A DNA stretch of 64,000 nucleotides from Patescibacteria group bacterium (GTDB lineage Bacteria; Patescibacteriota; Minisyncoccia; UBA6257; 1-14-0-10-40-38). The DNA lies in the NCBI GenBank assembly GCA_038064975.1, contig JBBTRX010000001.1, forward strand, positions 336 through 64,335, written 5' to 3'. How positions within the stretch are numbered: position 1 is the first letter of the stretch; every line of letters starts with the position of its first letter. This document shows positions 1 to 64,000 of the stretch, piece after piece. Both the position numbers and the translations under genes were made by a program. The notes beneath the pieces were generated by a model. The model had not been told where the DNA came from, ran no database searches, and saw nothing but the letters and a program-made list of their open reading frames with translations.

Positions 1-456
1 CATACGATTTTTTATTTACGCTATGAGAGTGAATAAATAAACAACCATCGGTATCTACAAGACCCCGAAGACAAGAAATTCGAAATTTAGGATTCGCCAT
101 AATCCAACGAGGAATCCGAAGCCCTTGTGCCAACTTATTTCCACGACGGCAACCGCGAGATACCAGAAAATCTACGACAGTTGTGCTCGCAAGAGAAATA
201 ACGAGTGCTTGACGCTCCTTACGTTTACGCAATATAGGGGTAATATCAAAAAGCTTTAGACAAAGAGCAGCTATATATTGACTGTATGCTCTATCGCTAA
301 CCGCATTTACTGTAATCGTAGCTTGCCACGGATTATTTATGCCACCGTCTCCCAGCATAATCCCAATGAATTCAGCAAATTTTTGAGAAGGAAGCGGAAG
401 AACTACTAACTTACGATGACTTTTCTTTGGATATGTAAGCGAAGTGATAGTCGCCA
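1..456 (-). CDS. LAGLIDADG homing endonuclease, partial (N-terminal ~152 aa; C-terminus lies beyond the window start)
   Basis: Minus-strand translation from the ATG at ~456 reads MATITSLTYPKK...FIGIMLGDGGINN...LRGLVDTDGCLF. It shows both LAGLIDADG-type motifs (LGDGG and VDTDGC). The ORF runs off the window edge, which is why the ORF track does not list it. Confidence 0.6.
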
Positions 457-500
457 TTTTTATATTTTATCATATTTGGTCTAGTTCCAATATGTGCATA

Positions 501-538
501 AAAACAAAAAAGCTCTTCCCTGGGAGGGAAAGAGCTTC
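501..538 (-). terminator. Rho-independent terminator candidate downstream of ORF 551..1111
   Basis: Imperfect hairpin gctcttccc-tgg-gagggaaagagc. On the minus strand it is followed by a T-tract (plus-strand A-run 501-510). Confidence 0.4.
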
Positions 539-550
539 GTAAAAGGATTG

Positions 551-1111
551 TCACACTTTTTTGAACCAACCTGCGCCAATTTTTCTCCCTGGTTCATTAC
601 AAGGAACGAGATTACCATCAAAATCTTTGAGTATGAATATTTGGGGATGCACGTACTCTCCGTCAACATCAATCGGTATTCCCCTGCAGTAAGCAGGCCG
701 ATCTTTCTTTCGCTCTTCCTTTCCGGAAAAAATACATTCAATAATAAATGGACCATTTCCAAACGATTGCATCATTTCCTGATGGAACCGACATAGACAT
801 CCATGAAGAGTAAAATCATTCTCCCGAGGAACAGGGGTGGACATAGCCTGATCTGACCATCTCACTCGATCTCCCACAGAGAAGAGCTCCCATTCTGGAG
901 GTGGAAGCGGTTCCGGAAAAACAAGTGGCAGACGATCTTCTTCCATGAGGGATTCAACGGGAGATTTCGTCCATACCAATTCCATCCTTCCTTCTCCAAA
1001 ATCCACCATTTTTTTCGGTATTGTTTTCATGCCGTGACATACCCCACACAACGCATCGCCCAATCCTCCGCACTTCGGACACGGAACGTACTCTGCCGTC
1101 TTCGGATCCAT
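551..1111 (-). CDS. hypothetical protein with N-terminal CxxC...CxxC zinc-ribbon
   Basis: 186-aa ORF. N-terminus is CPKCGGLGDALCGVCHG. No family recognised. Confidence 0.45.
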   Translation of the reverse strand: MDPKTAEYVPCPKCGGLGDALCGVCHGMKTIPKKMVDFGEGRMELVWTKSPVESLMEEDRLPLVFPEPLPPPEWELFSVGDRVRWSDQAMSTPVPRENDFTLHGCLCRFHQEMMQSFGNGPFIIECIFSGKEERKKDRPAYCRGIPIDVDGEYVHPQIFILKDFDGNLVPCNEPGRKIGAGWFKKV

Positions 1112-1182
1112 GAAACATATCCTTCTTGTTAAGGGACCAAAGAGAAGGATAGCACGATCAAAAAGCTGGAGCTATTGCAATA

Positions 1183-2091
1183 CTATTTCCCCTCAAATGC
1201 TTTTTCTAACGTTGCAATATCAAATTTTTTCATCTTTAGGAATGCCTGCGTAACACGCGCGATTTTTTCTTTATCCCCGCTCCCCATCATGGTAGCCATC
1301 GCAGTTGGAACAATTTGCCATGAGACGCCGTATTTGTCCTTGAGCCATCCGCATTGCTCTGATTCCGGCACAGCAGATAATTTCTCCCAATAATAATCAA
1401 TTTCTTCTTGCGTATCACAATTTACAATAAAGGAAACCGCTTCGTTAAAATCAAATGAGTGTTTTCCAGCACCGTCCATTGCAGCAAACCAAGTATCAAG
1501 CAGTTTAAAATCTGCGAACATTACGTTCCCCTTGTTACCAGCCGGAGAAGTTTCTTCATATTTCGCGATCATGCCCAACTTTGATTCCTTGAAAACTGAT
1601 AGGTAAAAATTAAGTGCCTCTTCCGCCTTGCCACACTTTTCGTTAATAAATAAAAACGAAGGAATGATGCGCGGACGCTCTTCGCCTTTTGGATCAGTGA
1701 GGATCAATTGCCATGTGAATCCATATTTATCAGCGCACCAGCCATAGCGCTTACTAAAAGGATATTCCTGAAGCTCCATCATCACGTTGCCACCTTCGGA
1801 AAGCTTTGCCCAGATCTTGTCGATTTTTTTTGCCGCATCTGGATCCTGGGATGGATCAAAATTAACCATGAATGAGATCGCAGGAGTAGGTTTGAAATAT
1901 GGACCGGCACTAATTGAAAGAAAGTCAAAACCCCAAAGCGTAAAAGGCACGATATCAGTATCGCCGGACGGCGTGTCGCCAAGAGTTGATATTGTACCTA
2001 CTTTTGAATTGCCGCCGAAAACCGATACATAAAACTCCGCAGCTTCCTTCGCTTCTTTATCAAACCAAAGATGAGGAATAATATTTTTCAT
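1183..2091 (-). CDS. tandem-duplicated PhnB-like / VOC (glyoxalase-fold, 3-demethylubiquinone-9 3-methyltransferase-domain) protein
   Basis: Two repeats carry HLWFD...AEFYVSVF and CDTQEEIDYYWEKL...CGWLKDKYGVSWQIVP motifs typical of the PhnB-like family. Confidence 0.75.
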   Translation of the reverse strand: MKNIIPHLWFDKEAKEAAEFYVSVFGGNSKVGTISTLGDTPSGDTDIVPFTLWGFDFLSISAGPYFKPTPAISFMVNFDPSQDPDAAKKIDKIWAKLSEGGNVMMELQEYPFSKRYGWCADKYGFTWQLILTDPKGEERPRIIPSFLFINEKCGKAEEALNFYLSVFKESKLGMIAKYEETSPAGNKGNVMFADFKLLDTWFAAMDGAGKHSFDFNEAVSFIVNCDTQEEIDYYWEKLSAVPESEQCGWLKDKYGVSWQIVPTAMATMMGSGDKEKIARVTQAFLKMKKFDIATLEKAFEGK

Positions 2092-2163
2092 ATGTTTATT
2101 TCAACGAACAATAACGATACTCTTATAGAGATGAAGTGCTAATGAGATTAAAATAGTATGCAA

Positions 2164-2742
2164 CTAAATACTATACGTAAGAATACTCACTGCGCCGAAG
2201 ACGATAGCGCCGTAAAGCGCATAGAGCGCTATGGGATAGAAAAATGGGATACCCGAAATTGCAAATAAGAGCAGTGCCGCAACGCCCGTTGATTGCAAAA
2301 TCATTTTCGTCTTTCCCCATGCGTTTGCACGAATCTCTTTGCCGCGCCTATGTTTCAAATAATATGCACTTCCAATCAGCATCATCTCAATCAGAATAAT
2401 CATGAAAGCGATACCGAAGGACATAAATCGAGGAATAAGCAGAATCGCCACAAGGCCGATGAGGAGCTTATCCGCCATGGGGTCATACATTTTACCCCAG
2501 TCGGTAATTTGGTTGCGGGTGCGTGCCAAGGCGCCATCTAAAGCATCGGTAAACGCGGCAACAATAAAGAGTATGACAGAGAGCGGATAGAGTTCCAGAA
2601 AAACAGCAAAAGCAACAACCGGAACCATGATAAACCGAAAGATTGTAAGATGGTTTGGAGTAACCCGTGCCGGCAATAGTTTTAAAAACGTCGCCGCAAG
2701 TATCCTATCCGACACCGTTATCTTTTGCTCTTTTTCATTCAT
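2164..2742 (-). CDS. CDP-alcohol phosphatidyltransferase (PgsA-like)
   Basis: Multi-pass membrane protein with the D-G-x2-A-R...G...D...D signature (DALDGALARTRNQITDWGKMYDPMADK). Confidence 0.75.
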   Translation of the reverse strand: MNEKEQKITVSDRILAATFLKLLPARVTPNHLTIFRFIMVPVVAFAVFLELYPLSVILFIVAAFTDALDGALARTRNQITDWGKMYDPMADKLLIGLVAILLIPRFMSFGIAFMIILIEMMLIGSAYYLKHRRGKEIRANAWGKTKMILQSTGVAALLLFAISGIPFFYPIALYALYGAIVFGAVSILTYSI

Positions 2743-2745
2743 AGA

Positions 2746-3648
2746 CTATAGTTCCATTCCTCGTAATGCTGCCACACGCTCTTCCACGGGAGGATGCGTC
2801 ATAAATAATTTATGAATAAACGAAGTTTTTTGCTTTCCTTTAAACGGATCATCAATCCAAAGATGCGCTGTTGTGTTCTGCGCCCGAGTAACAGGGGTTG
2901 GATCTGAAGCAATTTTTATAAGTGCATTAGCGAGTCCCTCTGGGTAGCGCGTAAGGAGTGCACCGGAAGCGTCCGCGAGAAGCTCTCGTTTTCGAGAGAT
3001 AGCCAGATGCATAAGTGTCGCCGCAATGGGAGCAAGGAGTGACGCTGCAATCGCAACGATAAGAATCACAGGATTCCCTCCACTTCTATTATCTCTGTTT
3101 CGCATACCTCCAAAAAACGTCATACGCATAAACATATCTCCAAGTATAGAAATAAATCCGACTAAAACAACAACAATAGTAGAAACGAGCATGTCTCTGT
3201 TCCCAATATGAGAGAGCTCGTGTGCAAGCACACCTTCCAATTCATTACGCTCCAAACGCCCTAAGAGTCCGGTCGTAACCGCGATAACGGCGTGTTCCGG
3301 ATCCCTGCCAGTTGCAAAGGCGTTCGGTGATGGATCATTTATGCTATATATCTTTGGCACCGGAAGTCCCGCACCGATACAAAGATTCTCCACGAGAGTA
3401 TAGAGCTCCCGCGCATTCTCTCGCGTCACAGGCTGTGCGCGCGTCATTTTAAGTACGAGTTTATCGGACCACCAATATGCCGCAACATTCATAACGATAC
3501 TGAATACTACTGCAATATAGAGAATCATAGGATCACCGTACGCTTGAGCAAAAATCCATCCTACACCCACAACGACAACCAAAAAAACCGTGAATATAAG
3601 CCACGTTTTACGAATATTTTTTGCTTTATGAGTATAAAGAGAAGCCAT
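2746..3648 (-). CDS. htpX: M48 zinc metalloprotease HtpX
   Basis: HELSH zinc-binding motif, N-terminal transmembrane helices and typical HtpX length. Confidence 0.85.
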   Translation of the reverse strand: MASLYTHKAKNIRKTWLIFTVFLVVVVGVGWIFAQAYGDPMILYIAVVFSIVMNVAAYWWSDKLVLKMTRAQPVTRENARELYTLVENLCIGAGLPVPKIYSINDPSPNAFATGRDPEHAVIAVTTGLLGRLERNELEGVLAHELSHIGNRDMLVSTIVVVLVGFISILGDMFMRMTFFGGMRNRDNRSGGNPVILIVAIAASLLAPIAATLMHLAISRKRELLADASGALLTRYPEGLANALIKIASDPTPVTRAQNTTAHLWIDDPFKGKQKTSFIHKLFMTHPPVEERVAALRGMEL

Positions 3649-3851
3649 AGGGATAGAAGCTAGTATCTAGAAGTTAGTAAGTAGAAGGCAGAGAGTGAAA
3701 AGGAATACTTAATAGACAATAGTTCGTCGCATTTTACTAAACTGCGACGTCTTCGTCGCTCTTCGCTCCTCGAGATGAAGATCGAGGTATTTCGGTTGCG
3801 AAGGATTAGTCATCTTTCTTCGTAACTACTGATTCCTAAATTCTCTTTTTC

Positions 3852-4418
3852 CTAGAATTTCACTTGTACCGGTTCTCTTTGCGATGCGTCTACTACTTCA
3901 AAAAAGTTCTCTTGTTTGAATTTAAACATGCCCGCAATGATGTTTGACGGGAAAGATTCTATCTTCGTGTTTAACTCCTGAACGACAGCGTTGTAAAACC
4001 GGCGTGCCGCTTGGATTTTATTTTCCGTATCAGCAAGCTCTCTCTGGAGTTCAAGAAAATTCGTGTTGGATTTCAAATCAGGATAATTTTCTGAAACAGC
4101 AAACAGTGTCTTCAAGGTTGAAGATAGTGCATTTTCTGCTCCTGCTTTTTCAAGTGCCGTACCTCCGGTCGCCATAGCTTGCGTTCGTGCTTTCGTAACG
4201 CTCTCCAGTACTCCGCTCTCCTGCTTCATGTAGCCCTTCACCGCTTCAACGAGATTCGGAATAAGGTCATATCTACGCTTGGTTTGCACATCAATATCGG
4301 ACTCTGCTTCTTTCTCGCGATTACGCAACGAAATAAGCCGGTTATACGTAGCGATAACGTACAAGATAGCTATTACTACAACTGCCAAAATGGCGTACAA
4401 AAAATATGCGGTATTCAT
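3852..4418 (-). CDS. lemA: LemA family membrane protein
   Basis: N-terminal TM followed by YNRLISLRNREKEAESDIDVQTKRRYDLIPNLVE..., typical LemA. It is adjacent to htpX, as is commonly seen. Confidence 0.8.
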   Translation of the reverse strand: MNTAYFLYAILAVVVIAILYVIATYNRLISLRNREKEAESDIDVQTKRRYDLIPNLVEAVKGYMKQESGVLESVTKARTQAMATGGTALEKAGAENALSSTLKTLFAVSENYPDLKSNTNFLELQRELADTENKIQAARRFYNAVVQELNTKIESFPSNIIAGMFKFKQENFFEVVDASQREPVQVKF

Positions 4419-4538
4419 AATGATTTATTATAGCACAAAACGAGACTTTCCTAATATACGAATCGAGCGCGAATATGCGAATAACAACCGGAATAATCAA
4501 CTCATTAACTGATTAACTGTCCACTAATCAACTGAATT

Positions 4539-6194
<1,656 letters not shown>

Positions 6195-6258
6195 TTAATA
6201 GTTAATAGAGAATGTACAATAGACAATTATTAATTATCCATTATTCATTGTTAATTGT

Positions 6259-6552
6259 TTATTCTTTTATGATTCCCAAAATGTCGTCTTCGTCGCCGAC
6301 CAGATACTTTTTTCCATCTATTTCAAATTCATCCGGACCATATTTTTTAAATAACACCACGTCTCCGGTTTTGACTGACATAGGAATTCGCTCGCCCTTA
6401 TCATTTACTTTACCTGGACCCGTTGAAATAATTTTTCCCTTAATCGGTTTTTCCCGTTCCGCAGTGTCGGGAATAACAATTCCTGATTTCGTTGTTTTGT
6501 CTTCTTCAATAGGTTCTATAAAAACCCGATTTGATAATGGTTGAAAATTCAT
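6259..6552 (-). CDS. groS: co-chaperonin GroES
   Basis: 97 aa with mobile-loop and roof-hairpin features, located upstream of groEL. Confidence 0.95.
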   Translation of the reverse strand: MNFQPLSNRVFIEPIEEDKTTKSGIVIPDTAEREKPIKGKIISTGPGKVNDKGERIPMSVKTGDVVLFKKYGPDEFEIDGKKYLVGDEDDILGIIKE

Positions 6553-6589
6553 AGTATACGAATGCCTAGCGATCGGTTTTTAATATAAA

Positions 6590-6615
6590 TGGCACTCATG
6601 ACTAGAGAGTGCTAA
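6590..6615 (-). promoter_or_regulatory. CIRCE operator (HrcA-binding inverted repeat) upstream of groES
   Basis: tGGCACTC-atgactaga-GAGTGCTAA against consensus TTAGCACTC-N9-GAGTGCTAA. The arms GCACTC/GAGTGC are perfect with a 9-nt spacer. Confidence 0.7.
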
Positions 6616-6620
6616 TAGGC

Positions 6621-6649
6621 ATTCTAGGGACGAGGAGCCGGCTTGTCAA
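6621..6649 (-). promoter_or_regulatory. sigma70-type promoter for groESL
   Basis: On the minus strand: TTGACA, 17-nt spacer, TAGAAT. CIRCE sits just downstream. Confidence 0.5.
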
Positions 6650-6748
6650 TACTCTAAAAGGTTTTAGCCACTAGGCCTGCCGGCAGGCAGGCAGGGTTTA
6701 GGGAATAGGGGCTAAAAATTTAAAATTCTATTTTCTACTTACTAGCTT

Positions 6749-7447
6749 CTAGATTCTACTCCCCTCGTATTCCTCAATACGACGCGTATCAAGATGGAGT
6801 TCTAATTCATCGTCGCTTACAATAATTCTCGGCTTGTAACCGGCATGAGGAATAAGTCGCTCCTTTATACGTACAACCTGTACTCCTTTCAATTTTCTTT
6901 CAAACCAGTCCCCCAGCGAGCCAGATAATATTCGCTCACTTATTTTTTTGAATGATGAATCGGTTTTGTAGCCATGCCGAAGATCTTCACGATATATCAC
7001 GCCACCTTCTATCCAATCGTTTGCAGCAAAGAATGTTTTAATTTTTTTCTCCGGACCAAATACGGGAACTAAACAGCTGTATAAGGCGTGCCAATACGCA
7101 TCATGCGGAGGCGAAAGCCGATACGAACAGGCGGAAATAAAATGATTAAGACAGAGCGTATCCGCGGCTTCAAAACTATCGTGATCCAGATTCTTTCTCC
7201 GCCGCCCCAACATGTCCAACATAAGAATAGTAATAAAGCGGGCGGTAAACATCCGCCCCTCTCGCACGGAAATAATGACGTCAAAATCTGACTCCGGTTT
7301 CACATTCCCGATTGCCATAGATCCCGCAGCGCATACGAATTCAACAAAAGGAAGAAATCTGAATATATTTGACTGCCGAATAAGCTTCAACCACTTTTTG
7401 TCATACAGTGTTTTCTGCACCAGCGATTCAAAGCCCAACATATACAC
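6749..7447 (-). CDS. hypothetical protein, possible Pol-beta-superfamily nucleotidyltransferase
   Basis: AAGSMAIGNVKPESDFDVII resembles the GS...D.D nucleotidyltransferase motif. Weak. Confidence 0.4.
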   Translation of the reverse strand: MYMLGFESLVQKTLYDKKWLKLIRQSNIFRFLPFVEFVCAAGSMAIGNVKPESDFDVIISVREGRMFTARFITILMLDMLGRRRKNLDHDSFEAADTLCLNHFISACSYRLSPPHDAYWHALYSCLVPVFGPEKKIKTFFAANDWIEGGVIYREDLRHGYKTDSSFKKISERILSGSLGDWFERKLKGVQVVRIKERLIPHAGYKPRIIVSDDELELHLDTRRIEEYEGSRI

Positions 7448-7530
7448 AGTATAAAGAAGTAAGTATAAAGTATAAAGCGAAAAACAAAATACAGTATTTA
7501 GTCCGGCAGAGCCGGATAAGTTATAAGTTT

Positions 7531-8595
7531 TTAGTCGTTAGTTTCTTCCTGTAACGGCTGATCAAGTGCTTCAGGGGTTATTTCCGCAGCAACTCCGCTG
7601 ATACGTAAAACGTCTTTATCGATCTTCCCTAATTCTTTATATGCACTGTTATATGCATTTACTGTCGTACCCAAATGATTGCCGATTTTTTTCATATACG
7701 ATTCGTAGCTTGAAAGGTGTCTCCCCAATTCTTCCACGCGCTTGCGAATCAGTTTTGCCGATTCTTCAATCTGGAGCGCTTTTAATCCTTGAAGAACCGT
7801 CTGGAGATATGCCAAAAATGTCGTAGGAGAAACGATCATCACTTTTTTCTCACCTGCGGCGTATTCAATTAAATCCCGCGTATTCGCTTTAACCGCACCC
7901 ACCTTATTAATAAGAAGATCATAGTAGACTGCTTCTGCAGGAATAAACATAAACGCGAATTCCATCGTCCCCTCCGACGGCTTTACGTATTTAGACGTCT
8001 CATCAATGCGGTTTTTTAAATCATTGCGGAACGCGGCTTCATGCTGTGCCCGCTCCTCCGGATCATGTGCTCCCAACAGGCGATTATAATTTTCCAATGA
8101 GAATTTTGAATCAATAGGAATAATACGATCTTTCACAAAAATGACTGCGTCAACAATCGTTCCATCTTTAAACGGATATTGCATCTGGAAACTCCCGGGC
8201 GGAAGCACATTTTTCAAAACAGTTTCAAGGTAATACTCCCCGAGTATTCCTCGCTGTTTCGGATTTTTTAAAATGTCCTGCAAATTTTTCAGCTGATCGG
8301 CAAAATTTACCACCTGTTTATTCGTTTCATCCAGACGCGTCAGGCGCTCAGTAACATCTTGGATAATCCTGGTACTCGCGCCAAACTGCTCGCGCATATG
8401 GGCTTGCATTGCATGACTTGATTCATTGAGCTTCAAATCCAATGTTTTTGCGATTTCGCTCACCTGATTTTGAAGCAATAAAAAAGCCTGGCCGTCGCCC
8501 CGATCGTCGGTACGCCCCTTGCGGAGAACAAATAAAACAGCTCCAAATCCAATAAGGAGAACCCCTAACGCAACAGTAAAAAAAAGCGTATCCAT
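7531..8595 (-). CDS. rmuC: DNA recombination protein RmuC
   Basis: N-terminal TM plus coiled coil, with a conserved RmuC C-terminal region (QRGILGEYYLETVL...IPIDSKF). The start was trimmed to the ATG (MDTLFF) preceded by GAGGAG; the track's longer ORF overlaps the upstream gene. Confidence 0.75.
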   Translation of the reverse strand: MDTLFFTVALGVLLIGFGAVLFVLRKGRTDDRGDGQAFLLLQNQVSEIAKTLDLKLNESSHAMQAHMREQFGASTRIIQDVTERLTRLDETNKQVVNFADQLKNLQDILKNPKQRGILGEYYLETVLKNVLPPGSFQMQYPFKDGTIVDAVIFVKDRIIPIDSKFSLENYNRLLGAHDPEERAQHEAAFRNDLKNRIDETSKYVKPSEGTMEFAFMFIPAEAVYYDLLINKVGAVKANTRDLIEYAAGEKKVMIVSPTTFLAYLQTVLQGLKALQIEESAKLIRKRVEELGRHLSSYESYMKKIGNHLGTTVNAYNSAYKELGKIDKDVLRISGVAAEITPEALDQPLQEETND

Positions 8596-8632
8596 CTCCT
8601 CAAGTATACCCGAGACTTCTAGCGGAACAAAT

Positions 8633-10186
8633 TTAGCGGCGACTCCAATACGGTAAACAGTTTTCGCTTCCACATTTTAAGAAATACATAGTATTTTGAC
8701 CACCAACCGTTTGAAGAAACGTTACGACGGGAAGACCGTCCACACCAAGACCAATGGATGCATATTTACCGCCCCCTTCTCCGCCAAGAGATGCAGGTAA
8801 ATCTAATGCCAAAGGCGTGCCATGACTGATGGTACATTCTTTATTGCCACATTTTCGGACATAAAGTGCTTGAGCCGTCTTACTTTGATACGCAATTAAC
8901 GGCAAGCCATCAATGCTGGTAGTAATGGAAGAATATTTACCAACATCGCCTTCTGAGAGTGAACTGACTGTAGAAACTGTAACCAAACTTGGAGTGCAAT
9001 TAATATCTTTACAAGAAAGAAGCATTAAACGTCCATTAGTAGCATGATAAACAGTAATAAGAGGAAACCCATCAGAACCAACAGTAACGGAAGCAAACTC
9101 TCCAACGACCTCATTGAGAGCGTTATTAATAAGCTTATTAGTTACACTACTTGTGCATTCCATATTGGTACATTTTTTAAAATAAATACCTTGTGCGCCA
9201 GCAAGAACGTCATAATAGACGAAATAAGCCGTAAAGAGTAAACCATCCGAACCTAAAGCGAGCTGAGCTCTTGTTCCATTTTTTTCATCTCCCGATGGAA
9301 AACCAGAACCAAGAGTACTAATTGTTACTGGATTAGGAGGATTCTCACAACTTATATTTTCACAAAGAATAAGATAAACTCCTGCAGATGTAGTGCCTCT
9401 TCTGTAAGAGATCGCAGGAAATCCATTAGATTGCGTAGTAATTGAAGTCGGAAGATCTAGGACATTTATAGTATCGAGATCTCTATATGTAGAATTTTTA
9501 CACTCATAATCATAACAAGCATAAAAAATCAATTTAGGACCTGACGCAATACCCGCAATTATGGGATATCCATTTTGACCAATACTAATAGAAACATTTC
9601 CTATTCCCTGCGCAAGATCAAGATCGCTTATAGAAACCGGATTACTACAATCAGGGATAGTACAATGCCCGACTTTAATTCTACCGTCATCAACATAGAC
9701 GAATACCGGCATACCATCCCTACCTATAGTAAGCGCTAAATATCCTCCGGAAATAACTTCTGTTGGGTTGGGTAGACGATAATAAAAATTTTGCGTCGGA
9801 ATCTTAGTATTCGGGAAGAATCGCTGAGATATACCCTCAAGAGTAATACCACCATTAACGCTTAACTTAGCAATAGCAGTAGGTCTTCCAATCGCTACGT
9901 TCCCTTGAGTTAAAAGATTGTTACCGTTAGCAGTGATTCCGATATAAGACGAGCCAATACTTAAAGCTCCTCCAACAGAAAGCGCGCTCTGCGGTTCTTC
10001 TGAATCCGAAAGTGCAATACCTACTTTCGTAGGATCAGTTACACCAGGTTTTAGCCCACCAACTCCAACTCCCGGAAAATTATTGGGATTAACCCACGCA
10101 AAAACTCCGCCCGCAAACAGAATCGCCGCAGACAAAAAAGCGATGGCGAAGATGAATTTGGTATTATGATGCATAAATTTTTCCAT
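8633..10186 (-). CDS. surface repeat protein, paralog 1
   Basis: N-terminal TM/signal, then a Gly-rich beta-helix-like region (SVGGALSIGSSYIGITANGNN). About eight ~40-aa repeats follow, of the form [ST]x[IL]GxDGxPxI.Y...KCxxxxC. C-terminus is CLPYWSRR. Confidence 0.6.
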   Translation of the reverse strand: MEKFMHHNTKFIFAIAFLSAAILFAGGVFAWVNPNNFPGVGVGGLKPGVTDPTKVGIALSDSEEPQSALSVGGALSIGSSYIGITANGNNLLTQGNVAIGRPTAIAKLSVNGGITLEGISQRFFPNTKIPTQNFYYRLPNPTEVISGGYLALTIGRDGMPVFVYVDDGRIKVGHCTIPDCSNPVSISDLDLAQGIGNVSISIGQNGYPIIAGIASGPKLIFYACYDYECKNSTYRDLDTINVLDLPTSITTQSNGFPAISYRRGTTSAGVYLILCENISCENPPNPVTISTLGSGFPSGDEKNGTRAQLALGSDGLLFTAYFVYYDVLAGAQGIYFKKCTNMECTSSVTNKLINNALNEVVGEFASVTVGSDGFPLITVYHATNGRLMLLSCKDINCTPSLVTVSTVSSLSEGDVGKYSSITTSIDGLPLIAYQSKTAQALYVRKCGNKECTISHGTPLALDLPASLGGEGGGKYASIGLGVDGLPVVTFLQTVGGQNTMYFLKCGSENCLPYWSRR

Positions 10187-10190
10187 AGCA

Positions 10191-11720
10191 TTATCGTGTC
10201 CAATACGGCAGACACCTATCGCTTCCGCATGTTACGAGCTTAAAACCCCCATCTATACGATATGCGACTATCGGTATGCCATGTGATCCAATAGCGACTG
10301 TTGTTCCAAAATTAATAGCATTACTTTGCTCAAGTTCATAGAGTGTATTTTTACCCGAAGAACAATCAGAGCTTGAGCACACGGCAATACGAGAGGCAAG
10401 CATGGGGTTGAGAGACCCTGCTGTTGAGCTTGCAATATAACTTATGACTGGAAAACCATTTATTCCCAATGTGATAGCATTCCACTCCCCACTATTCCAC
10501 GTCGGAGACATGGTGAAACTATCTACCACATTAGATGTAGACGCCGTACAACTAATATCAAGACATTTTAAGACGCGCAACTCACTCAGCCCTCCCACAC
10601 GCACACCGGTGGAAATAACTGGTAATCCATCCAATCCGATTGTGAGCGAATTATGGTATCCGGAGCCTTTTTCACTTGAACCCATATCTTTAGTTAAAAA
10701 ACTAAGACAATCATAATTGGTATTACACTTTGCAAGACGAAGTCTCTGCGAACCGGTAGTGCTCGCGTAATACGACATAACAGGAAGGCCATCATACCCG
10801 ATACCCATAGAGACTGTACCAAATATGACACCTCCCGGAGGGATATCAAATCCCTCCTGAATAGTGCTTGTTAGACCAAGATCGCTACAACCCGCATCAT
10901 TACATTTTCGAAATACAAGTTTATTGGGTGATCCGGCCCGATAATACGCAAGCACGGGATTGCCCGTCTCCGGACTGATACGTATAGAAGGTGAATATCC
11001 TTCGGGATCTACGATACTTTTAATAGATGTCATGCAAGCGATATCGGAACATTTTGCAACTTTTAATTGAGTATTAAGAGTGATTGGATCAACAAAATTA
11101 TAAGCGAATACAGGGCGATTATCTGAACCAATAACAAGAGAATTATCAGCGCTCGTAAGCGCTCCACTTGCTTCTACCAATGAATCAGTATAAGTAGTAC
11201 ACCGTACGTCGTTGCATTTAACAATACGGAACGCCCCTATTCCCGCCTCTTCGGAGGCATAGTATGCCATTACCGGAAAACCATCCGAACCAATAGTCAT
11301 AGAGATATATCTTCCACCAGTAACATTCAAAAGACTTTCCCCTTCGTTTATTGGAAAGCGAGCGTCCCATGATCCGAATTGGATAGTTCTTCCAATGGCA
11401 ATTGTTCCGTTAAGATTTAATGATCCCTTAATAACAGAAGCTCCCTCCCCTATGCCAGCCTTTCCCTCAACATACATTGTTCCTGGAGGAGCAAAAGTCG
11501 TTGTAGCATAGGACCCTATACTCGCACCTCCCAGGACCGTAAGAGAACTTCCCGAAAGAGAAGTATTAATCCCAATATTGCCTCCTTGCGATCGGAGCAC
11601 TCCTTGTTCTGTAGGCGGGTCTTGAGTTGGACTAATAAAACCAAACGTAAGTCCAGCAAGAAGAATAGCAAAAAAAGCTGCCGCGGAAGTTATATTAATG
11701 AGAATACGATGTTCGTGCAT
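10191..11720 (-). CDS. surface repeat protein, paralog 2
   Basis: Same architecture as paralog 1, C-terminus CLPYWTR. The 88-bp repeat lies directly upstream of its start. Confidence 0.6.
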   Translation of the reverse strand: MHEHRILINITSAAAFFAILLAGLTFGFISPTQDPPTEQGVLRSQGGNIGINTSLSGSSLTVLGGASIGSYATTTFAPPGTMYVEGKAGIGEGASVIKGSLNLNGTIAIGRTIQFGSWDARFPINEGESLLNVTGGRYISMTIGSDGFPVMAYYASEEAGIGAFRIVKCNDVRCTTYTDSLVEASGALTSADNSLVIGSDNRPVFAYNFVDPITLNTQLKVAKCSDIACMTSIKSIVDPEGYSPSIRISPETGNPVLAYYRAGSPNKLVFRKCNDAGCSDLGLTSTIQEGFDIPPGGVIFGTVSMGIGYDGLPVMSYYASTTGSQRLRLAKCNTNYDCLSFLTKDMGSSEKGSGYHNSLTIGLDGLPVISTGVRVGGLSELRVLKCLDISCTASTSNVVDSFTMSPTWNSGEWNAITLGINGFPVISYIASSTAGSLNPMLASRIAVCSSSDCSSGKNTLYELEQSNAINFGTTVAIGSHGIPIVAYRIDGGFKLVTCGSDRCLPYWTR

Positions 11721-11721
11721 A

Positions 11722-11809
11722 GGAATAGAATCTAGAAAATAGAATCTAGAAAATAGAAATAAGAAGTGGAAAATAATATTTGTATCATTTGTATATTAGT
11801 ATCGATACA
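11722..11809. repeat. 88-bp repeat, copy 1 (inverted relative to 16277..16364)
   Basis: The reverse complement is 87/88 identical to 16277..16364. It contains tandem tagaatctagaaaa units and ends 1 nt before the paralog-2 start codon. Confidence 0.8.
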
Positions 11810-11831
11810 CAATTTCTTTGTTTATTGCACA

Positions 11832-13439
11832 TTATCTCCGTGTCCAATACGGAACACAAAACTCGCTTCCGCATTGGAAGCTTGTCAGCAATCCGGACCC
11901 GGAAATAGAATTAATAAAACCGACAAGAGGGAGTCCGTGTGAGCCCACAAATACCGCCGCGCCGGGAGCCGCATAAAATTCAGAGGGGGAGAGACCGAAA
12001 TAATCTGCTCCAGTAAGAACCAATCTTGTTTCCTTAAATTCATCGTTACCAGATACATCTTTACCACAAAACTCGTTACCACATCGTATAAAATAAAGAT
12101 TATTATTATCATTTCCTGGATCCGTTGTGGAATAAATCAAGATGGGCGTGCCATGAACACTCGTCGCCGCACGAATTGAAGTAACGCTTACTCCAGAAGA
12201 AAATGTTTTTATCACATCTGTTGATGGTGTAGAACATGAAATATCATCACATTTTGTAACACGTAAAGTCGCATTACCTCCCTCTGACGTATGAAAAATG
12301 AGAGGAGTACCATCACGAGAAATAACAATAGCGTTTAATTTGCCAACAACCGTAATGCCGCTGGATGGCCAATCTAAAGGATCATCTAATTTAACAGGGT
12401 TAGTGGATGCCGAACAATTTGTTGTTCTACATCTGATAAATTTCAATGTATTTCCATCATCTCCATCTTGATACGCAATAATCGGAAAAACATTGATACC
12501 GAGCGTAAATGCAAGATAATCAAACGCACCAGAGATTAACGTAAGATCTTCTTTGCTCGCACAAGCAGGATCATAGCAATGAATAACCTTAATCGGGTTA
12601 CCCGAACCAAGTCGGATTGAAATTATGACAGGATTACCATCCCCTCCAATAATCATATCTGCTGATTGAGTATTAGTATCTACAACAATAGAAGAGTTTG
12701 TAGCACAATTTAAAGAAGTACAAGCCAAGAAACGAGTCGCCGTACTAAAGAGTGATTTATTTTTAATAAGCACTATAGGATAATCACCCGGACCCGGCTT
12801 TGCGCTTAATATTTCAGGTAATTTATTATTTAGCCCCATAAGGGTATATGCGATGACAGGAGAGTCAGCAAGAGAGCAGTCTATTTTGCGACATCGTAGT
12901 GCATATACGTTCTTATCTCCCTCATTAACACCCTGCTCAGCAAGTGTGTAAAAAAAGATTGGCGTTCCATCACGATTAACGGTAAACGCAGATGTTTGGA
13001 CATCGCCAGCAATAAGAAAAGAAGTTACTACATGAGGGAGGGGAACTTTGGCATTTCTATCATAACGCTGTTGAATTCCATCTATCGTAATACCCCCACC
13101 GGAAAGACTAAGGGGTGCTGTTATAGTACTCGTCCCGATACCAAGTGCGACTTCCACATTTAATCCATTTGCTACCGCAGAAAGACTGGCTCCCTGCGAC
13201 GTACTCGCGATAGAAAGAGATCCGTTAATACTCAAAGCATTTAGCGCATTTTCCGTATTAATACCGATAAAGCCATTTGATGCTCTATGAATAGTTCCTG
13301 ATGTATTAGGAGGGCCACCGCCGGGACCATCCCATCCCCTCACAACGCCTGCGATAAGAAGGCCAAGAAAAAGAAAAGAAAAAAGACCAATGAGAATTGA
13401 ATGCCTTTTTTCTGAAAAATTAAATTTAGTATTTTCCAT
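11832..13439 (-). CDS. surface repeat protein, paralog 3
   Basis: Same architecture as paralogs 1 and 2, C-terminus CVPYWTRR. Confidence 0.6.
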   Translation of the reverse strand: MENTKFNFSEKRHSILIGLFSFLFLGLLIAGVVRGWDGPGGGPPNTSGTIHRASNGFIGINTENALNALSINGSLSIASTSQGASLSAVANGLNVEVALGIGTSTITAPLSLSGGGITIDGIQQRYDRNAKVPLPHVVTSFLIAGDVQTSAFTVNRDGTPIFFYTLAEQGVNEGDKNVYALRCRKIDCSLADSPVIAYTLMGLNNKLPEILSAKPGPGDYPIVLIKNKSLFSTATRFLACTSLNCATNSSIVVDTNTQSADMIIGGDGNPVIISIRLGSGNPIKVIHCYDPACASKEDLTLISGAFDYLAFTLGINVFPIIAYQDGDDGNTLKFIRCRTTNCSASTNPVKLDDPLDWPSSGITVVGKLNAIVISRDGTPLIFHTSEGGNATLRVTKCDDISCSTPSTDVIKTFSSGVSVTSIRAATSVHGTPILIYSTTDPGNDNNNLYFIRCGNEFCGKDVSGNDEFKETRLVLTGADYFGLSPSEFYAAPGAAVFVGSHGLPLVGFINSISGSGLLTSFQCGSEFCVPYWTRR

Positions 13440-13530
13440 TGCGCTTGGCTTTGCTGTGCTTTAAACGTTTCTTCAATTATAATTGTCTTTACAGGAGTTA
13501 CCTAAGTTTTGTGTGGATAAGATAAGCGCT

Positions 13531-14916
13531 ATGAAGATATACAACACACTTTCACAGGCAAAGAACATGCTTAAGAAGCCCGAATCAGGCCCCATCCGGC
13601 TTTTTGTATGTGGCCCTACCGTCTACAACGAACTCCATATCGGTAACGCACGTGTATACATTGTCTTTGATGTTTTTGCGCGGTACCTCCGAAGCACAGG
13701 CGCAGCTCTGAGATACGTCCAAAACATTACCGACATTGACGACAAGATAATCGCACGCGCTAAAGAAGAAGACATGAGTCCCAAGCGCCTAGCAGAAAAA
13801 TATACGCGCATATTTAAAGAAGATATGCGATCGCTAAATATCAACTCAGTAGATACGTATGCATCGGCCACAGAATACATTCCGGAAATAATCGCGCAAG
13901 TTGAACGCCTGATTGAAAAAAAACACGCGTACAAAATAACTGGCGATGGTTATTATTTTGATCTCGCTACATTTCCCCATTACGGCAAGCTCGCACACAG
14001 GACAATAGAACAAGCAGAAGATGGAACATCGCGCATTGATGAAAATCCTAACAAACGAAACAAGGGAGATTTCTGTGTGTGGAAATTTTCACGCGAAGGA
14101 GAACCAAGTTGGCAAGCGCCCTTCGGCATCGGACGACCGGGTTGGCATATTGAGGACACCGCAATTTCGGAAAAACATTTCGGTCCGCAGTATGAGATAC
14201 ACGGTGGAGGCATTGATCTAAAATTTCCGCATCACGAAGCAGAAATCGCCCAGCAAGAATCCGCTTCCGGCAAACGCCCATTTGTACAACTCTGGATGCA
14301 TACCGGATTGCTCACGGTGCGTGGAAAAAAAATGAGTAAGAGCGGCGGCAATTTTATTACCATTCGGCAATTTCTAAACGACCATAGCGCGAATAGTTTG
14401 CGTCTTACGGTCTTACAAAACCATTATCGTTCCTCAGTTGATTACACAGAAGAATCCGCTCTCGGAGCCGAAACCGCGTGGAGATCGTTTATTCAGCATA
14501 TTGAAAAATTAAGAATGCAATCAAGATTTTCCAGCACCGGCACCGCCCTCTTTCCTCTCCAGACATATGACGAGCGTTTTACAAGCGCAATGGAAGACGA
14601 CCTGAATACCCCAGAAGCAATCGCCACTCTCTTTAGCGCAATGCACGATATGCAAGCCGGCCTCTGGCGTATCTCTCCCAAAAGCGCGGGTGAAGCAAGG
14701 CGCTGGTTTATGAGAAAATTAACTCTCCTCGGCTTTACGCGCCTTAAGCACCCCGTTTCCATTTTCGCCCGCATTTTGGCATGGCGACGGGAGTTATTCA
14801 GGCGTCGTAAACACTTTATCCAGTCAGACATCTTGCGCGCTCACGTTGAGCGGCTAGGATATACCATAGAGGACACGCCGCGAGGCCCGCTCATCTTGCC
14901 TCAGCGTTTGCAGTAA
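13531..14916 (+). CDS. cysS: cysteinyl-tRNA synthetase
   Basis: HIGH (HIGN) and KMSKS motifs. Start set at the ATG of MKIYNTL. Confidence 0.9.
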   Translation: MKIYNTLSQAKNMLKKPESGPIRLFVCGPTVYNELHIGNARVYIVFDVFARYLRSTGAALRYVQNITDIDDKIIARAKEEDMSPKRLAEKYTRIFKEDMRSLNINSVDTYASATEYIPEIIAQVERLIEKKHAYKITGDGYYFDLATFPHYGKLAHRTIEQAEDGTSRIDENPNKRNKGDFCVWKFSREGEPSWQAPFGIGRPGWHIEDTAISEKHFGPQYEIHGGGIDLKFPHHEAEIAQQESASGKRPFVQLWMHTGLLTVRGKKMSKSGGNFITIRQFLNDHSANSLRLTVLQNHYRSSVDYTEESALGAETAWRSFIQHIEKLRMQSRFSSTGTALFPLQTYDERFTSAMEDDLNTPEAIATLFSAMHDMQAGLWRISPKSAGEARRWFMRKLTLLGFTRLKHPVSIFARILAWRRELFRRRKHFIQSDILRAHVERLGYTIEDTPRGPLILPQRLQ

Positions 14917-14921
14917 GACAC

Positions 14922-16268
14922 ATGAACCCAAAGATTCCCCCACAAAATATAGAAGCAGAAACTTCTATCTTAGGAGCGCTAATGTTAGACAAAGAAGCGA
15001 TTGTAAAAATCGCCGACGTGCTCCACGCATCAGATTTTTATAAGCCGACACATTCCACGCTCTACTCCACCATCCTTTCCCTCTACGAGCGCCATGAGCC
15101 GATTGATGTCGTAAGTGTAACTGCACGACTCAAAGCTTCGGAACAACTAGAATCTATCGGCGGATCATCGTATCTCGCCCAGCTCGTAACTTCCGTGCCA
15201 ACGTCTTCGCACGTTGCCCATTATGCGAAACTCGTACGCGAGAAAAAAATTCTCCGTGATCTTATTAATGTATCCGCAGAGATTACAGAAAACGCGTTCC
15301 GCCCTGAAGATGATTTAGAAAATGTTCTGGACGATGTTGAACAAAAAGTCTTCGCAATTTCTCAACGATCCATCTCGCAGAAATTCAGCGCCGTCAAAGA
15401 CGAACTCGGTGCCGCATACGAACGTATTGAAAAATTGCATCGCGGCGAAGGGTTGATTCGCGGCGTACCAACAGGATTTAAAGATGTAGATAATATTCTT
15501 TCAGGATTCCAACGTTCCGATTTGGTTATTCTCGGTGCCCGTCCGTCGCTCGGAAAAACATCGTTCGCGCTTGATATCGCACGCCACGTGGCCATGAAAC
15601 AAAAAGAGCCGGTTGGATTTTTCTCACTAGAAATGTCCCGGGAACAAGTCGTAGACCGCCTTATTTCCGCTGAAGCACAAGTTCCGCTCTGGAAATTACG
15701 CACGGGGCGCCTTTCAGATAAAACAGATTTTGAACTTATCCAACATGCGCTAGACACCCTTTCTCGCGCGCCATTCTTTATTGACGACACGCCATCCCCC
15801 AACATTCTACAAATGCGCTCTATGGCACGAAGATTGCAATCAGAGCATGGGCTTTCCCTGCTTGTTGTTGATTATCTCCAGCTTATTATGCCGCGTACCA
15901 ATTCCGATAACATGGTCCAGCAAATTACCGAAATCTCGCGTGGACTCAAAGGCTTGGCACGCGAACTCAATGTCCCCGTGCTCGCACTCTCACAACTTTC
16001 GCGTGCCGTTGATCAACGCGAAATAAAAGTTCCCCGCCTCTCTGATTTGCGCGAATCAGGATCTATTGAACAAGACGCGGATGTCGTTATGTTTATCTAT
16101 CGTAAAGATCGTGACAAAACAACCGTCCTACCCGAAGAAGAAAATCAGGCAGAAATCATTGTAGCAAAACACCGCAACGGCCCCTTGGGAACAGTACGCC
16201 TACGCTTTGATCAAGAGAAAGCAAGCTTCCAGACGATTGATAGGGCGCATGTAACAGAGGAAATATAA
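14922..16268 (+). CDS. dnaB: replicative DNA helicase DnaB
   Basis: DnaB N-terminal domain plus a RecA-like domain with Walker A (GARPSLGKTSF). Confidence 0.9.
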   Translation: MNPKIPPQNIEAETSILGALMLDKEAIVKIADVLHASDFYKPTHSTLYSTILSLYERHEPIDVVSVTARLKASEQLESIGGSSYLAQLVTSVPTSSHVAHYAKLVREKKILRDLINVSAEITENAFRPEDDLENVLDDVEQKVFAISQRSISQKFSAVKDELGAAYERIEKLHRGEGLIRGVPTGFKDVDNILSGFQRSDLVILGARPSLGKTSFALDIARHVAMKQKEPVGFFSLEMSREQVVDRLISAEAQVPLWKLRTGRLSDKTDFELIQHALDTLSRAPFFIDDTPSPNILQMRSMARRLQSEHGLSLLVVDYLQLIMPRTNSDNMVQQITEISRGLKGLARELNVPVLALSQLSRAVDQREIKVPRLSDLRESGSIEQDADVVMFIYRKDRDKTTVLPEEENQAEIIVAKHRNGPLGTVRLRFDQEKASFQTIDRAHVTEEI

Positions 16269-16276
16269 TAGCTTAC

Positions 16277-16364
16277 TGTATCGATACTAATATACAAATG
16301 ATACAAATATTATTTTTCACTTCTTATTTCTATTTTCTAGATTCTATTTTCTAGATTCTATTCC
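16277..16364. repeat. 88-bp repeat, copy 2, immediately upstream of the recR ATG
   Basis: See 11722..11809. It ends exactly at the recR start codon. Confidence 0.8.
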
Positions 16365-16976
16365 ATGTTCCCTCGCCCTATTCAAAAATTTATTGACGCG
16401 TTCTCCGCGCTTCCCTCTATAGGCCCACGCCAAGCAACACGGCTTGCTTTTCATATTCTGAAATTAGGAAAAGCATCAATACAAGAATTAACCGATGCAG
16501 TGGCAAGTCTCGGCACTATACAGACGTGTTCCCGATGTTTTGTCCCCTATGAAGCAAATCTGGCTGCTTCAGAAATAACACTCTGCTGGATCTGCTCCAA
16601 TAAAGAGCGGAACCAATCCATCATTGCGATTGTAGAAAAACCGACCGATCTTATCGCACTTGAGAAAACAAAGAAGTATAAAGGGCGCTATCTTGTTCTG
16701 GGAGAGCTAGATCGCGACGGCATTTTGGACACAGAACAAAAACTGCGGATCGCTAATGTAAAGCGGACTATTGAAAAAGAATTTGGCATGGCGGAAGAAA
16801 TTCTGATCGCATTAAACCCTACAACCCTGGGCGATATTGATTCCGCTCTTATCATGCAGGAATTAAAACCAATCGCAAAAAAAATAACACGCCTCGGAAG
16901 AGGCCTGCCTACGGGAGGAGAAATAGAATTTGCCGATGACGAAACGCTCTCCGGTGCTCTTGATGGAAGAAGGTGA
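16365..16976 (+). CDS. recR: recombination protein RecR
   Basis: HhH, a C4 zinc finger (CSRC...CWIC) and a Toprim domain. Confidence 0.9.
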   Translation: MFPRPIQKFIDAFSALPSIGPRQATRLAFHILKLGKASIQELTDAVASLGTIQTCSRCFVPYEANLAASEITLCWICSNKERNQSIIAIVEKPTDLIALEKTKKYKGRYLVLGELDRDGILDTEQKLRIANVKRTIEKEFGMAEEILIALNPTTLGDIDSALIMQELKPIAKKITRLGRGLPTGGEIEFADDETLSGALDGRR

Positions 16977-17082
16977 GGATACGGGGTAGAGGGTATGGCC
17001 ACTAGCCAATAGAATTGAGATAAAAAAGAACGCCTCCGAAAGGCGACTCTTTTTTATTTTCACTCCTCAACTGATCAACTCG

Positions 17083-17403
17083 TTAACTGTTTTTGATTCC
17101 CGTAATTTCTACTTCAGTAAACGGTTGGCGATGGCCTTTCTTTTTCTTATATCTCGTCTTGGAGTGATACTTAAATACTATCTTTTTCTCATCCCGGCCT
17201 TGCATAAGGACTTTTCCAGCAACCGTAGCGCCTTTTACGCGCGGATCACCTATAACAACGTCATCACCGTTTACGACGAGTAAAACCGAATCAAAAGAGA
17301 CCTGAGATCCAGTTTCAGCTTCAAGCTTTTCAATTTTTATTTTTGAGCCGGATTCAACGCGATATTGCTTACCTCCCGTCTCAATGACTGCGAATGTTTT
17401 CAT
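17083..17403 (-). CDS. rplU: 50S ribosomal protein L21
   Basis: MKTFAVIETGGKQYRV... is classic L21. Confidence 0.9.
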   Translation of the reverse strand: MKTFAVIETGGKQYRVESGSKIKIEKLEAETGSQVSFDSVLLVVNGDDVVIGDPRVKGATVAGKVLMQGRDEKKIVFKYHSKTRYKKKKGHRQPFTEVEITGIKNS

Positions 17404-17412
17404 GGGTTTCGT

Positions 17413-17772
17413 TCAATTGGCTGAAATAATAACACCCACCGCAATGAAAATCAAGACCACGAGAAAAATATTAAAATAGGCAAGCAAATAGGATACAAAA
17501 CGGGATTTATCATAAAGGGCGTATGCAAGGAGCGAATTCATGGCCCACGCCATTACTCCCGACACGATAATAGTAAAAACGTCATAGCGAGTACCGGAAA
17601 ATCCGGGCATCGTCTCCCCGGGCGCTCGAAGAACCAGAAGATGGCCAACATCCCACAGCTGGTATCCTGTAATCACAGCTAATACTGTAAGCAACGCACC
17701 AGCGATAAGGAGCGGATTGCGTATAAAAGCATCTTTTGCCATGCGCCGTAAGCGCGCCTTGTAATTATCCAT
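17413..17772 (-). CDS. hypothetical membrane protein
   Basis: About four predicted TM helices. Start trimmed to the ATG of MDNYKARL. Confidence 0.4.
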   Translation of the reverse strand: MDNYKARLRRMAKDAFIRNPLLIAGALLTVLAVITGYQLWDVGHLLVLRAPGETMPGFSGTRYDVFTIIVSGVMAWAMNSLLAYALYDKSRFVSYLLAYFNIFLVVLIFIAVGVIISAN

Positions 17773-17843
17773 ACTTATCCAATAGTAAAAGCAGAAACAA
17801 AAAAAAGATAGCCCCAAATACCTTCGGGGCTACATTCATTGAT

Positions 17844-18590
17844 CTAAAAATTGAAAACAAACGAACAATTCTCTCCCCTAACCCAACGAATAATGCTGTG
17901 AAGAGGAGTTACATACCCAACATCTACTTGAAGTGGTTCTCCCGCCTCGGGATTTCCAAGCATCTTCGTGTAAACTCCAATAAGTTCTCCGGTAGTCACA
18001 AGGAATACTCCACCACCCGACGACCCCAAGTATCCAGGAGCATTGATGGTGATAAGGTTCTCCTCTCGCGAAAGGACTTCCCCACACTCTCGGAATGGAC
18101 CAATACCGCGAGGATAGCTCACAAGATAGATATTGTCGCCTAGCTGAACACGGCCAGTGAGCCCGACACTACGAACACAAGCTTGGCGATGAATTTTATT
18201 TGACTCAAAAACTAATACAGCAATATCGTAAACATCATTACGCATACAAATCTTCGCTTCGTACGTATCACCCGACAACGTACGAATATAAGCGAAATCC
18301 ATACCTCGTACGGTATGATTGGCGCTCAAGAGATAATATTTACGATAAAGTCGAGCGCCATCGTAAAACAAAGCGGAACGAGAAACGATGACTCCACTTC
18401 CCAATACTTTCTCACTCAAGCCGTCAAGAATACATACAACTGGATTCTTGAGAGAGCGATCTTCTTCTCCTTCAAAAAAATATCCTGATTCTTGTGTTTC
18501 TTGTCCGTAAACAGGCGCAAAATGCTTTTGCCCCGCGCATGAAGCGCTGACCAGCACAAGAATGATGACGAAACATACCTTGCTTAGCAT
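17844..18590 (-). CDS. trypsin-like (S1 family) serine protease, secreted
   Basis: Catalytic triad context: LLSANHTV (His), DIAVL (Asp), GSSGGGVF (Ser). There is a signal peptide. Start trimmed to the ATG of MLSKVC, preceded by AAGGAAGGGGA. Confidence 0.6.
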   Translation of the reverse strand: MLSKVCFVIILVLVSASCAGQKHFAPVYGQETQESGYFFEGEEDRSLKNPVVCILDGLSEKVLGSGVIVSRSALFYDGARLYRKYYLLSANHTVRGMDFAYIRTLSGDTYEAKICMRNDVYDIAVLVFESNKIHRQACVRSVGLTGRVQLGDNIYLVSYPRGIGPFRECGEVLSREENLITINAPGYLGSSGGGVFLVTTGELIGVYTKMLGNPEAGEPLQVDVGYVTPLHSIIRWVRGENCSFVFNF

Positions 18591-18766
18591 GACCACTCCC
18601 CTTCCTTCTGTTTTGTACTCCAATCAAAGACCGGCACTCAATATACTGAAAAATAAGCAAAAGGGCAAATGAAAACTATGTGGGCTTATAAAAAAGCCGC
18701 CATTGGTCATAAACCATTGGCGGCGAAAGGCTCGGAATATATCTCATACCATATTAAGAGCCTAGC

Positions 18767-19111
18767 TTAACCCCTACCCCAACCCCTTCCTCTTTCCCAA
18801 TTCTCCCGGTCTACCTGCTCAATAAAACGACCATGCATAACATCGTAGACTTGGGTCAGAGTAACGACAAAAACACAACAAATTCCCATCAATACAAGTC
18901 CGAGAAAACTTCTAATACCTACTACAAGGCTACAGATGCCAATAGCGAATGCAAGAACATACAAGGAGAGATTCAGCGGACCCCAAGCCCACCGTTTTAG
19001 GAGCTCATCTACTCTCTGTTCGTCCGACAACATCTGACCCCAGAATGAATCCTTTCCATCTCGTCTCGCCAAAGATTCCAAAAAAACATCACTTTGTCCA
19101 CGCACGCGCAT
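18767..19111 (-). CDS. hypothetical small membrane protein
   Basis: 114-aa ORF with two TM helices. A terminator hairpin lies downstream at ~18690-18730. Confidence 0.4.
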   Translation of the reverse strand: MRVRGQSDVFLESLARRDGKDSFWGQMLSDEQRVDELLKRWAWGPLNLSLYVLAFAIGICSLVVGIRSFLGLVLMGICCVFVVTLTQVYDVMHGRFIEQVDRENWERGRGWGRG

Positions 19112-19383
19112 GTTTAACTCCTTGAGTTAAAGCTCAGTTGAAGAAACCCGAAAGGACGATGAACTAATAAAAATTATATCATATTAGATGCATTACGTCA
19201 AGCACGCCCCACGGAGAGCCTTACGTCGTCCGGCTTTGCCGGACTCTTTAAAAACCGACGGTTTTTAACTATTTTCCTCCACGAAGGGAACCTGGTAACT
19301 TTCCCTCCGACCCACCCTCCGTTCGATTCTCCAAAAACAGAAATAAAAAAATACTCCACAAAATATAGAGCATTTTTTATTTG

Positions 19384-19455
19384 CGCTCCCACGGAGAATC
19401 GAACTCCGGTTTCAAGGATGAGAACCTTGCGTCCTAGCCACTAGACGATGAGAGC
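19384..19455 (-). tRNA. tRNA-Glu (anticodon CTC)
   Basis: Cloverleaf GCTCTCA...GTCTAGTGGCTAGGAC...loop TTCTCAT...GTTCGATTC...TGGGAGC-G. No encoded CCA. Confidence 0.75.
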
Positions 19456-19496
19456 TTCCACTTTATCTTGTTGTCACAAGAAGCACCTTTACGGGA

Positions 19497-20777
19497 TTAA
19501 ATTTTTATTTCATCCACGAGTACCTGCAACCCAATACCACGCGAGGCCTTTATTAAAACCAAATCCCCTTTTTTAAGCAAGTCTTGAAGCGGCAAACGAG
19601 CTTCGTCCGCGGTATCAAAACTCATGATGTTTCTTTTTTCCATCCCGAGAGAACGCGCAGACTGCGCAATGAATTTAGCCCGAGGACCAACAGTAACGAG
19701 TACGTCAAAAACTTTGGCAACCGCTTTTCCCAACGCTTCATGTGCGGGAATAGCGTATTCCCCGAGTTCAAGCATATCGCCTAAGACTGCAATCTTTCGC
19801 GACCCAGGGATATCACGGACCGCTTCAATTGCCGCTTCAGTGGAAAGCGGTGAGGCATTATACGCATCGTCAATAATCCACGTTTCTTTTACGCCGGAGA
19901 TAAGGCGCATCCGATGATCAGGATGCTGATACGACTTTAATGCCTCTTCGGTGCGCACGAGATGAATACCAAATGCTATACCTGCACATGCCGCAGATGC
20001 CGCCGCGTATGCCGCCGATTTTCCAAACACGCCATCAATGCGTATCGGGACAACATTGCCTCCATAATTTAATTTGAAGGATATGCCGGTCGGTCGCTTA
20101 TCTTCCACTTTATTTTCAAAATTTGTAATGCGCATTTCAGCGCGCGATGAAAAACCAAATGTCATTACATGGGCGCGCGTACGATCCCGCATTGCAAATA
20201 CCGCTTCATCATCGGCATTTAAAATAGCAACGCCAGTACTCTGGAGCGATTCCAAAATTCTCCCCTTCTCCCGATAGAGCGCTTCAACATTGGGATAATT
20301 TTCTACATGCACGGGAGTCTCTCCTATGGCAGTAAGAACGCCAATCTGAGGGCGCGCTATGGATAAGAGATATTTGATATCGCCGGGAGCTTGCGCACCG
20401 TACTCCAAGACCAGCAATTCCGGATAACGCGCACGAGGCAGAAAGATAATTCTTAAAACCGCGAGAATAAGTATTTTTGACCAAAAAAATATCTTCCCAA
20501 TACGCCGTCCACCCGCCTGCTCCATTTTACTCACGAAACGGATGTCTCGTTCTGACCAGCCACCTAAAATAGCGAGTGGCAGGCCGAATTCATTATTCAA
20601 GCTTTCCGGATCAACACGAACACGGCGCATGGACTTCAAAACCGTCGCAATCGCCATTTTTGCCGATGTTTTGCCTACGCTTCCGGTAATACCAATAATA
20701 CCCGGATCAAATTTCCGTATTGTAAGACGGGCAAGAACCCGCAATGTTGCCGCTAGTTGTTCGCGAAGCCAATACAT
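19497..20777 (-). CDS. murF: UDP-N-acetylmuramoyl-tripeptide--D-alanyl-D-alanine ligase
   Basis: Mur ligase P-loop GITGSVGKTS and a DDAYNASP motif. Confidence 0.85.
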   Translation of the reverse strand: MYWLREQLAATLRVLARLTIRKFDPGIIGITGSVGKTSAKMAIATVLKSMRRVRVDPESLNNEFGLPLAILGGWSERDIRFVSKMEQAGGRRIGKIFFWSKILILAVLRIIFLPRARYPELLVLEYGAQAPGDIKYLLSIARPQIGVLTAIGETPVHVENYPNVEALYREKGRILESLQSTGVAILNADDEAVFAMRDRTRAHVMTFGFSSRAEMRITNFENKVEDKRPTGISFKLNYGGNVVPIRIDGVFGKSAAYAAASAACAGIAFGIHLVRTEEALKSYQHPDHRMRLISGVKETWIIDDAYNASPLSTEAAIEAVRDIPGSRKIAVLGDMLELGEYAIPAHEALGKAVAKVFDVLVTVGPRAKFIAQSARSLGMEKRNIMSFDTADEARLPLQDLLKKGDLVLIKASRGIGLQVLVDEIKI

Positions 20778-20782
20778 AATAA

Positions 20783-22426
20783 TTACTCTCCGACATGAAC
20801 GAGGTTATCAGGAGGGATATTGTAATAGCTAAGAATAAATTGGGCAAGTTCCCTAAACGCTGGAACTACCGTTGCACCTGCGAGGGTCGCTCCTTTCGGC
20901 TTGTCTAATTTTATGAGTGCAGTGAAACGAGGATTCGTCGCAGGGGCAAATCCGACATAGGTATGGATAAAATCTTCCGAATATCCGCCACGCTTAAAAT
21001 CAGGAACCTGTGCCGTCCCTGTTTTTCCTGCAATATGATATTCGGAAATGCTCGCAACCTTTGCTTTCTTTACTGCGGAGACCATCATATCCGTGACTGC
21101 GCTCGCCGTCTCCCGTGAAATAACACGGCGAACAACATGCGGACCATTTTCACGCGAAAGATAGGGATGCATCAAGAGTCCGCCATTTGCAATCGCAGAA
21201 ATAGCATCAATAAGCTGAAGAGGCGTTACGGAAACTCCTTGCCCATAAGATGCCGTAGCGAAATTAATATCCTGACCCTTTTTTCCAATATTTCCTAAAC
21301 TGCCAGGAACTTCTCCAAGTAATTCAATATCTGTTTTTTCTTCAAATCCAAAAAGTCTAAGATAGGATTCAAACACCTTGTGCCCCGTCTTTTGTTCGGC
21401 AAATGCCGCACCCGTGTTTATTGATTCTTCAATAACCTCAGTCATCGTCACCGTGCCGTGAGCTCTCCCGTCCCAGTTCATAATTTTTTTACCGTTTAGC
21501 GTAAGCGATCCGGAATCATAAAAGGTGGTTTTGGGCGTAATCTTTCCCGTATCAATACCTGCCGCCATAGTTAGAACTTTAAATACCGAACCTGGTTCAT
21601 ATACCGATTGGATCGCAGGATTCAAAAAATCTGAAAGCGAAGCATCTCCGTAACTATTAGGATCAAACGTAGGTCTGTTTGCAAGAGCAAGGATTGCTCC
21701 TGTGCTCGGATCTTGGACAATAATCGTCCCCGCATTCGTGTGATACCGCGCTGTAAGATCGTCCAGCATCTCTTCGGCACGTGCCTGAATATTCCTATCT
21801 ATTGTTAAATAAAAATCTCCTCCATGAACTGGAGCGGTGATCTTTTCCCCTTCAATAGTTCCCCGCTTTCCGCGAAGTTCAACATCGTAGTACGCTTCTA
21901 ATCCGTATTTTCCCATGGGTTCCATATCGTCTTCGCTAAATCCTAAAAATCCCAACACGTGGGAAGCAAGCTGTTCAAAGGGATAAAATCGCAACGTCTC
22001 TTTATCAAAATAAATCCCTTTGATATCTGCAGCCCGCACCGCTTCCACATCCTCTTTTGAAATTTTATTTGCGATATGTTCGTACAAATCGTTCTTTCGC
22101 GCCAAACGTACGGCAAGGCGATCTGCATTAAGATTAAAAATTTTTGCGAGCGCTATTGCAGCTTTTTTGGGATCCTTAATTTCTTTAGGAACCGCAAAAA
22201 CAACGTCATAATCCTTATTCACGACTACCGGAATCACATTTTCATGCTTATCCGTGAAATAGAGCGATCCTCTATGGGGTTCAAGTACGCCCGAAGAAGT
22301 ATATTGGGATTCTGCTTTAGCTGAGTAGTAGCTCCCTTGTGCAATCTGGAGATAATGAAGTCGGAAAATAATGCCAGAAAAGCCGACGATAATTCCAGTA
22401 ATGACAAAAGCGAGCCGAAGTTTCAT
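20783..22426 (-). CDS. ftsI: penicillin-binding protein (FtsI-type transpeptidase)
   Basis: N-terminal TM; SVFK (SxxK) and KTGT motifs. Confidence 0.85.
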   Translation of the reverse strand: MKLRLAFVITGIIVGFSGIIFRLHYLQIAQGSYYSAKAESQYTSSGVLEPHRGSLYFTDKHENVIPVVVNKDYDVVFAVPKEIKDPKKAAIALAKIFNLNADRLAVRLARKNDLYEHIANKISKEDVEAVRAADIKGIYFDKETLRFYPFEQLASHVLGFLGFSEDDMEPMGKYGLEAYYDVELRGKRGTIEGEKITAPVHGGDFYLTIDRNIQARAEEMLDDLTARYHTNAGTIIVQDPSTGAILALANRPTFDPNSYGDASLSDFLNPAIQSVYEPGSVFKVLTMAAGIDTGKITPKTTFYDSGSLTLNGKKIMNWDGRAHGTVTMTEVIEESINTGAAFAEQKTGHKVFESYLRLFGFEEKTDIELLGEVPGSLGNIGKKGQDINFATASYGQGVSVTPLQLIDAISAIANGGLLMHPYLSRENGPHVVRRVISRETASAVTDMMVSAVKKAKVASISEYHIAGKTGTAQVPDFKRGGYSEDFIHTYVGFAPATNPRFTALIKLDKPKGATLAGATVVPAFRELAQFILSYYNIPPDNLVHVGE

Positions 22427-22746
22427 AGATTCTGAGCGAGCGATGGAGCAATAGGTGTTTCAACTTGTAAATATTCGGGATTCTTCTCAAGCACAAGTCC
22501 CTGCGAAGCCGCGTACTCTGCCGCATTCTTGCGGTCAAGTAATGAGTATAACTCATCTTTTAATTCTGCATTGTGGACAGTTTCCTGTTGGATCGCATTT
22601 TCGATGCGTCGGATGTCGTACCGTGCGCCTACTTCCATACTATAGAGCGCGATCATTCCAATTCCAGCGATGCTTACAATGCCAAGCAAGGGAAGAATGA
22701 AAGCGAGTGAGAGTTGTCGTATTTTTCTTGAGTGGAGAAATGTCAT
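22423..22746 (-). CDS. ftsL: cell division protein FtsL-like
   Basis: Small bitopic coiled-coil protein lying between rsmH and ftsI. Confidence 0.55.
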   Translation of the reverse strand: MTFLHSRKIRQLSLAFILPLLGIVSIAGIGMIALYSMEVGARYDIRRIENAIQQETVHNAELKDELYSLLDRKNAAEYAASQGLVLEKNPEYLQVETPIAPSLAQNL

Positions 22747-23630
22747 GTGCGTATAAGTCCTCTTAGTTTTGCCGACCGCGACCTTGGATTGCTTGCGATT
22801 TCGTGGGCTGTGGGAGTAATTGGCTTTTTAGTGATCAGTGTTCCCATACCGGCCTTTGCGAATTCCCTGAAACGCTGTTTTACAATTCTGTCTTCATGGG
22901 AATGGAAGGAAACGATGATCATTCTCCCCCCGGTTGTAAGGATTGAAGGCACGGCGGCGAGGATTCGTTCCAGATTTTCAAATTCCTGATTCGCATAGAT
23001 GCGAAGCGCCATAAATGTTCGCGTTGCCGGATGGATTCTTCCATGTTCATAGTTTGTAGGAACTGCGCCTTTCACTATTTCTGCAAGTTTCGCTGTTGTT
23101 TGAATATCTCCCTTCCGTAAATACTCTTTAATTGCTTTCGCGATACGTTTTGCAAAACGTTCTTCACCGATTTCTTTAAAAATATTCGCGAGATCATGTT
23201 CTTTGAGCTGTTTCAAAAGAGTTTGCACGGGCGTCATCTCGTCGCTATAGGTCATTATGAGTGGCTCGTCACGCATGAAGCTAAATCCCCTCCCCGCGCG
23301 ATCAACCTGGAGCGAAGAAAATCCAAGATCAAGTACAACAACGTCTGCGCTCTCAATTCCCTGCTCGCGGATAAGACTCGGTATGTCCGCGAAATTTCCA
23401 TGGATTGCGATTACACGTAATCGCGGAGACGAAAGTTTTTCTAATTCTTTACCCGTCGTCCGAATCATGGATTCATCCCAATCAATCCCCGCGAATACTC
23501 CATCTCCTTGGAGAACTTCTAAGGAAGCACGGGCATATCCTCCGCCATCAAGTGTTCCGTCAACGATTGTTTCTCCTGGTTGGATGTTTGCCATACGCAT
23601 AACTTCTTCTAAGAGGACTGGTGTGTGCAT
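22743..23630 (-). CDS. rsmH: 16S rRNA (cytosine1402-N4)-methyltransferase
   Basis: MHTPVLLEEV...DGTLGGGGY SAM-binding region. Confidence 0.9.
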   Translation of the reverse strand: MHTPVLLEEVMRMANIQPGETIVDGTLDGGGYARASLEVLQGDGVFAGIDWDESMIRTTGKELEKLSSPRLRVIAIHGNFADIPSLIREQGIESADVVVLDLGFSSLQVDRAGRGFSFMRDEPLIMTYSDEMTPVQTLLKQLKEHDLANIFKEIGEERFAKRIAKAIKEYLRKGDIQTTAKLAEIVKGAVPTNYEHGRIHPATRTFMALRIYANQEFENLERILAAVPSILTTGGRMIIVSFHSHEDRIVKQRFREFAKAGMGTLITKKPITPTAHEIASNPRSRSAKLRGLIRT

Positions 23631-23712
23631 TGCGGTTACGGGTTTTTGAATTTTTGTATATTGTAAGGAATAAACTCTTCAACTCATCAACTGATCAACT
23701 CATTAACTATTC

Positions 23713-24144
23713 TCATATCCCTAGTTCGCCCATTTTTTCAGCAATCTCATCAGAAGCAGATTCCGTCTTCGCCTTGTATTGTTTCCATGAATCGGCATCC
23801 CAAATTTCAAAACGATTAAATACGCCCGTAACAATTGCTTCTTTTTTTAAATCTGCATATTTGCGTAAATGATCCGGTATCAAGATTCTTCCCTGCCCAT
23901 CAATATCAGCTTCAGCTGCACCGGAAAGCATAAGTCGAGAAAATGCACGAGAATTCGCCTGAGCAATCGGAAGCGCGACCAACTTTTGTGCGAGCGTCTC
24001 CCATTCGTTTCTGGAAAATACAAAAAGGCAGTGATCCAATCCCCGAGTTACGATCGCACCGCCTGCGAGATCCTTGCGGAACTTTGCCGGAACTGCGATG
24101 CGTCCCTTTACATCAAAATTGTGTGCGTATTCTCCGATGAACAT
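23713..24144 (-). CDS. mraZ: transcriptional regulator MraZ
   Basis: MFIGEYAHNFDVKGRIAVPAKFR..., a duplicated MraZ domain. Confidence 0.9.
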   Translation of the reverse strand: MFIGEYAHNFDVKGRIAVPAKFRKDLAGGAIVTRGLDHCLFVFSRNEWETLAQKLVALPIAQANSRAFSRLMLSGAAEADIDGQGRILIPDHLRKYADLKKEAIVTGVFNRFEIWDADSWKQYKAKTESASDEIAEKMGELGI

Positions 24145-24160
24145 CTGGGTTAAGTATTAG

Positions 24161-24400
24161 GTTCTAGGGTTTAGAAGATTGGGGCGAGAGTGAGGATATT
24201 CTTCGTAAAAAGGTCATTCTATGCCTTTTTCACCACTAAGCGAGAAGGTTTTGCTTTTAAAAAAGGTGGTCTATAGCTCTTTTTCACCAATAAGTGAGCA
24301 TATCCTTCGTAAAAAGGTCATTCTTATAGCTTTTTTAGAAGAATATGCGAGCGACTTTTCCCCAGATTTCGGGGTTATCCCCATAGTTATCCACTTTCCC
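24161..24400. repeat. degenerate ~50-55-bp tandem repeats (about four units) upstream of mraZ
   Basis: Units begin g[ct]gag and contain atattcttcgtaaaaaggtcattct...ttttcaccaMtaa. The same family occurs at 44455..44677. Confidence 0.5.
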
Positions 24401-24540
24401 CCACTTATGTAACATTCTATGCCACATATACATGTCGGTCAAACACTTTAGTTCTCCCCAGAATATGAAGCTATATAGGTTTTTATAGCCATAATCTCTC
24501 CATGCTATAAGCGAAATCCGGCCGTCCAGGCGGATGAAAA

Positions 24541-24595
24541 AATCCCTTAAAAAGGGATAAAAAGAGGCATACCTAAGTGGGGAAAGGTATGCCCT
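24541..24595 (-). terminator. two tandem rho-independent terminator hairpins downstream of ORF 24606..25241
   Basis: atccctttttaagggat + T-run, and gcatacctttccccacttaggtatgc + T-run, read on the minus strand. Confidence 0.55.
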
Positions 24596-24605
24596 TAGGC
24601 ACGAA

Positions 24606-25184
24606 CTAGTTGTGCCCGTTATTGCCGGAACCGTTGCTGGTCCAGTTGTTGTTGCTTCCGTTCAGGTCGATGTTGTTGTTGTTCCCATTCACGGTCAGCG
24701 TATTGCTGTTTGAACTCTTGTAGAAGTCCACATCGTTGCCGTTTCCGGTCAGGGTGATTGTGGATCCGTTGCCGGTGATGTTGATACCACCGTCACCCAT
24801 CTTGTTGCCTTCCGGCTGATCGGCATCCGTGACACCTTCCGCATTGACCTCCAAGACGTTGTCGTTGCTCGTCTCGAGCTCATCACCGGCGTTGAGTCCG
24901 GAAACCTTGCCTTGAGCGCCATTGCCACAGTCGACCTTGCTCCACGGAGCTCCCTGGTTGGGATGGAACTCCCTCACGGTGAACTTGGACGTGCCTTGCG
25001 TTGCCGTGTTCTCGACCTTCACACCATCGGACGTGGTGTAGGTCTCACCCGGCTTCACTTCCGTAACCTTCGGAACCGTTACCGGACCGGAAGGCGTGCC
25101 GGAACGCGTGGATGACTGCGCGAACGTCGGAACGAGAAGCAGACAGAGTGCGACGAGAAGACTGAACATTCCTTTGAAACTCAT
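24606..25184 (-). CDS. secreted Asn/Gly-rich repeat protein
   Basis: Probable start at MSFKGMF (signal peptide ...VPTFA), preceded by AAGGAGAA. C-terminal NG-rich beta-like repeats. GC higher than the flanks. Confidence 0.5.
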   Translation of the reverse strand: MSFKGMFSLLVALCLLLVPTFAQSSTRSGTPSGPVTVPKVTEVKPGETYTTSDGVKVENTATQGTSKFTVREFHPNQGAPWSKVDCGNGAQGKVSGLNAGDELETSNDNVLEVNAEGVTDADQPEGNKMGDGGINITGNGSTITLTGNGNDVDFYKSSNSNTLTVNGNNNNIDLNGSNNNWTSNGSGNNGHN

Positions 25185-25328
25185 GAGAGTTCTCCTTATG
25201 AAAGTGGGACAGAAAAACATCTTACTCGTCGACAGTGACAAGCAAGAAGTACTGGAAACATAATTTCACATAAAGCAATATATTGTCAAGAAAAAGACCC
25301 CTTCACCTTACGGTGTCGGGGTCCTTGG

Positions 25329-26087
25329 CTATTCGCCCTGTGGGAAGAGCTTCGCGATCTCTTCGGAAGAGAAAATGCCTTTCATCTCGGTGAGATAGGC
25401 TTCGTAGAGAGCACTTCTCTCAAGTTGCAGACTCGGAGCACTCGGATGATCGAAGCCTCCAATTTCAGCCCATCGCACATTCCAATTCTCGAGCGATTGG
25501 TTATAGCGACTAATCGCTTGCACAGCCGGATCCACTTGCCACGGTTGCGGAAGTGATTCCAACCTACCCACGACATAAGATTCAATAATAAGACGATCAT
25601 CTTCAGAGAGTGCCTGAGCCTCGGGTGTCTCACGAAACTCTTGAGTCAAACCCTCCACGAGGTGTTCGCGCCGCAGAGAGACAATATCTTCCTGAAGTTC
25701 TTCAATAAATTTCAGAAGCCGCGCATTCTCTTCTTCAAGGTATGCGATCGTCTTTGATCGATCTTCGTCCAAAGAGATTTCACGAGCAATCTCCACTCTT
25801 GAATCTTGCAAAAATTCATTGGTTTCAGGCTGAATCCAAGCCGATTTGTGATATTCTTCTCCAAAATCAATTGGCTCTCCTGCAAGATCAATTGGCTCAT
25901 GGGGCGTTTCCAAGAGAGGATCGCCAGTTGAGGAAAAGGAAACATAAACCGCCACTATTAGAGTCAAAAACATTAATGCGCCGACAATGGAAAGCAGGGT
26001 AGAAAAAGACATTCTCACACCCTTCGAATTCATAGCCATCATAGGCCTCCCTTGTATCCCTGTGAGTTTTAGATCCCCCGCACACAT
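25329..26087 (-). CDS. hypothetical membrane-anchored coiled-coil protein
   Basis: One TM helix followed by an acidic coiled-coil region. Sits in the GC-elevated islet. Confidence 0.45.
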   Translation of the reverse strand: MCAGDLKLTGIQGRPMMAMNSKGVRMSFSTLLSIVGALMFLTLIVAVYVSFSSTGDPLLETPHEPIDLAGEPIDFGEEYHKSAWIQPETNEFLQDSRVEIAREISLDEDRSKTIAYLEEENARLLKFIEELQEDIVSLRREHLVEGLTQEFRETPEAQALSEDDRLIIESYVVGRLESLPQPWQVDPAVQAISRYNQSLENWNVRWAEIGGFDHPSAPSLQLERSALYEAYLTEMKGIFSSEEIAKLFPQGE

Positions 26088-26212
26088 GAGTCATGCACTG
26101 GAAAAGGACTGTTGATATCAAATCAAATAATCTTCATTTTGTCAATAGATTCTAAAAAAATGCTCCACACACAAGGTGTGGAGCAGAACTCAACCAACTC
26201 GCCTTTGAGGAG

Positions 26213-26455
26213 TTAGGCTGTTCTCACTAGCGTAAGCACGTCTTCATCGTCACCCCCCCTACCCTGAATGGGATGGAGGTAACCTGTCTTTGCCTCCCGC
26301 AGTTCATCGCGGAAAACACTCCAATCTTCGGGACTGAAGAGTTCTGTCAAACTATCACACGTGGTGCAATAGTGTTGCTCCCTCGAGGTAAGGTAGGAGA
26401 CGTACGTTTTACATCTCCCACAGTACCGACTATCCGTATAGAAGTCTCCTCGCAT
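26213..26455 (-). CDS. small zinc-ribbon protein
   Basis: 80 aa with CGRC...CTTC. Confidence 0.4.
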   Translation of the reverse strand: MRGDFYTDSRYCGRCKTYVSYLTSREQHYCTTCDSLTELFSPEDWSVFRDELREAKTGYLHPIQGRGGDDEDVLTLVRTA

Positions 26456-26622
26456 GAACTTCTTCCTCTTCCTCTACTTCTCGTGTTGTAAACGAACCAG
26501 AAAAGCCATTCTACTGAAATCAAGCCGACGAGTCAACTAAAAATCTTCATCCGACTCTGCCGATTACGGCCCGCGCCCTTTCCCACTTACCTTGTTAGAT
26601 TTATAATGCAATCCAGCTATAT

Positions 26623-26699
26623 GCGCGCATAGCTCAGCTGGTTAGAGCGCTACATTCACATTGTAGAGGTCCCTGGTTCGAATCCAGGTGCGCGCACCA
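26623..26699 (+). tRNA. tRNA-Val (anticodon CAC), CCA encoded
   Basis: GCGCGCATAGCTCAGCTGGTTAGAGCGCTACATTCACATTGTAGAGGTCCCTGGTTCGAATCCAGGTGCGCGCACCA. Confidence 0.85.
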
Positions 26700-26865
26700 A
26701 AATCTAAAAGGGCAAATGACAACTCATAACCATTTCAAGAAACTAAAAAGATAACCTTTGTGTTTGTTGTAAGGTGCGACATGAATGCGAGAGCTCCTCT
26801 CACAAATCAGCGCATACACGTAATCCCTTTCCGATACCCATCCTAATTCCTCACACTCAAAAACA

Positions 26866-26898
26866 CCCACCATAAGCGGCGGGTGTTTTTGGTTATAT
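26866..26898 (-). terminator. terminator hairpin downstream of rplL (bidirectional)
   Basis: acacccgccgcttatggtgggtgt flanked by T-runs on both strands. Confidence 0.5.
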
Positions 26899-26917
26899 TG
26901 AACGTAAGGCAAATACC

Positions 26918-27304
26918 TTATTTCAAAATAGCTGTTGCTCCTGCTCCTTCTAATTTCTTTTTTAGATCCTCGGCGTCTTCTTTCTTCATGCCAGCTTTTA
27001 CAACCTTTTCACCGCCTTCCGTCATATCTTTCGCTTCTTTGAGTCCAAGGCCCAATACTTCGCGAATAACTTTAATGACTTGGATCTTTTGGCCGCCCGC
27101 ATCCTTCATAACTACGTCAAATGAAGTTTTCTCTTCTGCTGCATCAGCACCTGCCGCTCCATTGCCCATAGCGGCAACCGGCATAGCAGCGGAAACACCG
27201 AACTTCTCTTCAATCGCTTTTACGAGTTCTGAGAGTTCAGAAACTTTCATTCCTTCAATCTTGGTTAAAATATCGTTAAATTTTTCCATATTGTTCATTA
27301 TCAA
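26918..27304 (-). CDS. rplL: 50S ribosomal protein L7/L12
   Basis: EKFGVSAA...[39 protein letters not shown]. Exact start uncertain (M1 or M6). Confidence 0.9.
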
Positions 27305-27314
27305 TTGTTTATTA

Positions 27315-27872
27315 TTATCCGACCGTTTCGGTCTTTACTTCTTCCGCTTTCACTTCAGGCGCTGGTGATTCCCCGCCTTTCTTTCCTACTTCTTGCAACA
27401 CGTACATAAGCTTACGGAGAGGCCCGTTCAAAACATTAGCGAGCTGTGCCAAGAGCACTTCGCGGCTCGGTAATTGTGCAAGCGTTGTGAAAGCCTGTGC
27501 ATCCAGATATTCGCCGTGGGCGAGATCAAACGCTCCAAGTACTTTAAACTCTTTTTTCTCTCGCGCGACATCGCGGGAAAACTTATAAATCGCTCCTGCG
27601 GATTCCGTAAGTTCGCCCGGGATAAAGATGCTTCCAACCTGCGCATCGTACTGCGTAGGATCAAAATCAATCTTGCTCTGCTTGAACGCGATCTTTAGAA
27701 GACGCTTTTTGATAACGCGAAACACTGCTCCGCTCTTTTTGAGCTCGCTCTTTAGCTTACTCAAAAGGGCAATGCTTACGCCCGAAAAATCGGCGAAGAC
27801 AACGCTTCCGCTTTTCTCTAAAAGCTCTTTTCCCGCCCCAAGCTCTTTTATTTTTTGTTCTCGTGATTTCAT
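27315..27872 (-). CDS. rplJ: 50S ribosomal protein L10
   Basis: L10 fold, located upstream of rplL. Start trimmed to MKSREQKI (uncertain). Confidence 0.85.
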
Positions 27873-27923
27873 AGAAATATTGCTGTATACGACCTTTTCC
27901 GCAAAATAAAACTGCGGGAACAT

Positions 27924-28020
27924 TCCGCAGCTCGAATACTGGAGTATTTGAGTGTTTCCTCGGTAGGGCTTATGAAATGCCTACTTTCTGCGGATTGCGA
28001 ATATATTAACAAACCCGACT
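27924..28020 (-). ncRNA. possible L10 (rplJ) leader / autoregulatory structure
   Basis: About 100-nt structured 5' UTR upstream of rplJ containing ccgcag...ctgcgg pairing. Inferred from position only. Confidence 0.25.
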
Positions 28021-28083
28021 CTTCACGTCAAGAAAAAACCCCCGGAACGCTTGCGCGCATCGGAGGCTGTTGAGAAGAAAGGG

Positions 28084-28527
28084 CTACTTGCGGATAGCAG
28101 CGAATCGAAAGAATTCAGGCCAACTAGCCTCGAGATTGCGAAGGCCAAGAGATCGATCCGAGCTGTCCCCAGCGAGGTACGGAACTTCACGAACGTGGCA
28201 ACCCCCCGGGACCCGCCAGACAGAAGCAAGCGCCACGATTGGGAATTCTCGTTGAAGATTGGGATAATGTTCGCCGAGGGCGAGAAGTTCATAGAGCCCT
28301 ATAGGGCAGTAGCCCATCCTGCTAATCTCATCGCGTACATCGTAAATCGAACTTATCCGATTGAGGTGGATGAGCCCTACCGCGACTTCAGCCAAACCAC
28401 TACACTTAGTGGAGAAATTCCTGGATTTGATATCGGATTTCACCCGGTCATAGCGACCGAGCCTCACCGCTGCTTCGACCGAGAGGTCGTAGTTCACTTG
28501 AACTACTACTTCAGGCTCCGTAGTCAT
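28084..28527 (-). CDS. hypothetical protein (GC-elevated)
   Basis: 147-aa ORF with a strong SD (AAAGGAGAA, 7 nt before the ATG). An overlapping plus-strand ORF, 28051..28554, has no SD. Confidence 0.45.
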   Translation of the reverse strand: MTTEPEVVVQVNYDLSVEAAVRLGRYDRVKSDIKSRNFSTKCSGLAEVAVGLIHLNRISSIYDVRDEISRMGYCPIGLYELLALGEHYPNLQREFPIVALASVWRVPGGCHVREVPYLAGDSSDRSLGLRNLEASWPEFFRFAAIRK

Positions 28528-28699
28528 GACTGTTCTCCTTTAAGGAACGAGTAGAATCGCTTCTCATAACCAGCGTCATGGCGGTTACGTTCAGAAGCCC
28601 ATGTTTAACGTACTCCATTAATTATACTCCTATTTCTATATTCTGTCAAATACAATAAATAATCGATATACAATTCAAACTCTTCAACTCACCAACTCA

Positions 28700-29395
28700 T
28701 TAACCCCTCAACTCCCCTTGCTTCCGCCATTCCTCAATCTTCTTATGATTCCCCAACAAAAGCACCTTCGGGACACGCCATGAAGATGACTTAGAACTTT
28801 TAACTGACAACTTATAACTTTTCTTATTTTTTAGATTTGGTATAAAAATCTCCGGCTTCGTATAGACCGGATACGAACCTTTTATTTCCTCTAACGATTC
28901 ATGTTTCCCAAGCACTCCCGGAATAAAACGCGAAACTGCATCCACAAGAATCATTGCCGGCAATTCCCCACCGGAGAGAACGTAATCCCCTAACGATATT
29001 TCTTCGTCTGCAACATGCTCCGCAACGCGCTCGTCTACACCTTCGTACCTTCCACAAATTAAAATAAGCTGGTCGTATTTTGCAAGACGTTTTGCAATAC
29101 TCGCGTCAAATTTTTTACCCCGCGTAGAAAATAAAATTACGCGGGTTTTTTGTTTTTTGTTTTTAGTTTTTAGTTTCTGCACTATTTTGTAGATCGGCTC
29201 TACCTTAAACACCATCCCTGGACCGCCTCCATATGGAGAATCATCTACAGTTTTATGTTTATCGATCGTAACGTCCCGCAAGTTATGAGCTTTAATCGTT
29301 ATGAGTTTCTTTTCTTGTGCTCGTCTCAAAATAGACTCATTAAAATATGAGTCAAAGATCTGCGGAAAAATAGTTATGAGATCAAACTTCAGCAT
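28700..29395 (-). CDS. trmD: tRNA (guanine37-N1)-methyltransferase
   Basis: LITIFPQIF...SPYGGGPGMV SPOUT motifs. Start trimmed to MLKFDL; the upstream extension overlaps a terminator hairpin. Confidence 0.9.
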   Translation of the reverse strand: MLKFDLITIFPQIFDSYFNESILRRAQEKKLITIKAHNLRDVTIDKHKTVDDSPYGGGPGMVFKVEPIYKIVQKLKTKNKKQKTRVILFSTRGKKFDASIAKRLAKYDQLILICGRYEGVDERVAEHVADEEISLGDYVLSGGELPAMILVDAVSRFIPGVLGKHESLEEIKGSYPVYTKPEIFIPNLKNKKSYKLSVKSSKSSSWRVPKVLLLGNHKKIEEWRKQGELRG

Positions 29396-29440
29396 GGTAC
29401 GTATTAAAACAACCCGCATTTCGCGGGTGTTTTTAAAAAT

Positions 29441-29728
29441 CTATTCTTGTGGTTCTGGACGACTCGCACGTGATCCACCCTCCGGTTCGTCAATCTTTAA
29501 ATTAACACGCGCATCATGCTTAATACCTACAATACGGAGCAGAGAACGGATTGCGTTCGCAGTCGCGCCCTTGCGGCCAACCACTTGCCCCATGTCTTGA
29601 GGATTAACTCTCAACGTTAAAAGAACGCCAAGTTCATCAATGCGGCGATCAACTTTCACATCCTCCGGATGGTCAACGATTGATTTTACGAGAAATTCCA
29701 AAAATTCCTGGTCAGAAACTTTGTTCAT
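29441..29728 (-). CDS. KH-domain RNA-binding protein (YlqC/UPF0109-like)
   Basis: GQVVGRKGATANAIRSL KH motif, in the conserved position between rpsP and trmD. Confidence 0.8.
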   Translation of the reverse strand: MNKVSDQEFLEFLVKSIVDHPEDVKVDRRIDELGVLLTLRVNPQDMGQVVGRKGATANAIRSLLRIVGIKHDARVNLKIDEPEGGSRASRPEPQE

Positions 29729-29804
29729 AGGCTCTCTGTAATTATCTGAATTTGGCGACCTTATTTATATAGTAACTATAGTAATAACAACTTACACCGT
29801 CAAT

Positions 29805-30125
29805 TTATGCCGCAGCCGGAGTTTGCGCTGCTGCAGGAGCGGATGCCTCGCCCTTCTTCTTTGACTGGTTATGGACTGCACGCTTCGTGCCCTCAATAAT
29901 ACCTGCGCGAAGCAAAAGATTATGAATCGTATCTGTTGGCTGTGCGCCTACTTTAATCCAATGCAAAATGCGTTCTTTTTTGATTTCGTAAGTATTTAAC
30001 AACGGATTAAACCAACCCAAATCCTCCGTGTGCTGGCCATGGAGTTTGGAACGGCGCTCGCTCACGACAACGCGATATGCCGGCTGATGTTTCTTTCCGA
30101 TACGTTTGAGTTTTATGGATAACAT
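29805..30125 (-). CDS. rpsP: 30S ribosomal protein S16
   Basis: MLSIKLKRIGKKHQPAYRVVV. The track's ORF extends upstream; trimmed to the ATG of MLSIKL. Confidence 0.85.
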   Translation of the reverse strand: MLSIKLKRIGKKHQPAYRVVVSERRSKLHGQHTEDLGWFNPLLNTYEIKKERILHWIKVGAQPTDTIHNLLLRAGIIEGTKRAVHNQSKKKGEASAPAAAQTPAAA

Positions 30126-30240
30126 GAATATGGGAGTTATGGTAGCACAAGCGTAAAAAACCGTCAAAGCCATAAAAAAGCCGGCCGCGCGATCGAATCG
30201 CATGGCCGGACAGGGCTTTCTATGAAAACCAATTAAGGAA

Positions 30241-31071
30241 CTACATCCACCTCTTAGGAACTGGTTCTGATTTGGACGGGCGGACGTAAGCGAAGTAAAC
30301 ACCACTCCCAAATTCCCCACCACACAAAGGAAGACTAAGGGACTTCTCTTCCGAATTATGACTAAGAGAGAATACATACGAGTAACCGTCAATTTCAATC
30401 GGCTCGTGAAGGAAAATTATACTGGACGGATAATGCCTAGAGTAGTCTGGCCAGAATCGAAGAGCATCCTCATACATAGGAAGCTCCAAGCCTCGTTTTT
30501 TACCCTCCCTAATCACGTCTGGAGCGGACATTATTCGTCTGAACGGAATGAAAACAAGGTGACGTACCGTAAACGGAAATGGACGAAGCGGAAATCGAGA
30601 CCCCGTAATTTGATTGCTTACCCAATTATGTATGCCTGCACGTTTAAGATCTCTACATGCATCAGGATGCCTCACACAATTATGTTTGCCCTTGCCTGCG
30701 GCAATAAGATTCCTAGATGAATCATTCCCAATAAGGATTGAGGCGTCAATGCTATTTCTCAATTCATGTGCTCCGTTTGAAATAATGACGCCACATTCAG
30801 CAATGATATCAGGGCGTTCGTGTATAACCAACGAGAGATCCTCAGGAATACCATTTCTCGCCACTATTACTCTTGTGATTTCTGTATACAAATCATCTTT
30901 TGCCTTGCGATCAATTTCTGCATTAAGACTTCCATTCGCTTTCAGATCATCTTCTGTCTTGGAATCACTTTGCAACGACTTAAGCTCAATCTCATTATCA
31001 CGAGGAATCTTCTTTTTACTCTTTTTACTCACGACTTTCCTCCTTGTTCCGTTGTTTTGCCTCCTCTTCAC
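30241..31071 (-). CDS. hypothetical protein
   Basis: 276-aa ORF with a basic N-terminus and a Cys/His cluster (HNCVRHPDACRDLKRAGIHNW) that may be HNH-like. Weak. Confidence 0.35.
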   Translation of the reverse strand: MKRRQNNGTRRKVVSKKSKKKIPRDNEIELKSLQSDSKTEDDLKANGSLNAEIDRKAKDDLYTEITRVIVARNGIPEDLSLVIHERPDIIAECGVIISNGAHELRNSIDASILIGNDSSRNLIAAGKGKHNCVRHPDACRDLKRAGIHNWVSNQITGSRFPLRPFPFTVRHLVFIPFRRIMSAPDVIREGKKRGLELPMYEDALRFWPDYSRHYPSSIIFLHEPIEIDGYSYVFSLSHNSEEKSLSLPLCGGEFGSGVYFAYVRPSKSEPVPKRWM

Positions 31072-31194
31072 GAAGTGAAGTGGTTACCTCGCTGTGCACA
31101 GCACTATCAAGGTGCCGCCGTCAGGTATACAGTATTTACAACTAAAAATCAAGACCATGATTCACAAATTTTTCACTTACCTTTTAAAAAAACA

Positions 31195-33345
31195 CTATTC
31201 CATTTTCAACGAAAGCACTTTAGAAGTCCCGTCCTCTCCCATCGTAACGCCATAGAGTAGATCGGCGGACTCCATTGTCGCACGATTGTGCGTAACAATT
31301 AAAAATTGCGTTTTACCGGAAAACTCTTTAACAATACTCGCAAATCTGCGTGCATTTGCTTCGTCAAGAGGAGCATCAATTTCGTCCAGCACAAGAAATG
31401 GCGGGGGGCTTACCGAAATGAGTGCGAAAAGTGCAGCAACAGAAACAAGTGTTTTCTCCCCGCCTGACAACATATCTAGTCCGCTAATACGTTTTCGCGG
31501 AAGCGAAACAGCAATCTCAATACCGCCATGATCTTGCGAGTGAGTATCATCGCCATCCCCTGGAAGCACTACTTCGCCCTCACCTTCGGTAAGCGTCTGC
31601 GGGCGCGGTTTTTCTAATACGAGCTTTGCTGTTCCCCCACCAAACATCGTATGAAAATAGGTCTGAAACTCATGATTCATTGCTTTCAGCGCCTCGGTAA
31701 AATCATTATGAATTTTATCGTCCAAGTCGTGGATAAGATTGGTAAGATCAGTAAACGCTTTTTCTAAATCCAAAAGCTGGGTAGAGAGAAATGTATATCG
31801 CTCATCCGCTTCCTTTGCTTCTTTGATTACGGCTTCATCAATTTCTCCAATAGAAGCAAGTTCTCCGCGAATACGGAGCATATCACGCTCCGTTTTTACT
31901 ACATCATGACTTTCCTCAATCGGTGAGAAATCTTTTAGCGATCGCCCGATCTGTTCCGCATAATGTGTAAGCTCCTGCTCGCGAATTTTGACGCGCTCTT
32001 CTTCAAACAATATTCTATTCTTCGCGGCTTCTATTTTATTCCGCTCATTCTTTTTTTCTTCAACGGCGGCAAATGCTTTTCTAAATTCAGTATTAAAATC
32101 CGCGAATCCCGTATTTCGCTTTTCTTCCTGGGCAGAAATTTTCGCGAGATCCTCGTCAATTGCCCGCACCTGTTCTAAAAGCGTGTTCCGCTCTTCTTCA
32201 ATTTCCCGATTCGGCGTACCGAAGCCTGCCGCCTCATTCGTTCCGCTATCCAACAAATGATTTATCTTTTCAAAAAGCTGTTTAAGGAGATTCTTAACCA
32301 CGCGTGCATCACTTTCATACATAGCGTCTTCAAGCGTCTCCCGAGTTTCTTCCAATAAACGAACCATTTCCTCGCTGTCTTTTGATCCGTGTACACGCTC
32401 ACCGCCTAATTCAATTTTCGCCTCTATACGGCCCAACGTTTTCTGCAATTCTGATTTCTTCGCGAATAGCGTATCGCGATCCTTTTGCCACGTAAGATAT
32501 TCGTCTCCGGATTTCGGTGACTTCGCCTCAACACTTTTCAATTCCTTCTCTCGTTCTGCAAGCTCCTTTGCGAGTCCTTGGAGTGCTTCATCGTGACTAT
32601 TCATCTCTGGCATTACCCTTTCCCGCTCAGTTTTAAGTTGAGCAAGCTTGATACCAAAATATATTTTTTCCAGATTTGAAAGCTCGTTTACGAGTTCGTC
32701 ATGCTTTTCCCACTTCGCAGTTTGGCGGCGAAGTAAACGAAGGCGGGGCAGAATTTCTTCTACGAGCGCCTTTGCTTTTTCCATATTAAAACGCGTGTTT
32801 TTCAGCTTGAGCTCTGCGTCGTGCTTTTTTAACTGATATTGGCGAAGCCCTAAAATTTCTTCCAACATCGCTCGGCGATCCCGAGCACTGGAACGCACAA
32901 AAATATCGCTATCACCCTGATTCACGATCGTAAGCCCCTTCGTTCCGAGTCGGGATTGCGCGAAAAAATCAATAATATCTTTCAGGCGAACTTCTGCGTC
33001 ATTTAAAAAATATTGTGACGTACCGTCCCGCTCTATCCTGCGACGAATCGCAACTTCCGCATAATCAACGGGGAAAAATCTATTCGCGTTATCAAATACC
33101 ATCGTCGCTTGAGCCACGCCAACACGCGCTCGCTGGGGCGTTCCGGCAAAAATCAAATCTTCGGCCTTAGCTCCGCGCATATTCTTTGCTTCACGTTCTC
33201 CCAAAAGCCAACGCACAGCGTCAATAATATTTGATTTTCCGGAACCATTCGGTCCTACGATCGCAGCTATACCGGCGGGAAATTCAAGAACCGTTTTAGA
33301 AGCAAACGATTTAAAACCAACAAGCTCAATTCTTTTTAGGTACAT
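31195..33345 (-). CDS. smc: SMC-like chromosome segregation ATPase (short form)
   Basis: N-terminal Walker A GPNGSGKSN, long coiled coils, and a C-terminal signature LSGGEKTL with Walker B LVLDEIDAPLD. At 716 aa it is shorter than canonical SMC. Confidence 0.75.
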   Translation of the reverse strand: MYLKRIELVGFKSFASKTVLEFPAGIAAIVGPNGSGKSNIIDAVRWLLGEREAKNMRGAKAEDLIFAGTPQRARVGVAQATMVFDNANRFFPVDYAEVAIRRRIERDGTSQYFLNDAEVRLKDIIDFFAQSRLGTKGLTIVNQGDSDIFVRSSARDRRAMLEEILGLRQYQLKKHDAELKLKNTRFNMEKAKALVEEILPRLRLLRRQTAKWEKHDELVNELSNLEKIYFGIKLAQLKTERERVMPEMNSHDEALQGLAKELAEREKELKSVEAKSPKSGDEYLTWQKDRDTLFAKKSELQKTLGRIEAKIELGGERVHGSKDSEEMVRLLEETRETLEDAMYESDARVVKNLLKQLFEKINHLLDSGTNEAAGFGTPNREIEEERNTLLEQVRAIDEDLAKISAQEEKRNTGFADFNTEFRKAFAAVEEKKNERNKIEAAKNRILFEEERVKIREQELTHYAEQIGRSLKDFSPIEESHDVVKTERDMLRIRGELASIGEIDEAVIKEAKEADERYTFLSTQLLDLEKAFTDLTNLIHDLDDKIHNDFTEALKAMNHEFQTYFHTMFGGGTAKLVLEKPRPQTLTEGEGEVVLPGDGDDTHSQDHGGIEIAVSLPRKRISGLDMLSGGEKTLVSVAALFALISVSPPPFLVLDEIDAPLDEANARRFASIVKEFSGKTQFLIVTHNRATMESADLLYGVTMGEDGTSKVLSLKME

Positions 33346-33359
33346 GTAAGTTCCTTAGC

Positions 33360-34049
33360 TTAAAATCCCAATTTACCGAGCGCGTTCCGCGCCGCTTCTA
33401 TTTCCGCATCCTGTTTGGACATACCGCTCCCTTCTGCCATAAGTTCATCACCAAAATATGCTCCGACGGTAAATAATTTCGCGTGATCAGGGCCTGTTTC
33501 TTTCAGCACGTGGTACGTAGGGGTAACTTTCTTTTCTTCCTGCACCTTTTCTTGGAGTACACTCTTCGGATCTTTATATAATTTTCTCCTCATAACTTCA
33601 TCCAACCGAGCCATAATTGTCTTATCAACAAAATATTTTGCCGCAGCATACCCGCCATCTAAATGGAGCGCGCCAATAACCGACTCCATCGCATTTGCAA
33701 CAATCACTTCTCTTCCCCGCCCCATGTCTTTTGCCTCTCCGCGGGAAAGTAAAATATGAGCGTCCATGCCGATTGATTTTCCTACGTCCGCCATCATTTG
33801 ATAGTTAACCAGTGCAGAACGGATCGGCGTCATCTGACCTTCGGTATAATCCGGATAGCGATAAAAAAGTTCTTCGGTAACGATAAGCTCTAAAACCGCG
33901 TCACCTAAAAATTCCAGTCGCTCATTATGCGCCTTTGATCGCGAAACATCTTCGTTTAAATAGGAACGGTGAGTCACCGCTTCCTCGAGAAGTGCTTTGT
34001 CTTTAAATTTGTGCCCGAGTATCGCCTCTAATCCTGCGAACTTCATCAT
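33360..34049 (-). CDS. rnc: ribonuclease III
   Basis: ERLEFLGDAVLELIV signature plus a C-terminal dsRBD. Confidence 0.9.
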   Translation of the reverse strand: MMKFAGLEAILGHKFKDKALLEEAVTHRSYLNEDVSRSKAHNERLEFLGDAVLELIVTEELFYRYPDYTEGQMTPIRSALVNYQMMADVGKSIGMDAHILLSRGEAKDMGRGREVIVANAMESVIGALHLDGGYAAAKYFVDKTIMARLDEVMRRKLYKDPKSVLQEKVQEEKKVTPTYHVLKETGPDHAKLFTVGAYFGDELMAEGSGMSKQDAEIEAARNALGKLGF

Positions 34050-34109
34050 AAGTGGATTGAGAAGCAGAAGTAATCAATTAAGGTTATCTTAGATGATCGC
34101 TTCTGATTC

Positions 34110-34550
34110 CTAGTGTGGTGCTGTTTTTTCTTGTGCTTGGATTTCTTTGTAGACCGTTCCCAAAACGCCGTTAATAAATTTTCCGGAATTTGGTCCTCCG
34201 TAATTTTTTGCGATCTCTATCGCTTCGTTGATCGCAACCTTGTGAGGAATTTCCTCGTGATCGGCATAGAGCAATTCATAGAGCCCAATGCGGAGCGCAT
34301 TGCGGTCTATAATCGCAATCTGTTCAATCGGCCATTCAGGGGCAGCTTTTGCAATAATATGGTCAATTTCTTTTCGATGTTCAATTACGCCATTTAAGAG
34401 TTTCCAAGCAAACTCCGGCTCATCGATGCCTGGTGCAAATTCCTGGAGATTCCGCTCTAGGATTGCGGGCAGATCAGCTTTTTCTTTGAAAAAGTCCCAT
34501 TCGTACAGTGATTGCAGAACCACCGAACGGGCAAGTTGTCGAGTTGCCAT
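34110..34550 (-). CDS. nusB: transcription antitermination factor NusB
   Basis: [20 protein letters not shown]... Start trimmed to MATRQ. Confidence 0.85.
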
Positions 34551-34622
34551 AGTAGTAACAGTACACAACTGAAGCAAAAAAATCAAAAACGGGTCCGATT
34601 GTGGAGGACCCGCTTTGATCTC

Positions 34623-34796
34623 TTATTTCACTCGCTCCTTCTTTTTATATATGCCACACTGCGCGCAAGCGCGATGAGGAAGCATCGGCCCTTTGCAATT
34701 CGGGCATACCCGAATATTCTTCGGCTTAAGTGCTAAGTGCGAACGCCGCCGCCCTACTTTTGATTTAGAATGATGTTTAGTCGGTACTCCTCCCAT
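34623..34796 (-). CDS. rpmF: 50S ribosomal protein L32
   Basis: 57-aa ORF MGGVPTKHHSKSKVGRRRSHLALKPKNIRVCPNCKGPMLPHRACAQCGIYKKKERVK, with the zinc ribbon. Not in the track because it is under 60 aa. Confidence 0.8.
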   Translation of the reverse strand: MGGVPTKHHSKSKVGRRRSHLALKPKNIRVCPNCKGPMLPHRACAQCGIYKKKERVK

Positions 34797-35012
34797 ACGA
34801 TTCAGTAGCTAGTATCTAGAAAATAGAATCTAGCAGAAAAATTAGAAATTTCCGCTTCGAGCGGAAGTTAATGATACTAGAGAAGAATAAAGTAATGCGG
34901 CTTGTATGTCAATAAATAGAGCCTCGCGTATGCGAGGCTCTCTGACTCTGGGATGACATCAACTCCCGTTACTCCCTAACGACTGAGGACCTCTTGTATT
35001 GTCTGCGACTAT

Positions 35013-35186
35013 CTAAGAATAGGGGTCGCGGGCGTGAATGTTTTCGAACGTCGTTATTTTTGAATTAAGATCGCGAAGAATATTGACAACATCGGGCTTA
35101 TCCTTGTTTTTCTCAATACTTTGCGCAATGACAGCCTTGACGTAATCCACCGTTGACTGGATAGCCGCGATACGCTCTAGGTTCAT
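35013..35186 (-). CDS. small hypothetical protein (57 aa)
   Basis: MNLERIAAIQSTVDYVKAVIAQ... with a strong SD (GGAAGGGAG). Followed by a terminator hairpin gagcctcgc-gtat-gcgaggctc at ~34919-34943. Confidence 0.35.
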   Translation of the reverse strand: MNLERIAAIQSTVDYVKAVIAQSIEKNKDKPDVVNILRDLNSKITTFENIHARDPYS

Positions 35187-35351
35187 AACCGCTCCCTTCC
35201 TTTCTAGTTTGGGACTATTTCCAGAATAGCATCAAATTCTATGGATGTCAAGCATACTTCTTCTACTTTCAAAAACCTACTATAATTGACGCACCGTTCT
35301 TTACCGACCCATAGTTGTTTGTAGTTATAAGTTTTAAGTCTGCCATTTCCT

Positions 35352-38300
35352 ATGCCCAAATTCGTCCATCTTCATACCCACAGCCACTATTCCCTCTTAG
35401 ACGGCCTTCCCAAGGTTGATGAGCTTGTTGAACGTGCCAAAGAACTCGGCATGGATGCTCTCGCGATTACGGACCATGGCAACTTATATGGAGCCGTTGA
35501 ATTTTACAAAAAAGCGAAAGCCGCAGGCATTAAGCCGATTTTCGGAGTAGAGGCATATATCGCGCCCGGCGACCACACGGAAAAGGGAGAAAACGGCAAT
35601 CGGAAATATTTTCATCTTACGCTCATCGTTAAAAACGAAGTGGGTTGGAGAAATCTAATCCAACTCGTCACTAAAGCAAATTTGGACGGCTTTTATTATC
35701 GCCCGCGAATGGATAAAAATCTGCTTCGTAAACACCACGAAGGATTAATTGCGCTCTCCGGATGCCTCGCCGGAGAAGTCTCTCAAGTGCTTCTTGCAAA
35801 CAATATAACAAAGGCCACTGAAGTTGCGAGAGAATATCAAGATATTTTCGGTGCAGAAAATTATTATTTTGAAATCGGCCACCACCCTGGCGTTCCCGAA
35901 ACCGTCCCCGTCCGCGAAGGATTAGTAAAACTTTCCCGCGAACTTGATATCCCGCTCGTAGCAACGCAGGACATTCACTATCTCAAAAAAGAAGACGCGG
36001 AATACCACGACATCTTGCTTGCAGTGCAGACCGGAAACAAAACGAGCGATCCGGACCGCCTTTCGTTAAAAAGCGACGACTTTTCCATGCGCTCGCCCGA
36101 AGAAATGGCTGAGCTTTTTAAGGAAACTCCGGAGGCAGTTGAAAATACGGTAAAAATCGGCGACCAATGCTCATTTGAACTTGAGCTGGATAAAATCAAA
36201 CTTCCTAAATTCCAATTACCAAACGGCGTAACGGCGGAAACTTTTCTTAATAATCTTTTAAAAGAACGAACTCCCGACCGATATACAGAAATAACCGAGG
36301 AAGTACAAAGCCGAGTCGCGATGGAAGTTTCTGTCATCAACAAGATGGGCTTCGCGGATTACTTCTTGATCGTTCAAGACTTTGTAAACTGGGCGAAAGA
36401 ACGCGGCATTGTGGTAGGACCTGGCAGAGGTTCGGCCGCAGGCAGTATCGTTTCCTATATTCTTGGCATTACCGATTTAGACCCTATCCGCTACGAGCTC
36501 ATCTTTGAGCGCTTCTTAAACCCTGACCGCATTCAAATGCCTGACATAGACATCGACATCACGGATATTCGCCGCGATGAAGTTTTGGGCTACCTGCGCG
36601 AGAAATATGGAGAAGACCATGTCGCACACATTATTACCTTTGGAACTATGGCGGCGCGCGCTGCGGTACGCGATGTTGGCCGGGCAACGGGCGTAAGCTA
36701 TGACCTCTGCGACCAAATCGCGAAGCTCATCCCCTTTAACGCGAATCTTCGGAAAGCGATGCGCGAAGTTTCCGATTTAGCAAAACTCGCAAAAGACAAC
36801 GAACAAGCAAAAAACGTGATTGAAGCCGCGACACATTTGGAAGGCGTTGCCCGCCACGCTTCGGTGCATGCCTGCGGCATCGTGATCTCAAACGAACCAC
36901 TCACTAACTATCTTCCCCTCCAGCGCGCTCCGCAGGACGCGAATGTTATCGTAACCCAGTTTGAAATGCATTCCGTGGAATCACTGGGACTTTTAAAAAT
37001 CGATCTCCTGGGACTCCGCAACTTAACAACCATTGAAAATACGGTCCGCCTCGTTAAAGAACTAAGGAATGTTGATATTAATATTTCTCGTATTCCTTTG
37101 GATGACGCAAAAGCATTCCAATTGCTCCGCGATGGTATCACTGCCGGTATCTTCCAGCTGGAATCTTCCGGTATGACGCGCTATCTCAAAGAACTAGCTC
37201 CTACAGAATTGGAAGACATTATCGCCATGGTTGCCTTATACCGCCCGGGACCGATGGAGCTTATTCCGGAATATATTGCACGCAAATATGGTAAGAGCAG
37301 AGTGGCATATCTCCATAAGAAATTAGAGCCTGTGCTTAAAAAAACATATGGCATCATGATCTATCAGGAACAGCTCATGAAAGCGGCACAAGTGCTCGCG
37401 GGCTTTACGCTTGCAGAAGCAGACGTACTCCGCAAAGCAGTCGGCAAAAAAATACGCAAACTTCTTCTTGAACAGAAAGAAAAATTAATCAGTGGCTGCA
37501 TTAAAAACGGCATCTCACAAGATGTTGCCGAAAAATTCTGGAGTCTTGTTGAGCCATTCGACCGCTACGGATTTAATAGATCACACGCTGCATGCTACGC
37601 CATGATCGCCTACCGGACGGCATATCTTAAAGCCAACTATCCCGTTGAGTTTATGACTGCGCTTTTGAATGCGGAATCAAGCGACATTGATCGCATCGCT
37701 TACCTTGTCGCGGAATGTAAAAAAATGAACATTGAAGTGTTTCCACCCGATATCAATGCAAGCTCAGCTTCATTTGCTCCGGATGGTGGAAATATTCGCT
37801 TCGGTCTCGCAGCAATTAAAAACGTGGGTGCAAATATTATTGACGCCATCATTCAAGAACGTTCAAAGGGAGGCCCGTTCCGCAACCTTTCAGAATTTCT
37901 CTCTCGCGTGCGGCACAAAGATTTGAATAAAAAATCACTGGAGGCACTCATTAAATGCGGCGCGCTAGATGTTTTAGGTACTGAACGGAATCAGGCACTT
38001 CAAAATATTGAAGATGTCGTAAAGTTTAATCAGAACATTCGAAAATCAGCGGACAACGCCCAAACCGGACTTTTTGGCGCAGCTCCCATAGGAACGCTTC
38101 GCTTAGCGGAAAAACCACCTGCAACCTCCCAAGAAAAACTTACGTGGGAAAAAGAATTACTCGGCCTCTATATTACCGATCATCCGCTCAATCGTTTCAA
38201 ACCCAAAATAGAACAGGCCAAAGCTGTAGGGATTAAAGAAATTCTCGCAAATCAGGCAGGAACGGGGTATATTAGGACTGCGGGCGTTATTACACAAATC

Positions 38301-38510
38301 AAGCGCATTAACACTAAAAGCGGCAAACCAATGCTCTTCGTAACCTTAGAGGATTGGAACGATTCCTTGGAAGTTATCGTATTTCCGGAAACGTTAAATG
38401 AGCTCGCCTCTGTTTGGGAAGAAAATACGCCGATCCTCCTCGTAGGCAAAATGTCAGCGCGGAACGGAGAATCAAAAATGATTTGTGAGAACGCAGCTAA
38501 GTTGGTTTAA
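35352..38510 (+). CDS. dnaE: DNA polymerase III alpha subunit
   Basis: N-terminal PHP domain (HLHTHSHYSLLDG); 1052 aa. Confidence 0.95.
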   Translation: MPKFVHLHTHSHYSLLDGLPKVDELVERAKELGMDALAITDHGNLYGAVEFYKKAKAAGIKPIFGVEAYIAPGDHTEKGENGNRKYFHLTLIVKNEVGWRNLIQLVTKANLDGFYYRPRMDKNLLRKHHEGLIALSGCLAGEVSQVLLANNITKATEVAREYQDIFGAENYYFEIGHHPGVPETVPVREGLVKLSRELDIPLVATQDIHYLKKEDAEYHDILLAVQTGNKTSDPDRLSLKSDDFSMRSPEEMAELFKETPEAVENTVKIGDQCSFELELDKIKLPKFQLPNGVTAETFLNNLLKERTPDRYTEITEEVQSRVAMEVSVINKMGFADYFLIVQDFVNWAKERGIVVGPGRGSAAGSIVSYILGITDLDPIRYELIFERFLNPDRIQMPDIDIDITDIRRDEVLGYLREKYGEDHVAHIITFGTMAARAAVRDVGRATGVSYDLCDQIAKLIPFNANLRKAMREVSDLAKLAKDNEQAKNVIEAATHLEGVARHASVHACGIVISNEPLTNYLPLQRAPQDANVIVTQFEMHSVESLGLLKIDLLGLRNLTTIENTVRLVKELRNVDINISRIPLDDAKAFQLLRDGITAGIFQLESSGMTRYLKELAPTELEDIIAMVALYRPGPMELIPEYIARKYGKSRVAYLHKKLEPVLKKTYGIMIYQEQLMKAAQVLAGFTLAEADVLRKAVGKKIRKLLLEQKEKLISGCIKNGISQDVAEKFWSLVEPFDRYGFNRSHAACYAMIAYRTAYLKANYPVEFMTALLNAESSDIDRIAYLVAECKKMNIEVFPPDINASSASFAPDGGNIRFGLAAIKNVGANIIDAIIQERSKGGPFRNLSEFLSRVRHKDLNKKSLEALIKCGALDVLGTERNQALQNIEDVVKFNQNIRKSADNAQTGLFGAAPIGTLRLAEKPPATSQEKLTWEKELLGLYITDHPLNRFKPKIEQAKAVGIKEILANQAGTGYIRTAGVITQIKRINTKSGKPMLFVTLEDWNDSLEVIVFPETLNELASVWEENTPILLVGKMSARNGESKMICENAAKLV

Positions 38511-38606
38511 CGACAAGTAAAATAGGGACAGGTGACATGTCCCGTGTCCCATGCTCCATGTCCCAAAACTCACCAACTCATCAACTGACTAACTGATCAA
38601 CTGTAT

Positions 38607-40355
38607 ATGAATTCCAGCAACGCAAACCTAGAGTCTATTAGACATTCTCTTGCTCATATTCTCGCCTCTGCGGTACAGAAAAAGTTCCCCGGAGTAAAAC
38701 TCGGCATCGGTCCGGCAATCCAGGACGGGTTTTATTATGATTTTAAATTTAAAAATAATCCCGGACCGGAAATCCTTGCGGAATTAGAGTCTGAGATGCG
38801 TGCGATTATCAAACAGAATCTCCTCTTCTCCGGAACTAAAATTACTCCGCAGAAAGCTCGCAATCTTTTTAAGGGCCAGCCGTTCAAGCTTGAACTCATT
38901 AAAGATTTCACAAAAGATAAAAAACAACTCACTTCGTACGCCACGGGAACAATTTTTATGGATCTCTGTCGCGGAGGGCATGTTAAGAATACCGGCATGA
39001 TAAATCCGGATGCTTTTAAACTCTCACACCTCGCCGGAGCATATTGGCGCGGAGACGAAAAGAAACCGCAACTCCTCCGCATTTATGGATTTGCGTTTGA
39101 AACTAAAGAAGATTTGGATAAACACCTCGCACTGCTTGAAGAAGCAAAAAGACGCGATCATAAAAAACTAGGAAAAGATCTGGATCTCTTTACGTTTTCC
39201 GACCTTGTGGGCGCAGGGCTCCCCCTTTGGACTCCGAAAGGCACAGTTGTACGGGACATGTTGGATTCATTTGTTTGGGAACTCCGAAAATCTCGCGGGT
39301 ACGATCGCGTGGATATTCCTCATATCACGAAGAAAGATCTCTACGAAACGAGCGGTCATTGGGATAAATTTAAAGAAGAACTATTCCATATCACCACACG
39401 CGAAGGGCATCTTTTGGTTTTAAAGCCAATGAACTGCCCGCATCACACGCAGATTTACGCACGTAAGCAGTGGAGCTATCGGGAACTACCTCAACGCTAT
39501 GCCTCTACAACGAAAGTATATCGCGACGAACAGACCGGAGAACTCGCGGGACTTGCTCGCGTACGCGCGATTACACAAGACGACGCGCATGTCTTTTGCA
39601 GAAAAAACCAGATTGGAGAAGAAATGGGACGCGTTGCCGATATTATCAATGAATTCTATCGCGTGTTTGGTTTTTCACTTTCCGTCCGCCTTTCGTTTCA
39701 TGACCCGAAAGAAAAATCAAAATACCTCGGCACCCCAAAGCTTTGGAAGGAAGCAGAAGCAGAACTCCGTAAGCTCATAGCAGAAAAAGGATACGAAGCA
39801 ACGGAAGCAAAAGGAGAAGCAGCGTTTTACGGTCCTAAGATTGATTTCATCGCCAAGGACTCGCTGGGACGCGAGTGGCAAGTCGCGACAATCCAGTTGG
39901 ATATGATCCAGCCAGAACGGTTTAATCTCACCTGCATCGGGGAAGACGGAAAACCGGAAGGCATTTTTATGATTCACGCCGCAATCATGGGATCTCTGGA
40001 ACGATTCATCTCTGTCCTTATTGAGCACACTGCCGGAGCATTTCCCGTCTGGCTCGCACCGACACAGGTACGCATTCTCCCTATTGGAGAAAAATTCTCC
40101 GAATACGCAAAGAGTGTGGAGCAGAAATTTATGAGCGCAGACATCCGTACGGAAATGAGCGAAAATGATTCTTTGGGAAAACGTATTAGAGAATCTGAAA
40201 TGCAAAAAATCCCCTATACGATTATCGTGGGAGAAAAGGAACAAACAGCCGGAACCATAAGCGTTCGTCGCTACGGCAAGGGAGATGAAGGAATCATCCA
40301 ACTAGAACAATTTCTGGAAAGAATCCAAAACGAAGTCAAAACAAAATCCGCCTAA
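38607..40355 (+). CDS. thrS: threonyl-tRNA synthetase (lacking the N-terminal TGS domain)
   Basis: Class II motifs and the second additional domain (HSLAHIL). Confidence 0.9.
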   Translation: MNSSNANLESIRHSLAHILASAVQKKFPGVKLGIGPAIQDGFYYDFKFKNNPGPEILAELESEMRAIIKQNLLFSGTKITPQKARNLFKGQPFKLELIKDFTKDKKQLTSYATGTIFMDLCRGGHVKNTGMINPDAFKLSHLAGAYWRGDEKKPQLLRIYGFAFETKEDLDKHLALLEEAKRRDHKKLGKDLDLFTFSDLVGAGLPLWTPKGTVVRDMLDSFVWELRKSRGYDRVDIPHITKKDLYETSGHWDKFKEELFHITTREGHLLVLKPMNCPHHTQIYARKQWSYRELPQRYASTTKVYRDEQTGELAGLARVRAITQDDAHVFCRKNQIGEEMGRVADIINEFYRVFGFSLSVRLSFHDPKEKSKYLGTPKLWKEAEAELRKLIAEKGYEATEAKGEAAFYGPKIDFIAKDSLGREWQVATIQLDMIQPERFNLTCIGEDGKPEGIFMIHAAIMGSLERFISVLIEHTAGAFPVWLAPTQVRILPIGEKFSEYAKSVEQKFMSADIRTEMSENDSLGKRIRESEMQKIPYTIIVGEKEQTAGTISVRRYGKGDEGIIQLEQFLERIQNEVKTKSA

Positions 40356-40370
40356 TCGGCGGATTTTTTA
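40341..40370 (+). terminator. rho-independent terminator of thrS
   Basis: aaaatccgcc-taatc-ggcggatttt with a perfect 10-bp stem, followed by T-run. It overlaps the thrS stop codon. Confidence 0.7.
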
Positions 40371-40385
40371 GAAACACAAGCCCTT

Positions 40386-41381
40386 TTAATAATTCTGTAA
40401 CGAAAACTGCTCAATCTCTTGTTTTAATTTTTGAGTATTACCGTGATTCATGAGACCAAGATACGACAGCACAACTTCATTTTTACCTTTAGTATTTTCA
40501 AGATTTCTAAACATGCGTTTCTTCGTGGCAGATCGAAGCACTCTATGATCAGGGAAGTGTATCCATCCCAGAAAATCAATGCCTGATGCGAACGTCTGCA
40601 AAGAAACTTTATCGGGATGAAGCGTTAGTTTCAATTCCTCCAAAAGAAACGCATGTACGCTTCGGAGCGTGGTTTCAAGCCATGCTTTGTCCGCCGAGAG
40701 AATAACGAAATCATCCGCATAGCGAATATAGTATTTTGCCTTAATCTTGTGTTTCATAAACTGATCAAAAATGTTCATATAAATATTCACGAATAATTGC
40801 GAGGTGAGATTGCCAAGAGGAAGTCCGCGCCCCCGCTCCCCCATGTAGAAACTTCCCACGATTGCCGAGATAAGTCGCAGTATATTTTTTTCTGGAATGT
40901 GCACAAGCATAATCCGCATAAGAATTTCCTGATCGATAGACGCGAAGAATTTACGTATATCACATTTCAGTACCCATGCCGTTTGCATATGATTTTTGGA
41001 AACAATATGCGCATATGACCGGAATTTAGCAATCGCTTTATGCGTTCCTTTTCTCTTCCGACACGAATATGAATCAGCAATAAATCTCCGGTCAAAGAAT
41101 GGATAAAGTACGCGATAGATCGCGCGGTGAAGCAGGCGGTCGCGCACGCTCGCTTTATGGATATTTCTTGGCTTCGGATCAGAAATATTAAACGCCTCAT
41201 ATTCCGAGTGGCGATATATATGTGCGGCAAGATCGCCGTGCAACGCAAAAATATTACTCATAAGATTCAACTCAAATTTCTGCACATCCATGCGGTTACG
41301 CTTGCCGACGATAAATTCCTGCCAGGCGGCGAGGAGATTTTCAACGGAAATGATATGCTCGTAAGTATGGATAAATTTCAT
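40386..41381 (-). CDS. diversity-generating retroelement (DGR) reverse transcriptase
   Basis: RT motifs FASIDQEIL, LPLGNLTSQLFVNIYM (the IGxxxSQ-type signature diagnostic of DGR RTs, as opposed to QGxxxSP of group II introns), YADD, and GIDFLGW. The N-terminus is the conserved DGR-RT type (...ISVENLLAAWQEFIVGKRNRMDVQKFE...). Start trimmed to MKFIHTYE; the track's longer ORF begins at a GTG inside a poly-C tract. Confidence 0.85.
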   Translation of the reverse strand: MKFIHTYEHIISVENLLAAWQEFIVGKRNRMDVQKFELNLMSNIFALHGDLAAHIYRHSEYEAFNISDPKPRNIHKASVRDRLLHRAIYRVLYPFFDRRFIADSYSCRKRKGTHKAIAKFRSYAHIVSKNHMQTAWVLKCDIRKFFASIDQEILMRIMLVHIPEKNILRLISAIVGSFYMGERGRGLPLGNLTSQLFVNIYMNIFDQFMKHKIKAKYYIRYADDFVILSADKAWLETTLRSVHAFLLEELKLTLHPDKVSLQTFASGIDFLGWIHFPDHRVLRSATKKRMFRNLENTKGKNEVVLSYLGLMNHGNTQKLKQEIEQFSLQNY

Positions 41382-41394
41382 AATACAAGAGATC

Positions 41395-41772
41395 TTGGAA
41401 GTCCCCCCCCCCACGGCTTTACTGCCTGTTTTACAGCAAGTGAAAAGTGCTTACCTTCTCTGGTATGAATACTATCAGATACTTCCGAAACTCCATCGGC
41501 ATACGCTTGGTGAGCGGATTGATAGGTTATTTATAGAGATTATTGAAAACATATCATTCGCGAGTTTTCTCTCACGCGAAGAAAAACAACCCTACGTACG
41601 TGTAGCCATAAGGAAAGTTGATGCGTTAAAAATTCTTCTCATGGTACTTTGGGAAACAAAATCACTTGATAACAAAAAATATATTGCGGTTTCTCTAAAA
41701 ATAGAGGTGATAGGAAAAATGCTTGGAGGCTGGAATGGCCACCTTATAAAACAAAACTCTCCCAAGAAATAG
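41395..41772 (+). CDS. avd: Avd-like accessory variability determinant (four-helix-bundle, IVS-protein-like)
   Basis: 125-aa helical protein ending ...LKIEVIGKMLGGW, typical of the four-helix-bundle/Avd family. It lies between the RT and TR but diverges from the RT. Codons 3-6 span a C10 homopolymer. Confidence 0.55.
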   Translation: MEVPPPTALLPVLQQVKSAYLLWYEYYQILPKLHRHTLGERIDRLFIEIIENISFASFLSREEKQPYVRVAIRKVDALKILLMVLWETKSLDNKKYIAVSLKIEVIGKMLGGWNGHLIKQNSPKK

Positions 41773-41792
41773 GGAGAGAAGTGAAGAGAGTT

Positions 41793-41915
41793 GCACGCAG
41801 AGCCGCAGGATTCTGATCGTCCCAGTCGTTGTCGAGCCAGTTGTAGTTCCAGTTCCACCTGCCTTCGTTCCAGTACAGGTACCGGACATTCAGGTTGCCG
41901 TTCGAGTTGCGGTTG
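41793..41915 (-). repeat. DGR template repeat (TR)
   Basis: ~122 bp, ~88% identical to 42313..42434. Every difference is at a position where this copy has T on the plus strand, that is A on the coding (minus) strand. Confidence 0.8.
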
Positions 41916-42308
41916 CGTATGGAGCGCCTTCAGAGCCACTGCCCATTGTCCGCAAAATTTACGGATGCAGAGCTGTATCGTATCCGGCATCGAAAATGCC
42001 TTAGCGCCCCACACCAAGTTGTTTCACTTTTTTAAAAGCTGCGGAGACCACTCCATCCCTAACCGTGATCAAAGATGCTCTGGGCACATCCGTTGCTTGG
42101 CCTCGGTAGCGGGAAACCGTGATCGCCCGCGTATGCACCACTGCCATATTCATGATATCAAAAATTAAAAGACCCCGTGTCCCCAAGCTTTGGTAGCTTG
42201 AGGAACACGGGGCCGAGTGGAGGATCCCCCGAACGTTCTGATGGGAACGAGCGGGCAAAGTACTAAGGATCTAAAGAGTCCCTAGGTTCAGAGATCCAAG
42301 CTCATCAA

Positions 42309-42899
42309 CTAGGCACGCAGAGCCGCAGGATCCTGACCGTCCCAGCCGTCGTCGAGCCAGCGGCAGCTCCAGTCCCACCTGCCTCCGTCCCAGTACAGGT
42401 ACCGGACACCCAGGTTGCCGTTCGAGTGGCGGTAGATGGTTCCCCAGAAGAAGGTGTAGCGAGTGCGACCCTTGTCGTCCTGCTTCCAGTCTTCCGGGAT
42501 GAGGTACGGATGCGCGAGGAGGTAATCAAGGACGCAGGCATTCAATACCGGCTGCCCTTGAAGTTGCTTGCGAAGTTCCGTCCCTCGGATCGTCTTGCCT
42601 TCCTTCTGTGGGTCAGAGAGGAAGAGATTCACCTTCGCAGGATCCCATTTCCACTGACCACCCTTCTGGTGATCTTCGATCTTCCAGCCATCAGGGATCA
42701 TCGGGTCCACGTCACAGTCCACGACATGGTCCACAATCCTGATTTCGGCATTGCCGAGCTGGACTTGGAGCAACTGTTTGAAGAGATCGGGCCGTTCTGC
42801 GAGAGCGTTCATGAGCTCCGGAGTGTAACCCTGCCCTTCTGCGACGAGACAGACCTTGTGAGCCAACCCTACGATGGAAAACGCGGACTTCGCCGGCAT
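42309..42899 (-). CDS. DGR target (variable) protein, probable C-type-lectin-fold; VR occupies the last ~40 codons
   Basis: 196 aa. C-terminus is ...YTFFWGTIYRHSNGNLGVRYLYWDGGRWDWSCRWLDDGWDGQDPAALRA, a Trp/Gly-rich pattern typical of CLec-fold variable proteins. GC-rich relative to the flanks. Confidence 0.75.
   Translation of the reverse strand: MPAKSAFSIVGLAHKVCLVAEGQGYTPELMNALAERPDLFKQLLQVQLGNAEIRIVDHVVDCDVDPMIPDGWKIEDHQKGGQWKWDPAKVNLFLSDPQKEGKTIRGTELRKQLQGQPVLNACVLDYLLAHPYLIPEDWKQDDKGRTRYTFFWGTIYRHSNGNLGVRYLYWDGGRWDWSCRWLDDGWDGQDPAALRA
42313..42434 (-). repeat. DGR variable repeat (VR) at the 3' end of the target gene
   Basis: See the TR entry. There are 14-15 substitutions and all are at TR-adenine positions. 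The GC-rich 3' boundary ctgcggctctgcgtgc is shared with TR (IMH-like). Confidence 0.8.
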
Positions 42900-43117
42900 G
42901 GCGATTCTCCTTGTTTATGCGACTATCCTTTGTGGATATTATCGCGACTGCTAGCGGGCTTCCCAAACATCGGGATTTGCCATAGCAGAAAACCTTCGTA
43001 AAAAGCTTTCTGCTATGGCAAATAGCGTATTTTACTATCAAAGGGCTATGGGTACATTATACATCTGTTTTATTATTTTGTCAAACTGTGTTAAAAAGTC
43101 CAATGTAACGGTTATTT

Positions 43118-43150
43118 TACACAAAAAAAGGACCCGATTTGTAAGTCGGG
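43118..43150 (-). terminator. terminator of the Gam-like gene
   Basis: ggcccgacttacaaatcgggtcc followed by TTTTTTT on the minus strand. Confidence 0.55.
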
Positions 43151-43183
43151 CCCGACATGTCTGCGAGGTCGTAGCAGCTATCT

Positions 43184-43768
43184 CTAAGAGGCAGTTACTT
43201 GTCCCTTCTTATCCACCTTCACGCGTTTCGTTTTTCCCCCACCCAAGCGAAGCTCTGAAGTGGTTTCGGAGGGTCTCACGAAGAAGTATTCTGATCCCTT
43301 GCTCACACTGACATGTTCCAAGCCAGCTACAGCTTCGGGCTCTTGAAGAATGCGCTCCTTGTTAATCTCCTCCGCCGCCGGACGGATAAATCTACGTAAT
43401 CCGGCTTCTTTCAATTCTGTAATCGCCTCTTCAGAAGTACCTTTGATCTTCACGCTCGGAGGATTCGTCCTGAACCCAACCATAGCGATCGCAAGATCAA
43501 CTGACTTCCGATCAGCCGGCAAAATTTCGTCTCTATGCATCTTTGCGTACGCGGCGAGACTGCGGGCATTCTGTTCAGCTTGTTGGGCAATTCTTTCAAT
43601 ATCCAATTCCGTTTTTACCATAAGCGCCGTGATCACTTCTTCACGCTTGGATTCTATGGCTTCAATATTGCGCAGTTCAGCGCAGAGCAGAGACAATGCC
43701 CTAGTAAACTCATGATTGTCTTGCAATTCAGGAATAGTAGGTTTCTTTTCGGCTTTCTTCTTTGCCAC
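43184..43768 (-). CDS. phage Mu Gam-like host-nuclease inhibitor / DNA end-binding protein
   Basis: RTNPPSVKIKGTSEEAITELKEAGLRRFIRPAAEEINKERILQEPEAVAGL closely parallels the Mu Gam core (RPPSVSIRGMDAVMETLERLGLQRFIRTKQEINKEAILLEPKAVAG). Confidence 0.7.
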   Translation of the reverse strand: MAKKKAEKKPTIPELQDNHEFTRALSLLCAELRNIEAIESKREEVITALMVKTELDIERIAQQAEQNARSLAAYAKMHRDEILPADRKSVDLAIAMVGFRTNPPSVKIKGTSEEAITELKEAGLRRFIRPAAEEINKERILQEPEAVAGLEHVSVSKGSEYFFVRPSETTSELRLGGGKTKRVKVDKKGQVTAS

Positions 43769-43939
43769 GTTTCACCTCTTCTGGTTCAGGTTTTTGGAAA
43801 GGTTCAGGGATTTTACTCTATCACATACCATTCTCAATTGACAAAATTTATATATACAACTATAGTATATCCGCAGTTTTTAAGAGAACGTTGATAACAC
43901 AAACCCACGAACAGTGATCTCTCAAAAAAGGAGTCTCAC

Positions 43940-44395
43940 ATGCTCAGTGCAGAAGAAAGAGAAAACATTATTACTATCACTAATCTTGTTCGAACATTCG
44001 GTAAGCGACCAAGCAAAGAGAAAATCATGCCCTTGATTCCATCGTGCATTGCACCGATCGTAAGAAATATTACTAATATTGAATCCTGGAATGGCGCAAC
44101 GCTGGGGCGATATGTAATCATCGCGTGTTTATATGAAGATCCAACGCAGGCATTTTCATACATACTTAACGAGAGATTGAATACCTATGGGAGTCGTAGT
44201 GACATATTCCGACTTCTTGATGTTTCCAAGAATTTTGCAGGTGATAGATTTGAATCTTTACCACTCACACTTCTTACGACACTTGTTCAAGAAATCAAGA
44301 GGGATAGGGGCGTCGGAGAACCCCACGATGGACTGACGCAACGCCAAGCCATCAAGAGACGAATTCACGACGATGAAGAGGGTTTGCATTCGTAG
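43940..44395 (+). CDS. hypothetical protein
   Basis: 151-aa ORF with a good SD (AAAAGGAG) and a strong terminator (acggctcgc-tatacc-gcgagccgt + T8) at ~44420-44451. Confidence 0.45.
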   Translation: MLSAEERENIITITNLVRTFGKRPSKEKIMPLIPSCIAPIVRNITNIESWNGATLGRYVIIACLYEDPTQAFSYILNERLNTYGSRSDIFRLLDVSKNFAGDRFESLPLTLLTTLVQEIKRDRGVGEPHDGLTQRQAIKRRIHDDEEGLHS

Positions 44396-44454
44396 CCAAC
44401 AAAGACTCTTCCGCTACACAACGGCTCGCTATACCGCGAGCCGTTTTTTTTATT

Positions 44455-44677
44455 CACCTTCCATAAGCGAGCACATTATTAAAAAGAGACATTCTTATTG
44501 TCTTTTGATAATGTGCGAGCACCCATCATGACGCTCCAAGCGAGTATTCTTTTCTCAAAACTACTAGTAATCCAAGCGAAGATATTCTTTCTTGAAAAAG
44601 GTTAGTCTGCTAGCTTTTTCAAGAAAGAATATACGAGCAATATTCTTATTGCCTTTTGAATACTATACGAGCGTCTC
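44455..44677. repeat. degenerate tandem repeats (aagcgag-punctuated), second locus
   Basis: Units such as aagcgaagatattctttcttgaaaaaggttagtctgctagctttttcaagaaagaatat. Same family as 24161..24400. Confidence 0.45.
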
Positions 44678-46117
44678 TTAAAGCCGTTCCTTAAAAAGCT
44701 TCTGCAATACTTCCGGATTTCCTTTGCCTTTCAATTCCGCCATTGCTTTACCAACAAGAAATTGGAGAGCGTTTCCTTTCCCTTTTTTAAAGTCTTCTAC
44801 TGCATTCGGATGCGCGGCAATAATACGGTCCGCCATCGTACCCAATTCACCTTCGTCCGAAACCTGTACCACATCCAAACTCTTTAAAATCTCATGTGGA
44901 TCCCCGCCCATCTCACACATGCGAAGCAATACATCTTTTGCTCCTCTACTGGAAACCGTTTTATGGGAAATAAGTTCAATTAAATCCGCAAAATGCTCCG
45001 GCGTAAGCTTTGCCGCATCAAACGTTTCTCCCCGTTCTATCAGCATACCCCGCACGTCGGAGGTAAGATAGTTCGCGAGCAACTGCATCTCCTGCGCGAG
45101 ATGTTCATTATCTTCTTCGGCAAGTTCGGAAACTGATTCTTCAAAAAACTGCGCCATCTTGCGATCACTAATAATCGTTTCAATAACATCCGCTTTAAGA
45201 GCGAACTCTTTTGCAAACCGAACTCTCTTTTCCTGGGGAAGTTCCGGAATGGAAGCTTTAATTTCGCCGAGCTTGAATCGGGAAAGGTCTAAAGGCGGAA
45301 TATCTGGTTCCGGAAAATAGCGATAATCATGCGCACTTTCTTTAGCGCGTTGTGAGACGGTTGCCCGCCGAGATTCATTCCATCCGCGCGTTTCCTGTCG
45401 GATAGTTTCTCCGTTCGTAAGCGCTTCCGTCTGCCGCAGTGTTTCATACTCAATCGCCCCCTGCACAGCTTTGAAGGAGTTAATATTTTTCACTTCTACT
45501 TTGGTTCCAAATTTTACTTCCCCATCCACCAGACGTCCCATAGAAATATTTGCCTCAACGCGCATCTGCCCACGTTCCATATCCGCATCCGAAACTTGAA
45601 GGTAGCGAAGGAGGAGCTGAAGTTCTTTCGCGAACTGCACAGCGTCCTCGGCATTTCTGATATCAGGTTCGGTAACAAGTTCCATAAGCGGTACACCTGC
45701 CCGATTAAAGTCCACGAGAGAATGTGCGCCGTCTTCGGCATGCATAAGCCGTGCCGTATCTTCTTCCAAATGGACGCGCGTAATGCGGACGCCGTTTAAA
45801 TTGCCACCAAAAACAAGCGGAAGATCATACTGCGAAATTTGATATCCCTTAGGAAGGTCAGGATAAAAATAATTTTTTCGGTCAAATTTTGAAAACTGCG
45901 GCGTATCCCCCTTGAGCGCCATACCAACTTTAATCACGGCTTCAATCGCCGATTTATTAGGAACTGGAAGCGTACCCGGATGACCCAAACAGATTGGGCA
46001 TACGTTCGTATTCGGATGCTTTTCTTCCGGGTTGTTTAGCGAATCACAGAACATCTTCGTCCTGGTTTTAAGCTCGGTGTGGATTTCTAGGCCAATAACG
46101 GGAATATATTTAGACAT
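44678..46117 (-). CDS. gatB: Asp/Glu-tRNA(Asn/Gln) amidotransferase subunit B
   Basis: MSKYIPVIGLEIHTELKT...CPICLGHPG. Start trimmed to MSKYIP. Confidence 0.9.
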   Translation of the reverse strand: MSKYIPVIGLEIHTELKTRTKMFCDSLNNPEEKHPNTNVCPICLGHPGTLPVPNKSAIEAVIKVGMALKGDTPQFSKFDRKNYFYPDLPKGYQISQYDLPLVFGGNLNGVRITRVHLEEDTARLMHAEDGAHSLVDFNRAGVPLMELVTEPDIRNAEDAVQFAKELQLLLRYLQVSDADMERGQMRVEANISMGRLVDGEVKFGTKVEVKNINSFKAVQGAIEYETLRQTEALTNGETIRQETRGWNESRRATVSQRAKESAHDYRYFPEPDIPPLDLSRFKLGEIKASIPELPQEKRVRFAKEFALKADVIETIISDRKMAQFFEESVSELAEEDNEHLAQEMQLLANYLTSDVRGMLIERGETFDAAKLTPEHFADLIELISHKTVSSRGAKDVLLRMCEMGGDPHEILKSLDVVQVSDEGELGTMADRIIAAHPNAVEDFKKGKGNALQFLVGKAMAELKGKGNPEVLQKLFKERL

Positions 46118-46179
46118 AAGGTATTGCTCTATAATAGCAAAATAAAAGTGCCCCGCGAAAGCGGGGCTGAAAGAAGGCA

Positions 46180-46965
46180 TTAAACCTTCCGATGAGATGT
46201 TTTGTACCACGGAAGTCCATCTGCAATTTCAATCTCGTAATCCCCAAATACATTAGGACAACGTTCTTGCATCGTAGCGGCTACTTTCCCAAAAACAACC
46301 CTGATCTCTTCCTCGGCATTCGGATCAGTACGCATTTCGATACAGTGGCGAAGCGCGCGCAGATTTGCCGACCATCCGATAGCCGTTGCAAGGCCATCAG
46401 GAGCCGCACGGCGAAGCGCGCTTGTCACTTTCTTCTTGTAGTCAAATTTCGTGCCCGGCTTATCAAGTTCATAGATTCCAGCGAGTTTACGCTGAAGTTC
46501 TTCACCTTGGCGGACATGCTCAAGAATCAACTCCACTCCTTCGGGCTTTTCCTTCAGAATAGAAGGAATCCAGAATCCAATCTCGTCGAGACGGACAAAG
46601 CGCAAACTTTCTTGAGATATTGCCGTTCCGGCGCGATGGCGCACGAGCTCGTGCGTGAACACGCGACTAACGTTCGCAAAAACGAATGTAAACATGGCAT
46701 GTTCTATGACTGAACCATGTCCGACGTGAATGATGTGCTCTAGATATTCCTTACTGCCTTCCCTGACTTTGGTGACGTTAGGATTCAATCCTGGAGCAAA
46801 ACTCTTATAACAAAGCCGTCCCATCATTTCTACTAACTCTTCACTATCGCTGGGAGCGTCCGTCATCCATTCGGGAGCGCCTACAAATTCCAGATATTCG
46901 CTTGCCGAACCACGATCAAGCTGAGTTGCCGCAAGGAGAAAGCTTCTCGGTTCTACGAGTTTCAT
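46180..46965 (-). CDS. thyX: flavin-dependent thymidylate synthase
   Basis: ThyX signature RHRAGTAISQESLRFV (RHR..S....S.RY). Start trimmed to MKLVEP, preceded by AAAGGCGGAA. Confidence 0.85.
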   Translation of the reverse strand: MKLVEPRSFLLAATQLDRGSASEYLEFVGAPEWMTDAPSDSEELVEMMGRLCYKSFAPGLNPNVTKVREGSKEYLEHIIHVGHGSVIEHAMFTFVFANVSRVFTHELVRHRAGTAISQESLRFVRLDEIGFWIPSILKEKPEGVELILEHVRQGEELQRKLAGIYELDKPGTKFDYKKKVTSALRRAAPDGLATAIGWSANLRALRHCIEMRTDPNAEEEIRVVFGKVAATMQERCPNVFGDYEIEIADGLPWYKTSHRKV

Positions 46966-47051
46966 GGAAGTTCCGCCTTTCTTGTAAGGAACCGTTCTGA
47001 ACGGTATCAGTTTATAAAAATAAAAACAAGCGCATCTCTGAGAAGCGCTTG

Positions 47052-47630
47052 TTACCACAAGACCAATCTCCTATCAGGAGATCTTACGGTAAATGTTATT
47101 TCATCAACCTTTGGGATGCAAAGAGCGAGTTCATATACCGTATCAAAGCGATATATGCTTCCAAAAACCGGGGACACACTTCTATAAAAACGACCAGCAA
47201 AGTATGCATGACCGCCATAACCAATAACGATGTGGCGAAGATTTTGAGGATTCTGATACATCGCCCTCTGCGAAATCGTAGGTTCACTACTATTGTATTC
47301 AAAAAAGACCGATTCTTTATCAATGGGAATAGCGACGCCGTGACACACTACAGAGAGAACGTTCTCACAAACAATATAAATTAATTTATTGCCGCTTTTC
47401 CTCCATATCTCTTGAGCTTCTTTACGAGTCCCATTCAAAAGAAAAGGCTGGAGGTATCCTTGTGTTGTACCTCCTATAATATCAGTTCGCAAACCCCATG
47501 TTTTTCGAGATTTTTCGAATTCTGATATTGCGAGAGAAATATCTTTCCATGTAGTACAAACTTTGTACGGCAAAACAAACTCTTCACCAAAACGCTCTTG
47601 AATCCATTGCAAACGAGCGATCTTCTTCAC
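47052..47630 (-). CDS. hypothetical protein
   Basis: 192-aa ORF; no family recognised. Confidence 0.4.
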   Translation of the reverse strand: MKKIARLQWIQERFGEEFVLPYKVCTTWKDISLAISEFEKSRKTWGLRTDIIGGTTQGYLQPFLLNGTRKEAQEIWRKSGNKLIYIVCENVLSVVCHGVAIPIDKESVFFEYNSSEPTISQRAMYQNPQNLRHIVIGYGGHAYFAGRFYRSVSPVFGSIYRFDTVYELALCIPKVDEITFTVRSPDRRLVLW

Positions 47631-47783
47631 GTGAACCTCCTCTCTCTTGAATTTCCTAGGATGTAAAACGTACTGTCCAATAGACTATCAACTATCATTT
47701 TTAAAAGCAATAAATCATATTTTGCAATAAAAAGTGCCCCGCGAAAACGGGGCGGAGAAGATCAAGTCTTCTCTTGTGAAAAC

Positions 47784-48554
47784 CTACCGATCCGAGGTAG
47801 GAGCGAGTCCATGACGAATCGGTTTCTGAGGACAGAGGGTATCCACGACCTGCACCAATTTCTGCCAATCAGCTTCCTGCGCCTCCCTATCACGGTACAT
47901 CTGCGGAAGCATCATGGACGGCTTCCAATCCGCCTTCAGCTTTTCCAAGTCGGTGCTTCCCTGATATTTGCCATCGTGAGCGTAATCATCGGGAATCGCC
48001 TCCACCTCGAAAAACGCGATCTGTGCGAACCGGCAGCCAACGGGAAGTGGGATGTAATACTCTGACGAGGAGTTGGTTACTTCCATCGTCCAACGATTGA
48101 AGTAACCAACGTCTCCCCACCCCGCACATTTGCAAACTGAGAGAAATACCCTGCCAGTGCTTGAGCGAGCCTTCATTTCAGTGGTGACACATCTCCTGCC
48201 ACCAATGAATTCATTGGTATGACAAAGAAGCATTTCGCCAGGAGCAATCAAGATAACTTGCGTATCCGGATCGATGCCCTTGAGACCCGTGAGACTGGCA
48301 ATGTCTCGTTGTTTTTCCAACCACTTTCGCAAAGGCTGCGCTTCTTGAGGATCTCCCCAAATCCGTTCCACATCATCTTCATTGTAGGGATTGAAAATCC
48401 GACGCCCTCCCTCATTCTTCTGAGCACGGAAATAATAAGAGCCAAGTGTTACGTCATAACTTACCGTCTTGAGATTCCGTGAATCGAACGGATCGATCAC
48501 GACGTTCCCGGCTTTCATATGCCGGAGAATTGCAGGCTTTGAAAGCAGAGACAT
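47784..48554 (-). CDS. dcd: dCTP deaminase-like (dUTPase superfamily), long form
   Basis: The N-terminus MSLLSKPAILRHMKAGNVVIDPFDSRNLKTVSYDVTLG matches the dCTP deaminase pattern. GC-elevated. Downstream terminator hairpin gccccgcgaaaacggggc, which also follows thyX. Confidence 0.65.
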   Translation of the reverse strand: MSLLSKPAILRHMKAGNVVIDPFDSRNLKTVSYDVTLGSYYFRAQKNEGGRRIFNPYNEDDVERIWGDPQEAQPLRKWLEKQRDIASLTGLKGIDPDTQVILIAPGEMLLCHTNEFIGGRRCVTTEMKARSSTGRVFLSVCKCAGWGDVGYFNRWTMEVTNSSSEYYIPLPVGCRFAQIAFFEVEAIPDDYAHDGKYQGSTDLEKLKADWKPSMMLPQMYRDREAQEADWQKLVQVVDTLCPQKPIRHGLAPTSDR

Positions 48555-48633
48555 GAGCTTTACCTCCGTTATCAGGTGTTAATGTTAAAGTGCCTCGGCA
48601 GAAGTATACAGAAAAAATTACTCAAAAGGCAAA

Positions 48634-48660
48634 CAAAAAAGCCCTGACGGGCTTTTTTGT
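48634..48660. terminator. bidirectional terminator
   Basis: aaaaaagccc-tgac-gggctttttt. Confidence 0.6.
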
Positions 48661-48699
48661 TAAAAGAATATTGTAAGCTTACTCTATAGTAATTCCCGA

Positions 48700-48830
48700 T
48701 GTTCCGTCGCCCCGCAATTTGCGGGACTCCCTAAAACCCTTCGGTTTTAGCAGTTTCTCTCAGCCGTAGCTTACGAGCGAGGCCGGCACGGGAAACTCCC
48801 GTTTCCCGACCCCTTCACAAAAACACAGGA
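48700..48830 (-). ncRNA. structured RNA-like spacer downstream of rplK where rplA is expected
   Basis: Several short GC hairpins, including ctaaaaccCTTCGGttttag with a UUCG-type loop. Flanked by a 12-13-bp direct repeat atagtaattccc (48686.. and 48837..); the second copy is the rplK 3' end. Confidence 0.3.
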
Positions 48831-48831
48831 A

Positions 48832-49254
48832 TTACTCAATAGTAATTCCCATGTTTTTTGCCGTGCCTTCAATGATTTTAACGGCTTGATCAATATTATC
48901 CGTATTCAAATCAGGAAGTTTCTTTTCTGCAATGGCGCGAACATCTGCTTTCGTAACTTTGCCTACTTTAAGCTTATTTGCAGTACCCGATCCTTTCTCA
49001 ATCCCTGCCGCTTTTTTAAGCAACGAAGAAGCCGGAGGAGTCTTCAAAATAAAGGAGAAGGTGCGATCCTGGTAAATCGTGATTTCCGCAGGAACAACAT
49101 CCCCCATCATTTCTTTGGTCCGTTCGTTAAATTCTTTGCAGAATTGGGCAATATTAATACCCTGGGGTCCAAGAGCGGTTCCCACTGGCGGTGCAGGATT
49201 TGCCTGCCCTGCCGTGATCTGAAGCTTGATTACTGTTTTGATTGGTTTTGCCAT
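48832..49254 (-). CDS. rplK: 50S ribosomal protein L11
   Basis: [35 protein letters not shown]... Confidence 0.9.
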
Positions 49255-49332
49255 GAATATTAACCGCTGGTTATAAGAGAGTTCAGAATACTAAAAAATC
49301 GTCTGTTGCGCAAGTAGTCTGAAACCCTATCC

Positions 49333-49905
49333 CTAGAGCTTCTGTACTTGTAAAGAATCCAGCTCAACCATAGTGTCGCGGCTGAAAATCGCGACGAGAA
49401 CTTTAATCTTCCCTTTTTCATTATCAATTTCTGAAACTTTTGCTTCGTAATCTTTAAAGGGCCCGTCAGTAATCTTAACCGTATCCCCTTCGCGCAAATC
49501 CACTTTAAAGCGCGCCTCCTTATCACTCATGCGGGACATGAAGGTATCTACTTCTTCGCGGGAAAGCGGCGTCGGCGTTGCCGCATCCGGTCCTACGAAG
49601 CCAGTAACACGAGGCGTATTGCGGACGACATACCACGAATCATCAGTGAGTATCATATCTACAAGTACGTATCCCGGATAGCTCTTTTCTTCCACAGTTC
49701 TGCGCTTGCCGTTTTTAATTTTAATCTTCCGCTCTTTAGGAACAATAACGTTAAAAATCTTATCGTTCATCGCGAGCGAATCAACGCGCTGATTTAAATA
49801 GCGGGCAACAGCATCTTCATACCCTGAATAGGTATGGATCGCGTACCAATGACGCTCCCCTTTAGGAGTTTCTTGCGGTTTGCGTTGTTCTTTTGCCTCT
49901 GTCAT
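49333..49905 (-). CDS. nusG: transcription termination/antitermination factor NusG
   Basis: NGN domain (WYAIHTYSGYE) and a KOW motif. Start trimmed to MTEAKE. Confidence 0.85.
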   Translation of the reverse strand: MTEAKEQRKPQETPKGERHWYAIHTYSGYEDAVARYLNQRVDSLAMNDKIFNVIVPKERKIKIKNGKRRTVEEKSYPGYVLVDMILTDDSWYVVRNTPRVTGFVGPDAATPTPLSREEVDTFMSRMSDKEARFKVDLREGDTVKITDGPFKDYEAKVSEIDNEKGKIKVLVAIFSRDTMVELDSLQVQKL

Positions 49906-49912
49906 GTAATTT

Positions 49913-50098
49913 CTAAAATATAAATTGCTGAAGGATTGAAGTAAACGCAAAATCCAGAACACCCAAAAACAATGCCGTTGCGAGCGACATGCCAATCACG
50001 ATAAATGTAAGACGGCGCGTTTCCGCGAATGTAGGCCAATTAATTCGCTTAAACTCACGTCTCGTTTCTTGGAAAAATAGGATTGCCTTGGCGAACAT
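49913..50098 (-). CDS. secE: preprotein translocase subunit SecE
   Basis: 61 aa with a single TM helix, directly upstream of nusG. Confidence 0.7.
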   Translation of the reverse strand: MFAKAILFFQETRREFKRINWPTFAETRRLTFIVIGMSLATALFLGVLDFAFTSILQQFIF

Positions 50099-50150
50099 AG
50101 AGAATAGTGTCCAATATACCGATAAAATATCGTGAAGTCAACTAATGCGA

Positions 50151-52229
<2,079 letters not shown>

Positions 52230-52345
52230 CTAAAACAAAGCGATTTATAAGAAAAAAAGAGCTATATACACAGGGTTAATTGACAAATAGTTAAAATATG
52301 CTATCCTTAAATTAGTTCCCTTATATCCACAAACGGAGGAAGAGC

Positions 52346-52642
52346 ATGGTCCAACAAGGAAGGATCGATTTCGACGAAGTCACGATTATCACAAGACTTG
52401 GAAAGTCATGGACCGAAGATGAGATGGAGCACCTGATCGAACATGTCGGCCCTCTGTCGCCGATGCCAGGAACCGAAGATACAGTACTCATGATTCCTGG
52501 AGTACACAGCACGATCACGATCAACGGGATTCTCGGTCACTACAAGTTCGATCGAAAAACGGTCCTCAAGTCTGAAGTTCCGCAATTCCCCAAGTCCATC
52601 CCCCCTCAAGTCCTCGAGACAGTACTTGCAGGCCTTGTCTAG
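52346..52642 (+). CDS. hypothetical protein
   Basis: 98 aa with SD ACGGAGGAAG, followed by a strong terminator accccgcacc-atcact-ggtgcggggt + T7 at 52655-52690. Confidence 0.45.
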   Translation: MVQQGRIDFDEVTIITRLGKSWTEDEMEHLIEHVGPLSPMPGTEDTVLMIPGVHSTITINGILGHYKFDRKTVLKSEVPQFPKSIPPQVLETVLAGLV

Positions 52643-52705
52643 GAACTCGCGCACACCCCGCACCATCACTGGTGCGGGGTCATTTTTTTACAAAGACTTC
52701 CTTTC

Positions 52706-53920
52706 CTACCTAATTACAGCGCGGAGTTCTTCTGTTGTTTGGTGTTCTATAGCGTGATGCACTGCACTCACTTCATCATTAGTGAGCGTCCGTGCGAACG
52801 AACGATACACAATACGGAAGGTATAGCTTTTCTTTCCTTCGCCAAGCTTTTTCTCATTTTCATACTCATCAATTAATTGCACCTCTTCAATCAAATCTTT
52901 TCCAAGTTCCCGCACGATTTCATAAAAACGGTTCGGCACGACGTCGCTATTTACGATAAACGAAATATCACGGGTTACTGTAGGATATTTACTAATTTCC
53001 TCATACTGGCTATCAACGCTCGTAAATTGTTTCGTAATGCGAGGATTGTCGGACCATAAAATGCGAATATCAGGAATATTCATTTTTTGCATCGCCAAGC
53101 GCTCCACACCAAAACCAAATGCCCATCCGTTATAAACCTGTGGGTCAATATTTAAATTTTTAAGCGTTGTTTCTCGCGCAAGGCCGGCACCCAAAATCTC
53201 AAGCCACTCCCCTTTAAATTTTATTTCCATCTGCGTACTCGGATGCGTGTAGGGGAAATTGTCGTCCAAAAACCGCGCCTCAATATTGGGACCGAATACT
53301 GACTGCACGATATTCGTAAGTACTCCGTGCAAATCATCCAGAGTAATCACCTTTTCGCTCCGACGCGTAAGAAAAAGCCCGTCAATCTGATGAAATATGG
53401 GGGAGTGCTTCCGATCAATCTCATCCTTGCGATATACTTTGCCGTAGGAAAGCACGCCAAGCCATCCGCGGGTCTCTAATTTTTTAACAATGTTCGGATC
53501 AAGCAAATAATACATCCACATGGATGTCGTCTGTGTACGGAGCAACCGTTCGGGAGTAATAAAGTAAGTGTCCGTTGGACGCCGTGCAGGATGATCACTC
53601 GGAAAATCAAAAAGATCAAAATTATATTCCGTGGTTATCGTTTCAGGAATAGAAGCAATATCAAAATCCTTAAAGAGAGGAAGACTTACGATAGTATCAA
53701 TAACAAGCTTAACCGGAGAATTTTCCTTGCGCGTAAGATCGGGCAAATTAATAAGACGTAAAAAACGGAGCGCATCAAAATCTTTTCGCTTTTTTAAACT
53801 CTCCAAAACTGGAGTTTCTTCCGAATCAAGATATGTTATTGCCTCACCTCCTGTCCGCGAGTCTATTCTCTCGTCTTTTCGAGGAAAAGGCGGAGGGAGT
53901 TTCTTCCCAAATGTAGCCAT
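52706..53920 (-). CDS. pheS: phenylalanyl-tRNA synthetase, single-chain form: PheS catalytic core fused to a C-terminal FDX-ACB anticodon-binding domain
   Basis: Class II motif 2 (SYGKVYRKDEIDRKHSPIFHQIDGLF) and motif 3 (GWAFGFGVERLAM). A ~95-aa C-terminal domain (SKYPTVTRDISFIVNSDV...EVQLIDEYEN...GKKSYTFRIVYRSFARTLTNDEV) matches the FDX-ACB domain normally found at the PheT C-terminus and in mitochondrial PheRS. Confidence 0.75.
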   Translation of the reverse strand: MATFGKKLPPPFPRKDERIDSRTGGEAITYLDSEETPVLESLKKRKDFDALRFLRLINLPDLTRKENSPVKLVIDTIVSLPLFKDFDIASIPETITTEYNFDLFDFPSDHPARRPTDTYFITPERLLRTQTTSMWMYYLLDPNIVKKLETRGWLGVLSYGKVYRKDEIDRKHSPIFHQIDGLFLTRRSEKVITLDDLHGVLTNIVQSVFGPNIEARFLDDNFPYTHPSTQMEIKFKGEWLEILGAGLARETTLKNLNIDPQVYNGWAFGFGVERLAMQKMNIPDIRILWSDNPRITKQFTSVDSQYEEISKYPTVTRDISFIVNSDVVPNRFYEIVRELGKDLIEEVQLIDEYENEKKLGEGKKSYTFRIVYRSFARTLTNDEVSAVHHAIEHQTTEELRAVIR

Positions 53921-53934
53921 ACGGTATATAAAAA

Positions 53935-54237
53935 TTATAGTATCACACTCTCTTTAATCCGCTCCATTTCCCGCTCCACGACATCCCCGTCATATTCTCC
54001 TGCATGAGCACTCGTTCCCGAGTAGGATGGCGCCCTCTGATCCAAATGCAGATTGATAACCCATGCGTCCCCTTGTGGCGCTACATACACATGGAACCGC
54101 GGAAAATCCCCACCTCCTGCGCGGCGCACATAAGAGATTTCTTTAGTCCTTCCATTCACTTCTTGTTTGTACCCCGCATTCCGAAGCAAGAGCGGAATAT
54201 TTTTTTGCCCTCCGGCGTTAGGAATTAAAAGTTTCAT
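53935..54237 (-). CDS. hypothetical protein
   Basis: 100-aa ORF with no recognised family. Confidence 0.35.
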   Translation of the reverse strand: MKLLIPNAGGQKNIPLLLRNAGYKQEVNGRTKEISYVRRAGGGDFPRFHVYVAPQGDAWVINLHLDQRAPSYSGTSAHAGEYDGDVVEREMERIKESVIL

Positions 54238-54241
54238 ATAT

Positions 54242-54318
54242 ATGGTGCCGACGGGAGGAATCGAACCTCCGACCTAGCGCTTATGAAACGCCCGCTCTAA
54301 CCGCTGAGCTACGTCGGC
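54242..54318 (-). tRNA. tRNA-Met (anticodon CAT; elongator or Ile2-type), CCA encoded
   Basis: GCCGACGTAGCTCAGCGGTTAGAGCGGGCGTTTCATAAGCGCTAGGTCGGAGGTTCGATTCCTCCCGTCGGCACCA. Pair 1:72 is G-C. Confidence 0.75.
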
Positions 54319-54433
54319 AACGTCCCCATAAATGTACTAAAAAATGAGGAGAGATGCAAAAGAATACAATCCTTTCAGTTCGAGTCCCATCACAAAAAAT
54401 TAATCCGCTCATAAAGAGCGGTATTAATTTTTG

Positions 54434-54507
54434 CGCGGTGGACGGGACTCGAACCCGCGACCTCTTCCGTGACAGGGAAGCGCTCTAGCCAGCTGAGCTA
54501 CCACCGC
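54434..54507 (-). tRNA. tRNA-Asp (anticodon GTC)
   Basis: GCGGTGGTAGCTCAGCTGGCTAGAGCGCTTCCCTGTCACGGAAGAGGTCGCGGGTTCGAGTCCCGTCCACCGCG. Confidence 0.8.
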
Positions 54508-54634
54508 AATACGATAAAACTAGCTACTGCATAACTAACAACTTACGACATCACTCATAGCATATATAGAGATATATCGATAGCAAAGAGCAGTATATCA
54601 AAGCCGGAATAATAAGAAAAGAGTTGCGCTATCG

Positions 54635-55459
54635 ATGTCAATTGAATACTATAGTAAAGGTTCGTTCACAAAGGCATCTCACGGAGGAGCACCTGTGCTC
54701 AAGGTGAAATCACTGTTACTAGGAACAGGAACAAAGAATTTTGATTTAAAGAACGGCAATGCTCAAAGCGTTCAGCGTCAAGTTGAGCATATTTTGAAAT
54801 CTGGAGGAATTCGAAGAGCAGTTATGCCAAGGTGCGACTTTACAGCAAACCTTGAACGCTTCCGATCTGAAACGGGAGCTAACTGGATGGAAAAGACAAT
54901 CAATCCTGCAGACGGAGTGATTGTCTGTGAACCCCATGTCAGCATCGTCTTCTTTCCTGCTGATTGCCCTATCGTCACCATTTTTGACCCCCAAGAAGGA
55001 AAACTTGCTGGACTCCACATTGGCTACCGTTCCCTTTTTAATGGAAAGGAAGTGCGGAATCCCTGCATCCTTGATACTACGCTGGAACGCGGAGCATTTA
55101 ATGTAGAAGGTGTTCAAGTATGTATTCATCCTTGCATCAAGAGTTGTTGTTTCGGGGTAGACCACCATCCAAAAATAGACAGTCTCCCCCATACCATTGC
55201 CACAAAAGGTCCGCGCAAAGGGCAACGCTCTCTTGATCTCCAAGGATACATCAAGGAAAGGATCATCTCCTTTGGTATTCCCGAGGCGCGAATTCAGACA
55301 GAAGCAATGTGTACAGCATGCGCAGATAGACCAGAAGACCCCGCACCGGAAGTAGAAGAAGGCGTAGAACCTCGTAGATATTTTCCACGATACCATTCTC
55401 ATTGCTACGATGCACCGAATGACGGAAGGAATCTCTTCGCCGCGTGGATTGAGGAATAA
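54635..55459 (+). CDS. YfiH/PgeF (DUF152) purine-nucleoside phosphorylase / peptidoglycan-editing-factor family protein
   Basis: PADCPIVTIF...LHIGYRS...HPCIKSCCFGVD...MCTACADRP parallels the YfiH motifs ADCxPV / HAGWRG / QCCYEV / C-terminal Cys-His. Preferred over the overlapping minus ORF 54746..55402. Confidence 0.65.
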   Translation: MSIEYYSKGSFTKASHGGAPVLKVKSLLLGTGTKNFDLKNGNAQSVQRQVEHILKSGGIRRAVMPRCDFTANLERFRSETGANWMEKTINPADGVIVCEPHVSIVFFPADCPIVTIFDPQEGKLAGLHIGYRSLFNGKEVRNPCILDTTLERGAFNVEGVQVCIHPCIKSCCFGVDHHPKIDSLPHTIATKGPRKGQRSLDLQGYIKERIISFGIPEARIQTEAMCTACADRPEDPAPEVEEGVEPRRYFPRYHSHCYDAPNDGRNLFAAWIEE

Positions 55460-55473
55460 CTCGCAAATCCCGT

Positions 55474-56784
55474 CTAAGCCCTTTGGGCTTGGACGGCTTT
55501 TTTATATTGCATTCCCCTATCTTCGTAGTTTTTGAACATATCAAAACTCGCTGCTCCAGGAGAAAGTATAATACTCACTCGTGGACACTCTTCGCTAAGC
55601 GATTGCTTTGCGGTGCGATATGCATGCAGAACCGCAGAAGATATTGTAGGAGCAGAATATTTTTTGAAGAATAATGGACCAAGAAGGTTGCTAAGTTTAT
55701 GCTGTATTTCTCCAATAGCAATAATTTCTAATGCGTATTGTTTCTGCTTGATTGCGGCATTGCGGAGCGGAGCGTAATCAAGATTTTTATTTTTACCTCC
55801 TGCTATTAGAATGAACGGATGTGTGAACGAAGTAATCGCCGCTCCTGCCGCTTCAGGATTCGTTGCTGCTGAATCATCGAAGAAATCAATAATGCCTTGT
55901 TCTGTTGTTATAGTGCGTACTAACTCCATGCGATGAGCAAGGCCTCTAAAATTTTTGAGCGATTTTTGAATGATAGTGTCAGAAACGCCAATATGCTTCG
56001 CAATAGCAATAGCAATATCCCTATTTTTACGCGATCCCTTTTCGTGCGGATATACGGGAAATTTCTTGCCCCGTGATTGTTTCGCAATTTTTGTACTGAT
56101 TGGATTTTCCGCAAGATAAAAAATACTGTCGCCTTTTATCTGATATTTAGCAATTGCCGTTTTAGCATCATAATATTCGCGAAGTGATGCGTGGCTATCT
56201 AAATGATCAGGAAACATATCAATCACAGTCGCGATGTGAGGCGATTCCGTAAGATCTTGTAATTGAAAGCTTGAGAGTTCAAGGATAACGAAATCAGCTC
56301 GTCGAGCCGCACGTAAGGCATCAAGCATAGGGAAACCAATATTCCCTACGACGGTAACGCGTTTTTTTGCGTTTTTAAGAATATGAGCAAGGAGCGTTAC
56401 GGTTGTACCCTTGCCTTTTGTGCCAGTAATTCCGATAAGCTTCTTTCGCATCGGGCGCATGAGCGCGAAGAAAAGTTTTGTTTGACTCGTAATTACTACT
56501 CCTTTCTTTCGAACATCCTGCAATGCAGGTAAAAGATAAGGAATGCCAGGCGAGCGAAAAATAAGATCAAACGATGAAAGATTTGTCGTATAATTTCGTC
56601 CTGTTTTTATATGAACGGACTTGGGAATATCACTATAGTGAGACTTGGAAATCAAGTTTTTATCAAGAATCCAAATTTCCGCTCCTTTATGAATAGGACT
56701 CTTGAGGAGAAACTGAAGAGTTGATTTACCCTCCCGTCCGAACCCTAAGAGAGCGATCTTCACTTTTATATGGTTTTCTTGCAT
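55474..56784 (-). CDS. murD: UDP-N-acetylmuramoylalanine--D-glutamate ligase
   Basis: N-terminal Rossmann-like domain, then Mur ligase P-loop GITGTKGKGTT. Start trimmed to MQENHIKVKIALLGFG. Confidence 0.85.
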   Translation of the reverse strand: MQENHIKVKIALLGFGREGKSTLQFLLKSPIHKGAEIWILDKNLISKSHYSDIPKSVHIKTGRNYTTNLSSFDLIFRSPGIPYLLPALQDVRKKGVVITSQTKLFFALMRPMRKKLIGITGTKGKGTTVTLLAHILKNAKKRVTVVGNIGFPMLDALRAARRADFVILELSSFQLQDLTESPHIATVIDMFPDHLDSHASLREYYDAKTAIAKYQIKGDSIFYLAENPISTKIAKQSRGKKFPVYPHEKGSRKNRDIAIAIAKHIGVSDTIIQKSLKNFRGLAHRMELVRTITTEQGIIDFFDDSAATNPEAAGAAITSFTHPFILIAGGKNKNLDYAPLRNAAIKQKQYALEIIAIGEIQHKLSNLLGPLFFKKYSAPTISSAVLHAYRTAKQSLSEECPRVSIILSPGAASFDMFKNYEDRGMQYKKAVQAQRA

Positions 56785-56812
56785 AATCGGTCCCTTCACT
56801 ATAGAATATTCG

Positions 56813-56885
56813 GGCAGGTTGGTGTACTGGTTGTGCATATCTGGCTCATAACCAGGAGGGGTAGGTTCGATTCCTGCACCTGCAA
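56813..56885 (+). tRNA. tRNA with CAT anticodon (Met/fMet/Ile2 ambiguous)
   Basis: GGCAGGT-TG-GTGTACTGGTTGTGCAT-A-TCTGGCTCATAACCAGG-AGGG-GTAGGTTCGATTCCTGC-ACCTGCA-A. The anticodon loop is CTCATAA. Positions 1:72 appear to be a G.A mismatch and the D-stem has two G-U pairs. Folded by hand. Confidence 0.5.
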
Positions 56886-56976
56886 CAGAATAAAATAATA
56901 GAAGTCTCGATGCAACGCAATCGGGGCTTTTATTATTCTGCAGGAAGAAGAATGAAAGTTTAGTATCTCATTAATT

Positions 56977-57852
56977 TTATACTGCCCGCTTTAATTCATC
57001 CACGAATTTCAGCGCTTCCCGACGCACATGGTCTGCGAGACGCGGGTCAATAATACTTTTAATACGGGCGGCTTCAATATCGCGTGCAGCCTCAGTTTTG
57101 AAATCAAGGATAGTTTGAGCCGCACTCATAACCGCATCAAGCTCCGGGTTTTCCATCAAAGATTTAGTTACAGTTATCGGCTCATTTACTGCCGTTTTAA
57201 GTACGTCTCCGACTCCTCCCTGACCCAATAACCTAAAGACATCGCTCGTGTCTTTTGTTTTTTGAATAAGCTCAAGCTCATCCGGATCAAGAAGATGCTC
57301 TACAAAGCGAGCATGTTCATCCATAATATTGTTCCAAAAGGTTGCCACTTCTTTTCTTTCAAATTCAGCATTTCCCTTACCCAATGTTTCAAGTCTGCGC
57401 ACCCAACGCTCTGCTTCATGCCGCGTATGGTCAAAGAAAAGCGGCCAAACCAAACTGCGCAAGCTACCACTACGCTGAGCATCGCCAAGCTCTGCTTTAT
57501 ATTCAATAAATGGTTTTATTTCTTCTATAATATCTTGTACAAATTTCTTAACATCTCCTTTCTCTGGTGCGCTCATCCCTTCTATTCTTTGATTAAGTTT
57601 GGTAAATTTTTCTGAAAATTCAAGAGCTTGTTTTCGTTCTTTCATTGCAACTTCCGGAGGCATAAGTAACGCAAAGAAAACTCCATGTTCGGCCATGATG
57701 TCAGTAGCAAATCGAGCATCAGCCCAAGCATGCCGACCTAAATCCACATCCCCTTCTTCAGGAAGAATAACAATTTTTTCATAGGGTTTTTCAGCAACAC
57801 TTTGGTCGCTCTTGCCTTTTCGCGTATGAACTTTCATATTTTTTTGTATCAT
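56977..57852 (-). CDS. hypothetical protein (repeated H-x-x-F/W helical motifs, DUF2935-like?)
   Basis: 291 aa with repeated DIMAEHGVFFALL / RHEAERWVRRL / MDEHARFVEHLL-type helices. Weak assignment. Confidence 0.4.
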   Translation of the reverse strand: MIQKNMKVHTRKGKSDQSVAEKPYEKIVILPEEGDVDLGRHAWADARFATDIMAEHGVFFALLMPPEVAMKERKQALEFSEKFTKLNQRIEGMSAPEKGDVKKFVQDIIEEIKPFIEYKAELGDAQRSGSLRSLVWPLFFDHTRHEAERWVRRLETLGKGNAEFERKEVATFWNNIMDEHARFVEHLLDPDELELIQKTKDTSDVFRLLGQGGVGDVLKTAVNEPITVTKSLMENPELDAVMSAAQTILDFKTEAARDIEAARIKSIIDPRLADHVRREALKFVDELKRAV

Positions 57853-58198
57853 AATTTTATGATACCCATTTCCAATGAGATTCTAGTGAAAAAAGAATGG
57901 AGAAATATACATCACGCAGTAAAAATTAAGCCGTCCCTTATGGACGGTTTTGACTTTTAAATATTAATTTTCTATACTTTCAATATGCAATTCAGTATTC
58001 AAATTAAAAATTTAGTTGCTTATTACGCCGCATATACGTTTAAACCCCGGGTGCGGTAGTTTTCTTACTTAATATTGAAATCTCACGCCGCTCCCGAGCG
58101 GTTTTTTTGTTTTTCTTCGGGAAGGTTGTCGGCGTGAGTATGGAAAGGATATATATCCTCGCTCGTACCGACAAGAGTTCCTTAAGAAAGAGATCGCG

Positions 58199-58426
58199 AT
58201 GACTATCCGTTACTGGATGGATAACCACGGCGTGAAGCATAACCAAGACGTCGCGTGCATTTCGTGTTGTTGCGGACATCTTCATCCTGCACTACACGAA
58301 CGCCCCAGCGTATCAAACTTTGGGAAAGGGGTGTGCGTTCTGGGCGGCATTCATGCTCTCGTACCAGTCGATGGAAAACTGGTCTTTGACTACCAAGCAC
58401 AAGGTGAAGAGCACCGCTGCTACTAG
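58199..58426 (+). CDS. small Cys-rich hypothetical protein (75 aa)
   Basis: SD AAGAAAGAG. GC-rich. Followed by a perfect terminator ggcgaatacagaa-tct-gttctgtattcgcc + T6 at 58439-58476. Confidence 0.4.
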   Translation: MTIRYWMDNHGVKHNQDVACISCCCGHLHPALHERPSVSNFGKGVCVLGGIHALVPVDGKLVFDYQAQGEEHRCY

Positions 58427-58494
58427 GTAGTGCGTTGAGGCGAATACAGAATCTGTTCTGTATTCGCCCTTTTTTATCTCAAGCTTTTTAAACT

Positions 58495-59097
58495 CTAATC
58501 AATTAACCCGAATTCTTGGAACGCTCGCCGATATTCTCCTACAATCGCGATTGCTTCGTCTCTCGTTAATTCTGGAGCAGTACCTTTATGAAACGCGTCT
58601 CGCATCTTATGCGCACGCCGAAGACCTTCTATGTTCGGTAGGACGCCAGGCGGAACCTGATCTAACCGCTCATGTACCGTCTGCCCACGATACCCCGCAA
58701 GGCGCAGTATTTCCCCAAAAATTAAATCTGCAAGCAAAATCGCATCTTTATGTTTTTTCGCATCATCAGTTCCTAAATCCTTAACGATGGTTTTCCATCC
58801 GCGGAGTGTCCTTCGCTTCATGAGCGTATTTCCGGCAAAGAGAGCATCTGCCCAATCATCGGCTTTAGAAATAAAAAATTTGCTTTTAACGAGTAACCAA
58901 AAGGAAATACCTCCAAAAAGAAGAGAGACAAGACCTCCTACGATATAGAGCAAAGTCCGATACTCATCAAAGATCGGTTCCACCGTATCCCGAGCCGTAA
59001 AAATCACGTCCAGAATGCTGCGGAATGCTTTTTCAATATCAAAATTATTGATGAAATCGTTCATAGTGTCTTCCAAGGCCAAAAAGATCGGCTTCAT
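58495..59097 (-). CDS. hypothetical membrane protein (start uncertain; overlaps the gatA 3' end)
   Basis: The ORF frame continues into gatA. The most plausible start is MKPIFLALEDT or MNDFINNF. One TM helix; the C-terminal helical region ends ...IVGEYRRAFQEFGLID. Confidence 0.4.
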   Translation of the reverse strand: MKPIFLALEDTMNDFINNFDIEKAFRSILDVIFTARDTVEPIFDEYRTLLYIVGGLVSLLFGGISFWLLVKSKFFISKADDWADALFAGNTLMKRRTLRGWKTIVKDLGTDDAKKHKDAILLADLIFGEILRLAGYRGQTVHERLDQVPPGVLPNIEGLRRAHKMRDAFHKGTAPELTRDEAIAIVGEYRRAFQEFGLID

Positions 59098-60481
59098 GGA
59101 AGTGTTTACCGATAAGCTGGAACCCAATAGGAAGGCCATGTACGCCGAGAACGGGAATAGAAAGAGCCGGAACTCCCGCAAGACTTGCAGGCATGGTAAA
59201 AATATCCGCAAGATACATTTGCATCGGATCCTCTGTTTTTTCTCCGAAGAGAAAAGCACGCGTTGGCGCGACTGGAGTAAGTAAGACATCTACCTCTTTA
59301 AATGCCTCGTCAAAATCCTGTTTTATTTTTGTCCTCACTTTCTGCGCCTTCGCATAATATGCGTCGTAATAGCCGGACGAAAGCACAAAGGTCCCCAGCA
59401 TAAGGCGCCGTTTCACTTCAATACCAAATCCGTTTCCTCTATTCTTCATATAGAGCTCCTGCAATGTTTTTGCCGATTCTCGCACGCCATAGCGCATACC
59501 ATCGTATCTCGCGAGATTAGAGCTTACTTCAGCAGGCATCACAATATAGTAGGTAGAAAGAGCGTACTTGGTATGTGGCATACGTACTTTTTTAAACGTA
59601 ACGCCAAGAGTTTTAAGCACTTCAATAACTGATTCAATCCCAACAGCAACTTCCGGCTCTATGCCCTCCACAAAATATTCATCGGGAATACCGATAGTCA
59701 TGGACTTTAGTTTTTCTAAATCCATTTCTAAAAGTTCATTACCATAGGTATGGTTCGTGGTCGTGGCGTCATACCGGTCATTGCCAGCGATTGCCTTAAA
59801 AATATGAGCTGCATCTTCAACCGTTTTCGCAAAGGGTCCAATTTGATCCAAACTAGATACCATTCCGATTAATCCGTGGCGAGATACCGCACCGTACGTT
59901 GGCTTTACCCCAACGACGCCGCAGAACGAAGCCGGTTGGCGAATGGACCCTCCCGTATCCGATCCGAGCGAAGCAAGCGCAAAATGAGCGGCAACCGCAG
60001 CAGCCGAACCACCGGACGATCCTCCGGGAACACGGCTGGTATCGTGAGGATTTTTGGTTTTCTGATATGCGGAGTTTTCCGTGGATGATCCCATAGCAAA
60101 CTCATCACAGTTCGTTTTACCCAAAAATACAGCACCGGACTCTCTAAGCCGTGTGATTGCCGTCGCGTCATAGGGAGCGACATACTGTTCTAATATTTTT
60201 GATCCTGCCGTTGCAGGCTTCCCTTCTACGAGTATATTATCCTTAATCGCCAACGGGGCTCCGGCAAGAATTCCAATTTCTTCGCCGCGAGCAATTTTTA
60301 AATCCACTTCTTCTGCTTGAATATACGCGGATTCTTTTGCAGTACTCAAGTACGCACCAATTTCTTTATCCTTCTCTTCAATATGCGCAAAATAGCGCTC
60401 GGCAACCTCAAGCGCCTTCATTTCCCGATGCTTCAGTTTTTCATGAAGCTTAGTAAGTGTAAGTTCGTGCAATGAGAACAT
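59045..60481 (-). CDS. gatA: Glu-tRNA(Gln) amidotransferase subunit A
   Basis: Amidase signature GGSSGGSAAAVA and catalytic Ser-cisSer-Lys context. Confidence 0.9.
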   Translation of the reverse strand: MFSLHELTLTKLHEKLKHREMKALEVAERYFAHIEEKDKEIGAYLSTAKESAYIQAEEVDLKIARGEEIGILAGAPLAIKDNILVEGKPATAGSKILEQYVAPYDATAITRLRESGAVFLGKTNCDEFAMGSSTENSAYQKTKNPHDTSRVPGGSSGGSAAAVAAHFALASLGSDTGGSIRQPASFCGVVGVKPTYGAVSRHGLIGMVSSLDQIGPFAKTVEDAAHIFKAIAGNDRYDATTTNHTYGNELLEMDLEKLKSMTIGIPDEYFVEGIEPEVAVGIESVIEVLKTLGVTFKKVRMPHTKYALSTYYIVMPAEVSSNLARYDGMRYGVRESAKTLQELYMKNRGNGFGIEVKRRLMLGTFVLSSGYYDAYYAKAQKVRTKIKQDFDEAFKEVDVLLTPVAPTRAFLFGEKTEDPMQMYLADIFTMPASLAGVPALSIPVLGVHGLPIGFQLIGKHFHEADLFGLGRHYERFHQ

Positions 60482-60486
60482 ATATA

Positions 60487-60795
60487 TTATTCCCCTGCTT
60501 CTGGTGTAAAAACGTGAGGAACTTTTAGTAATCCATTGTCGTGTTCAGGAAATTGACGTACCGCACGATCCCCTCCCGGCAAAGTTTCGCCCGAAATATC
60601 ATCACGCATAACATTTTTTACCATCGTACCTCCAGACATAGGAAGCACTAATTCAGTATCAAGTGTTTTTAATTCGTCAAAATGAGCCAAAATACGCTCT
60701 AAATCATGAGCAAGCTTCTCCTCCTCGTTGCCGTGGAGATTAAGGCGGGCGAGCTTTGCAAGATGTTCTATTTCTTTTTTTCCGATATGAGACAT
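60487..60795 (-). CDS. gatC: Glu-tRNA(Gln) amidotransferase subunit C
   Basis: About 100 aa, MSHIGKKEIEHLAKLARLNL..., directly upstream of gatA. Confidence 0.8.
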   Translation of the reverse strand: MSHIGKKEIEHLAKLARLNLHGNEEEKLAHDLERILAHFDELKTLDTELVLPMSGGTMVKNVMRDDISGETLPGGDRAVRQFPEHDNGLLKVPHVFTPEAGE

Positions 60796-60900
60796 GTGCC
60801 ATCAGTATAATACGTACGCGCTGAATTGGGCAATAAAAAAACTCCCGGTTGTTCGGAACAATCGGGAGTCTGTAAGAAGGCATCATCTGCGTAAGAGCTA

Positions 60901-61389
60901 CTATTCTTGAGCTTTTTCCGGAGAAGCGCTGAGATTTGCCGATGGAAATGGAGCAGGTAGAGGAGGAAAACCCTTAATGTTAACTGGAACTACCCCTTCA
61001 TCACTCATGATGATCATAGTACCAATTTCTATTCCATCTCCACGATTACCATTCCGAGCTGATAGAAAATGATTACTCGTAAAGCGTCCTTCGATAACTT
61101 TTCCCTTCTTCGTCTGCGAAGTAATAAAGGTCTTCGGTCCATCTTTCTCGGGATGCACCGAGTCAAAGACGGTGACCACCTTTACGAGCTGACCTTTCTC
61201 CGGAAGAGGAAAATGAGGATGTTTCTGCATACCATTATAGTAGGCAGAAAATGCGGAAGCCACGAGCGCAATCATTGCAAGAAGAACGCTAACACCGCGG
61301 AAAGATGAAAGCGACGTACCCTTTTTCCAAGACATAGCAAATAGAGTCATCAACCCACCCGCAAGCAAGACCCACGTAATCAACCCCAT
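60901..61389 (-). CDS. hypothetical membrane protein
   Basis: Two N-terminal TM helices followed by a soluble domain. Confidence 0.4.
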   Translation of the reverse strand: MGLITWVLLAGGLMTLFAMSWKKGTSLSSFRGVSVLLAMIALVASAFSAYYNGMQKHPHFPLPEKGQLVKVVTVFDSVHPEKDGPKTFITSQTKKGKVIEGRFTSNHFLSARNGNRGDGIEIGTMIIMSDEGVVPVNIKGFPPLPAPFPSANLSASPEKAQE

Positions 61390-61471
61390 AAGAACCCTCC
61401 TAGTAAAGAACTATGCGAAGCGGGATTGCTTTGCTTGCATAATATACTATATTTACAAGAGATTAGTCAAG

Positions 61472-63535
<2,064 letters not shown>

Positions 63536-63653
63536 CTAACAATAAATAATTAAAATATATCAATGCTAATATACTAACGGTATTAATGATATAAATAAAG
63601 GAAATTAACGACGAATGATTGTAAATAATTGAAAGTAGAGAGTATGAGTAATT

Positions 63654-64000
63654 ATGAATCATAATAAGAAATTAGGAAGAGAAATCAAAAATTCACAAAA
63701 AGGACAGGTGATGCTTTTTTCTGTTCTAGTGATTTCCGCCGTGTTTTTGAGTGTTACCGTCATCGCTGGCCTTCTTGTGGTAAATCAATTAAGCCAAGTG
63801 ACGCGCTCAATTGACTCTGCGTCCGCTATTTATGCGGCTGATGCCGCGGTAGAGCGAGGTCTTTTCTACGCTAATCGTTGCATTAACGATGTTAAACCGA
63901 CTGGATGGCCAGAAGATATCAAGGAATTCTGCGATCAAATAGGAAATCAAGAGCCTGATACAAATGGGGGCTTTCCTCCTTTATTCTTAAATGGAGCGAC
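63654..64000 (+). CDS. hypothetical protein, partial (runs off the window end); N-terminal TM, possibly pilin-like
   Basis: MNHNKKLGREIKNSQKGQVMLFSVLVISAVFLSVTVIAGLLVVNQLS... There is no stop before position 64000. Confidence 0.35.
   Translation, partial: MNHNKKLGREIKNSQKGQVMLFSVLVISAVFLSVTVIAGLLVVNQLSQVTRSIDSASAIYAADAAVERGLFYANRCINDVKPTGWPEDIKEFCDQIGNQEPDTNGGFPPLFLNGA

What the first reader, a model, noticed from the sequence alone, without database searches (positions are those of the whole stretch)
8633..13439. Three tandem paralogous surface repeat proteins sharing a conserved C-terminal C[LV]PYW[ST]RR motif: candidate novel adhesin family
Three consecutive minus-strand genes (517, 509 and 535 aa) share the same architecture. 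Each has an N-terminal signal/anchor helix and a Gly/Ser/Ile-rich region resembling beta-helix or YadA-head-like repeats (for example SVGGALSIGSSYIGITANGNN). About eight ~40-aa repeats follow, of the form [ST]x[IL]GxDGxP[VI]I.Y..(8-12)..[LV]..[KR]C.[DN]..C, each with a Cys pair; the arrangement looks propeller-like with disulfides. All three end with an almost identical terminal blade: CLPYWSRR, CLPYWTR, CVPYWTRR. I do not recognise this as a named family. Tandem expansion of secreted repeat proteins is what one expects of attachment factors in an episymbiont.
Basis: seen in the sequence. Interest (0 to 1): 0.65.

Follow-up and report, generated by a model that had tools for sequence, protein, structure and literature searches.

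The report
Disulfide-stapled seven-bladed surface propeller proteins
Three neighbouring genes of a Patescibacteria genome encode exported proteins whose heads are seven-bladed beta-propellers with one cysteine pair per blade and a conserved basic tail; they belong to a very large, widespread protein family that no database names and that most likely serves as a binding head on cell surfaces.

Summary
W1 (8633-10186), W2 (10191-11720) and W3 (11832-13439) are full-length paralogues (25-28% identity). Each has an N-terminal hydrophobic helix, a ~100-aa Gly-rich stalk, seven repeats each ending in C-x4-C, and the terminus C-[LV]-P-Y-W-[ST]-R(-R). AlphaFold2 models the repeats as a seven-bladed beta-propeller; the nearest solved folds are Photorhabdus PLL/PHL lectins (fold only, 10-13% identity). 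Pfam, NCBIfam, PHROGs and PDB sequence searches give no family. Yet a profile finds 5,501 cluster representatives (E<=1e-30) across at least seven bacterial phyla and one archaeon. The tail (Φ-P-Y-[FWL]-R-R-R) recurs family-wide in 83 of 102 terminal propellers, but it is a C-terminal cap, not a velcro strand; coevolution suggests the N-terminal strand closes the ring. The same propeller sits on collagen stalks, a lipoprotein, tail-fibre modules and a type IV pilin, which argues for a displayed binding head. The triplet is syntenic in a related genome and evolves fast. Adhesion is inferred, not shown, and the family is not episymbiont-specific.

The parts
8633..10186 (-). W1 gene, 517 aa. It is NCBI MEK7611736.1, annotated 'hypothetical protein', from a Patescibacteria MAG.
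   Evidence: ORF; exact-sequence cluster look-up; family HMM E 1e-107.
10191..11720 (-). W2 gene, 509 aa. Only 4 nt separate it from W1, so the two are likely co-transcribed.
   Evidence: E 1e-108. Best hit to the middle gene of the syntenic triplet in L001 (31% identity, 6e-70).
11832..13439 (-). W3 gene, 535 aa. It is the most divergent paralogue and lies 111 nt upstream of W2.
   Evidence: E 9e-86. It has seven C-x4-C pairs, but only five repeats reach the canonical repeat HMM.
10097..10156 (-). W1 N-terminal hydrophobic helix (aa ~11-30), a Sec signal peptide or signal anchor. Equivalent segments occur in W2 and W3.
   Evidence: AF2 helix at residues 2-27. Sequence FIFAIAFLSAAILFAGGVFA followed by W-x-x-P. 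The alignment of seven CPR N-termini shows h-region, then [WF]xxPxxxPP.
9797..10096 (-). W1 Gly-rich stalk (aa ~31-130) with two '[IV]G[IV]..(P)...L.[VI].G' motifs. Coordinates are approximate.
   Evidence: Low AF2 confidence (pLDDT 38-67). Conserved among CPR-type relatives. A profile of this module hits small proteins, one carrying Peptidase_S74. P0036 gives a weak tail-fibre PHROG hit.
8657..9796 (-). W1 seven-bladed propeller (aa ~131-510): 28 strands and seven C-x4-C pairs, at C175/180, 224/229, 275/280, 339/344, 392/397, 446/451 and 505/510.
   Evidence: AF2 DSSP and pLDDT, repeat HMM, Foldseek search.
10212..11369 (-). W2 propeller domain (aa ~118-503; approximate start).
   Evidence: Seven repeat-HMM hits over aa 136-503.
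11856..13037 (-). W3 propeller domain (aa ~135-528; approximate start).
   Evidence: Seven C-x4-C pairs, the first at aa 183 and the last at aa 523-528. HMM repeats over aa 249-528.
8636..8656 (-). W1 C-terminal tail LPYWSRR (aa 511-517).
   Evidence: AF2 confidence: pLDDT below 50 for residues 514-517.
10194..10211 (-). W2 C-terminal tail LPYWTR (aa 504-509), one residue shorter than in W1 and W3.
11835..11855 (-). W3 C-terminal tail VPYWTRR (aa 529-535).
   Evidence: The 3' ends of the three genes are also detected as a 49-nt DNA repeat family of 67-71% identity (family D3).

Best explanation
W1, W2 and W3 are three anciently duplicated, probably co-transcribed genes. Each encodes an exported protein with four parts: an N-terminal Sec signal or anchor helix, a ~100-residue Gly-rich stalk, a C-terminal seven-bladed beta-propeller, and a short conserved tail.

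How the propeller is built. Each ~50-aa sequence repeat supplies three strands of one blade, then a C-x4-C hairpin loop (most probably a disulfide staple), and then the outer strand of that same blade. The strand ahead of the first repeat therefore completes the seventh blade, giving an N-terminal velcro closure. The last C-x4-C loop and the seven-residue tail (Φ-P-Y-[FW]-x-R-R) form a specialised C-terminal cap. In it the aromatic residues pack on the closure, and the basic end is less ordered.

What it most likely does. The proteins belong to a very large, unnamed family found across many prokaryotic phyla. In that family the same propeller sits at the far end of very different display devices. 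I therefore think it is a multivalent, lectin-like binding head exposed on the cell surface. In this Patescibacterium, three fast-evolving paralogues would provide three specificities for attachment to a host cell or another surface.

Shown: the gene structure, paralogy, repeat and Cys architecture, predicted fold, family size and spread, conservation of the tail, synteny, and the domain fusions. Inferred: the disulfides, the blade topology, export, and the binding and adhesion function.
For: Paralogy and architecture.

Fold: AF2 of W1 gives 28 strands with pLDDT mostly >85 over residues 130-513. AF2 of the canonical P0022 gives pLDDT 87 and pTM 0.84. The top 22 Foldseek PDB hits are all seven-bladed PLL/PHL lectins (E 7e-13 to 5e-11, TM 0.70-0.78 normalised to the target); CV39L lectin is also hit.

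Cys pair: both Cys are present in 1878 of 1878 aligned repeats. C45-C50 is among the strongest DCA couplings. Both Cys are lost together in four proteins.

Topology: couplings 43-5' and 46-3' link strand 4 to the next repeat's strand 1, and none of the 45 strongest couplings links strands 1 and 2.

Export: hydrophobic N-termini in W1-W3. Typical signal peptides or a lipobox in relatives (sequences).

Family size and spread: 43,687 / 12,730 / 5,501 cluster representatives at E<=1e-3 / 1e-10 / 1e-30. GTDB hits fall in Chloroflexota, Actinomycetota, Nitrospirota, Acidobacteriota, Binatota, Myxococcales, Ca. Peribacteria and a Thermoplasmata archaeon.

Display-type fusions: collagen triple helix in 11 of 46 members, Laminin_G_3, CBM96 and Peptidase_S74; tail-fibre PHROGs in P0029; a lipoprotein with collagen repeats in cultured Ca. 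Lucifugimonas marina; and N_methyl prepilin motif plus dockerin/EF-hand plus propeller ending CLPYWTRR in L090/L094.

Precedent: the pilin-borne heptabladed propeller PilX2 is needed for host binding in Saccharibacterium TM7x (PMC11623550).

Conserved triplet and fast evolution: L001 has CysS-CorA-[526][491][500]-RmuC with collinear best hits at 26-31% identity, while GroEL, GroES and DnaB are 77-78% and RmuC 68% identical. The variable and inserted parts are the outer strand plus the D-A and B-C loops.

Tail: 83 of 102 terminal propellers have exactly 7 residues after the last Cys, with Pro 66, Tyr 66 and final Arg 83 of 87. The last loop is specialised, with F or L at position 49 in 77 of 91 tailed proteins against 2 of 13 tail-less ones.
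Against: There is no experimental datum for any member. Fold similarity to lectins is at 10-13% identity, and beta-propellers serve many functions; glycoside hydrolase, lyase and sialidase propellers are also hit. The PLL-type sugar site uses conserved Trp residues (PMC5584973), which this repeat lacks: its consensus has no Trp, and the only Trp in W1's propeller region is in the tail.

The Cys-Cys distances, the position of the tail and the blade topology therefore rest on DSSP strings, pLDDT and coevolution only. Many DCA couplings are same-position couplings between neighbouring repeats and may be phylogenetic.

The triplet sits among housekeeping genes, with no pilus, secretion or glycan genes nearby. 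No neighbour is conserved across lineages. How the protein stays attached to the cell if the signal peptide is cleaved is unknown. The family is abundant in free-living bacteria, so a link to episymbiosis is not implied.
Confidence: 0.6

Rival explanations
1. The propeller is an enzyme, a glycoside hydrolase, polysaccharide lyase or sialidase-like catalyst that acts on envelope or environmental glycans, rather than a binding module.
For: Foldseek also returns GH145 BT3686 (E 1e-10), L-rhamnose-alpha-1,4-D-glucuronate lyase and many sialidases. Some relatives carry CBM96 or LamG modules, which are typical of carbohydrate-active enzymes.
Against: The repeats are highly symmetric. The same residues are conserved in every blade (D9, G15, S19, G26, P28, Y32, L40, C45, C50), and most look structural (turn Gly, Pro and Asp, and salt-bridge pairs D9-K41 and D25-H44). 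No blade-specific catalytic constellation is visible. The best-scoring fold neighbours are lectins. Sialidases are six-bladed and match with lower TM (0.32-0.56).
Confidence: 0.12
2. The proteins are structural envelope components, a surface-layer or spacer lattice, in which the propeller mediates self-assembly rather than recognition of foreign ligands.
For: The triplet is at a fixed position in a core housekeeping region in two genomes. The family is common in free-living lineages. Tandem sets of two or three co-oriented paralogues recur, which would suit hetero-oligomers. The stalk is poorly modelled as a monomer.
Against: Orthologues have diverged to 26-31% identity while neighbouring genes are 53-78% identical. 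That is more typical of proteins under diversifying pressure than of lattice components, although S-layer proteins can also evolve fast. Fusion to a pilin N-terminus, tail-fibre modules and collagen stalks points to a distal head on a fibre.
Confidence: 0.15
3. The C-terminal Φ-P-Y-[FW]-R-R-R motif is a sorting or processing signal, recognised by a dedicated enzyme or by envelope polymers for cell-surface retention, rather than a structural cap.
For: It is strictly terminal and of fixed length: 7 residues in 83 of 102 proteins, with the last residue Arg in 83 of 87. The RRR end is the least confidently modelled part. The propeller domains are net acidic and the tail is basic. Propellers fold without it in multi-domain relatives. 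W1-W3 have no other obvious anchor if their signal peptides are cleaved.
Against: There is no hydrophobic segment after the motif, unlike LPXTG, PEP-CTERM and similar signals. The motif occurs in groups I would expect, from general knowledge of those groups, to have single-membrane envelopes (Actinomycetota, Chloroflexota, CPR), in groups I would expect to have an outer membrane (Nitrospirota, Acidobacteriota, Myxococcales) and in an archaeon; this argues against one lineage-specific sorting machine. No gene co-occurs across lineages within about 6 kb. The Φ-P-Y part is ordered in the better model (I389-P390 lie in a block of pLDDT 94, and Y391 forms a beta-bridge). It also co-varies with a specialised last loop (N47, F49), as expected for a structural cap.
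Confidence: 0.15
4. The H-C-x-[DN]-x-x-C elements bind metal ions as zinc-knuckle-like sites, one per blade, instead of forming disulfides.
For: His precedes the first Cys in 49% of repeats and D/N is at +2 in 87%. Pfam DUF1936 (a 34-position model) weakly matches exactly this segment in 9 of 46 members. Several host lineages are, as far as I know, anaerobes, in which extracytoplasmic disulfide formation is less assured.
Against: His44 is replaced by Lys, Arg or Gln in about a third of repeats, and in W1-W3 it is His in only 2 of 21 blades (sequences). Position 44 co-varies with D25, like a salt bridge. Two Cys plus an optional His is an incomplete site. The proteins carry export signals. The DUF1936 matches have no individually significant stretch.
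Confidence: 0.08

Closest known systems
PLL/PHL family of seven-bladed beta-propeller lectins (Photorhabdus; PDB 5C9L, 5MXE, 8Q83 and others) and CV39L of Chromobacterium
   Same: Single-domain seven-bladed propeller built from seven ~50-aa four-stranded repeats of high internal symmetry. These are the best structural matches to the W1 model (E 7e-13, TM 0.70-0.78 over about 360-400 columns). Such lectins bind sugars multivalently between blades (PMC5584973), which is the working model proposed here.
   Different: Only 10-13% identity in the structural alignment. Profile searches of the PDB sequences find nothing. The PLL/PHL sugar sites depend on conserved Trp residues, and their only disulfide is intermolecular. 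The present repeat has no conserved Trp and has one C-x4-C pair in every blade, plus a conserved basic C-terminal tail and an N-terminal export signal and stalk.
Pilus-borne propeller adhesins: PilX2 of Saccharibacterium TM7x and PilY1 of Pseudomonas
   Same: A heptabladed propeller at the C-terminal end of a surface-displayed protein. PilX2 is required for efficient host binding in a Patescibacterium (PMC11623550). One relative of W1-W3 (L090/L094) has a genuine prepilin N-methylation motif in front of the same propeller and tail.
   Different: W1-W3 have no prepilin motif and are not in a pilus locus. PilX2's propeller is described as made of RCC1 repeats, whereas no RCC1 or any other Pfam repeat matches here. 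Nothing is reported for PilX2 or PilY1 about a per-blade Cys pair or a PY[FW]RRR tail.
Collagen-stalked surface proteins and fibres (Scl1/Scl2 and Lcl adhesins; phage-type tail fibres with a Peptidase_S74 chaperone)
   Same: Many family members have the same layout of signal peptide, collagen-like or fibre-like stalk and globular C-terminal head. The W1-W3 stalk shares '[IV]GIG..P...L.V.G' motifs with small S74-containing proteins.
   Different: In W1-W3 there is no collagen repeat and no S74 domain. The resemblance concerns architecture only. The head domain is a different fold from those of Scl/Lcl or of known tail-fibre tips. No relative was found in the IMG/VR viral contigs.
Pfam DUF1936 (PF09151)
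   Same: It is the only curated model that touches the repeat. It aligns to the 'LKVAHCxxxxC' segment and passes its gathering score in some canonical members.
   Different: It is a 34-position model that covers about 15 of the 50 repeat positions. Scores arise only by summing sub-threshold stretches (0 significant stretches). Only 9 of 46 members are hit, and W1-W3 are not. It does not describe a propeller, the seven-fold repeat or the tail.

Membership tests
PLL/PHL seven-bladed propeller lectins | Seven-bladed beta-propeller fold of ~50-aa four-stranded repeats | tested here: met
   The AF2 models show 28 strands in seven sets. The top 22 Foldseek PDB hits are PLL/PHL chains, with TM 0.70-0.78.
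PLL/PHL seven-bladed propeller lectins | Detectable sequence homology to PLL/PHL | tested here: not met
   Profile searches of all PDB sequences with A1 and A2 return nothing except a chance plasmepsin match at E 1.4. Structural alignments have 10-13% identity.
PLL/PHL seven-bladed propeller lectins | Conserved Trp-containing sugar-binding motif between blades (PMC5584973) | tested here: not met
   No column of the repeat profile has Trp among its five commonest residues. W1's propeller plus tail contains a single Trp, which is the one in the tail.
PLL/PHL seven-bladed propeller lectins | Binds fucose or O-methylated sugars | not testable with these tools
   Requires glycan arrays or ITC on purified protein.
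Pfam DUF1936 (PF09151) | Sequence score above the gathering threshold, with a real domain match | tested here: not met
   W1-W3 give no hit at E<=1. In relatives, 9 of 46 exceed 25 bits, but with 0 individually significant stretches and only profile positions 14-30 aligned.
Named beta-propeller repeat families (NHL, YVTN, PQQ, Kelch, WD40, FG-GAP, BNR, RCC1, TECPR and so on) | Match to the Pfam or NCBIfam repeat model | tested here: not met
   No such family at E<=1 for W1-W3, nor at E<=0.1 for 46 family members. By eye the repeat pattern resembles NHL-type repeats, but that is a recollection, not a test. A profile-profile search against Pfam was not available.
Type IV pilin-borne propeller adhesins (PilY1/PilX2-like) | N-terminal prepilin (N-methylation) motif, or encoded in a pilus locus | tested here: not met
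   W1-W3 have no N_methyl hit, and their neighbours are RmuC, GroES/EL, CysS, DnaB and RecR. The relative in L090/L094 does meet this feature (N_methyl 27 bits against a cutoff of 21.2).
Type IV pilin-borne propeller adhesins (PilY1/PilX2-like) | C-terminal seven-bladed propeller head | tested here: met
C-terminal sorting signals (LPXTG, PEP-CTERM, GlyGly-CTERM, PGF-CTERM and the like) | Short motif followed by a hydrophobic transmembrane segment and a basic tail | tested here: not met
   The proteins end 6-7 residues after the last Cys, with no hydrophobic segment. No cognate enzyme gene recurs nearby.
Trimeric autotransporter / YadA-like head | YadA head or stalk repeats and a C-terminal membrane anchor | tested here: not met
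   No Pfam match in the Gly-rich region. The C-terminus is a propeller, not an anchor.
DGR variable proteins | Variable repeat matching the template repeat of the retroelement in the same window | tested here: not met
   The TR (41793-41913) has only a 9-nt chance match in 8601-13500. The VR lies in a different gene (42309-42899).
Unnamed family defined here (C-x4-C seven-blade propeller with basic tail) | Seven ~50-aa repeats matching the repeat HMM, each ending in a Cys pair | tested here: met
   W1 has 7 of 7 and W2 7 of 7 repeats by HMM. W3 has 5 by HMM and 7 Cys pairs. Family-profile E values are 1e-86 to 1e-108.
Unnamed family defined here (C-x4-C seven-blade propeller with basic tail) | Protein ends 7 residues after the last Cys with Φ-P-[YF]-[FWL]-x-R-R | tested here: met
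   W1 ends LPYWSRR, W3 ends VPYWTRR, and W2 ends LPYWTR (one residue short). Family logo.

The most novel reading that the evidence does not exclude
The three collinear paralogues, retained since before the two genomes diverged and with stalks of matching length, might assemble into one heterotrimeric fibre carrying three different propeller heads, in the way the three tandem C1q genes do. The invariant Φ-P-Y-[FW]-R-R-R end would then be a previously unrecognised, envelope-independent terminal signal that clasps the ring closure and tethers the acidic head to anionic surface polymers. More broadly, this unnamed family would be a general prokaryotic surface-recognition module, used by CPR bacteria, including on pilins, to choose hosts.
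Probability: 0.15. Interest if true: 0.7.

Novelty: new variant of a known kind. Interest (0 to 1): 0.5.

Why it matters
Surface proteins are thought to be how ultrasmall Patescibacteria find and hold their hosts. Very few such proteins have any annotation, and the only tested example I found is a pilin-borne propeller, PilX2 of TM7x. This finding does three things:
- **It defines the family concretely.** The definition comprises a repeat HMM, a per-blade Cys pair and a terminal cap motif. The family has thousands of members in at least seven bacterial phyla and one archaeon, and Pfam, NCBIfam and the PDB do not describe it.
- **It links the family to display devices.** These are collagen stalks, a lipoprotein, tail-fibre modules and a type IV pilin, and they make a binding role testable.
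- **It offers an experimental route.** One member lies in a cultured organism, Ca. Lucifugimonas marina JH545.

Naming the family would annotate many 'hypothetical proteins'. The conserved basic tail and the recurrent triplets are specific, unexplained features worth testing.

Tried and rejected
**Family libraries**
- Pfam, NCBIfam and PHROGs scans of W1-W3 gave nothing.
- I rejected the Pfam DUF1936 match in relatives as an assignment.
- PDB sequence-profile searches gave only a chance plasmepsin hit at E 1.4.

**Searches that failed or were unavailable**
I replaced these with a canonical-subfamily alignment for GTDB and a degenerate DNA pattern for the CPR terminus. In the latter, 4 of 8 loci were chance matches.

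**Negative results**
- *Viruses:* BFVD gave only generic propellers, and IMG/VR gave no relative. I dropped a phage origin.
- *Neighbours:* clustering the flanking ORFs of 82 loci found only shadow ORFs of the family genes and lineage-specific synteny. No partner or processing enzyme emerged.
- *Regulatory signals:* the promoter and terminator scan of the locus was uninformative, with counts below the shuffle means.
- *Window repeats:* the only large repeat pair belongs to an unrelated DGR, so I rejected DGR targeting of the propeller genes.
- *Literature:* searches for PYFRRR, PYWTRR and DUF1936 returned no papers.

**Unreliable or rejected readings**
- A regex count of a possible N-terminal lead-in motif co-occurring with the tail was unreliable, so I report it only as an impression.
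- The 'C-terminal velcro strand' was rejected.

Full report
**1. What is in the sequence**

Three co-oriented minus-strand ORFs occupy 8633-10186 (W1, 517 aa), 10191-11720 (W2, 509 aa) and 11832-13439 (W3, 535 aa). The gaps between them are 4 nt and 111 nt. They lie between cysS/dnaB/recR on one side and rmuC/groES/groEL on the other.

The three align over their full length at 25-28% identity, with E values of 2e-26 to 6e-33. About 80 columns are invariant, including all 14 cysteines. Each ends in C-[LV]-P-Y-W-[ST]-R(-R). A family profile finds no other copy in the window. W1 is identical to NCBI MEK7611736.1, 'MAG: hypothetical protein [Patescibacteria group bacterium]'.

Each protein has exactly seven Cys pairs spaced 49-70 residues apart; in W2 one of them is C-x5-C. 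A 50-position repeat HMM built from relatives finds seven repeats in W1 and W2 and five clear ones in W3. Its consensus is [50 protein letters not shown].

**2. Fold**

AlphaFold2 with a 46-sequence alignment models W1 residues ~130-513 as 28 beta-strands in seven sets of four, mostly with pLDDT above 85. It also gives an N-terminal helix (residues 2-27) and a poorly defined stalk (residues 29-128). A compact canonical relative, P0022, gives pLDDT 87 and pTM 0.84 with the same 28 strands.

In the Foldseek search of the PDB, the top 22 hits are all chains of the Photorhabdus PLL/PHL seven-bladed propeller lectins (E 7e-13 to 5e-11, TM 0.70-0.78 normalised to the target, 10-13% identity). GH145, a rhamnose-glucuronate lyase, CV39L lectin and sialidases follow. 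The resemblance to PLL/PHL is in the fold only. Those lectins use conserved Trp residues in inter-blade sugar sites and have only an intermolecular disulfide (PMC5584973). The present repeat has no conserved Trp and has a Cys pair in each blade.

**3. Not a named family, but a very large one**

Pfam, NCBIfam and PHROGs give nothing for W1-W3. PDB sequence profiles give nothing credible. Literature searches for the terminal motifs give nothing.

Among 46 members, the only Pfam model touching the repeat is DUF1936. It is a 34-position model that aligns to 'LKVAHCxxxxC' in 9 members, and only through summed sub-threshold stretches. I do not regard this as an assignment.

In contrast, a profile of the family finds 43,687, 12,730 and 5,501 representatives of 50%-identity clusters at E<=1e-3, 1e-10 and 1e-30. 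These include giant proteins with several propellers. The weakest tier may include hits to the N-terminal domains that are part of the profile.

A scan of one genome per GTDB species with two canonical peptide patterns confirmed 96 relatives. They come from:
- Chloroflexota: Anaerolineae, Dehalococcoidia and SAR202, including the cultured Ca. Lucifugimonas marina
- Actinomycetota, Nitrospirota, Acidobacteriota, Binatota, Myxococcales and Ca. Peribacteria
- a Thermoplasmata archaeon

Nearly all are MAGs, which probably explains the lack of curation.

**4. The Cys pair and blade topology**

Both cysteines are present in all 1878 repeats that align across those columns. Four proteins lack the last pair, and in each of them both cysteines are replaced together. 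C45-C50 is among the strongest couplings in a mean-field DCA of 1282 consecutive repeat pairs. Members carry signal peptides or a lipobox, so I infer a disulfide that staples a five-residue loop. The metal-site alternative is weakened because His44 is often Lys or Arg, and because it co-varies with Asp25 like a salt bridge.

The same DCA shows couplings between strand 4 and the first strand of the next repeat (43-5', 46-3'). None of the 45 strongest couplings links strands 1 and 2 of one repeat. A structural blade would therefore be strands 2-3-4 plus the following repeat's strand 1. The strand that precedes repeat 1 (W1 residues 134-138, pLDDT ~82) would complete blade 7. That is an N-terminal, not a C-terminal, velcro closure. 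This is an inference, because I could not inspect coordinates.

**5. The C-terminal motif**

The representative search was not selected for its termini. In it, 102 proteins end within 12 residues of a C-x4-C, and 83 of these have exactly seven residues after the second Cys. The logo from 87 tails is H-C-[SAG]-N-x-F-C-[VILT]-P-Y-[FWL]-R-R-R, with Pro 66, Tyr 66 and final Arg 83 of 87. There are lineage dialects:
- PYFRRR in Actinomycetota and Chloroflexota
- PNVRNR in the SAR202/Dehalococcoidia group
- PYHRR in Nitrospira
- PYW[ST]RR in CPR

The GTDB sample was partly selected through this motif.

The tail is not a blade strand, for three reasons:
- Propellers inside multi-domain proteins, and 13 terminal ones, stop at the last Cys.
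- Neither model predicts a strand after the last Cys.
- In P0022 the I-P residues lie in a block of pLDDT 94 and Tyr makes an isolated bridge, but the last five residues average pLDDT 60. In W1 residues 514-517 are below 50.

The last C-x4-C loop is specialised together with the tail. Position 49 is F or L in 77 of 91 tailed proteins, against 2 of 13 tail-less ones and about 4% Phe in repeats overall; Asn47 occurs in 69 of 91. I read this as a composite aromatic cap on the ring closure with an exposed basic end. The propeller domains are net acidic, from -6 to -30.

A role as a sorting signal cannot be excluded, but several things argue against it. There is no hydrophobic segment after the motif. 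No gene co-occurs across lineages. The motif occurs in lineages that, to my knowledge, have very different cell envelopes, and in an archaeon.

**6. What the propeller is attached to**

In W1-W3 and other CPR-type members, the N-terminus is a hydrophobic helix followed by [WF]-x-x-P-x-x-x-P-P. Then come two '[IV]G[IV]...L.[VI].G' motifs and a conserved [RK]-Φ-P lead-in to the propeller. A profile of this module hits small proteins of 86-230 aa, one of which carries a Peptidase_S74 domain.

Elsewhere the same propeller follows:
- collagen triple-helix repeats, in 11 of 46 members
- a lipoprotein signal plus collagen repeats in Ca. Lucifugimonas marina
- Laminin_G_3 or CBM96 modules

In one relative it precedes a tail-fibre/S74 module.

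A DNA pattern for the CPR-type terminus recovered two metagenomic CPR-type proteins (L090/L094). Each has a bona fide prepilin N-methylation motif (27 bits; cutoff 21.2), a dockerin/EF-hand module, and then the propeller ending CLPYWTRR. These architectures are those of displayed, usually fibre-borne, distal heads. The nearest experimental precedent is PilX2 of Saccharibacterium TM7x, a minor pilin with a heptabladed (RCC1-type) propeller. Its deletion roughly halves host binding (PMC11623550).

**7. The tandem array**

A related Patescibacteria genome (GCA_964366105.1, locus L001) has the same arrangement: RecR-DnaB-CysS-CorA-[526][491][500]-RmuC-...-GroES-GroEL. Best hits are collinear: W3~526, W2~491 and W1~500. 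The W3 assignment is only marginally better than the alternatives. These pairs are only 26-31% identical. By comparison, GroEL, GroES and DnaB are 77-78%, RmuC 68%, and RecR and CysS 53-54% identical. The triplication therefore predates the split of these genomes. All three copies were kept, and they evolve much faster than their neighbours.

The parts that cannot be aligned to the canonical repeat, and that carry the extra length, are the outer strand and the D-A and B-C loops. Two other CPR-type loci also carry tandem sets (L085, L086). Arrays of two or three co-oriented paralogues recur in Vicinamibacteria, Gaiellaceae, Anaerolineae, other Actinomycetes and the Thermoplasmata archaeon. Arrays are therefore a family trait and not a feature of episymbionts.

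**8. Most likely mechanism, and how sure I am**

I consider the structural and family-level statements well supported. The function is inferred: an exported, stalk-borne, multivalent binding head. Its variable loops would set specificity and its per-blade disulfides would give extracellular robustness. Three paralogues would broaden the range of ligands or form a mixed fibre.

I give about 0.6 to the 'displayed binding head' reading as a whole, and less to host attachment specifically. The rivals are an enzyme (0.12), a structural lattice (0.15), the tail as a sorting signal (0.15, not exclusive of the main reading) and metal sites (0.08).

**9. Novelty and verdict**

The fold is a known kind. 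The sequence family, its per-blade C-x4-C staple and its conserved basic cap are not described in any library or paper I could search. I rate it a new variant of a known kind. Interest is moderate (0.5). It is a large dark family with concrete, testable features and a plausible link to CPR host recognition, but there is no functional evidence and no unusual mechanism is yet demonstrated.

Noticed in passing
window 40386-42899: A complete diversity-generating retroelement. It has a reverse transcriptase (40386-41414, minus strand; RVT_1 at E 5e-24), a template repeat at 41793-41913, and a variable repeat at 42313-42433 covering the 3' end of a 196-aa ORF (42309-42899, minus strand). All 14 mismatches between the repeats fall at adenines of the template copy (12 A-to-G, 2 A-to-C). 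It does not target the propeller genes.
   Followed up: yes
window 17061-17114, 23673-23734, 28678-28739, 38575-38628: An intergenic repeat made of 'AACTCAT/CAACTGAT'-like units (family D1; 6 overlapping copies at 4 sites, 61-70% identity). One copy lies immediately upstream of, and overlaps, the start of the threonyl-tRNA synthetase gene (38607). It could be a regulatory or promoter-associated element.
   Followed up: no
L090:347-2641 (-) and L094:4096-6246 (-): CPR-type relatives in which the same propeller and CLPYWTRR terminus follow a type IV prepilin N-methylation motif and a dockerin/EF-hand Ca-binding module. They are candidate pilus-tip adhesins.
   Followed up: partly
proteins P0046, P0054, P0056, P0080, P0087, P0089, P0090, P0095 (and P0047, P0050, P0088, P0093, P0117): Multi-propeller relatives lack the PY[FW]RRR tail. 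Instead they end in other recurrent termini, '[FY]LP[VLMI][VI].[RK]' or '..[IF][IV]AT..[YF]'. These may be separate, undescribed C-terminal signals.
   Followed up: no
L085:2890-5292 (+) and L086:142-1572 (+): In other CPR-type arrays, one member is a double propeller (800 aa, 13 C-x4-C, ending CVPYWGRR). Another gene has the same N-terminal signal/stalk module (AWINPSQSPPNEGG...) but an unrelated C-terminal part. This suggests a modular stalk with exchangeable heads.
   Followed up: partly
window 8633-8673: The listed rmuC ORF (GTG start at 8673) overlaps the 3' end of W1 by 41 nt. The L001 orthologue is 33 residues shorter (347 against 380 aa), so the true rmuC start is probably further downstream.
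   Followed up: no
L013:3337-7062: Two tandem family members in a Thermoplasmata archaeon MAG end in FGIPYVRYR. One has lost only the second Cys of the last pair and the other has lost both. This is the only archaeal occurrence seen, so possible horizontal transfer or a binning error should be checked.
   Followed up: no
region preceding blade 1 in tail-bearing family members (e.g. W1 aa 121-133): A lead-in of the form [NR]-[RK]-x-x-P-x-x-N or R-P-G-F precedes the first blade in most tail-bearing proteins. It appeared absent in tail-less ones of the '...CGTRTCQ' type. This fits the N- and C-termini meeting at the ring closure, but I judged it by eye, and my regex count was unreliable.
   Followed up: partly

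What the first reader, a model, noticed from the sequence alone, without database searches (positions are those of the whole stretch)
11722..16364. 88-bp inverted repeats supply an identical 5' leader to paralog 2 and to recR, bracketing a 4.5-kb segment (paralog 3, cysS, dnaB)
11722..11809 is the reverse complement of 16277..16364 with 87/88 identity. Each copy ends 0-1 nt before a start codon, that of surface paralog 2 on the minus strand and that of recR on the plus strand. Two unrelated genes therefore share the same ~90-nt promoter/5'UTR module in opposite orientation. The module contains tandem tagaatctagaaaa units and no obvious SD. The repeats are inverted and bracket a segment, so they are a substrate for recombinational inversion. 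Inversion would swap which genes sit behind each leader. Alternatively this is a dispersed promoter cassette.
Basis: seen in the sequence. Interest (0 to 1): 0.55.

Follow-up and report, generated by a model that had tools for sequence, protein, structure and literature searches.

The report
Duplicated gene-leader cassette, not a switch
Two unrelated genes on opposite strands of a groundwater ultra-small (CPR) bacterium carry the same 88-base stretch directly before their start codons; it is a recently copied "leader" built from short repeated words found across this bacterial group, and nothing indicates a DNA-flipping switch.

Summary
11722-11809 is the reverse complement of 16277-16364 (87/88), and each copy ends 1 or 0 nt before the ATG of paralog 2 (-) or recR (+). 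The inversion reading does not hold. Both leaders and their genes lie outside the bracketed segment, so a flip would exchange only the upstream genes. No recombinase is encoded in the 64 kb. Four relatives keep cysS-dnaB-recR in the assembled order, and no alternative arrangement was listed among the long contigs.

The module is two tandem arrays: (GATACAAAT)x3 and five heptads of TTCTA+NN. A 20-mer from the heptad array has 75 exact hits in GTDB genomes (about 1 expected), 68 of them in CPR-named MAGs. Such arrays are strand-specific. Read in gene sense, the pyrimidine form sits 5-8 nt before SD-less start codons, and its complement abuts stop codons. They occur inside groESL and ribosomal-protein operons, which argues against a promoter role.

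The best reading is a recently duplicated intercistronic leader cassette (leader reuse) whose start-proximal half probably supports SD-independent translation initiation. The mechanism is inferred, not shown. I found no published description of the CPR-wide heptad element.

The parts
11722..11809 (-). Module copy A. It reads 5'->3' on the minus strand towards paralog 2 and fills most of the 111-nt gap between the paralog 3 stop (11832) and the paralog 2 ATG (11720).
16277..16364 (+). Module copy B. It fills most of the 96-nt gap between the dnaB stop (16268) and the recR ATG (16365).
11724..11759 (-). Start-proximal heptad array of copy A: (TTCTA+NN) x5 in gene sense. The last TTCT lies 6 nt before the ATG.
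   Evidence: TRF
16327..16362 (+). Start-proximal heptad array of copy B. The last TTCT lies 5 nt before the ATG. It contains the CPR-wide 20-mer CTAGATTCTATTTTCTAGAT.
   Evidence: TRF
11778..11803 (-). Distal 9-nt array of copy A, (GATACAAAT)x3, followed by the palindrome GTATCGATAC (11799-11808).
   Evidence: related 5' arms in other CPR metagenome contigs
16283..16308 (+). Distal 9-nt array of copy B. The palindrome GTATCGATAC is at 16278-16287.
10191..11720 (-). Paralog 2 (509 aa): membrane-anchored, Cys-rich repeat protein, no Pfam hit. This is the gene behind copy A.
16365..16976 (+). recR, the gene behind copy B.
11810..16276 (.). Bracketed 4467-nt segment: paralog 3 (11832..13439 -), cysS (13483/13531..14916 +) and dnaB (14922..16268 +). 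Its orientation matches the synteny conserved in relatives.
3649..3700 (-). Diverged heptad array directly before the ATG of the htpX-like Peptidase_M48 gene (2746..3648 -).
34797..34841 (-). Diverged heptad array before the ATG of rpmF (L32, 34623..34796 -). It contains the same 20-mer.
6726..6762 (-). Same array family in its purine form (TAGAA heptads in gene sense) at the 3' end of gene 6749..7447(-). The gene's stop codon is one of the array's TAGs.

Best explanation
The 88-bp 'inverted repeat' is one intercistronic leader cassette present twice, placed directly 5' of two unrelated genes that happen to lie on opposite strands. Its near identity (87/88) covers a distal half that is not conserved elsewhere. 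That marks a recent intragenomic duplication or gene conversion ('promoter/leader reuse'), not an ancient shared signal. The cassette is made of two tandem word arrays. The start-proximal one, (TTCTA+NN)x5, belongs to a family found across Patescibacteria/CPR. Read in gene sense, the pyrimidine form ends 5-8 nt before start codons that lack a Shine-Dalgarno sequence. Its complement, (NN+TAGAA)n, sits at or just after stop codons, and when both are present they can pair into a long imperfect hairpin. Because these arrays occur between genes of universally co-transcribed operons, the array most likely acts on the mRNA. I infer that it is a G-poor, unstructured, SD-independent translation-initiation leader for the downstream cistron. 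Shown: anatomy, duplication, distribution, spacing, strand bias and operon context. Inferred: the translation role, and what recognises the TTCTA heptad. The inverted geometry is incidental.
For: Identity and sharp borders of the repeat. Two-array anatomy. Both copies lie between co-directional genes, with no terminator or sigma-70-like site inside them. Four of the five arrays in the window sit immediately before an ATG in gene sense. The 20-mer CTAGATTCTATTTTCTAGAT has 75 exact hits in 596 Gb of GTDB genomes, against about 1 expected for a random 20-mer; 68 are in CPR-named MAGs and none in viral contigs. The distance from the last TTCT to the start codon peaks at 5-8 nt (40 of 72 arrays, mode 6), the same spacing as SD cores in this window's SD-led genes. 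The heptad is an invariant TTCTA plus 2 variable nt. Strand asymmetry: the pyrimidine form lies within 25 nt upstream of a start in 52 cases and after a stop in 13; the purine form lies after a stop in 43 and before a start in 4. Arrays sit at groES->groEL, S3->L16, S5->L15 (three genomes) and L4->L23 junctions. Array-led genes have 0 % SD versus 12 %, weaker folding around the start (-5.1 versus -7.8 kcal/mol, p=0.03) and 6.7 % versus 18 % G. The module RNA is essentially unstructured (z -1.2 and -1.9). Other CPR genomes share only 27-68 nt between their copies, so 88 nt at 99 % is a recent copy. The paralogs are old duplicates, so the module did not ride on a gene duplication. The dnaB-recR spacer of relatives is not homologous to the module.
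Against: There are no transcript, TSS or ribosome data, so the translation role is inference from position and context. SD usage is low throughout these genomes, so 'replaces SD' is weak evidence. Lack of structure alone would not conserve TTCTA at a 7-nt period; the recognising factor is unknown. About half of the CPR copies have the start-proximal array buried in a strong hairpin (mean MFE -31 kcal/mol), which fits processing, coupling or termination as well as initiation. A -10-like TAGATT lies 7-8 nt before each ATG, so a leaderless-promoter role is not excluded. The rest of this genome could not be searched, so the copy number of the full 88-nt module is unknown. Start codons in the survey were called crudely (first start codon of long ORFs).
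Confidence: 0.6

Rival explanations
1. Mobile promoter cassette producing leaderless or near-leaderless mRNAs. The last TAGATT (a TANNNT -10-like hexamer) lies 7-8 nt before each ATG, and the upstream heptads supply weak -35-like TTCTAG boxes. The cassette would give recR and paralog 2 their own identical promoter.
For: TAGATT lies at a gap of 7 nt (recR) and 8 nt (paralog 2). The last heptad across CPR copies is always TA-NN-TTCT, i.e. TANNNT with a variable interior. A few non-array genes in the window have good -10 boxes at the same distance: TGcTATAAT+8+ATG at 3852..4418, TATACT+8 at 60487, TATCAT+6 at 56977. In some CPR loci the array directly follows a terminator-like GC hairpin.
Against: The module has no sigma-70-like match of at least 9/12. 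The best array-derived combination is about 6-7/12 by my reading, whereas real promoters here are canonical (groES TTGACA-N17-TAGAAT 11/12; L21 TTGATT-N17-TATTAT). Arrays sit at internal junctions of groESL and the S10/spc r-protein operons, where promoters are not expected. There is no genome-wide TANNNT peak before starts in this window beyond the arrays themselves.
Confidence: 0.2
2. Recombinational inversion switch. The 88-bp arms recombine and flip 11810-16276, changing expression.
For: 88 bp of 99 % identity in inverted orientation is a possible RecA substrate. k=31 assemblies cannot resolve the orientation.
Against: Geometry: both leaders and their genes lie outside the segment, so the leader-gene pairing cannot change. 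The segment carries the essential genes cysS and dnaB. The order cysS-dnaB-recR...L21(-)...murE is conserved in four relatives. For every look-up, the other long contigs were collapsed under the reference arrangement and no second arrangement was listed. No tyrosine or serine recombinase, invertase or transposase gene lies in the 64 kb. The two copies still differ by 1 SNP and a 1-nt offset.
Confidence: 0.04
3. Functionless or selfish repeat. Word arrays arise by replication slippage or spread like REP/REPIN/MITE elements in repair-poor, AT-rich CPR genomes, and the 88-bp pair is one recent copy event that is merely tolerated between genes.
For: Every relative builds its intergenic spacers from its own repeated words in tandem and inverted order: AATTAG/CTAATT, CGAAT/ATTCG, AACTGATAAC/GTTATTAGTTA. 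The window has several such families. Single genomes carry many copies, for example 8 exact 20-mer hits in one Falkowbacteria MAG. Two-arm copies are hairpins like REPINs.
Against: Neutral filler does not predict the sharp 5-8-nt spacing to start codons (not piling up at 0) or the 52:4 / 43:13 strand asymmetry. The TTCTA core is conserved across CPR classes. The module has no terminal inverted repeats and no evident target-site duplication. There is no transposase or RAYT-like gene in the window and no plasmid or phage match.
Confidence: 0.12

Closest known systems
Putative mobile promoters / promoter reuse (Nijveen, Matus-Garcia & van Passel 2012, PMC3575422)
   Same: Highly similar non-coding sequence (at least 80 % over at least 50 nt) upstream of non-paralogous genes in one genome. 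Most families are pairs, and the means of spread is unknown. The authors themselves note that some such sequences may be post-transcriptional elements rather than promoters.
   Different: The module reaches the start codon (-88..-1), whereas PMPs were defined in -150..-50. It lies between co-directional genes, so a promoter is not required. It is built of tandem word arrays that belong to phylum-wide families.
REP / BIME / REPIN extragenic repeats
   Same: Short, genome-specific intergenic repeats, often in inverted pairs that form hairpins inside operons. The two-arm CPR elements look similar.
   Different: The module itself is single-armed and unstructured. The arrays are tandem heptads rather than a palindromic unit. 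They have a fixed spacing to start and stop codons and a strict strand rule. No RAYT transposase was seen.
SD-independent initiation through unstructured or pyrimidine-rich leaders (non-SD genes, S1-dependent leaders; Bacteroidetes/cyanobacterial type; e.g. PMC5397173, PMC3155529 by title and abstract only)
   Same: No SD, low G, weak local structure around the start, and a position directly 5' of the AUG.
   Different: Here a specific 5-nt core (UUCUA) recurs with a 7-nt period, with a complementary array at stop codons. No such periodic motif is described for those systems, as far as I could search.
Invertible promoter switches (fimS, hin, gut 'invertons') - from general knowledge
   Same: Inverted repeats bracketing a DNA segment.
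   Different: The segment is 4.5 kb of housekeeping genes. The regulatory sequence is the repeat itself and stays attached to genes outside the segment. There is no recombinase, and only one orientation is seen.
Intercistronic RNase III processing hairpins (phage T7 early mRNA) and hairpin-gated translational coupling - from general knowledge
   Same: The two-arm CPR elements are hairpins of 25-35 bp with internal mismatches between cistrons, whose 3' arm ends a few nt before the next AUG. This genome encodes RNase III (33360..34049).
   Different: Not applicable to this module, which has no 5' partner arm. Cleavage and coupling are untested.

Membership tests
Putative mobile promoter (PMP) | At least 80 % identity over at least 50 nt between upstream regions within one genome | tested here: met
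   87/88 identity
Putative mobile promoter (PMP) | Downstream coding sequences are not paralogous | tested here: met
   RecR domains versus a Pfam-less membrane protein. Identity stops at the ATG.
Putative mobile promoter (PMP) | The similarity lies in -150..-50, and that window is free of flanking coding sequence (operational filter in PMC3575422) | tested here: not met
   Only -88..-50 (about 39 nt) of the module falls in that window. The upstream genes end 96 and 111 nt before the ATGs.
Putative mobile promoter (PMP) | Promoter activity | not testable with these tools
   No consensus site in the module. No transcript data.
Invertible DNA switch (inverton) | Inverted repeats flank the segment | tested here: met
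Invertible DNA switch (inverton) | Dedicated site-specific recombinase nearby | tested here: not met
   No recombinase, invertase or transposase Pfam hit on any called gene of the contig
Invertible DNA switch (inverton) | Both orientations present in the population | tested here: inconclusive
   Other long contigs were collapsed under the reference arrangement and no second arrangement was listed. k=31 contigs break in the repeat. Raw reads were not available.
Invertible DNA switch (inverton) | Inversion changes which gene is driven by the regulatory sequence | tested here: not met
   Leaders and their genes lie outside 11810-16276. Orientation is conserved in relatives.
MITE / Correia-like element | Terminal inverted repeats and a target-site duplication | tested here: not met
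   The ends are TGTATCGATAC... and ...GATTCTATTCC, and the flanks are unrelated
REP/REPIN | The unit folds into an imperfect hairpin | tested here: not met
   Module z-scores are -1.2 and -1.9, with only a 6-bp UCUAGA stem. The feature is met for 38 of 72 two-arm CPR copies.
Shine-Dalgarno RBS | Purine-rich complement of CCUCC 5-10 nt before the start | tested here: not met
   No GGAG/GAGG/AGGA before either ATG. The anti-SD is canonical where seen (L074: GATCACCTCCTTTCTA).
Leaderless-mRNA promoter | TANNNT hexamer about 6-9 nt before the start codon | tested here: met
   TAGATT at a gap of 7 and 8 nt
Leaderless-mRNA promoter | Found at the first gene of a transcription unit, with -35 or extended -10 support | tested here: not met
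   No site of at least 9/12. The same array occurs at intra-operon junctions.
Curated structured RNA (Rfam 15) | Match at the gathering score | tested here: not met
   Only tRNAs and rRNA were found. The permissive scan gave only a 15.6-bit chance hit.

The most novel reading that the evidence does not exclude
Patescibacteria/CPR mark cistron boundaries with a strand-specific, 7-nt-periodic RNA signal that I did not find described. (UUCUA+NN)n lies 5-8 nt before SD-less start codons, and its complement (NN+UAGAA)n lies at stop codons. The complement matches the CUUUCUA 3' tail of 16S rRNA. The two halves often pair into an intercistronic hairpin. Together they would form a lineage-wide system for SD-independent initiation or termination-coupled re-initiation, recognised by an unknown factor. 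The 88-bp module would be a recently copied unit of that system.
Probability: 0.3. Interest if true: 0.75.

Novelty: new variant of a known kind. Interest (0 to 1): 0.5.

Why it matters
The 88-bp pair on its own is an ordinary case of leader or promoter reuse, and it removes a false lead (a phase-variation switch around dnaB). What it exposes is more useful. CPR bacteria are uncultured, use few SD sequences, and their expression signals are essentially uncharted. A conserved, strand-specific, periodic motif locked to start and stop codons, present even inside ribosomal-protein and groESL operons, gives a concrete and testable handle. It bears on how these reduced cells start translation or punctuate polycistronic mRNAs. 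It is also a practical feature for improving start-codon calling in CPR MAGs.

Tried and rejected
1. Structured RNA or riboswitch. Rfam gathering and permissive scans found nothing, and the folding z-scores are weak.
2. Mobile-element origin. No plasmid or phage BLAST match, no viral-contig match to the 20-mer, and no TIR or TSD.
3. Heptad pairing with the 16S anti-SD tail. The one 16S 3' end available (L074) shows that the pyrimidine heptads resemble that tail rather than complement it. Only the purine form is complementary, and the window has several unrelated word families, so a single rRNA-pairing rule cannot explain them all. This is left as a lead.
4. RNase III excision-stem idea from arrays next to 16S insertions. 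The L030 insertion has an array only at its 3' edge, so I dropped it.
5. CTAG enrichment as a protein-binding clue. CTAG occurs at 3.8/kb in intergenic DNA versus 0.66/kb in coding DNA, but this is expected because TAG is a stop codon.
6. Further full copies of the module. The distal 25-mer had 0 hits in metagenome contigs. A 23-mer containing the palindrome gave 7 hits, which are 5' arms of a different two-arm word family and not the module. The window's own genome is not in the GTDB representative set, so a genome-wide count was impossible.
7. Literature. No paper contains the motif strings, and none links Patescibacteria to unusual RBS or promoter signals.
8. Inverted arrangement. Look-ups of recR, paralog 3, dnaB and paralog 2 returned no alternative arrangement.
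Full report
**Observation.** The repeat is exactly as described. Arms 11722-11809 and 16277-16364 are 88 nt long, 99 % complementary and 4467 nt apart. Direct comparison gives 87/88 identity, with identity collapsing immediately outside both ends. Copy B ends at 16364, directly against the recR ATG at 16365. Copy A is separated from the paralog-2 ATG (A at 11720) by one base. Sub-patterns of the module never occurred in 100 shuffles of the window. The repeat is real in the underlying reads. Independent k=31 Logan assemblies of four sequencing runs are 100 % identical to the window. They break exactly 30 nt (k-1) inside each arm, and one contig (L081, 4527 nt) is the 4467-nt segment plus 30 nt at each side.

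**Source and gene context.** The window is an ENA Hainich groundwater contig (well H51, 0.1-um fraction). NCBI names its proteins as belonging to a 'Patescibacteria group bacterium' MAG. Copy A lies between the stop of paralog 3 (11832..13439, -) and the start of paralog 2 (10191..11720, -). Copy B lies between the stop of dnaB (14922..16268, +) and the start of recR (16365..16976, +). Both copies therefore sit between co-directional genes and point at the downstream gene. The three paralogs are only 28-30 % identical. Each has an N-terminal membrane anchor, repeated C-x4-C modules and a conserved C-terminal CGSExC(L/V)PYWTRR. Distant homologues sometimes carry SLH or prepilin-type domains. 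'Surface protein' is plausible, but the gene duplication is old and cannot have carried the module with it.

**Anatomy.** TRF resolves the module into two adjacent tandem arrays. The distal half holds (GATACAAAT)x3, preceded by the palindrome GTATCGATAC. The start-proximal half holds a 7-nt unit x5.1, equivalent to a 14-nt super-unit x2.5 at 100 % match. As RNA the module is essentially unstructured. Its z-scores are -1.2 and -1.9, and the only stem is a 6-bp UCUAGA/UCUAGA pairing. No Rfam family matches it. It contains no SD core and no sigma-70-like or terminator-like site. Canonical promoters do exist elsewhere in the window. One is groES, TTGACA-N17-TAGAAT (11/12), followed by a CIRCE-like operator. 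The other is the L21 gene, TTGATT-N17-TATTAT.

**The inversion idea.** Paralog 2 and recR lie outside the bracketed segment and are directly abutted by the repeats. Recombination between the arms would leave each gene behind the same leader and would exchange only what lies upstream (paralog 3 versus cysS-dnaB).

The evidence also points away from inversion:
- Four relatives with RecR 60-67 % identical all keep cysS -> dnaB -> recR ... L21(-) ... murE-PBP, so the assembled orientation is the ancestral one.
- The look-up shows contigs with mostly the same neighbouring genes only once. For recR, paralog 3, dnaB and paralog 2, the other long contigs were collapsed under the reference arrangement, and no second arrangement was listed.
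- No called gene of the contig has a recombinase, invertase or transposase domain.
- The segment carries cysS and dnaB.

Rare RecA-mediated flips cannot be excluded without the reads, but nothing suggests a switch.

**A wider motif family.** The window contains five arrays of the TTCTA heptad. Four of them sit immediately before an ATG in gene sense: paralog 2, recR, rpmF (L32) and an htpX-like M48 peptidase. A 20-mer from inside the module, CTAGATTCTATTTTCTAGAT, has 75 exact matches in one genome per GTDB species (596 Gb). A random 20-mer would be expected about once. Of these hits, 68 carry CPR lineage names: Staskawicz-, Falkow-, Yanofsky-, Azam-, Wolfe-, Komeili-, Jorgensen-, Harrison- and Magasanik-bacteria, Paceibacteria, Minisyncoccia and 'Saccharibacteria' TPA bins. 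There are none in viral contigs. None of the hits is the window's own genome.

**Properties of the arrays.** I surveyed 583 kb of these loci plus the window.
- The heptad is an invariant TTCTA plus two variable bases.
- The distance from the last TTCT to the next start codon is sharply peaked at 5-8 nt (11, 18, 5 and 6 cases; 40 of the 72 arrays that have a start within 60 nt). That is the same spacing as SD cores in the window's SD-led genes.
- The arrays are strongly strand-specific. Read in gene sense, the pyrimidine form lies within 25 nt upstream of a start in 52 of 125 arrays and after a stop in only 13. The purine form (NN+TAGAA)n follows a stop in 43 and precedes a start in only 4. In 19 of the 43 the array's own TAG is the stop codon.
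- In 38 of 72 copies both forms occupy one intergenic spacer and can pair into a long imperfect hairpin (mean MFE -31 kcal/mol). The other 34, like this module, have the pyrimidine array alone.
- Arrays sit at groES->groEL, rpsC->rplP, rpsE->rplO (three genomes) and rplD->rplW junctions. These are positions inside operons that are co-transcribed throughout bacteria.
- Array-led genes have no SD (0 % versus 12 %). They fold more weakly around the start (-5.1 versus -7.8 kcal/mol, p=0.03) and have a G-poor leader (6.7 % versus 18 % G).

**Reading of these properties.** A DNA-level, strand-symmetric role is excluded by the asymmetry. A promoter role is disfavoured by the intra-operon positions and the poor match to the organism's own promoter consensus. 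It is not excluded, because a TANNNT hexamer (TAGATT) lies 7-8 nt before each ATG. A few other genes in the window have good -10 boxes at that distance. The most economical reading is that the start-proximal array acts on the mRNA as an SD-independent translation-initiation leader for the downstream cistron. What reads the UUCUA heptad is unknown. In the two-arm version, unmasking by the terminating ribosome or RNase III processing are further possibilities; the genome encodes RNase III. The purine heptad UAGAAAG is complementary to the CUUUCUA 3' tail of the one 16S end I could see (L074). I record this only as a lead, because several unrelated word families coexist in one genome.

**The distal half.** The distal half of the module belongs to a second word family. 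In other groundwater CPR contigs, including another Hainich H51 contig, GTATCGATAC-TAATATACAAATGA... forms the 5' arm of a two-arm hairpin that closes with ...ATCGATAC. The module is thus a composite of two CPR-type arrays.

**Origin of the 88-bp pair.** In seven other CPR genomes with several copies, pairwise identity around the 20-mer extends only 27-68 nt. Here it extends 88 nt at 99 % and includes the distal half, which is otherwise unique in the window and whose proximal 25-mer has no match in the metagenome collection. The dnaB-recR spacers of relatives (62-224 nt) are not homologous to the module. Each is instead built from that genome's own words. The pair is therefore a recent intragenomic duplication or gene conversion of a whole leader. 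The concept matches the 'putative mobile promoters / promoter reuse' of Nijveen et al. (PMC3575422). Their operational window (-150..-50, free of flanking CDS) would have missed it. Which copy is the donor, and whether a third copy exists elsewhere in the genome, could not be determined.

**Verdict.** 'Shared leader' is right, and 'dispersed cassette' is close. 'Inversion substrate that swaps genes' is wrong in geometry and has no supporting evidence. The pair itself is a new instance of a known phenomenon. The CPR-wide, strand-specific heptad arrays it belongs to appear undescribed in the literature I could search, and they are the part worth following up.

Noticed in passing
window 40386-42900: Diversity-generating retroelement: a reverse transcriptase (RVT_1, 40386..41414 -), a bAvd accessory gene (~41440-41772 +), and a 121-nt direct repeat pair at 41793-41913 / 42313-42433 (88 % identical) that looks like a template/variable repeat pair. 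The second copy lies inside ORF 42309..42899(-). A Mu Gam-like gene follows at 43184..43768.
   Followed up: partly
window 6553-6649 (- strand): The groES promoter TTGACA-N17-TAGAAT (11/12) is followed by a CIRCE-like inverted repeat, TTAGCACTC-N9-GAGTGCCAT. This indicates HrcA-type heat-shock control in this CPR organism.
   Followed up: partly
window 4495, 17061-17114, 23673-23734, 28678-28739, 38563-38628: A second dispersed intergenic word family (AACTCATCAACTGATCAACT-like, 8-nt period). One copy sits directly before the thrS ATG at 38607. Other small word arrays are CGAAT at 4443, GTCCC at 38524 and TAAAG/AAGTA at 7433.
   Followed up: partly
L084, L088, L090 (recR loci of relatives): Each related genome builds its intergenic leaders from its own short words, in tandem and inverted order: AACTGATAAC/GTTATTAGTTA, CGAAT/ATTCG, AATTAG/CTAATT. 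The same word recurs at several junctions of one genome. This looks like a general, unexplained property of these CPR genomes.
   Followed up: partly
L092-L098 (metagenome contigs, incl. Hainich H51 R1): The module's distal half matches the 5' arm of another two-arm hairpin family: GTATCGATAC-TAATATACAAATGAATACTAATTATACAAAT ... ATTCGTATTATTAGTAAATTCGTATATTCGCATCGATAC.
   Followed up: partly
window 6726-6762: A purine-sense heptad array at the 3' end of gene 6749..7447(-). The gene's stop codon is one of the array's TAGs, as in 19 of 43 stop-adjacent arrays in other CPR genomes.
   Followed up: yes
window 7531-8673: An RmuC-family gene lies immediately downstream of the paralog cluster. From memory, E. 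coli rmuC limits inversions at short inverted repeats. This is probably coincidental.
   Followed up: no
L030:124-1093: A ~970-nt insertion in a CPR 16S rRNA gene (between ...GGATT and GTAGATACCC, near E. coli position ~790) ends with a TTCTA heptad array 9 nt before the 16S sequence resumes. There is no matching purine array at its 5' edge.
   Followed up: partly
L062:21-125: A purine-sense heptad array lies 13 nt after the 3' end of a tRNA gene, so the stop-side form is not strictly tied to protein-coding genes.
   Followed up: no
window ~125-793 (contig start): A 222-aa ORF with a weak LAGLIDADG_3 (homing endonuclease) hit lies near the contig end.
   Followed up: no

Follow-up and report, generated by a model that had tools for sequence, protein, structure and literature searches.

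A diversity-generating retroelement, complete and probably active, in a Patescibacteria group bacterium, and the predicted anatomy of its RNA

Among the natural systems that diversify proteins, diversity-generating retroelements (DGRs) are the most powerful known, and they occur unusually often in the ultra-small, host-dependent Patescibacteria. To our knowledge, their targets and mechanism in these bacteria remain uncharacterised. The locus described here, at positions 40386-42899 of a 64,000-nt stretch of DNA (hereafter the window) from a Patescibacteria group bacterium (assembly GCA_038064975.1, contig JBBTRX010000001.1), raises the question of whether it represents a complete and still active element, to which kind of DGR it belongs, and how its RNA would be organised. 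A first-pass annotation had proposed a complete DGR consisting of a reverse transcriptase (RT), the accessory protein Avd, a TR and a target gene bearing the VR, and each of these components was tested and found. All DGR ORFs are intact, and neither a second VR nor a second target copy occurs in the window. On the minus strand, the target gene with its VR is followed by the TR; then come avd, on the plus strand, and the RT gene. The DGR is complete, and it is probably active.

What characterises the repeat pair is the position of its mismatches. The TR (41793..41915, minus strand) and the VR (42313..42435, minus strand; codons 156-196 of the 196-aa target) form a direct repeat whose 121-nt core (41793-41913 versus 42313-42433, offset 520) aligns without gaps at 88% identity, in agreement with the earlier estimates of ~88% identity and of a VR covering the C-terminal ~40 codons. 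All 14 core mismatches fall where the TR has T on the plus strand, i.e. A on the coding (minus) strand, with 12 A>G and 2 A>C substitutions from TR to VR, and the non-adenine core positions are identical in both copies (89/89). Given 32 adenines among the 121 nucleotides of the core, the probability that 14 of 14 mismatches fall on adenine sites is P = 6.2e-10 (hypergeometric). A 15th mismatch (41914/42434), situated just outside the core, is of the same kind: here A>T at a template adenine turns AAC into TAC. The first-pass count by hand, of 14-15 mismatches all at TR adenines, is borne out by the tabulation (15/15); the one VR position that it had set apart is indeed a mismatch at a template A, but the plus strand of the VR reads A there and not T. 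Read in the frame of the VR, the TR contains 11 AAY codons, and the substitutions are all at codon position 1 or 2. The last 18 nt of the repeat (UCCUGCGGCUCUGCGUGC) are the same in TR and VR and contain no adenines, and beyond them the flanks diverge.

The same specificity is found in 35 cassettes, in which 549 of 597 TR/VR differences lie at a template A. A>G changes are in excess, both in the present pair (12/14 in the core, 12/15 in all) and across the family (66% of adenine-site changes), as they would be if one of the two repeats had undergone adenine deamination or editing, and the differences did not stem from error-prone reverse transcription. Deamination, however, cannot produce the A>T (111) and A>C (76) changes that account for the other 34%, and the natural variants of a sister element, described below, include every kind of replacement; we regard this explanation as very improbable. 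Under error-prone reverse transcription, the A>G excess can reflect a bias of the RT or selection that acts on codons derived from AAY, for instance those for Asp, Gly and Ser.

The 331-aa RT (40386..41381, minus strand; Pfam RVT_1, 4.3e-24) carries GLPLGNLTSQLF (LGNLTSQ, a motif of the (I/L)GxxxSQ type, which DGR RTs have where other RTs have the usual motif 4) as well as the YxDD catalytic box YADD, the two motifs from which a DGR-type enzyme had been recognised at first reading. Its best solved relative is the RT of the BPP-1 DGR (bRT, 8ub7_A; E 3.7e-40, 141 bits, residues 8-306 aligned), with GLPLGNLTSQLFVNIY of the present RT aligned with GIPIGSLTSQLFANVY of bRT, YADD aligned with YMDD, and the IGxxxSQ-type motif present in both. 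The best group II intron RT structure reaches 1.6e-19 and 74 bits, about half the bits of bRT. By its motifs and its nearest solved structure, the enzyme is of the DGR type. A different assignment, in which the RT would belong to a group II intron, a retron or a DRT/Abi system and the repeat pair would be an unrelated partial gene duplication, could draw on NCBIfam, where the group II intron RT/maturase model TIGR04416 is the best match (1.5e-42, 146 bits) and Drt3a and retron models match more weakly. Yet all these scores are far under the cut-offs (146 versus 300 for TIGR04416, 57 versus 235 for the retron model), the 331-aa protein has no maturase (X) or endonuclease domain or extension, Rfam yields no group II intron family, neither across the window at gathering threshold nor close to the RT with E values allowed up to 10, and no retron RNA family of Rfam matches in the window. 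In retrons, moreover, an msr/msd RNA that gives rise to msDNA adjoins the RT, whereas the RT-adjacent RNA here carries a protein-coding-like template that matches the VR. The adenine-only pattern of mismatches (P 6e-10), which recurs in ~35 related cassettes, speaks equally against such an assignment, to which we give hardly any credence.

The avd gene (41440..41772) lies on the plus strand, opposite to the RT, the TR and the target, a point that the first-pass annotation did not give. An Avd-like four-helix ORF between RT and TR had been placed by it at 41395..41772; HMM and fold comparisons uphold the identity of the protein, while the start is most likely the GTG at 41440 and not the TTG at 41395 from which the frame is open, as in the public record, which calls a 110-aa avd with PF22296. 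The profile scores (NCBIfam DivGenRetAVD 8.9e-15, Pfam bAvd 1.2e-8) are both under the curated cut-offs. Because searches of the PDB by sequence, with the single sequence and with a 14-sequence profile, gave no Avd match, a comparison of folds was needed: the single-sequence AlphaFold model has four helices (pLDDT 77), and its top Foldseek matches in the PDB (2rld, 2gsc, 4dwl and 8ub7 chains B-E; prob 1.00, TM ~0.7) are all members of the Avd family.

Between the divergent avd and RT genes lies an intergenic region (41382..41439) with a run of ten C (41403-41412; G10 in the RT sense). Comparison of the cassettes revealed a G/C homopolymer of 6-14 nt at this place in 26 of 26 extractable spacers (both genes are present in 27 cassettes, one of which gave no spacer). 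On the plus strand, TTGGAA (41395-41400) and TTTACT (41418-41423), separated by 17 nt that include the C-run, form a possible avd promoter. If it is hypermutable, a homopolymer in the avd/RT promoter region might, through slipped-strand phase variation, turn the entire diversification system on or off, an interpretation that we put forward tentatively.

To which kind of DGR does the locus belong? Its TR is followed by a reverse-strand avd and by the RT, which is architecture B3, TR-(avd)-RT. According to Wu et al. 2018 (PMC5758913), 90% of the DGRs in CPR bacteria have this architecture, and Roux et al. 2021 (PMC8144416) place CPR DGRs in clade 2. The full layout of target/VR, TR, avd on the opposite strand and RT is repeated in all related cassettes that possess avd and RT, and arrangement and spacing are alike in ~35 genome loci and dozens of metagenome loci. 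CPR DGRs agree with the present element in how TR, reversed avd and RT are ordered and oriented, in the host group, in a small target without recognisable domain, in the C-terminal VR and in adenine-specific mutagenesis, and no essential difference separates them. We are highly confident that the element is a chromosomal DGR of the Patescibacteria (CPR) type, and it is a further case of a kind already known as common in ultra-small Patescibacteria. With the DGR of BPP-1 (mtd-avd-TR-brt; 8ub7-8ube) it shares a homologous RT, the four-helix fold of Avd, AAY codons in the TR and, in both repeats, a 3' end that is rich in GC and devoid of adenines. By contrast, the BPP-1 DGR is phage-borne and the present element cellular, and avd is here placed after the TR and on the opposite strand. 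A candidate phage-borne version, consisting of four viral-contig matches to a 19-mer from the RNA domain, was rejected as due to chance, since none of the four (0/4) is accompanied by an RT, an Avd, a target or a covariance-model match.

A comparison of 34 cassettes points to a structured RNA around the TR. Directly 5' of the TR lies a domain of ~230 nt (41916..42146, minus strand; helices H1-H9), in which 50 of 72 pairs are compensatory, i.e. with changes on both sides; the 72 pairs are paired in 94.7% of cases, versus ~43% when the partners are slid, and RNAalifold predicts 63 pairs in the domain, 45 of them compensatory. Its nucleotides are conserved to a higher degree than the proteins, many invariant G-U pairs fix its strand, and the RNA accompanies RT and Avd also at loci whose target is of another family. 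The covariance model R1 scores 60-117 bits in ~87 independent metagenome loci and 88.8 bits at the window copy, which is itself in the training set and in which most helices are still paired. No Rfam family matches the 5' domain. Since the single-sequence fold is no more stable than that of shuffled sequence (z -0.68), the case for this structure is one of covariation.

Within the domain, H7, a 12-bp helix (42014-42003 with 41928-41917), borders directly on the TR at its 5' end. The long-range helix H6 reaches across the TR: its 5' strand (42029-42021) pairs with a 3' strand (UCUUCACUU; 41779..41787, minus strand) that sits 5 nt past the TR/VR homology. Over the 34 cassettes, 90.8% of the H6 cells are paired and compensatory changes occur in 5/9 pairs, and in an unbiased column scan H6 is joint top among the long-range pairings, level with an alternative partner at the 5' end (columns 96-101). 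Between the 5' strand of H6 and H7, and running into the latter, lies a near-invariant UACUUGG. The column scan detected no pairing of the 5' domain with the 3' end of the TR itself, such as a phage-like primer duplex inside the TR, and a CCAG:CUGG pairing of the 5' domain with the TR (helix 3) was discounted, as it shows 0 compensatory changes.

The limits of this RNA can be predicted as well. Just 3' of the TR, a terminator scan located a hairpin (UCUCCC/GGGAGA) followed by GUUUUGUUUUA (41747..41778, minus strand), which overlaps the stop and the last codons of avd on the other strand. The helix (helix 12) is conserved, with compensatory changes in 4/6 pairs, and hairpin and U-tract together are the probable 3' end of the DGR RNA. 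Synonymous variation in avd is gone only in the last K-Q-N codons, antisense to the U-tract; since synonymous sites elsewhere in avd vary freely, the constraint from the RNA does not extend beyond the U-tract. On the other side, an extended -10-like box (TGATATCAT; 42152..42160, minus strand) lies upstream of the conserved RNA start, and TGnTAnAAT-like boxes stand at equal alignment columns in most cassettes; it may be a promoter element of the RNA.

From these features a mechanism can be proposed. A minus-strand promoter of its own would drive an RNA of ~400 nt (~42146 to 41747), composed of the ~230-nt structured 5' domain, the 123-nt TR and a 45-nt tail with hairpin and U-tract, with covarying structure and with ends that are predicted from sequence features. 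RT and Avd would copy the TR into cDNA, with misincorporation opposite template adenines, and the cDNA would replace the VR, whereby as many as 21 codons, including the 11 AAY codons, could be rewritten within the C-terminal 41 residues of the target. The RT/Avd-binding scaffold would be placed 5' of the TR and not 3', and the elements for cDNA priming and stop would follow one another in the 5' domain in the order H6 5' strand, UACUUGG and H7 5' strand. H6, by clamping the sequence just 3' of the TR, may assume the role of the phage template:primer duplex, and H7, by closing onto the TR 5' end, that of the phage 'cPRT Stop' duplex.

This anatomy departs from that of BPP-1, where scaffold and priming site lie in a long spacer 3' of the TR, the 140-nt Sp, which comprises the primer, the Stop strand, the thumb ring and the bRT-binding stem-loop; here, by contrast, the TR is followed by ~45 nt and then a terminator, and the conserved structure lies 5' of the TR. 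Against the role proposed for H6, the primer duplex of BPP-1 is situated inside the TR, whereas H6 closes beyond the TR/VR homology. The arrangement suggests that the DGR RNA is a circular permutation of that of phage BPP-1, with the scaffold 5' of the TR. Taken jointly with the phase-variation switch of the homopolymer, and extended to a large clade of Patescibacteria DGRs, the permuted RNA has in our estimate somewhat less than an even chance of being correct.

The target gene (42309..42899, minus strand) encodes 196 aa, with an N-terminal three-helix segment and then a compact alpha/beta domain that ends in the VR. A perfect consensus promoter, TTGACA-17-TATAAT (43056..43084, minus strand), lies 157 nt upstream of the start codon, and 22/35 cassettes have a TTGACA-N16-18-TAnnnT box at a distance of 107-210 nt before the start of the target gene. 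The target 5' UTR also contains a 22-bp inverted repeat, which shows no conservation. A Mu Gam-like gene and a 151-aa ORF that adjoin the target show no linkage to the cassette in any related locus. The DGR contig measures 66 kb and goes back to Hainich groundwater (well H51, 0.1 um fraction; ERZ1292627), and the flanks of the DGR consist of housekeeping genes.

Downstream of the VR and the stop codon, CTTNG repeats (42255..42308, minus strand), present here in a weak copy, are followed by an intrinsic terminator of the target (42160..42212, minus strand; hairpin 42173-42212, then a T-run), of which the CGGGG stem end and the T-run are conserved in alignments. Across 35 cassettes, CTTNG motifs were counted 137 times after the VR versus 20.6 expected, with a modal spacing of 7-8 nt and 9 occurrences of the reverse-strand motif; the sequence 3' of the TR, for which the motif was not counted, is unrelated to the array in aligned cassettes. 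RNAalifold predicted no structure in the 150 nt after the VR, a region that forms an array of repeats and no hairpin. On the VR side, the repeats are thus candidates for a recognition function. In BPP-1, a GC-rich cruciform stands next to the IMH, whereas here such a cruciform is absent beside the adenine-free repeat end, and the CTTNG repeats and the terminator follow the VR instead. The 5' RNA domain, the avd/RT homopolymer and the CTTNG repeats are not described in Wu et al. 2018, Roux et al. 2021 or the preprint of Handa et al.; the 5' RNA region may be covered by Paul et al. 2017, and part of the DGR RNA may already have been seen by Handa et al., who report elements downstream of the TR in CPR DGRs.

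The target is one of >500 Patescibacteria proteins that form a family without annotation, and it has no match by sequence in the PDB, Pfam or NCBIfam. As to the C-lectin-like tail ascribed to it by the first-pass annotation, the model, which is a confident one, appears only weakly C-type-lectin-like when set against DGR variable proteins with a C-type lectin fold (Mtd 1yu0, TvpA 2y3c, FGE-type domains), and Foldseek gave no significant match. In such a weak likeness it would resemble the lectin-like target domain of BPP-1.

Is the element still at work? Hypervariability of the VR is shown for a sister element with a target of 57% identity, of which 11 natural variants differ only at VR adenine-coded positions, residues 1-157 being identical except for an L/F polymorphism at residue 100. 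For the present locus, current activity is inferred, as it occurs in one assembly, with its RT protein recorded from the source contig only, and no same-strain metagenome contigs were found with a 24-mer next to the VR. The single assembly would also suit a decayed or inactive remnant, in which the TR/VR differences are fossils of past retrohoming, as would the orphaned target copies in the family: of the homologues of the target elsewhere, roughly every second one lacks a TR, an RT and an avd in the surrounding 5 kb. Against such decay, however, stand the intact ORFs with their catalytic motifs, the identity of TR and VR at every non-A position, which means that no drift has accumulated, the RNA helices that for the most part still pair in the window copy (with the R1 score of a training sequence), and the variability of the sister element in nature. 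We therefore consider a remnant improbable and a functional DGR the better reading.

The locus is a clean, complete case of the dominant CPR layout, and it furnishes this layout with a testable anatomy, namely a ~400-nt RNA for which covariation gives strong support, candidate primer and stop helices, a possible switch and a candidate VR-side array. If the permuted-RNA model is true, the architecture of the bRT-Avd RNP would be conserved in topology and not in gene order, and a compact system of one RNA and two proteins would be at hand for reconstitution and engineering. The target family, large and without annotation yet with a confident model, is a candidate for what episymbionts need to vary.

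An ungapped direct repeat with an offset of 520 nt, recovered by an independent repeat search, lies at the heart of this locus: 41793-41913 and 42313-42433 are 88% identical over 121 nt, and form the core of the template repeat (TR, 41793-41915) and the variable repeat (VR, 42313-42435), both on the minus strand. At all 14 core mismatches (12 A>G and 2 A>C) the upstream copy, the TR, reads T on the plus strand, i.e. A on the minus (coding) strand; the chance that every mismatch would fall on the 32 adenines among the 121 positions is 6.2e-10. A fifteenth difference, one position beyond the core (41914/42434), again involves a template adenine and turns AAC into TAC. Programmatic realignment of TR to VR thus restricts the substitutions to TR adenines (15/15), as the first-pass annotation had claimed from a hand alignment. 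All 89 non-adenine TR positions are identical in the VR, while a scan ignoring the TR adenines scored at most 41/89 elsewhere in the window, which therefore holds a single VR. Read in the VR frame, the TR contains 11 AAY codons, and changes are confined to codon positions 1 or 2. The VR spans codons 156-196 of the 196-aa target ORF (42309-42899) and hence its C-terminus, as previously proposed; the C-lectin-like character ascribed to this Trp/Gly-rich tail was overstated.

The reverse transcriptase (RT, an RVT_1 protein, 40386-41381, minus strand) is closest among solved structures to chain A of 8ub7-8ube (E 3.7e-40), titled as the Bordetella phage diversity-generating retroelement (DGR) ribonucleoprotein, while the best group II intron RT reaches 1.6e-19. 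Its segment GLPLGNLTSQLFVNIY aligns to GIPIGSLTSQLFANVY of bRT from the BPP-1 phage DGR, and YADD to YMDD. A model for DGR RTs is lacking in NCBIfam; its models for group II intron, retron and DRT enzymes all matched this protein at scores far under cut-off. The accessory ORF, regarded earlier as Avd-like, matches NCBIfam DivGenRetAVD (8.9e-15) and Pfam bAvd (1.2e-8); its single-sequence structure model has four helices, and the top Foldseek PDB matches all belong to the Avd/S23-IVP family, BPP-1 Avd (4dwl) among them. Encoded on the plus strand, avd runs against all other DGR parts and has a likely GTG start at 41440, as in the public gene call. Apart from this strand and an overstated lectin likeness, the DGR interpretation of the locus was correct.

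When one genome per species was scanned, 370 target relatives emerged; 80 loci were kept, nearly all titled as Patescibacteria/CPR lineages or unclassified bacteria and a few with other labels. Wherever avd and RT occur within 5 kb of a target relative, the layout is that of the window: target/VR, a spacer of ~320-400 nt, TR, ~20-40 nt, reversed avd, ~60 nt and RT. This corresponds to architecture B3, TR-(avd)-RT (Wu et al. 2018, PMC5758913); CPR DGRs form their own clade 2, with targets lacking recognisable domains (Roux et al. 2021, PMC8144416). About half of the target homologues (e.g. L002-L004, L006, L007, L009 and L010 among loci L001-L080) have neither TR nor avd nor RT within 5 kb; a DGR located elsewhere in the genome may diversify them remotely, or they may be orphans no longer diversified. 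In 35 cassettes, 549 of 597 TR/VR differences fall at template adenines. These changes are strongly skewed towards A>G (362, versus 111 A>T and 76 A>C; 12/15 in the window), which could stem from a misincorporation bias of the RT or from selection favouring Asp, Gly and Ser at codons derived from AAY.

Directly 5' of the TR, a stretch of ~230 nt (about 42146 to 41916, TR-sense strand) is better conserved as nucleotide sequence than the proteins are. RNAalifold predicted 63 pairs in this 5' domain, 45 of them with compensatory changes. One long-range helix was placed by eye, and the pair count then covers 72 pairs: 94.7% of cells are paired, against 42-47% with partners slid, 50 of the 72 pairs show double changes, and none of 500 shuffles reached any measure. 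Numerous invariant G-U pairs establish that the RNA is the TR-sense strand. Upstream lie the target-gene terminator and an extended -10-like box. The TR is followed on its 3' side by AACUC, the 3' arm of H6, the long-range helix (42029-42021 with 41787-41779), and then a covarying hairpin (H12) and GUUUUGUUUU, together at 41747-41778. Synonymous codon variation is high throughout avd except in the last K-Q-N codons, antisense to the U-tract, so the RNA constraint stops there and the RNA itself probably ends there too. Two similar (A/G)UGAA segments (columns 96-103 and 267-273 of the RNA alignment A2, window about 42139-42133 and 42027-42021) could each base-pair with the UUCAYUU tail that closely follows the TR on its 3' side, the 5'-terminal one being otherwise engaged in helix H1; such alternative pairings could constitute a conformational switch.

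In BPP-1, the RNA requires 20 nt upstream of the TR and a 140-nt downstream spacer (Sp). Synthesis is primed at Sp A56, from a duplex with TR 118-124, and ends at an avd:Sp duplex just upstream of the TR ('cPRT Stop'); the primer and Stop strands are adjacent in Sp. Unlike in BPP-1, the 12-bp helix H7 (42014-42003 with 41928-41917) ends 2 nt from the TR 5' end, 6 nt separate the H6 5' strand from the H7 5' strand that follows it, and the H6 3' strand is found 5 nt past the TR 3' end. This placement would preserve the BPP-1 cyclic order (stop strand a, TR, stem-loop, primer-like strand, stop strand b) with the RNA ends elsewhere, and the DGR RNA here would thus be a circular permutation of the BPP-1 form. 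A primer duplex inside the TR was sought and none was found. Stem-loops downstream of the TR and upstream:downstream duplexes have been described in many DGRs, CPR included (Handa et al.), and H12 and H6 may be their counterparts. Neither Wu et al. 2018 nor Roux et al. 2021 nor the Handa et al. preprint describes the 5' domain, and Rfam gave no family match in the RNA region.

A 20-nt seed from the domain occurs in at least 120 metagenome contigs, and a covariance model of its 3' half matches ~87 of 95 metagenome loci searched (60-117 bits). In many of these the avd/RT pair is the same, its offsets are unchanged and the TR/VR pairs are again adenine-specific, but the target family differs, so that the RNA belongs to the RT/Avd clade and not to the target. 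High-scoring copies with no avd or RT detected downstream were seen in L126 (3523-3627, near a 565-aa serine-recombinase-like ORF), L128, L163 and L103; L093 and L124 carry two copies each.

The target start codon is preceded, at 157 nt, by a perfect TTGACA-17-TATAAT promoter (43056-43084, minus strand), and 22 of 35 relatives have a consensus promoter at a comparable distance. The resulting long 5' UTR of the target contains a 22-bp near-perfect inverted repeat (42975-43023, minus strand), shared only with L078 among the relatives. Within 41793-42899, the target (0.56), VR (0.69) and RNA domain (0.54) are much richer in GC than avd (0.38), RT (0.41) and the flanks (0.45), a contrast that recurs in AT-rich relatives (e.g. 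L008: 0.51 and 0.63 versus 0.35). Between target and gatB lie a phage Mu Gam-like gene (43184-43768, minus strand; PF07352, 5e-20) and an unannotated 151-aa ORF (43940-44395, plus strand), which are absent beside the cassette in every related locus and are therefore probably an unrelated mobile-element remnant.

Every cassette examined harbours a G/C homopolymer of 6-14 nt in the 50-90-nt divergent avd/RT intergenic region, its length varying freely among relatives. The window C10 (41403-41412, plus strand; counterparts in L005-L078) lies inside the spacer of a possible promoter, TTGGAA-17-TTTACT (-35/-10). The arrangement resembles phase-variable promoters, and the run may serve to turn the DGR machinery on and off by strand slippage. 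Directly downstream of the VR, CTTNG repeats (42255-42308, minus strand) sit where the phage has its IMH-proximal cruciform. Within 95 nt after the VR in 35 loci, CTTNG occurs 137 times (20.6 expected; 9 on the other strand) at 7-8-nt spacing, and no RNA structure was predicted there. In aligned cassettes the sequence after the TR is unrelated, the CTTNG count covering the VR side only.

The locus is on record from one assembly only (ERZ1292627, Hainich H51), and a search for the same strain in metagenome contigs found nothing. For a sister element, whose target is 57% identical, 11 natural variants exist that match exactly over residues 1-157 save one L/F polymorphism and diverge heavily at VR positions encoded by template adenines. 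Intact ORFs and zero TR-VR drift at non-adenine positions argue that the window element is active now or was until very recently. It is a further member of a well-described kind of DGR, of which the RNA anatomy could be the part that is new.

What the first reader, a model, noticed from the sequence alone, without database searches (positions are those of the whole stretch)
52706..53920. Single-chain, mitochondrial-type PheRS (PheS core fused to an FDX-ACB domain) with no pheT nearby
Bacterial PheRS is normally an (alpha-beta)2 heterotetramer with pheS-pheT adjacent. Here the 404-aa protein carries the class II catalytic motifs and then a C-terminal ~95-aa domain. That domain matches the ferredoxin-fold anticodon-binding domain normally found at the end of PheT. 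The architecture and size are those of monomeric mitochondrial PheRS. No pheT follows; a terminator does.
Basis: partly seen in the sequence, partly recalled or inferred. Interest (0 to 1): 0.55.

Follow-up and report, generated by a model that had tools for sequence, protein, structure and literature searches.

The report
Single-chain mitochondrial-type PheRS in a bacterium
A groundwater Patescibacteria (CPR) bacterium carries a one-gene, mitochondrial-style phenylalanyl-tRNA synthetase in the chromosomal slot where related bacteria keep the usual two-gene pheS-pheT enzyme, so this "mitochondrial" enzyme design is also used by a large clade of bacteria.

Summary
ORF 52706..53920 (-) encodes a 404-aa protein with a class IIc PheRS catalytic core (PF01409, E 1e-57) followed by an FDX-ACB anticodon-binding domain (PF03147, E 6e-25). 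Its AlphaFold model superposes over its full length on human mitochondrial PheRS (TM 0.71-0.73). The window is a Patescibacteria MAG contig. More than 120 clusters of close relatives share the architecture.

In related Patescibacteria the conserved block reads pheS-pheT-gyrB-secE-nusG-rplK. In the window and five other genomes the fused gene sits at that position upstream of gyrB. No locus has both forms, and one fully tabulated Paceibacterales bin has pheS-pheT and no fused gene.

The fused gene is not a recent local pheS-pheT deletion. Its ACB domain is 40% identical to eukaryotic and viral single-chain enzymes but 25% to PheT B8 domains. It shares their linker and signature residues. In trees it is sister to the eukaryote/virus clade (98%), not nested in it. 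It is not NCBI's "SrmL mystery ligase" (230 vs cutoff 300 bits), which lies in defence-like neighbourhoods.

It is most likely the cell's only PheRS, monomeric and without editing. Genome-wide absence of pheT is inferred, not shown. The downstream hairpin is oriented for the opposite-strand ORF.

The parts
52706..53920 (-). Gene for the single-chain PheRS (404 aa plus stop)
   Evidence: ORF list. 100% identical to NCBI 'hypothetical protein AAB407_00290 [Patescibacteria group bacterium]'. Called as a gene on ENA contig Hain_H51_01um...length_65945.
53735..53920 (-). N-terminal region, residues 1-62. Residues 1-46 are a lineage-specific extension; two helices follow at 35-58.
   Evidence: Residues 1-46 are shared only with the closest relatives, and many family members start near residue 47 (alignment A1). 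The AF2 model gives pLDDT 77-92 after residue 10. There is no PF02912 coiled-coil domain of canonical PheS.
53024..53734 (-). Class IIc catalytic core (PF01409), residues 63-299
   Evidence: Pfam E 1.1e-57. tblastn with E. coli PheS gives 35.6% identity at 53752-53024.
53375..53443 (-). Class II motif 2 and its loop, GKVYRKDEIDRKHSPIFHQIDGL (residues 160-182)
   Evidence: G160, R164-D169, H172, F176-Q178, D180 and G181 are invariant in 23 family members. The 'DEID..H' form is shared with mito-type enzymes, whereas canonical PheS has 'D.DATH'.
53246..53257 (-). Phe-pocket motif FPYT (residues 222-225), equivalent to FPFT in E. coli PheS and human FARS2
   Evidence: F222, P223 and T225 are invariant; position 224 is F or Y across the family.
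53090..53128 (-). Class II motif 3, GWAFGFGVERLAM (residues 265-277), including A267 (position of E. coli PheS A294) and R274
   Evidence: G265, A267-G271, R274 and L275 are invariant. The Trp in GWAFG is shared with mito-type enzymes and absent from canonical PheS.
52994..53023 (-). Linker between the catalytic core and the ACB domain (residues 300-309)
   Evidence: The junction pattern 'IPDIR..WS.D.R..QF...SKYP...RDISF' is shared with eukaryotic and viral single-chain PheRS.
52709..52993 (-). FDX-ACB (B8-type) anticodon-binding domain, residues 310-404
   Evidence: Pfam PF03147 E 6.3e-25. It is 40-41% identical to eukaryotic and viral ACB domains and 25% to PheT B8 domains. It matches TIGR00472 pheT_bact positions 687-798.
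52655..52680 (.). GC-rich hairpin between the convergent genes, with its T-tract on the + strand
   Evidence: Terminator scan and sequence reading.
50151..52208 (-). gyrB, the downstream anchor of the conserved block (followed by secE 49913-50098, nusG, rplK and dcd)
   Evidence: Pfam families listed for L003. The same block follows pheS-pheT in PMX.50 and L009, and follows the fused gene in L001, L008 and L093.
53935..54507 (-). Upstream units on the same strand, tightly packed: tRNA-Asp (54433-54507), tRNA-Met (54243-54318) and a 100-aa ORF (53935-54237). Probably co-transcribed with the PheRS gene.
   Evidence: ARAGORN and Rfam. Gaps of 5 nt and 14 nt are seen in the sequence. Co-transcription is inferred.

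Best explanation
This gene encodes the housekeeping phenylalanyl-tRNA synthetase of a Patescibacteria (Paceibacteria-type) bacterium. It belongs to a bacterial sister clade of the monomeric 'mitochondrial-type' PheRS. One polypeptide carries the class IIc active site, which makes Phe-AMP and transfers Phe to tRNA-Phe. It also carries a C-terminal ferredoxin-fold domain that reads the GAA anticodon. By analogy with human mtPheRS, the enzyme would rest in a closed form and swing the ACB domain open to bind tRNA. It has no B3/B4 editing domain, so mischarged Tyr-tRNA-Phe cannot be cleared in cis. In this lineage the gene has replaced the ancestral pheS-pheT pair at the same chromosomal position, upstream of gyrB-secE-nusG-rplK. 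Shown here: architecture, fold, conservation of catalytic residues, membership of the single-chain lineage, the syntenic slot, and non-co-occurrence in the loci sampled. Inferred: that it is the only PheRS in the cell, that it is monomeric, its Phe/tRNA-Phe specificity, and the open/closed mechanism.
For: Architecture and motifs. Best sequence and fold matches over the full length are human mtPheRS; the AF2 model has pLDDT 89.4 and pTM 0.86. Core-gene behaviour: more than 120 clusters at 90% identity with the same two domains, at 53-71% identity, in Paceibacterota, Nealsonbacteria and Harrisonbacteria MAGs. Local GC is 43%, typical of the contig. Syntenic replacement: PMX.50 reads pheS-pheT-gyrB-secE-nusG-rplK-dcd (PMC9763046 supplement). 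Seven GTDB Patescibacteria loci have pheS-pheT upstream of gyrB (L009, L013, L016, L017, L023, L025, L046). The window, L001, L008, L018, L093 and the P0119 contig have the fused gene next to gyrB. None has both. The complete 866-gene table of Paceibacterales bin PMX_810_sub contains exactly one PF01409 gene (pheS) and one PF03147 gene (pheT), so it has the canonical pair and no fused gene (PMC10936435 supplement). Lineage: the ACB domain is 40-41% identical to eukaryotic and viral forms and 25% to PheT B8; the junction and signature residues are shared. In the concatenated NJ tree the eukaryote/virus/unnamed clade excludes CPR at 98% and canonical PheRS is monophyletic at 100%.
Against: No whole genome carrying the fused gene could be scanned, so absence of pheS and pheT elsewhere is inferred from synteny and from a sample of 13 loci plus one complete bin. 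Canonical PheST does exist in other Patescibacteria, including genomes named Nealsonbacteria, a label also carried by some fused-gene genomes. The window protein scores below all curated NCBIfam cutoffs (pheS_mito 233 vs 258), and NCBI annotates it as hypothetical. A related fused family (SrmL) is regarded by NCBI curators as having unknown function, and it groups with the CPR clade in my tree. The active-site Glu of 'FHQxEG' is Asp here. No tRNA-Phe is in the window, and no biochemistry exists.
Confidence: 0.8

Rival explanations
1. The fused protein is an accessory paralogue with a non-canonical job (as NCBI assumes for the 'PheS-related mystery ligase SrmL'), and a normal pheS-pheT pair elsewhere in the genome does the housekeeping charging.
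For: It scores 230 bits on the SrmL model, nearly the same as on pheS_mito. SrmL groups with the CPR clade in the concatenated tree at 89-92%. Canonical PheST occurs in some Patescibacteria. Genome-wide absence of pheT was not tested.
Against: True SrmL proteins score 387-402 bits against a cutoff of 300, and they score only 126-166 bits on pheS_mito. SrmL lies beside reverse transcriptase, PLD nuclease and radical-SAM genes, not in a housekeeping block. The window gene sits exactly where pheS-pheT sits in relatives, and never together with them in 13 loci. A complete bin with canonical PheST lacks it. All catalytic and ACB signature residues are conserved across the family.
Confidence: 0.12
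2. The gene arose recently and locally by an in-frame deletion inside the resident pheS-pheT operon that joined the PheS core to the last domain of PheT. Its resemblance to mitochondrial PheRS would then be convergent.
For: It occupies the pheS-pheT position upstream of gyrB. The domain order (PheS core, then PheT B8) is what such a deletion would give.
Against: The ACB domain is only 25% identical to PheT B8 domains, Patescibacterial ones included, against 40-41% to eukaryotic and viral single-chain enzymes; the linker is also shared with those. All eight Patescibacterial PheS proteins fall in a 100%-supported canonical clade that excludes the fused family. Several derived residues are shared with mito-type enzymes only.
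Confidence: 0.04
3. The contig or gene is not bacterial: a eukaryotic, giant-virus or huge-phage sequence was mis-binned, or a very recent transfer from one of these.
For: Compact single-chain PheRS occurs in Tupanvirus, in huge-phage-like 500-kb contigs and in eukaryotes.
Against: The 64-kb window carries bacterial core genes: GroEL, PBP2, SMC, DnaE, ThrRS, GatCAB, LigA, GyrB, MurD, SecE-NusG-L11. Gene order is conserved across six or more Patescibacteria genomes. GC content is uniform. The CPR clade is separate from the eukaryote/virus clade at 98%.
Confidence: 0.01

Closest known systems
Mitochondrial/organellar monomeric PheRS (human FARS2, yeast Msf1; TIGR00469 pheS_mito; PDB 3cmq, 3tup)
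   Same: The domain order is the same (class IIc core, short linker, FDX-ACB) and so is the size. Identity to FARS2 is 35%. The predicted fold matches the closed crystal form (TM 0.71-0.73). Signature residues are shared ('DEID..H', 'GWAFG', 'IPDIR..WS', 'SKYP...DISF'). Both lack a beta subunit and an editing domain.
   Different: It is encoded in a bacterial chromosome with no targeting peptide. It lacks the roughly 31-residue insertion that metazoan enzymes have between motif 2 and FPFT, and it has its own roughly 11-residue insertion after motif 1 and a 46-residue N-terminal extension. It scores just below the curated cutoff (233 vs 258 bits). It forms a sister clade and is not nested among eukaryotes.
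Canonical bacterial (alpha-beta)2 PheRS (pheS/pheT; TIGR00468 and TIGR00472)
   Same: The catalytic chemistry is the same and the core is homologous (about 36% identity to E. coli PheS). The C-terminal domain is homologous to PheT B8. The gene occupies the same chromosomal slot in Patescibacteria.
   Different: There is no PF02912 coiled-coil and no B1-B7 domains, so no B3/B4 editing site, no B2 or B5 domain and no heterotetramer interface. It is one gene instead of two.
NCBIfam NF051887 'PheS-related mystery ligase SrmL'
   Same: The two-domain layout is the same. SrmL groups with the CPR clade in the NJ tree (89-92%).
   Different: True SrmL proteins score 387-402 bits, against 230 here. SrmL has a degenerate ACB domain (a weak Pfam hit), diverged motifs and accessory or defence-like neighbours (RVT_1, PLDc_2, radical SAM).
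Viral single-chain PheRS (Tupanvirus; huge phages with genomes of about 500-635 kb)
   Same: Compact, leaderless, single-gene PheRS in a size-constrained genome. Identity to the Tupanvirus enzyme is 37%.
   Different: The viral proteins belong to the eukaryote-type clade and are auxiliary genes, not a cell's sole enzyme.

Membership tests
Monomeric mitochondrial-type PheRS (TIGR00469 / FARS2 family) | Single polypeptide: class IIc PheRS core followed by a C-terminal FDX-ACB domain | tested here: met
   PF01409 at 63-299 and PF03147 at 310-404.
Monomeric mitochondrial-type PheRS (TIGR00469 / FARS2 family) | Scores above the curated TIGR00469 cutoff (258.35 bits) | tested here: not met
   The window protein scores 233.0 bits. 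Three of ten CPR relatives pass, at 261.7-267.4 bits. The clade straddles the cutoff.
Monomeric mitochondrial-type PheRS (TIGR00469 / FARS2 family) | Full-length fold, including domain packing, like solved mtPheRS | tested here: met
   Foldseek gives 5mgv and 3cmq at E 2e-32, TM 0.71-0.73 and about 388 columns. Canonical PheS chains cover only half (TMq 0.5).
Monomeric mitochondrial-type PheRS (TIGR00469 / FARS2 family) | Shares the fusion junction and derived residues of the family (common origin of the fusion) | tested here: met
   Consensus comparison and domain identities. In the tree, all fused forms are separated from canonical PheRS at 100%.
Monomeric mitochondrial-type PheRS (TIGR00469 / FARS2 family) | Works without a beta subunit (no pheT in the genome); monomeric; charges tRNA-Phe | not testable with these tools
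   There is no pheT in the 64 kb, and the gene occupies the pheST slot. Neither the whole genome nor the protein's activity could be examined.
Canonical bacterial PheS (TIGR00468) | Score above cutoff (237.45), N-terminal PF02912 domain, adjacent pheT | tested here: not met
   163.3 bits. No PF02912. No pheT. Excluded from the canonical clade at 100%.
SrmL 'PheS-related mystery ligase' (NF051887) | Score above cutoff (300 bits) | tested here: not met
   230.0 bits. Ten relatives score 240-271. True members score 387-402.
SrmL 'PheS-related mystery ligase' (NF051887) | Accessory genomic context (as seen here for the two true members) | tested here: not met
   SrmL neighbours are RVT_1, PLDc_2, radical SAM and NUDIX. 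The window gene sits in the GatCA...gyrB-secE-nusG-rplK housekeeping block.

The most novel reading that the evidence does not exclude
The single-chain PheRS is not a mitochondrial invention. A large clade of free-living or episymbiotic bacteria (Paceibacteria-type CPR) uses it as their only PheRS, having displaced pheS-pheT in situ. This bacterial branch is sister to the whole eukaryote/virus branch and is not derived from it. The fusion would then be ancient, and eukaryotes (and, through them, giant viruses) may have acquired their organellar PheRS from a bacterium that already had the fused gene. The defence-island 'SrmL' ligases would be a neofunctionalised offshoot of the bacterial branch.
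Probability: 0.25. Interest if true: 0.8.

Novelty: new member of a known kind. Interest (0 to 1): 0.6.

Why it matters
Textbooks and aaRS reviews (my own knowledge) treat bacterial PheRS as a universal (alpha-beta)2 heterotetramer and treat the monomeric enzyme as a mitochondrial oddity. Here a whole bacterial clade appears to run translation on the monomeric form.

1. It removes the B3/B4 editing site from a cellular, non-organellar translation system. That makes Phe/Tyr quality control in CPR bacteria a testable question.
2. It gives a clean example of in-situ displacement of an essential two-gene enzyme by a one-gene analogue in streamlined genomes.
3. It provides a prokaryotic sister group for rooting the origin of mitochondrial PheRS.
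4. It has practical consequences. NCBI annotates many of these genes as 'hypothetical protein', and completeness estimates or marker sets that expect pheT could under-score such genomes (inference, not tested here).

I found no paper describing this in the searchable library. The architecture is nonetheless visible in public databases: JGI calls these proteins 'PheRS alpha chain', and some pass TIGR00469.

Tried and rejected
1. Direct test for pheT in fused-gene genomes was not possible.

2. Contig-length 'fingerprint' matching between the fused-gene hit list and a canonical PheS hit list (seed P0247) found no shared contigs. The seed turned out to be mostly non-CPR, so this is uninformative.

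3. Gene tables in papers gave mixed results. The Minisyncoccus table (PMC12281837) is truncated and has no PheRS rows. PMC12239599 has no gene table. PMC10936435 and PMC9763046 were useful.

4. Literature searches for SrmL, 'mystery ligase', monomeric or mitochondrial-like PheRS in bacteria, and pheT loss in Parcubacteria found nothing relevant.

5. I first read the compact 335-380 aa pheS_mito-type metagenomic proteins on long contigs as prokaryotic. I withdrew that reading. The named members are plant, oomycete, diatom and algal organellar enzymes plus Tupanvirus, and two 500-kb contigs look like huge phages.

7. The catalytic-domain-only NJ tree left the deep backbone unresolved at 42-47%. 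The concatenated analysis with composite outgroups resolved it. It is still only NJ with simple distances.

8. Pfam searches of the small flanking ORFs found nothing.

Full report
**1. What is at the coordinates**

The ORF 52706..53920 (minus strand) is real and encodes 404 aa. [quoted passage not shown] Three elements are present and invariant in an alignment of 23 relatives:
- motif 2, GKVYRKDEIDRKHSPIFHQIDGL;
- the Phe-pocket motif FPYT;
- motif 3, GWAFGFGVERLAM, which includes the Ala at the position of E. coli PheS A294 and the motif-3 Arg. The role of these two residues is from my own knowledge of PheRS.

The best matches among solved structures are the human mitochondrial PheRS entries (E 7e-62, 212 bits), ahead of bacterial PheS alpha chains (8e-41). 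BLASTP identity to FARS2 is 35% over 356 columns. I recalled the FARS2 sequence from memory and verified it as identical to PDB 3cmq over residues 38-451.

An AlphaFold2 model built on the family alignment is confident (pLDDT 89.4, pTM 0.86). It superposes over its whole length on the closed form of human mtPheRS (TM 0.71-0.73, about 388 columns, E about 1e-32). It matches the open tRNA-bound form (3tup) less well (TM 0.53), and canonical PheS chains over only half its length.

**2. The surroundings**

The window is a bacterial chromosome fragment. It carries GroEL, a PBP2-type transpeptidase, SMC, DnaE, ThrRS, GatCAB, LigA, GyrB, MurD, SecE-NusG-L11 and five tRNAs.

The protein is 100% identical to an NCBI 'hypothetical protein' of a 'Patescibacteria group bacterium' MAG. 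The contig comes from Hainich groundwater (ENA ERZ1292627).

No pheS or pheT other than this gene is detectable in the 64 kb by tblastn with the E. coli proteins or by Pfam on all ORFs of 500 aa or more.

The hairpin downstream (52655-52680) has its T-run on the + strand. It is the canonical terminator of a convergent 98-aa ORF (52346..52642). On the PheRS strand there is no U-tract.

Upstream on the same strand, tRNA-Asp, tRNA-Met and a 100-aa ORF are packed against the PheRS start codon with gaps of 5 and 14 nt. This suggests one transcript, which is an inference.

**3. Which family**

NCBIfam scores the protein almost equally on two models. It reaches 233 bits on 'pheS_mito' (TIGR00469, cutoff 258) and 230 bits on 'PheS-related mystery ligase SrmL' (NF051887, cutoff 300). 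It is below both cutoffs, and well below canonical pheS (163 vs 237).

Ten relatives behave the same way, and three of them pass pheS_mito. True SrmL proteins, which I found among the library representatives, score 387-402 bits on SrmL and only 126-166 on pheS_mito. They lie next to reverse transcriptase, PLD-nuclease and radical-SAM genes. The window protein is therefore not SrmL, either by score or by context.

**4. Is it the cell's PheRS or a spare?**

This is the crux, and the whole genome could not be scanned. Canonical PheST does exist in parts of the phylum:
- Mukai et al. 2017 mention many CPR PheRS-beta proteins (PMC5370408).
- GCA_023473595.1 has pheS next to a 943-aa pheT.
- The Paceibacterales bin PMX_810_sub has both genes (PMC10936435 Table S2).

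That table holds the entire bin (genes 00001-00866). It contains exactly one PF01409 gene and one PF03147 gene, so the bin has the canonical pair and no fused gene.

The decisive clue is synteny. In the Paceibacteria bin PMX.50 the order is pheS-pheT-gyrB-secE-nusG-rplK-dcd (PMC9763046 supplement). The window reads fused gene-gyrB-secE-nusG-rplK-dcd.

I anchored a scan of GTDB genomes on GyrB and classified the flanks:
- Seven Patescibacteria loci carry pheS-pheT upstream of gyrB (L009, L013, L016, L017, L023, L025, L046).
- The fused gene lies next to gyrB in the window, L001 (a 612-kb contig), L008 (Staskawiczbacteria) and L018 (Zambryskibacteria).
- The same holds in a Harrisonbacteria 443-kb contig and a 470-kb contig.
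- One genome (L094) keeps only the left flank, LigA-GatC-GatA.
- No locus has both forms.

The parsimonious reading is that the one-gene enzyme replaced the two-gene enzyme in place and is the only PheRS. I put this at about 0.8.

**5. How did it arise?**

A local in-frame deletion within pheS-pheT would give this domain order, but the sequences argue against a recent local event.
- The ACB domain is 40-41% identical to eukaryotic and viral single-chain enzymes and only 25% to PheT B8 domains, Patescibacterial ones included. The linker is shared with the single-chain enzymes.
- Derived residues are shared with the mito-type enzymes and absent from canonical PheS: 'DEID..H' instead of 'D.DATH', 'GWAFG', 'IPDIR..WS', 'DTY[YF]' and 'HPSR'.
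- In NJ trees, all eight Patescibacterial PheS proteins sit in a canonical clade (100%) that excludes every fused form.
- With catalytic and ACB domains concatenated, and composite PheS+PheT-B8 outgroups, the eukaryote/virus/unnamed proteins form a clade excluding CPR (98%). CPR groups with SrmL (89-92%).

Rooted on canonical PheRS, the bacterial branch is sister to the eukaryote/virus branch and not nested in it. The direction of any transfer cannot be decided from this. These are distance trees with simple corrections, so long-branch effects are possible.

**6. Who else has it?**

Beyond eukaryotic organelles (plants, oomycetes, diatoms, green algae, animals), compact leaderless versions occur in three places:
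- Tupanvirus;
- huge-phage-like contigs of about 500 kb, among PhageMetallopep, PcfJ and ORFan genes;
- a 635-kb phage record.

I had first taken these compact proteins for prokaryotic and withdrew that reading. As far as my sampling shows, the CPR clade (plus SrmL) is the cellular prokaryotic home of this architecture.

**7. Mechanism proposed**

The steps that are shown and those that are inferred are listed under the best explanation. The proposal is a single-chain class IIc synthetase in four points:
- The core activates Phe and transfers it to tRNA-Phe.
- The C-terminal ferredoxin-fold domain recognises the anticodon.
- The enzyme toggles between a closed resting form (the state the model adopts) and an open tRNA-bound form, as described for human mtPheRS (PDB 3cmq and 3tup; my own knowledge).
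- Without B3/B4 there is no cis-editing of Tyr-tRNA-Phe.

From my own knowledge, mitochondrial PheRS also lacks editing, and Mycoplasma PheRS has lost editing activity through editing-domain mutations. Loss of editing in a streamlined episymbiont is therefore plausible.

**8. Verdict**

Two corrections apply: the terminator orientation, and sister-clade rather than strict TIGR00469 membership.

The finding is a new (bacterial, apparently undescribed) member of a known kind of enzyme. Its interest is moderate to high because it contradicts the usual statement that bacterial PheRS is always heterotetrameric, because of the clean in-situ replacement, and because it bears on the origin of mitochondrial PheRS.

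Noticed in passing
L091:605-11741 and L092:1-21149 (metagenomic contigs carrying true SrmL proteins P0213 and P0250): The NCBIfam 'PheS-related mystery ligase SrmL' sits in accessory, defence-island-like contexts. In one case it is directly followed by two ~740-aa unknown proteins, an RVT_1 reverse transcriptase, a 564-aa unknown and a PLD-family nuclease. In the other it lies beside radical SAM, NUDIX, Asn-synthase-like and PLD genes. In my NJ tree SrmL groups with the CPR single-chain PheRS clade (89-92%).
   Followed up: partly
L088:8001-9023, L089:8001-9035; phage record LR745206.1 613872-614858: Compact (340-344 aa) single-chain PheRS genes occur on ~500-635 kb huge-phage-like contigs, among PhageMetallopep, PcfJ and ORFan genes, and in Tupanvirus (P0468). 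They cluster with the eukaryotic organellar enzymes, not with the CPR clade.
   Followed up: partly
window 52346-52680: A convergent 98-aa ORF (+ strand) with no Pfam hit, ending in a strong canonical terminator (52655-52680), is inserted between the PheRS gene and gyrB. It is absent from the syntenic loci L001 and L093, where gyrB follows within about 20-120 nt.
   Followed up: partly
window 53935-54507: tRNA-Asp, tRNA-Met, a conserved-position 100-aa ORF of unknown function and the PheRS gene are packed head to tail on the minus strand (gaps of 5 and 14 nt). This suggests a mixed tRNA-mRNA transcript. No obvious Shine-Dalgarno sequence precedes the PheRS ATG.
   Followed up: no
window 56813-56886 (+) vs 55474-56838 (-): A second tRNA-Met (weaker Rfam score, 44.9 bits) overlaps the 5' end of the murD ORF on the opposite strand by 26 nt. 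The annotated murD start may be too far upstream.
   Followed up: no
window 8633-13439 (-): Three consecutive large ORFs (517, 509 and 535 aa) have no Pfam match at E<=1e-5.
   Followed up: no
L013:5870-6619, L017:556-1317, L023:4055-4873, L046:5124-5879; L006:4548-7379: Several Patescibacteria canonical PheS proteins are only 249-272 aa and lack the N-terminal coiled-coil. One PheT (943 aa) carries an NLPC_P60 hit inside it. Canonical PheRS is itself unusually variable in this phylum.
   Followed up: no
L008:7828-8970: The Staskawiczbacteria orthologue has an altered motif 3 ('GYAGTFGLDRVAM' instead of 'GWAFGFGVERLAM'), and a 281-aa ORF is inserted between it and gyrB.
   Followed up: no
L010:5825-10001: A Moraniibacteriota genome shares both flanks with the window (LigA-GatC-GatA-x189 ... 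gyrB). It has only small unrelated ORFs and no PheRS gene of either kind in the 3.6-kb gap, so its PheRS lies elsewhere.
   Followed up: partly
window 43184-43768 (-): A Mu Gam-like protein (PF07352) is encoded about 3 kb beyond gatB. It is a possible prophage or mobile-element remnant.
   Followed up: no
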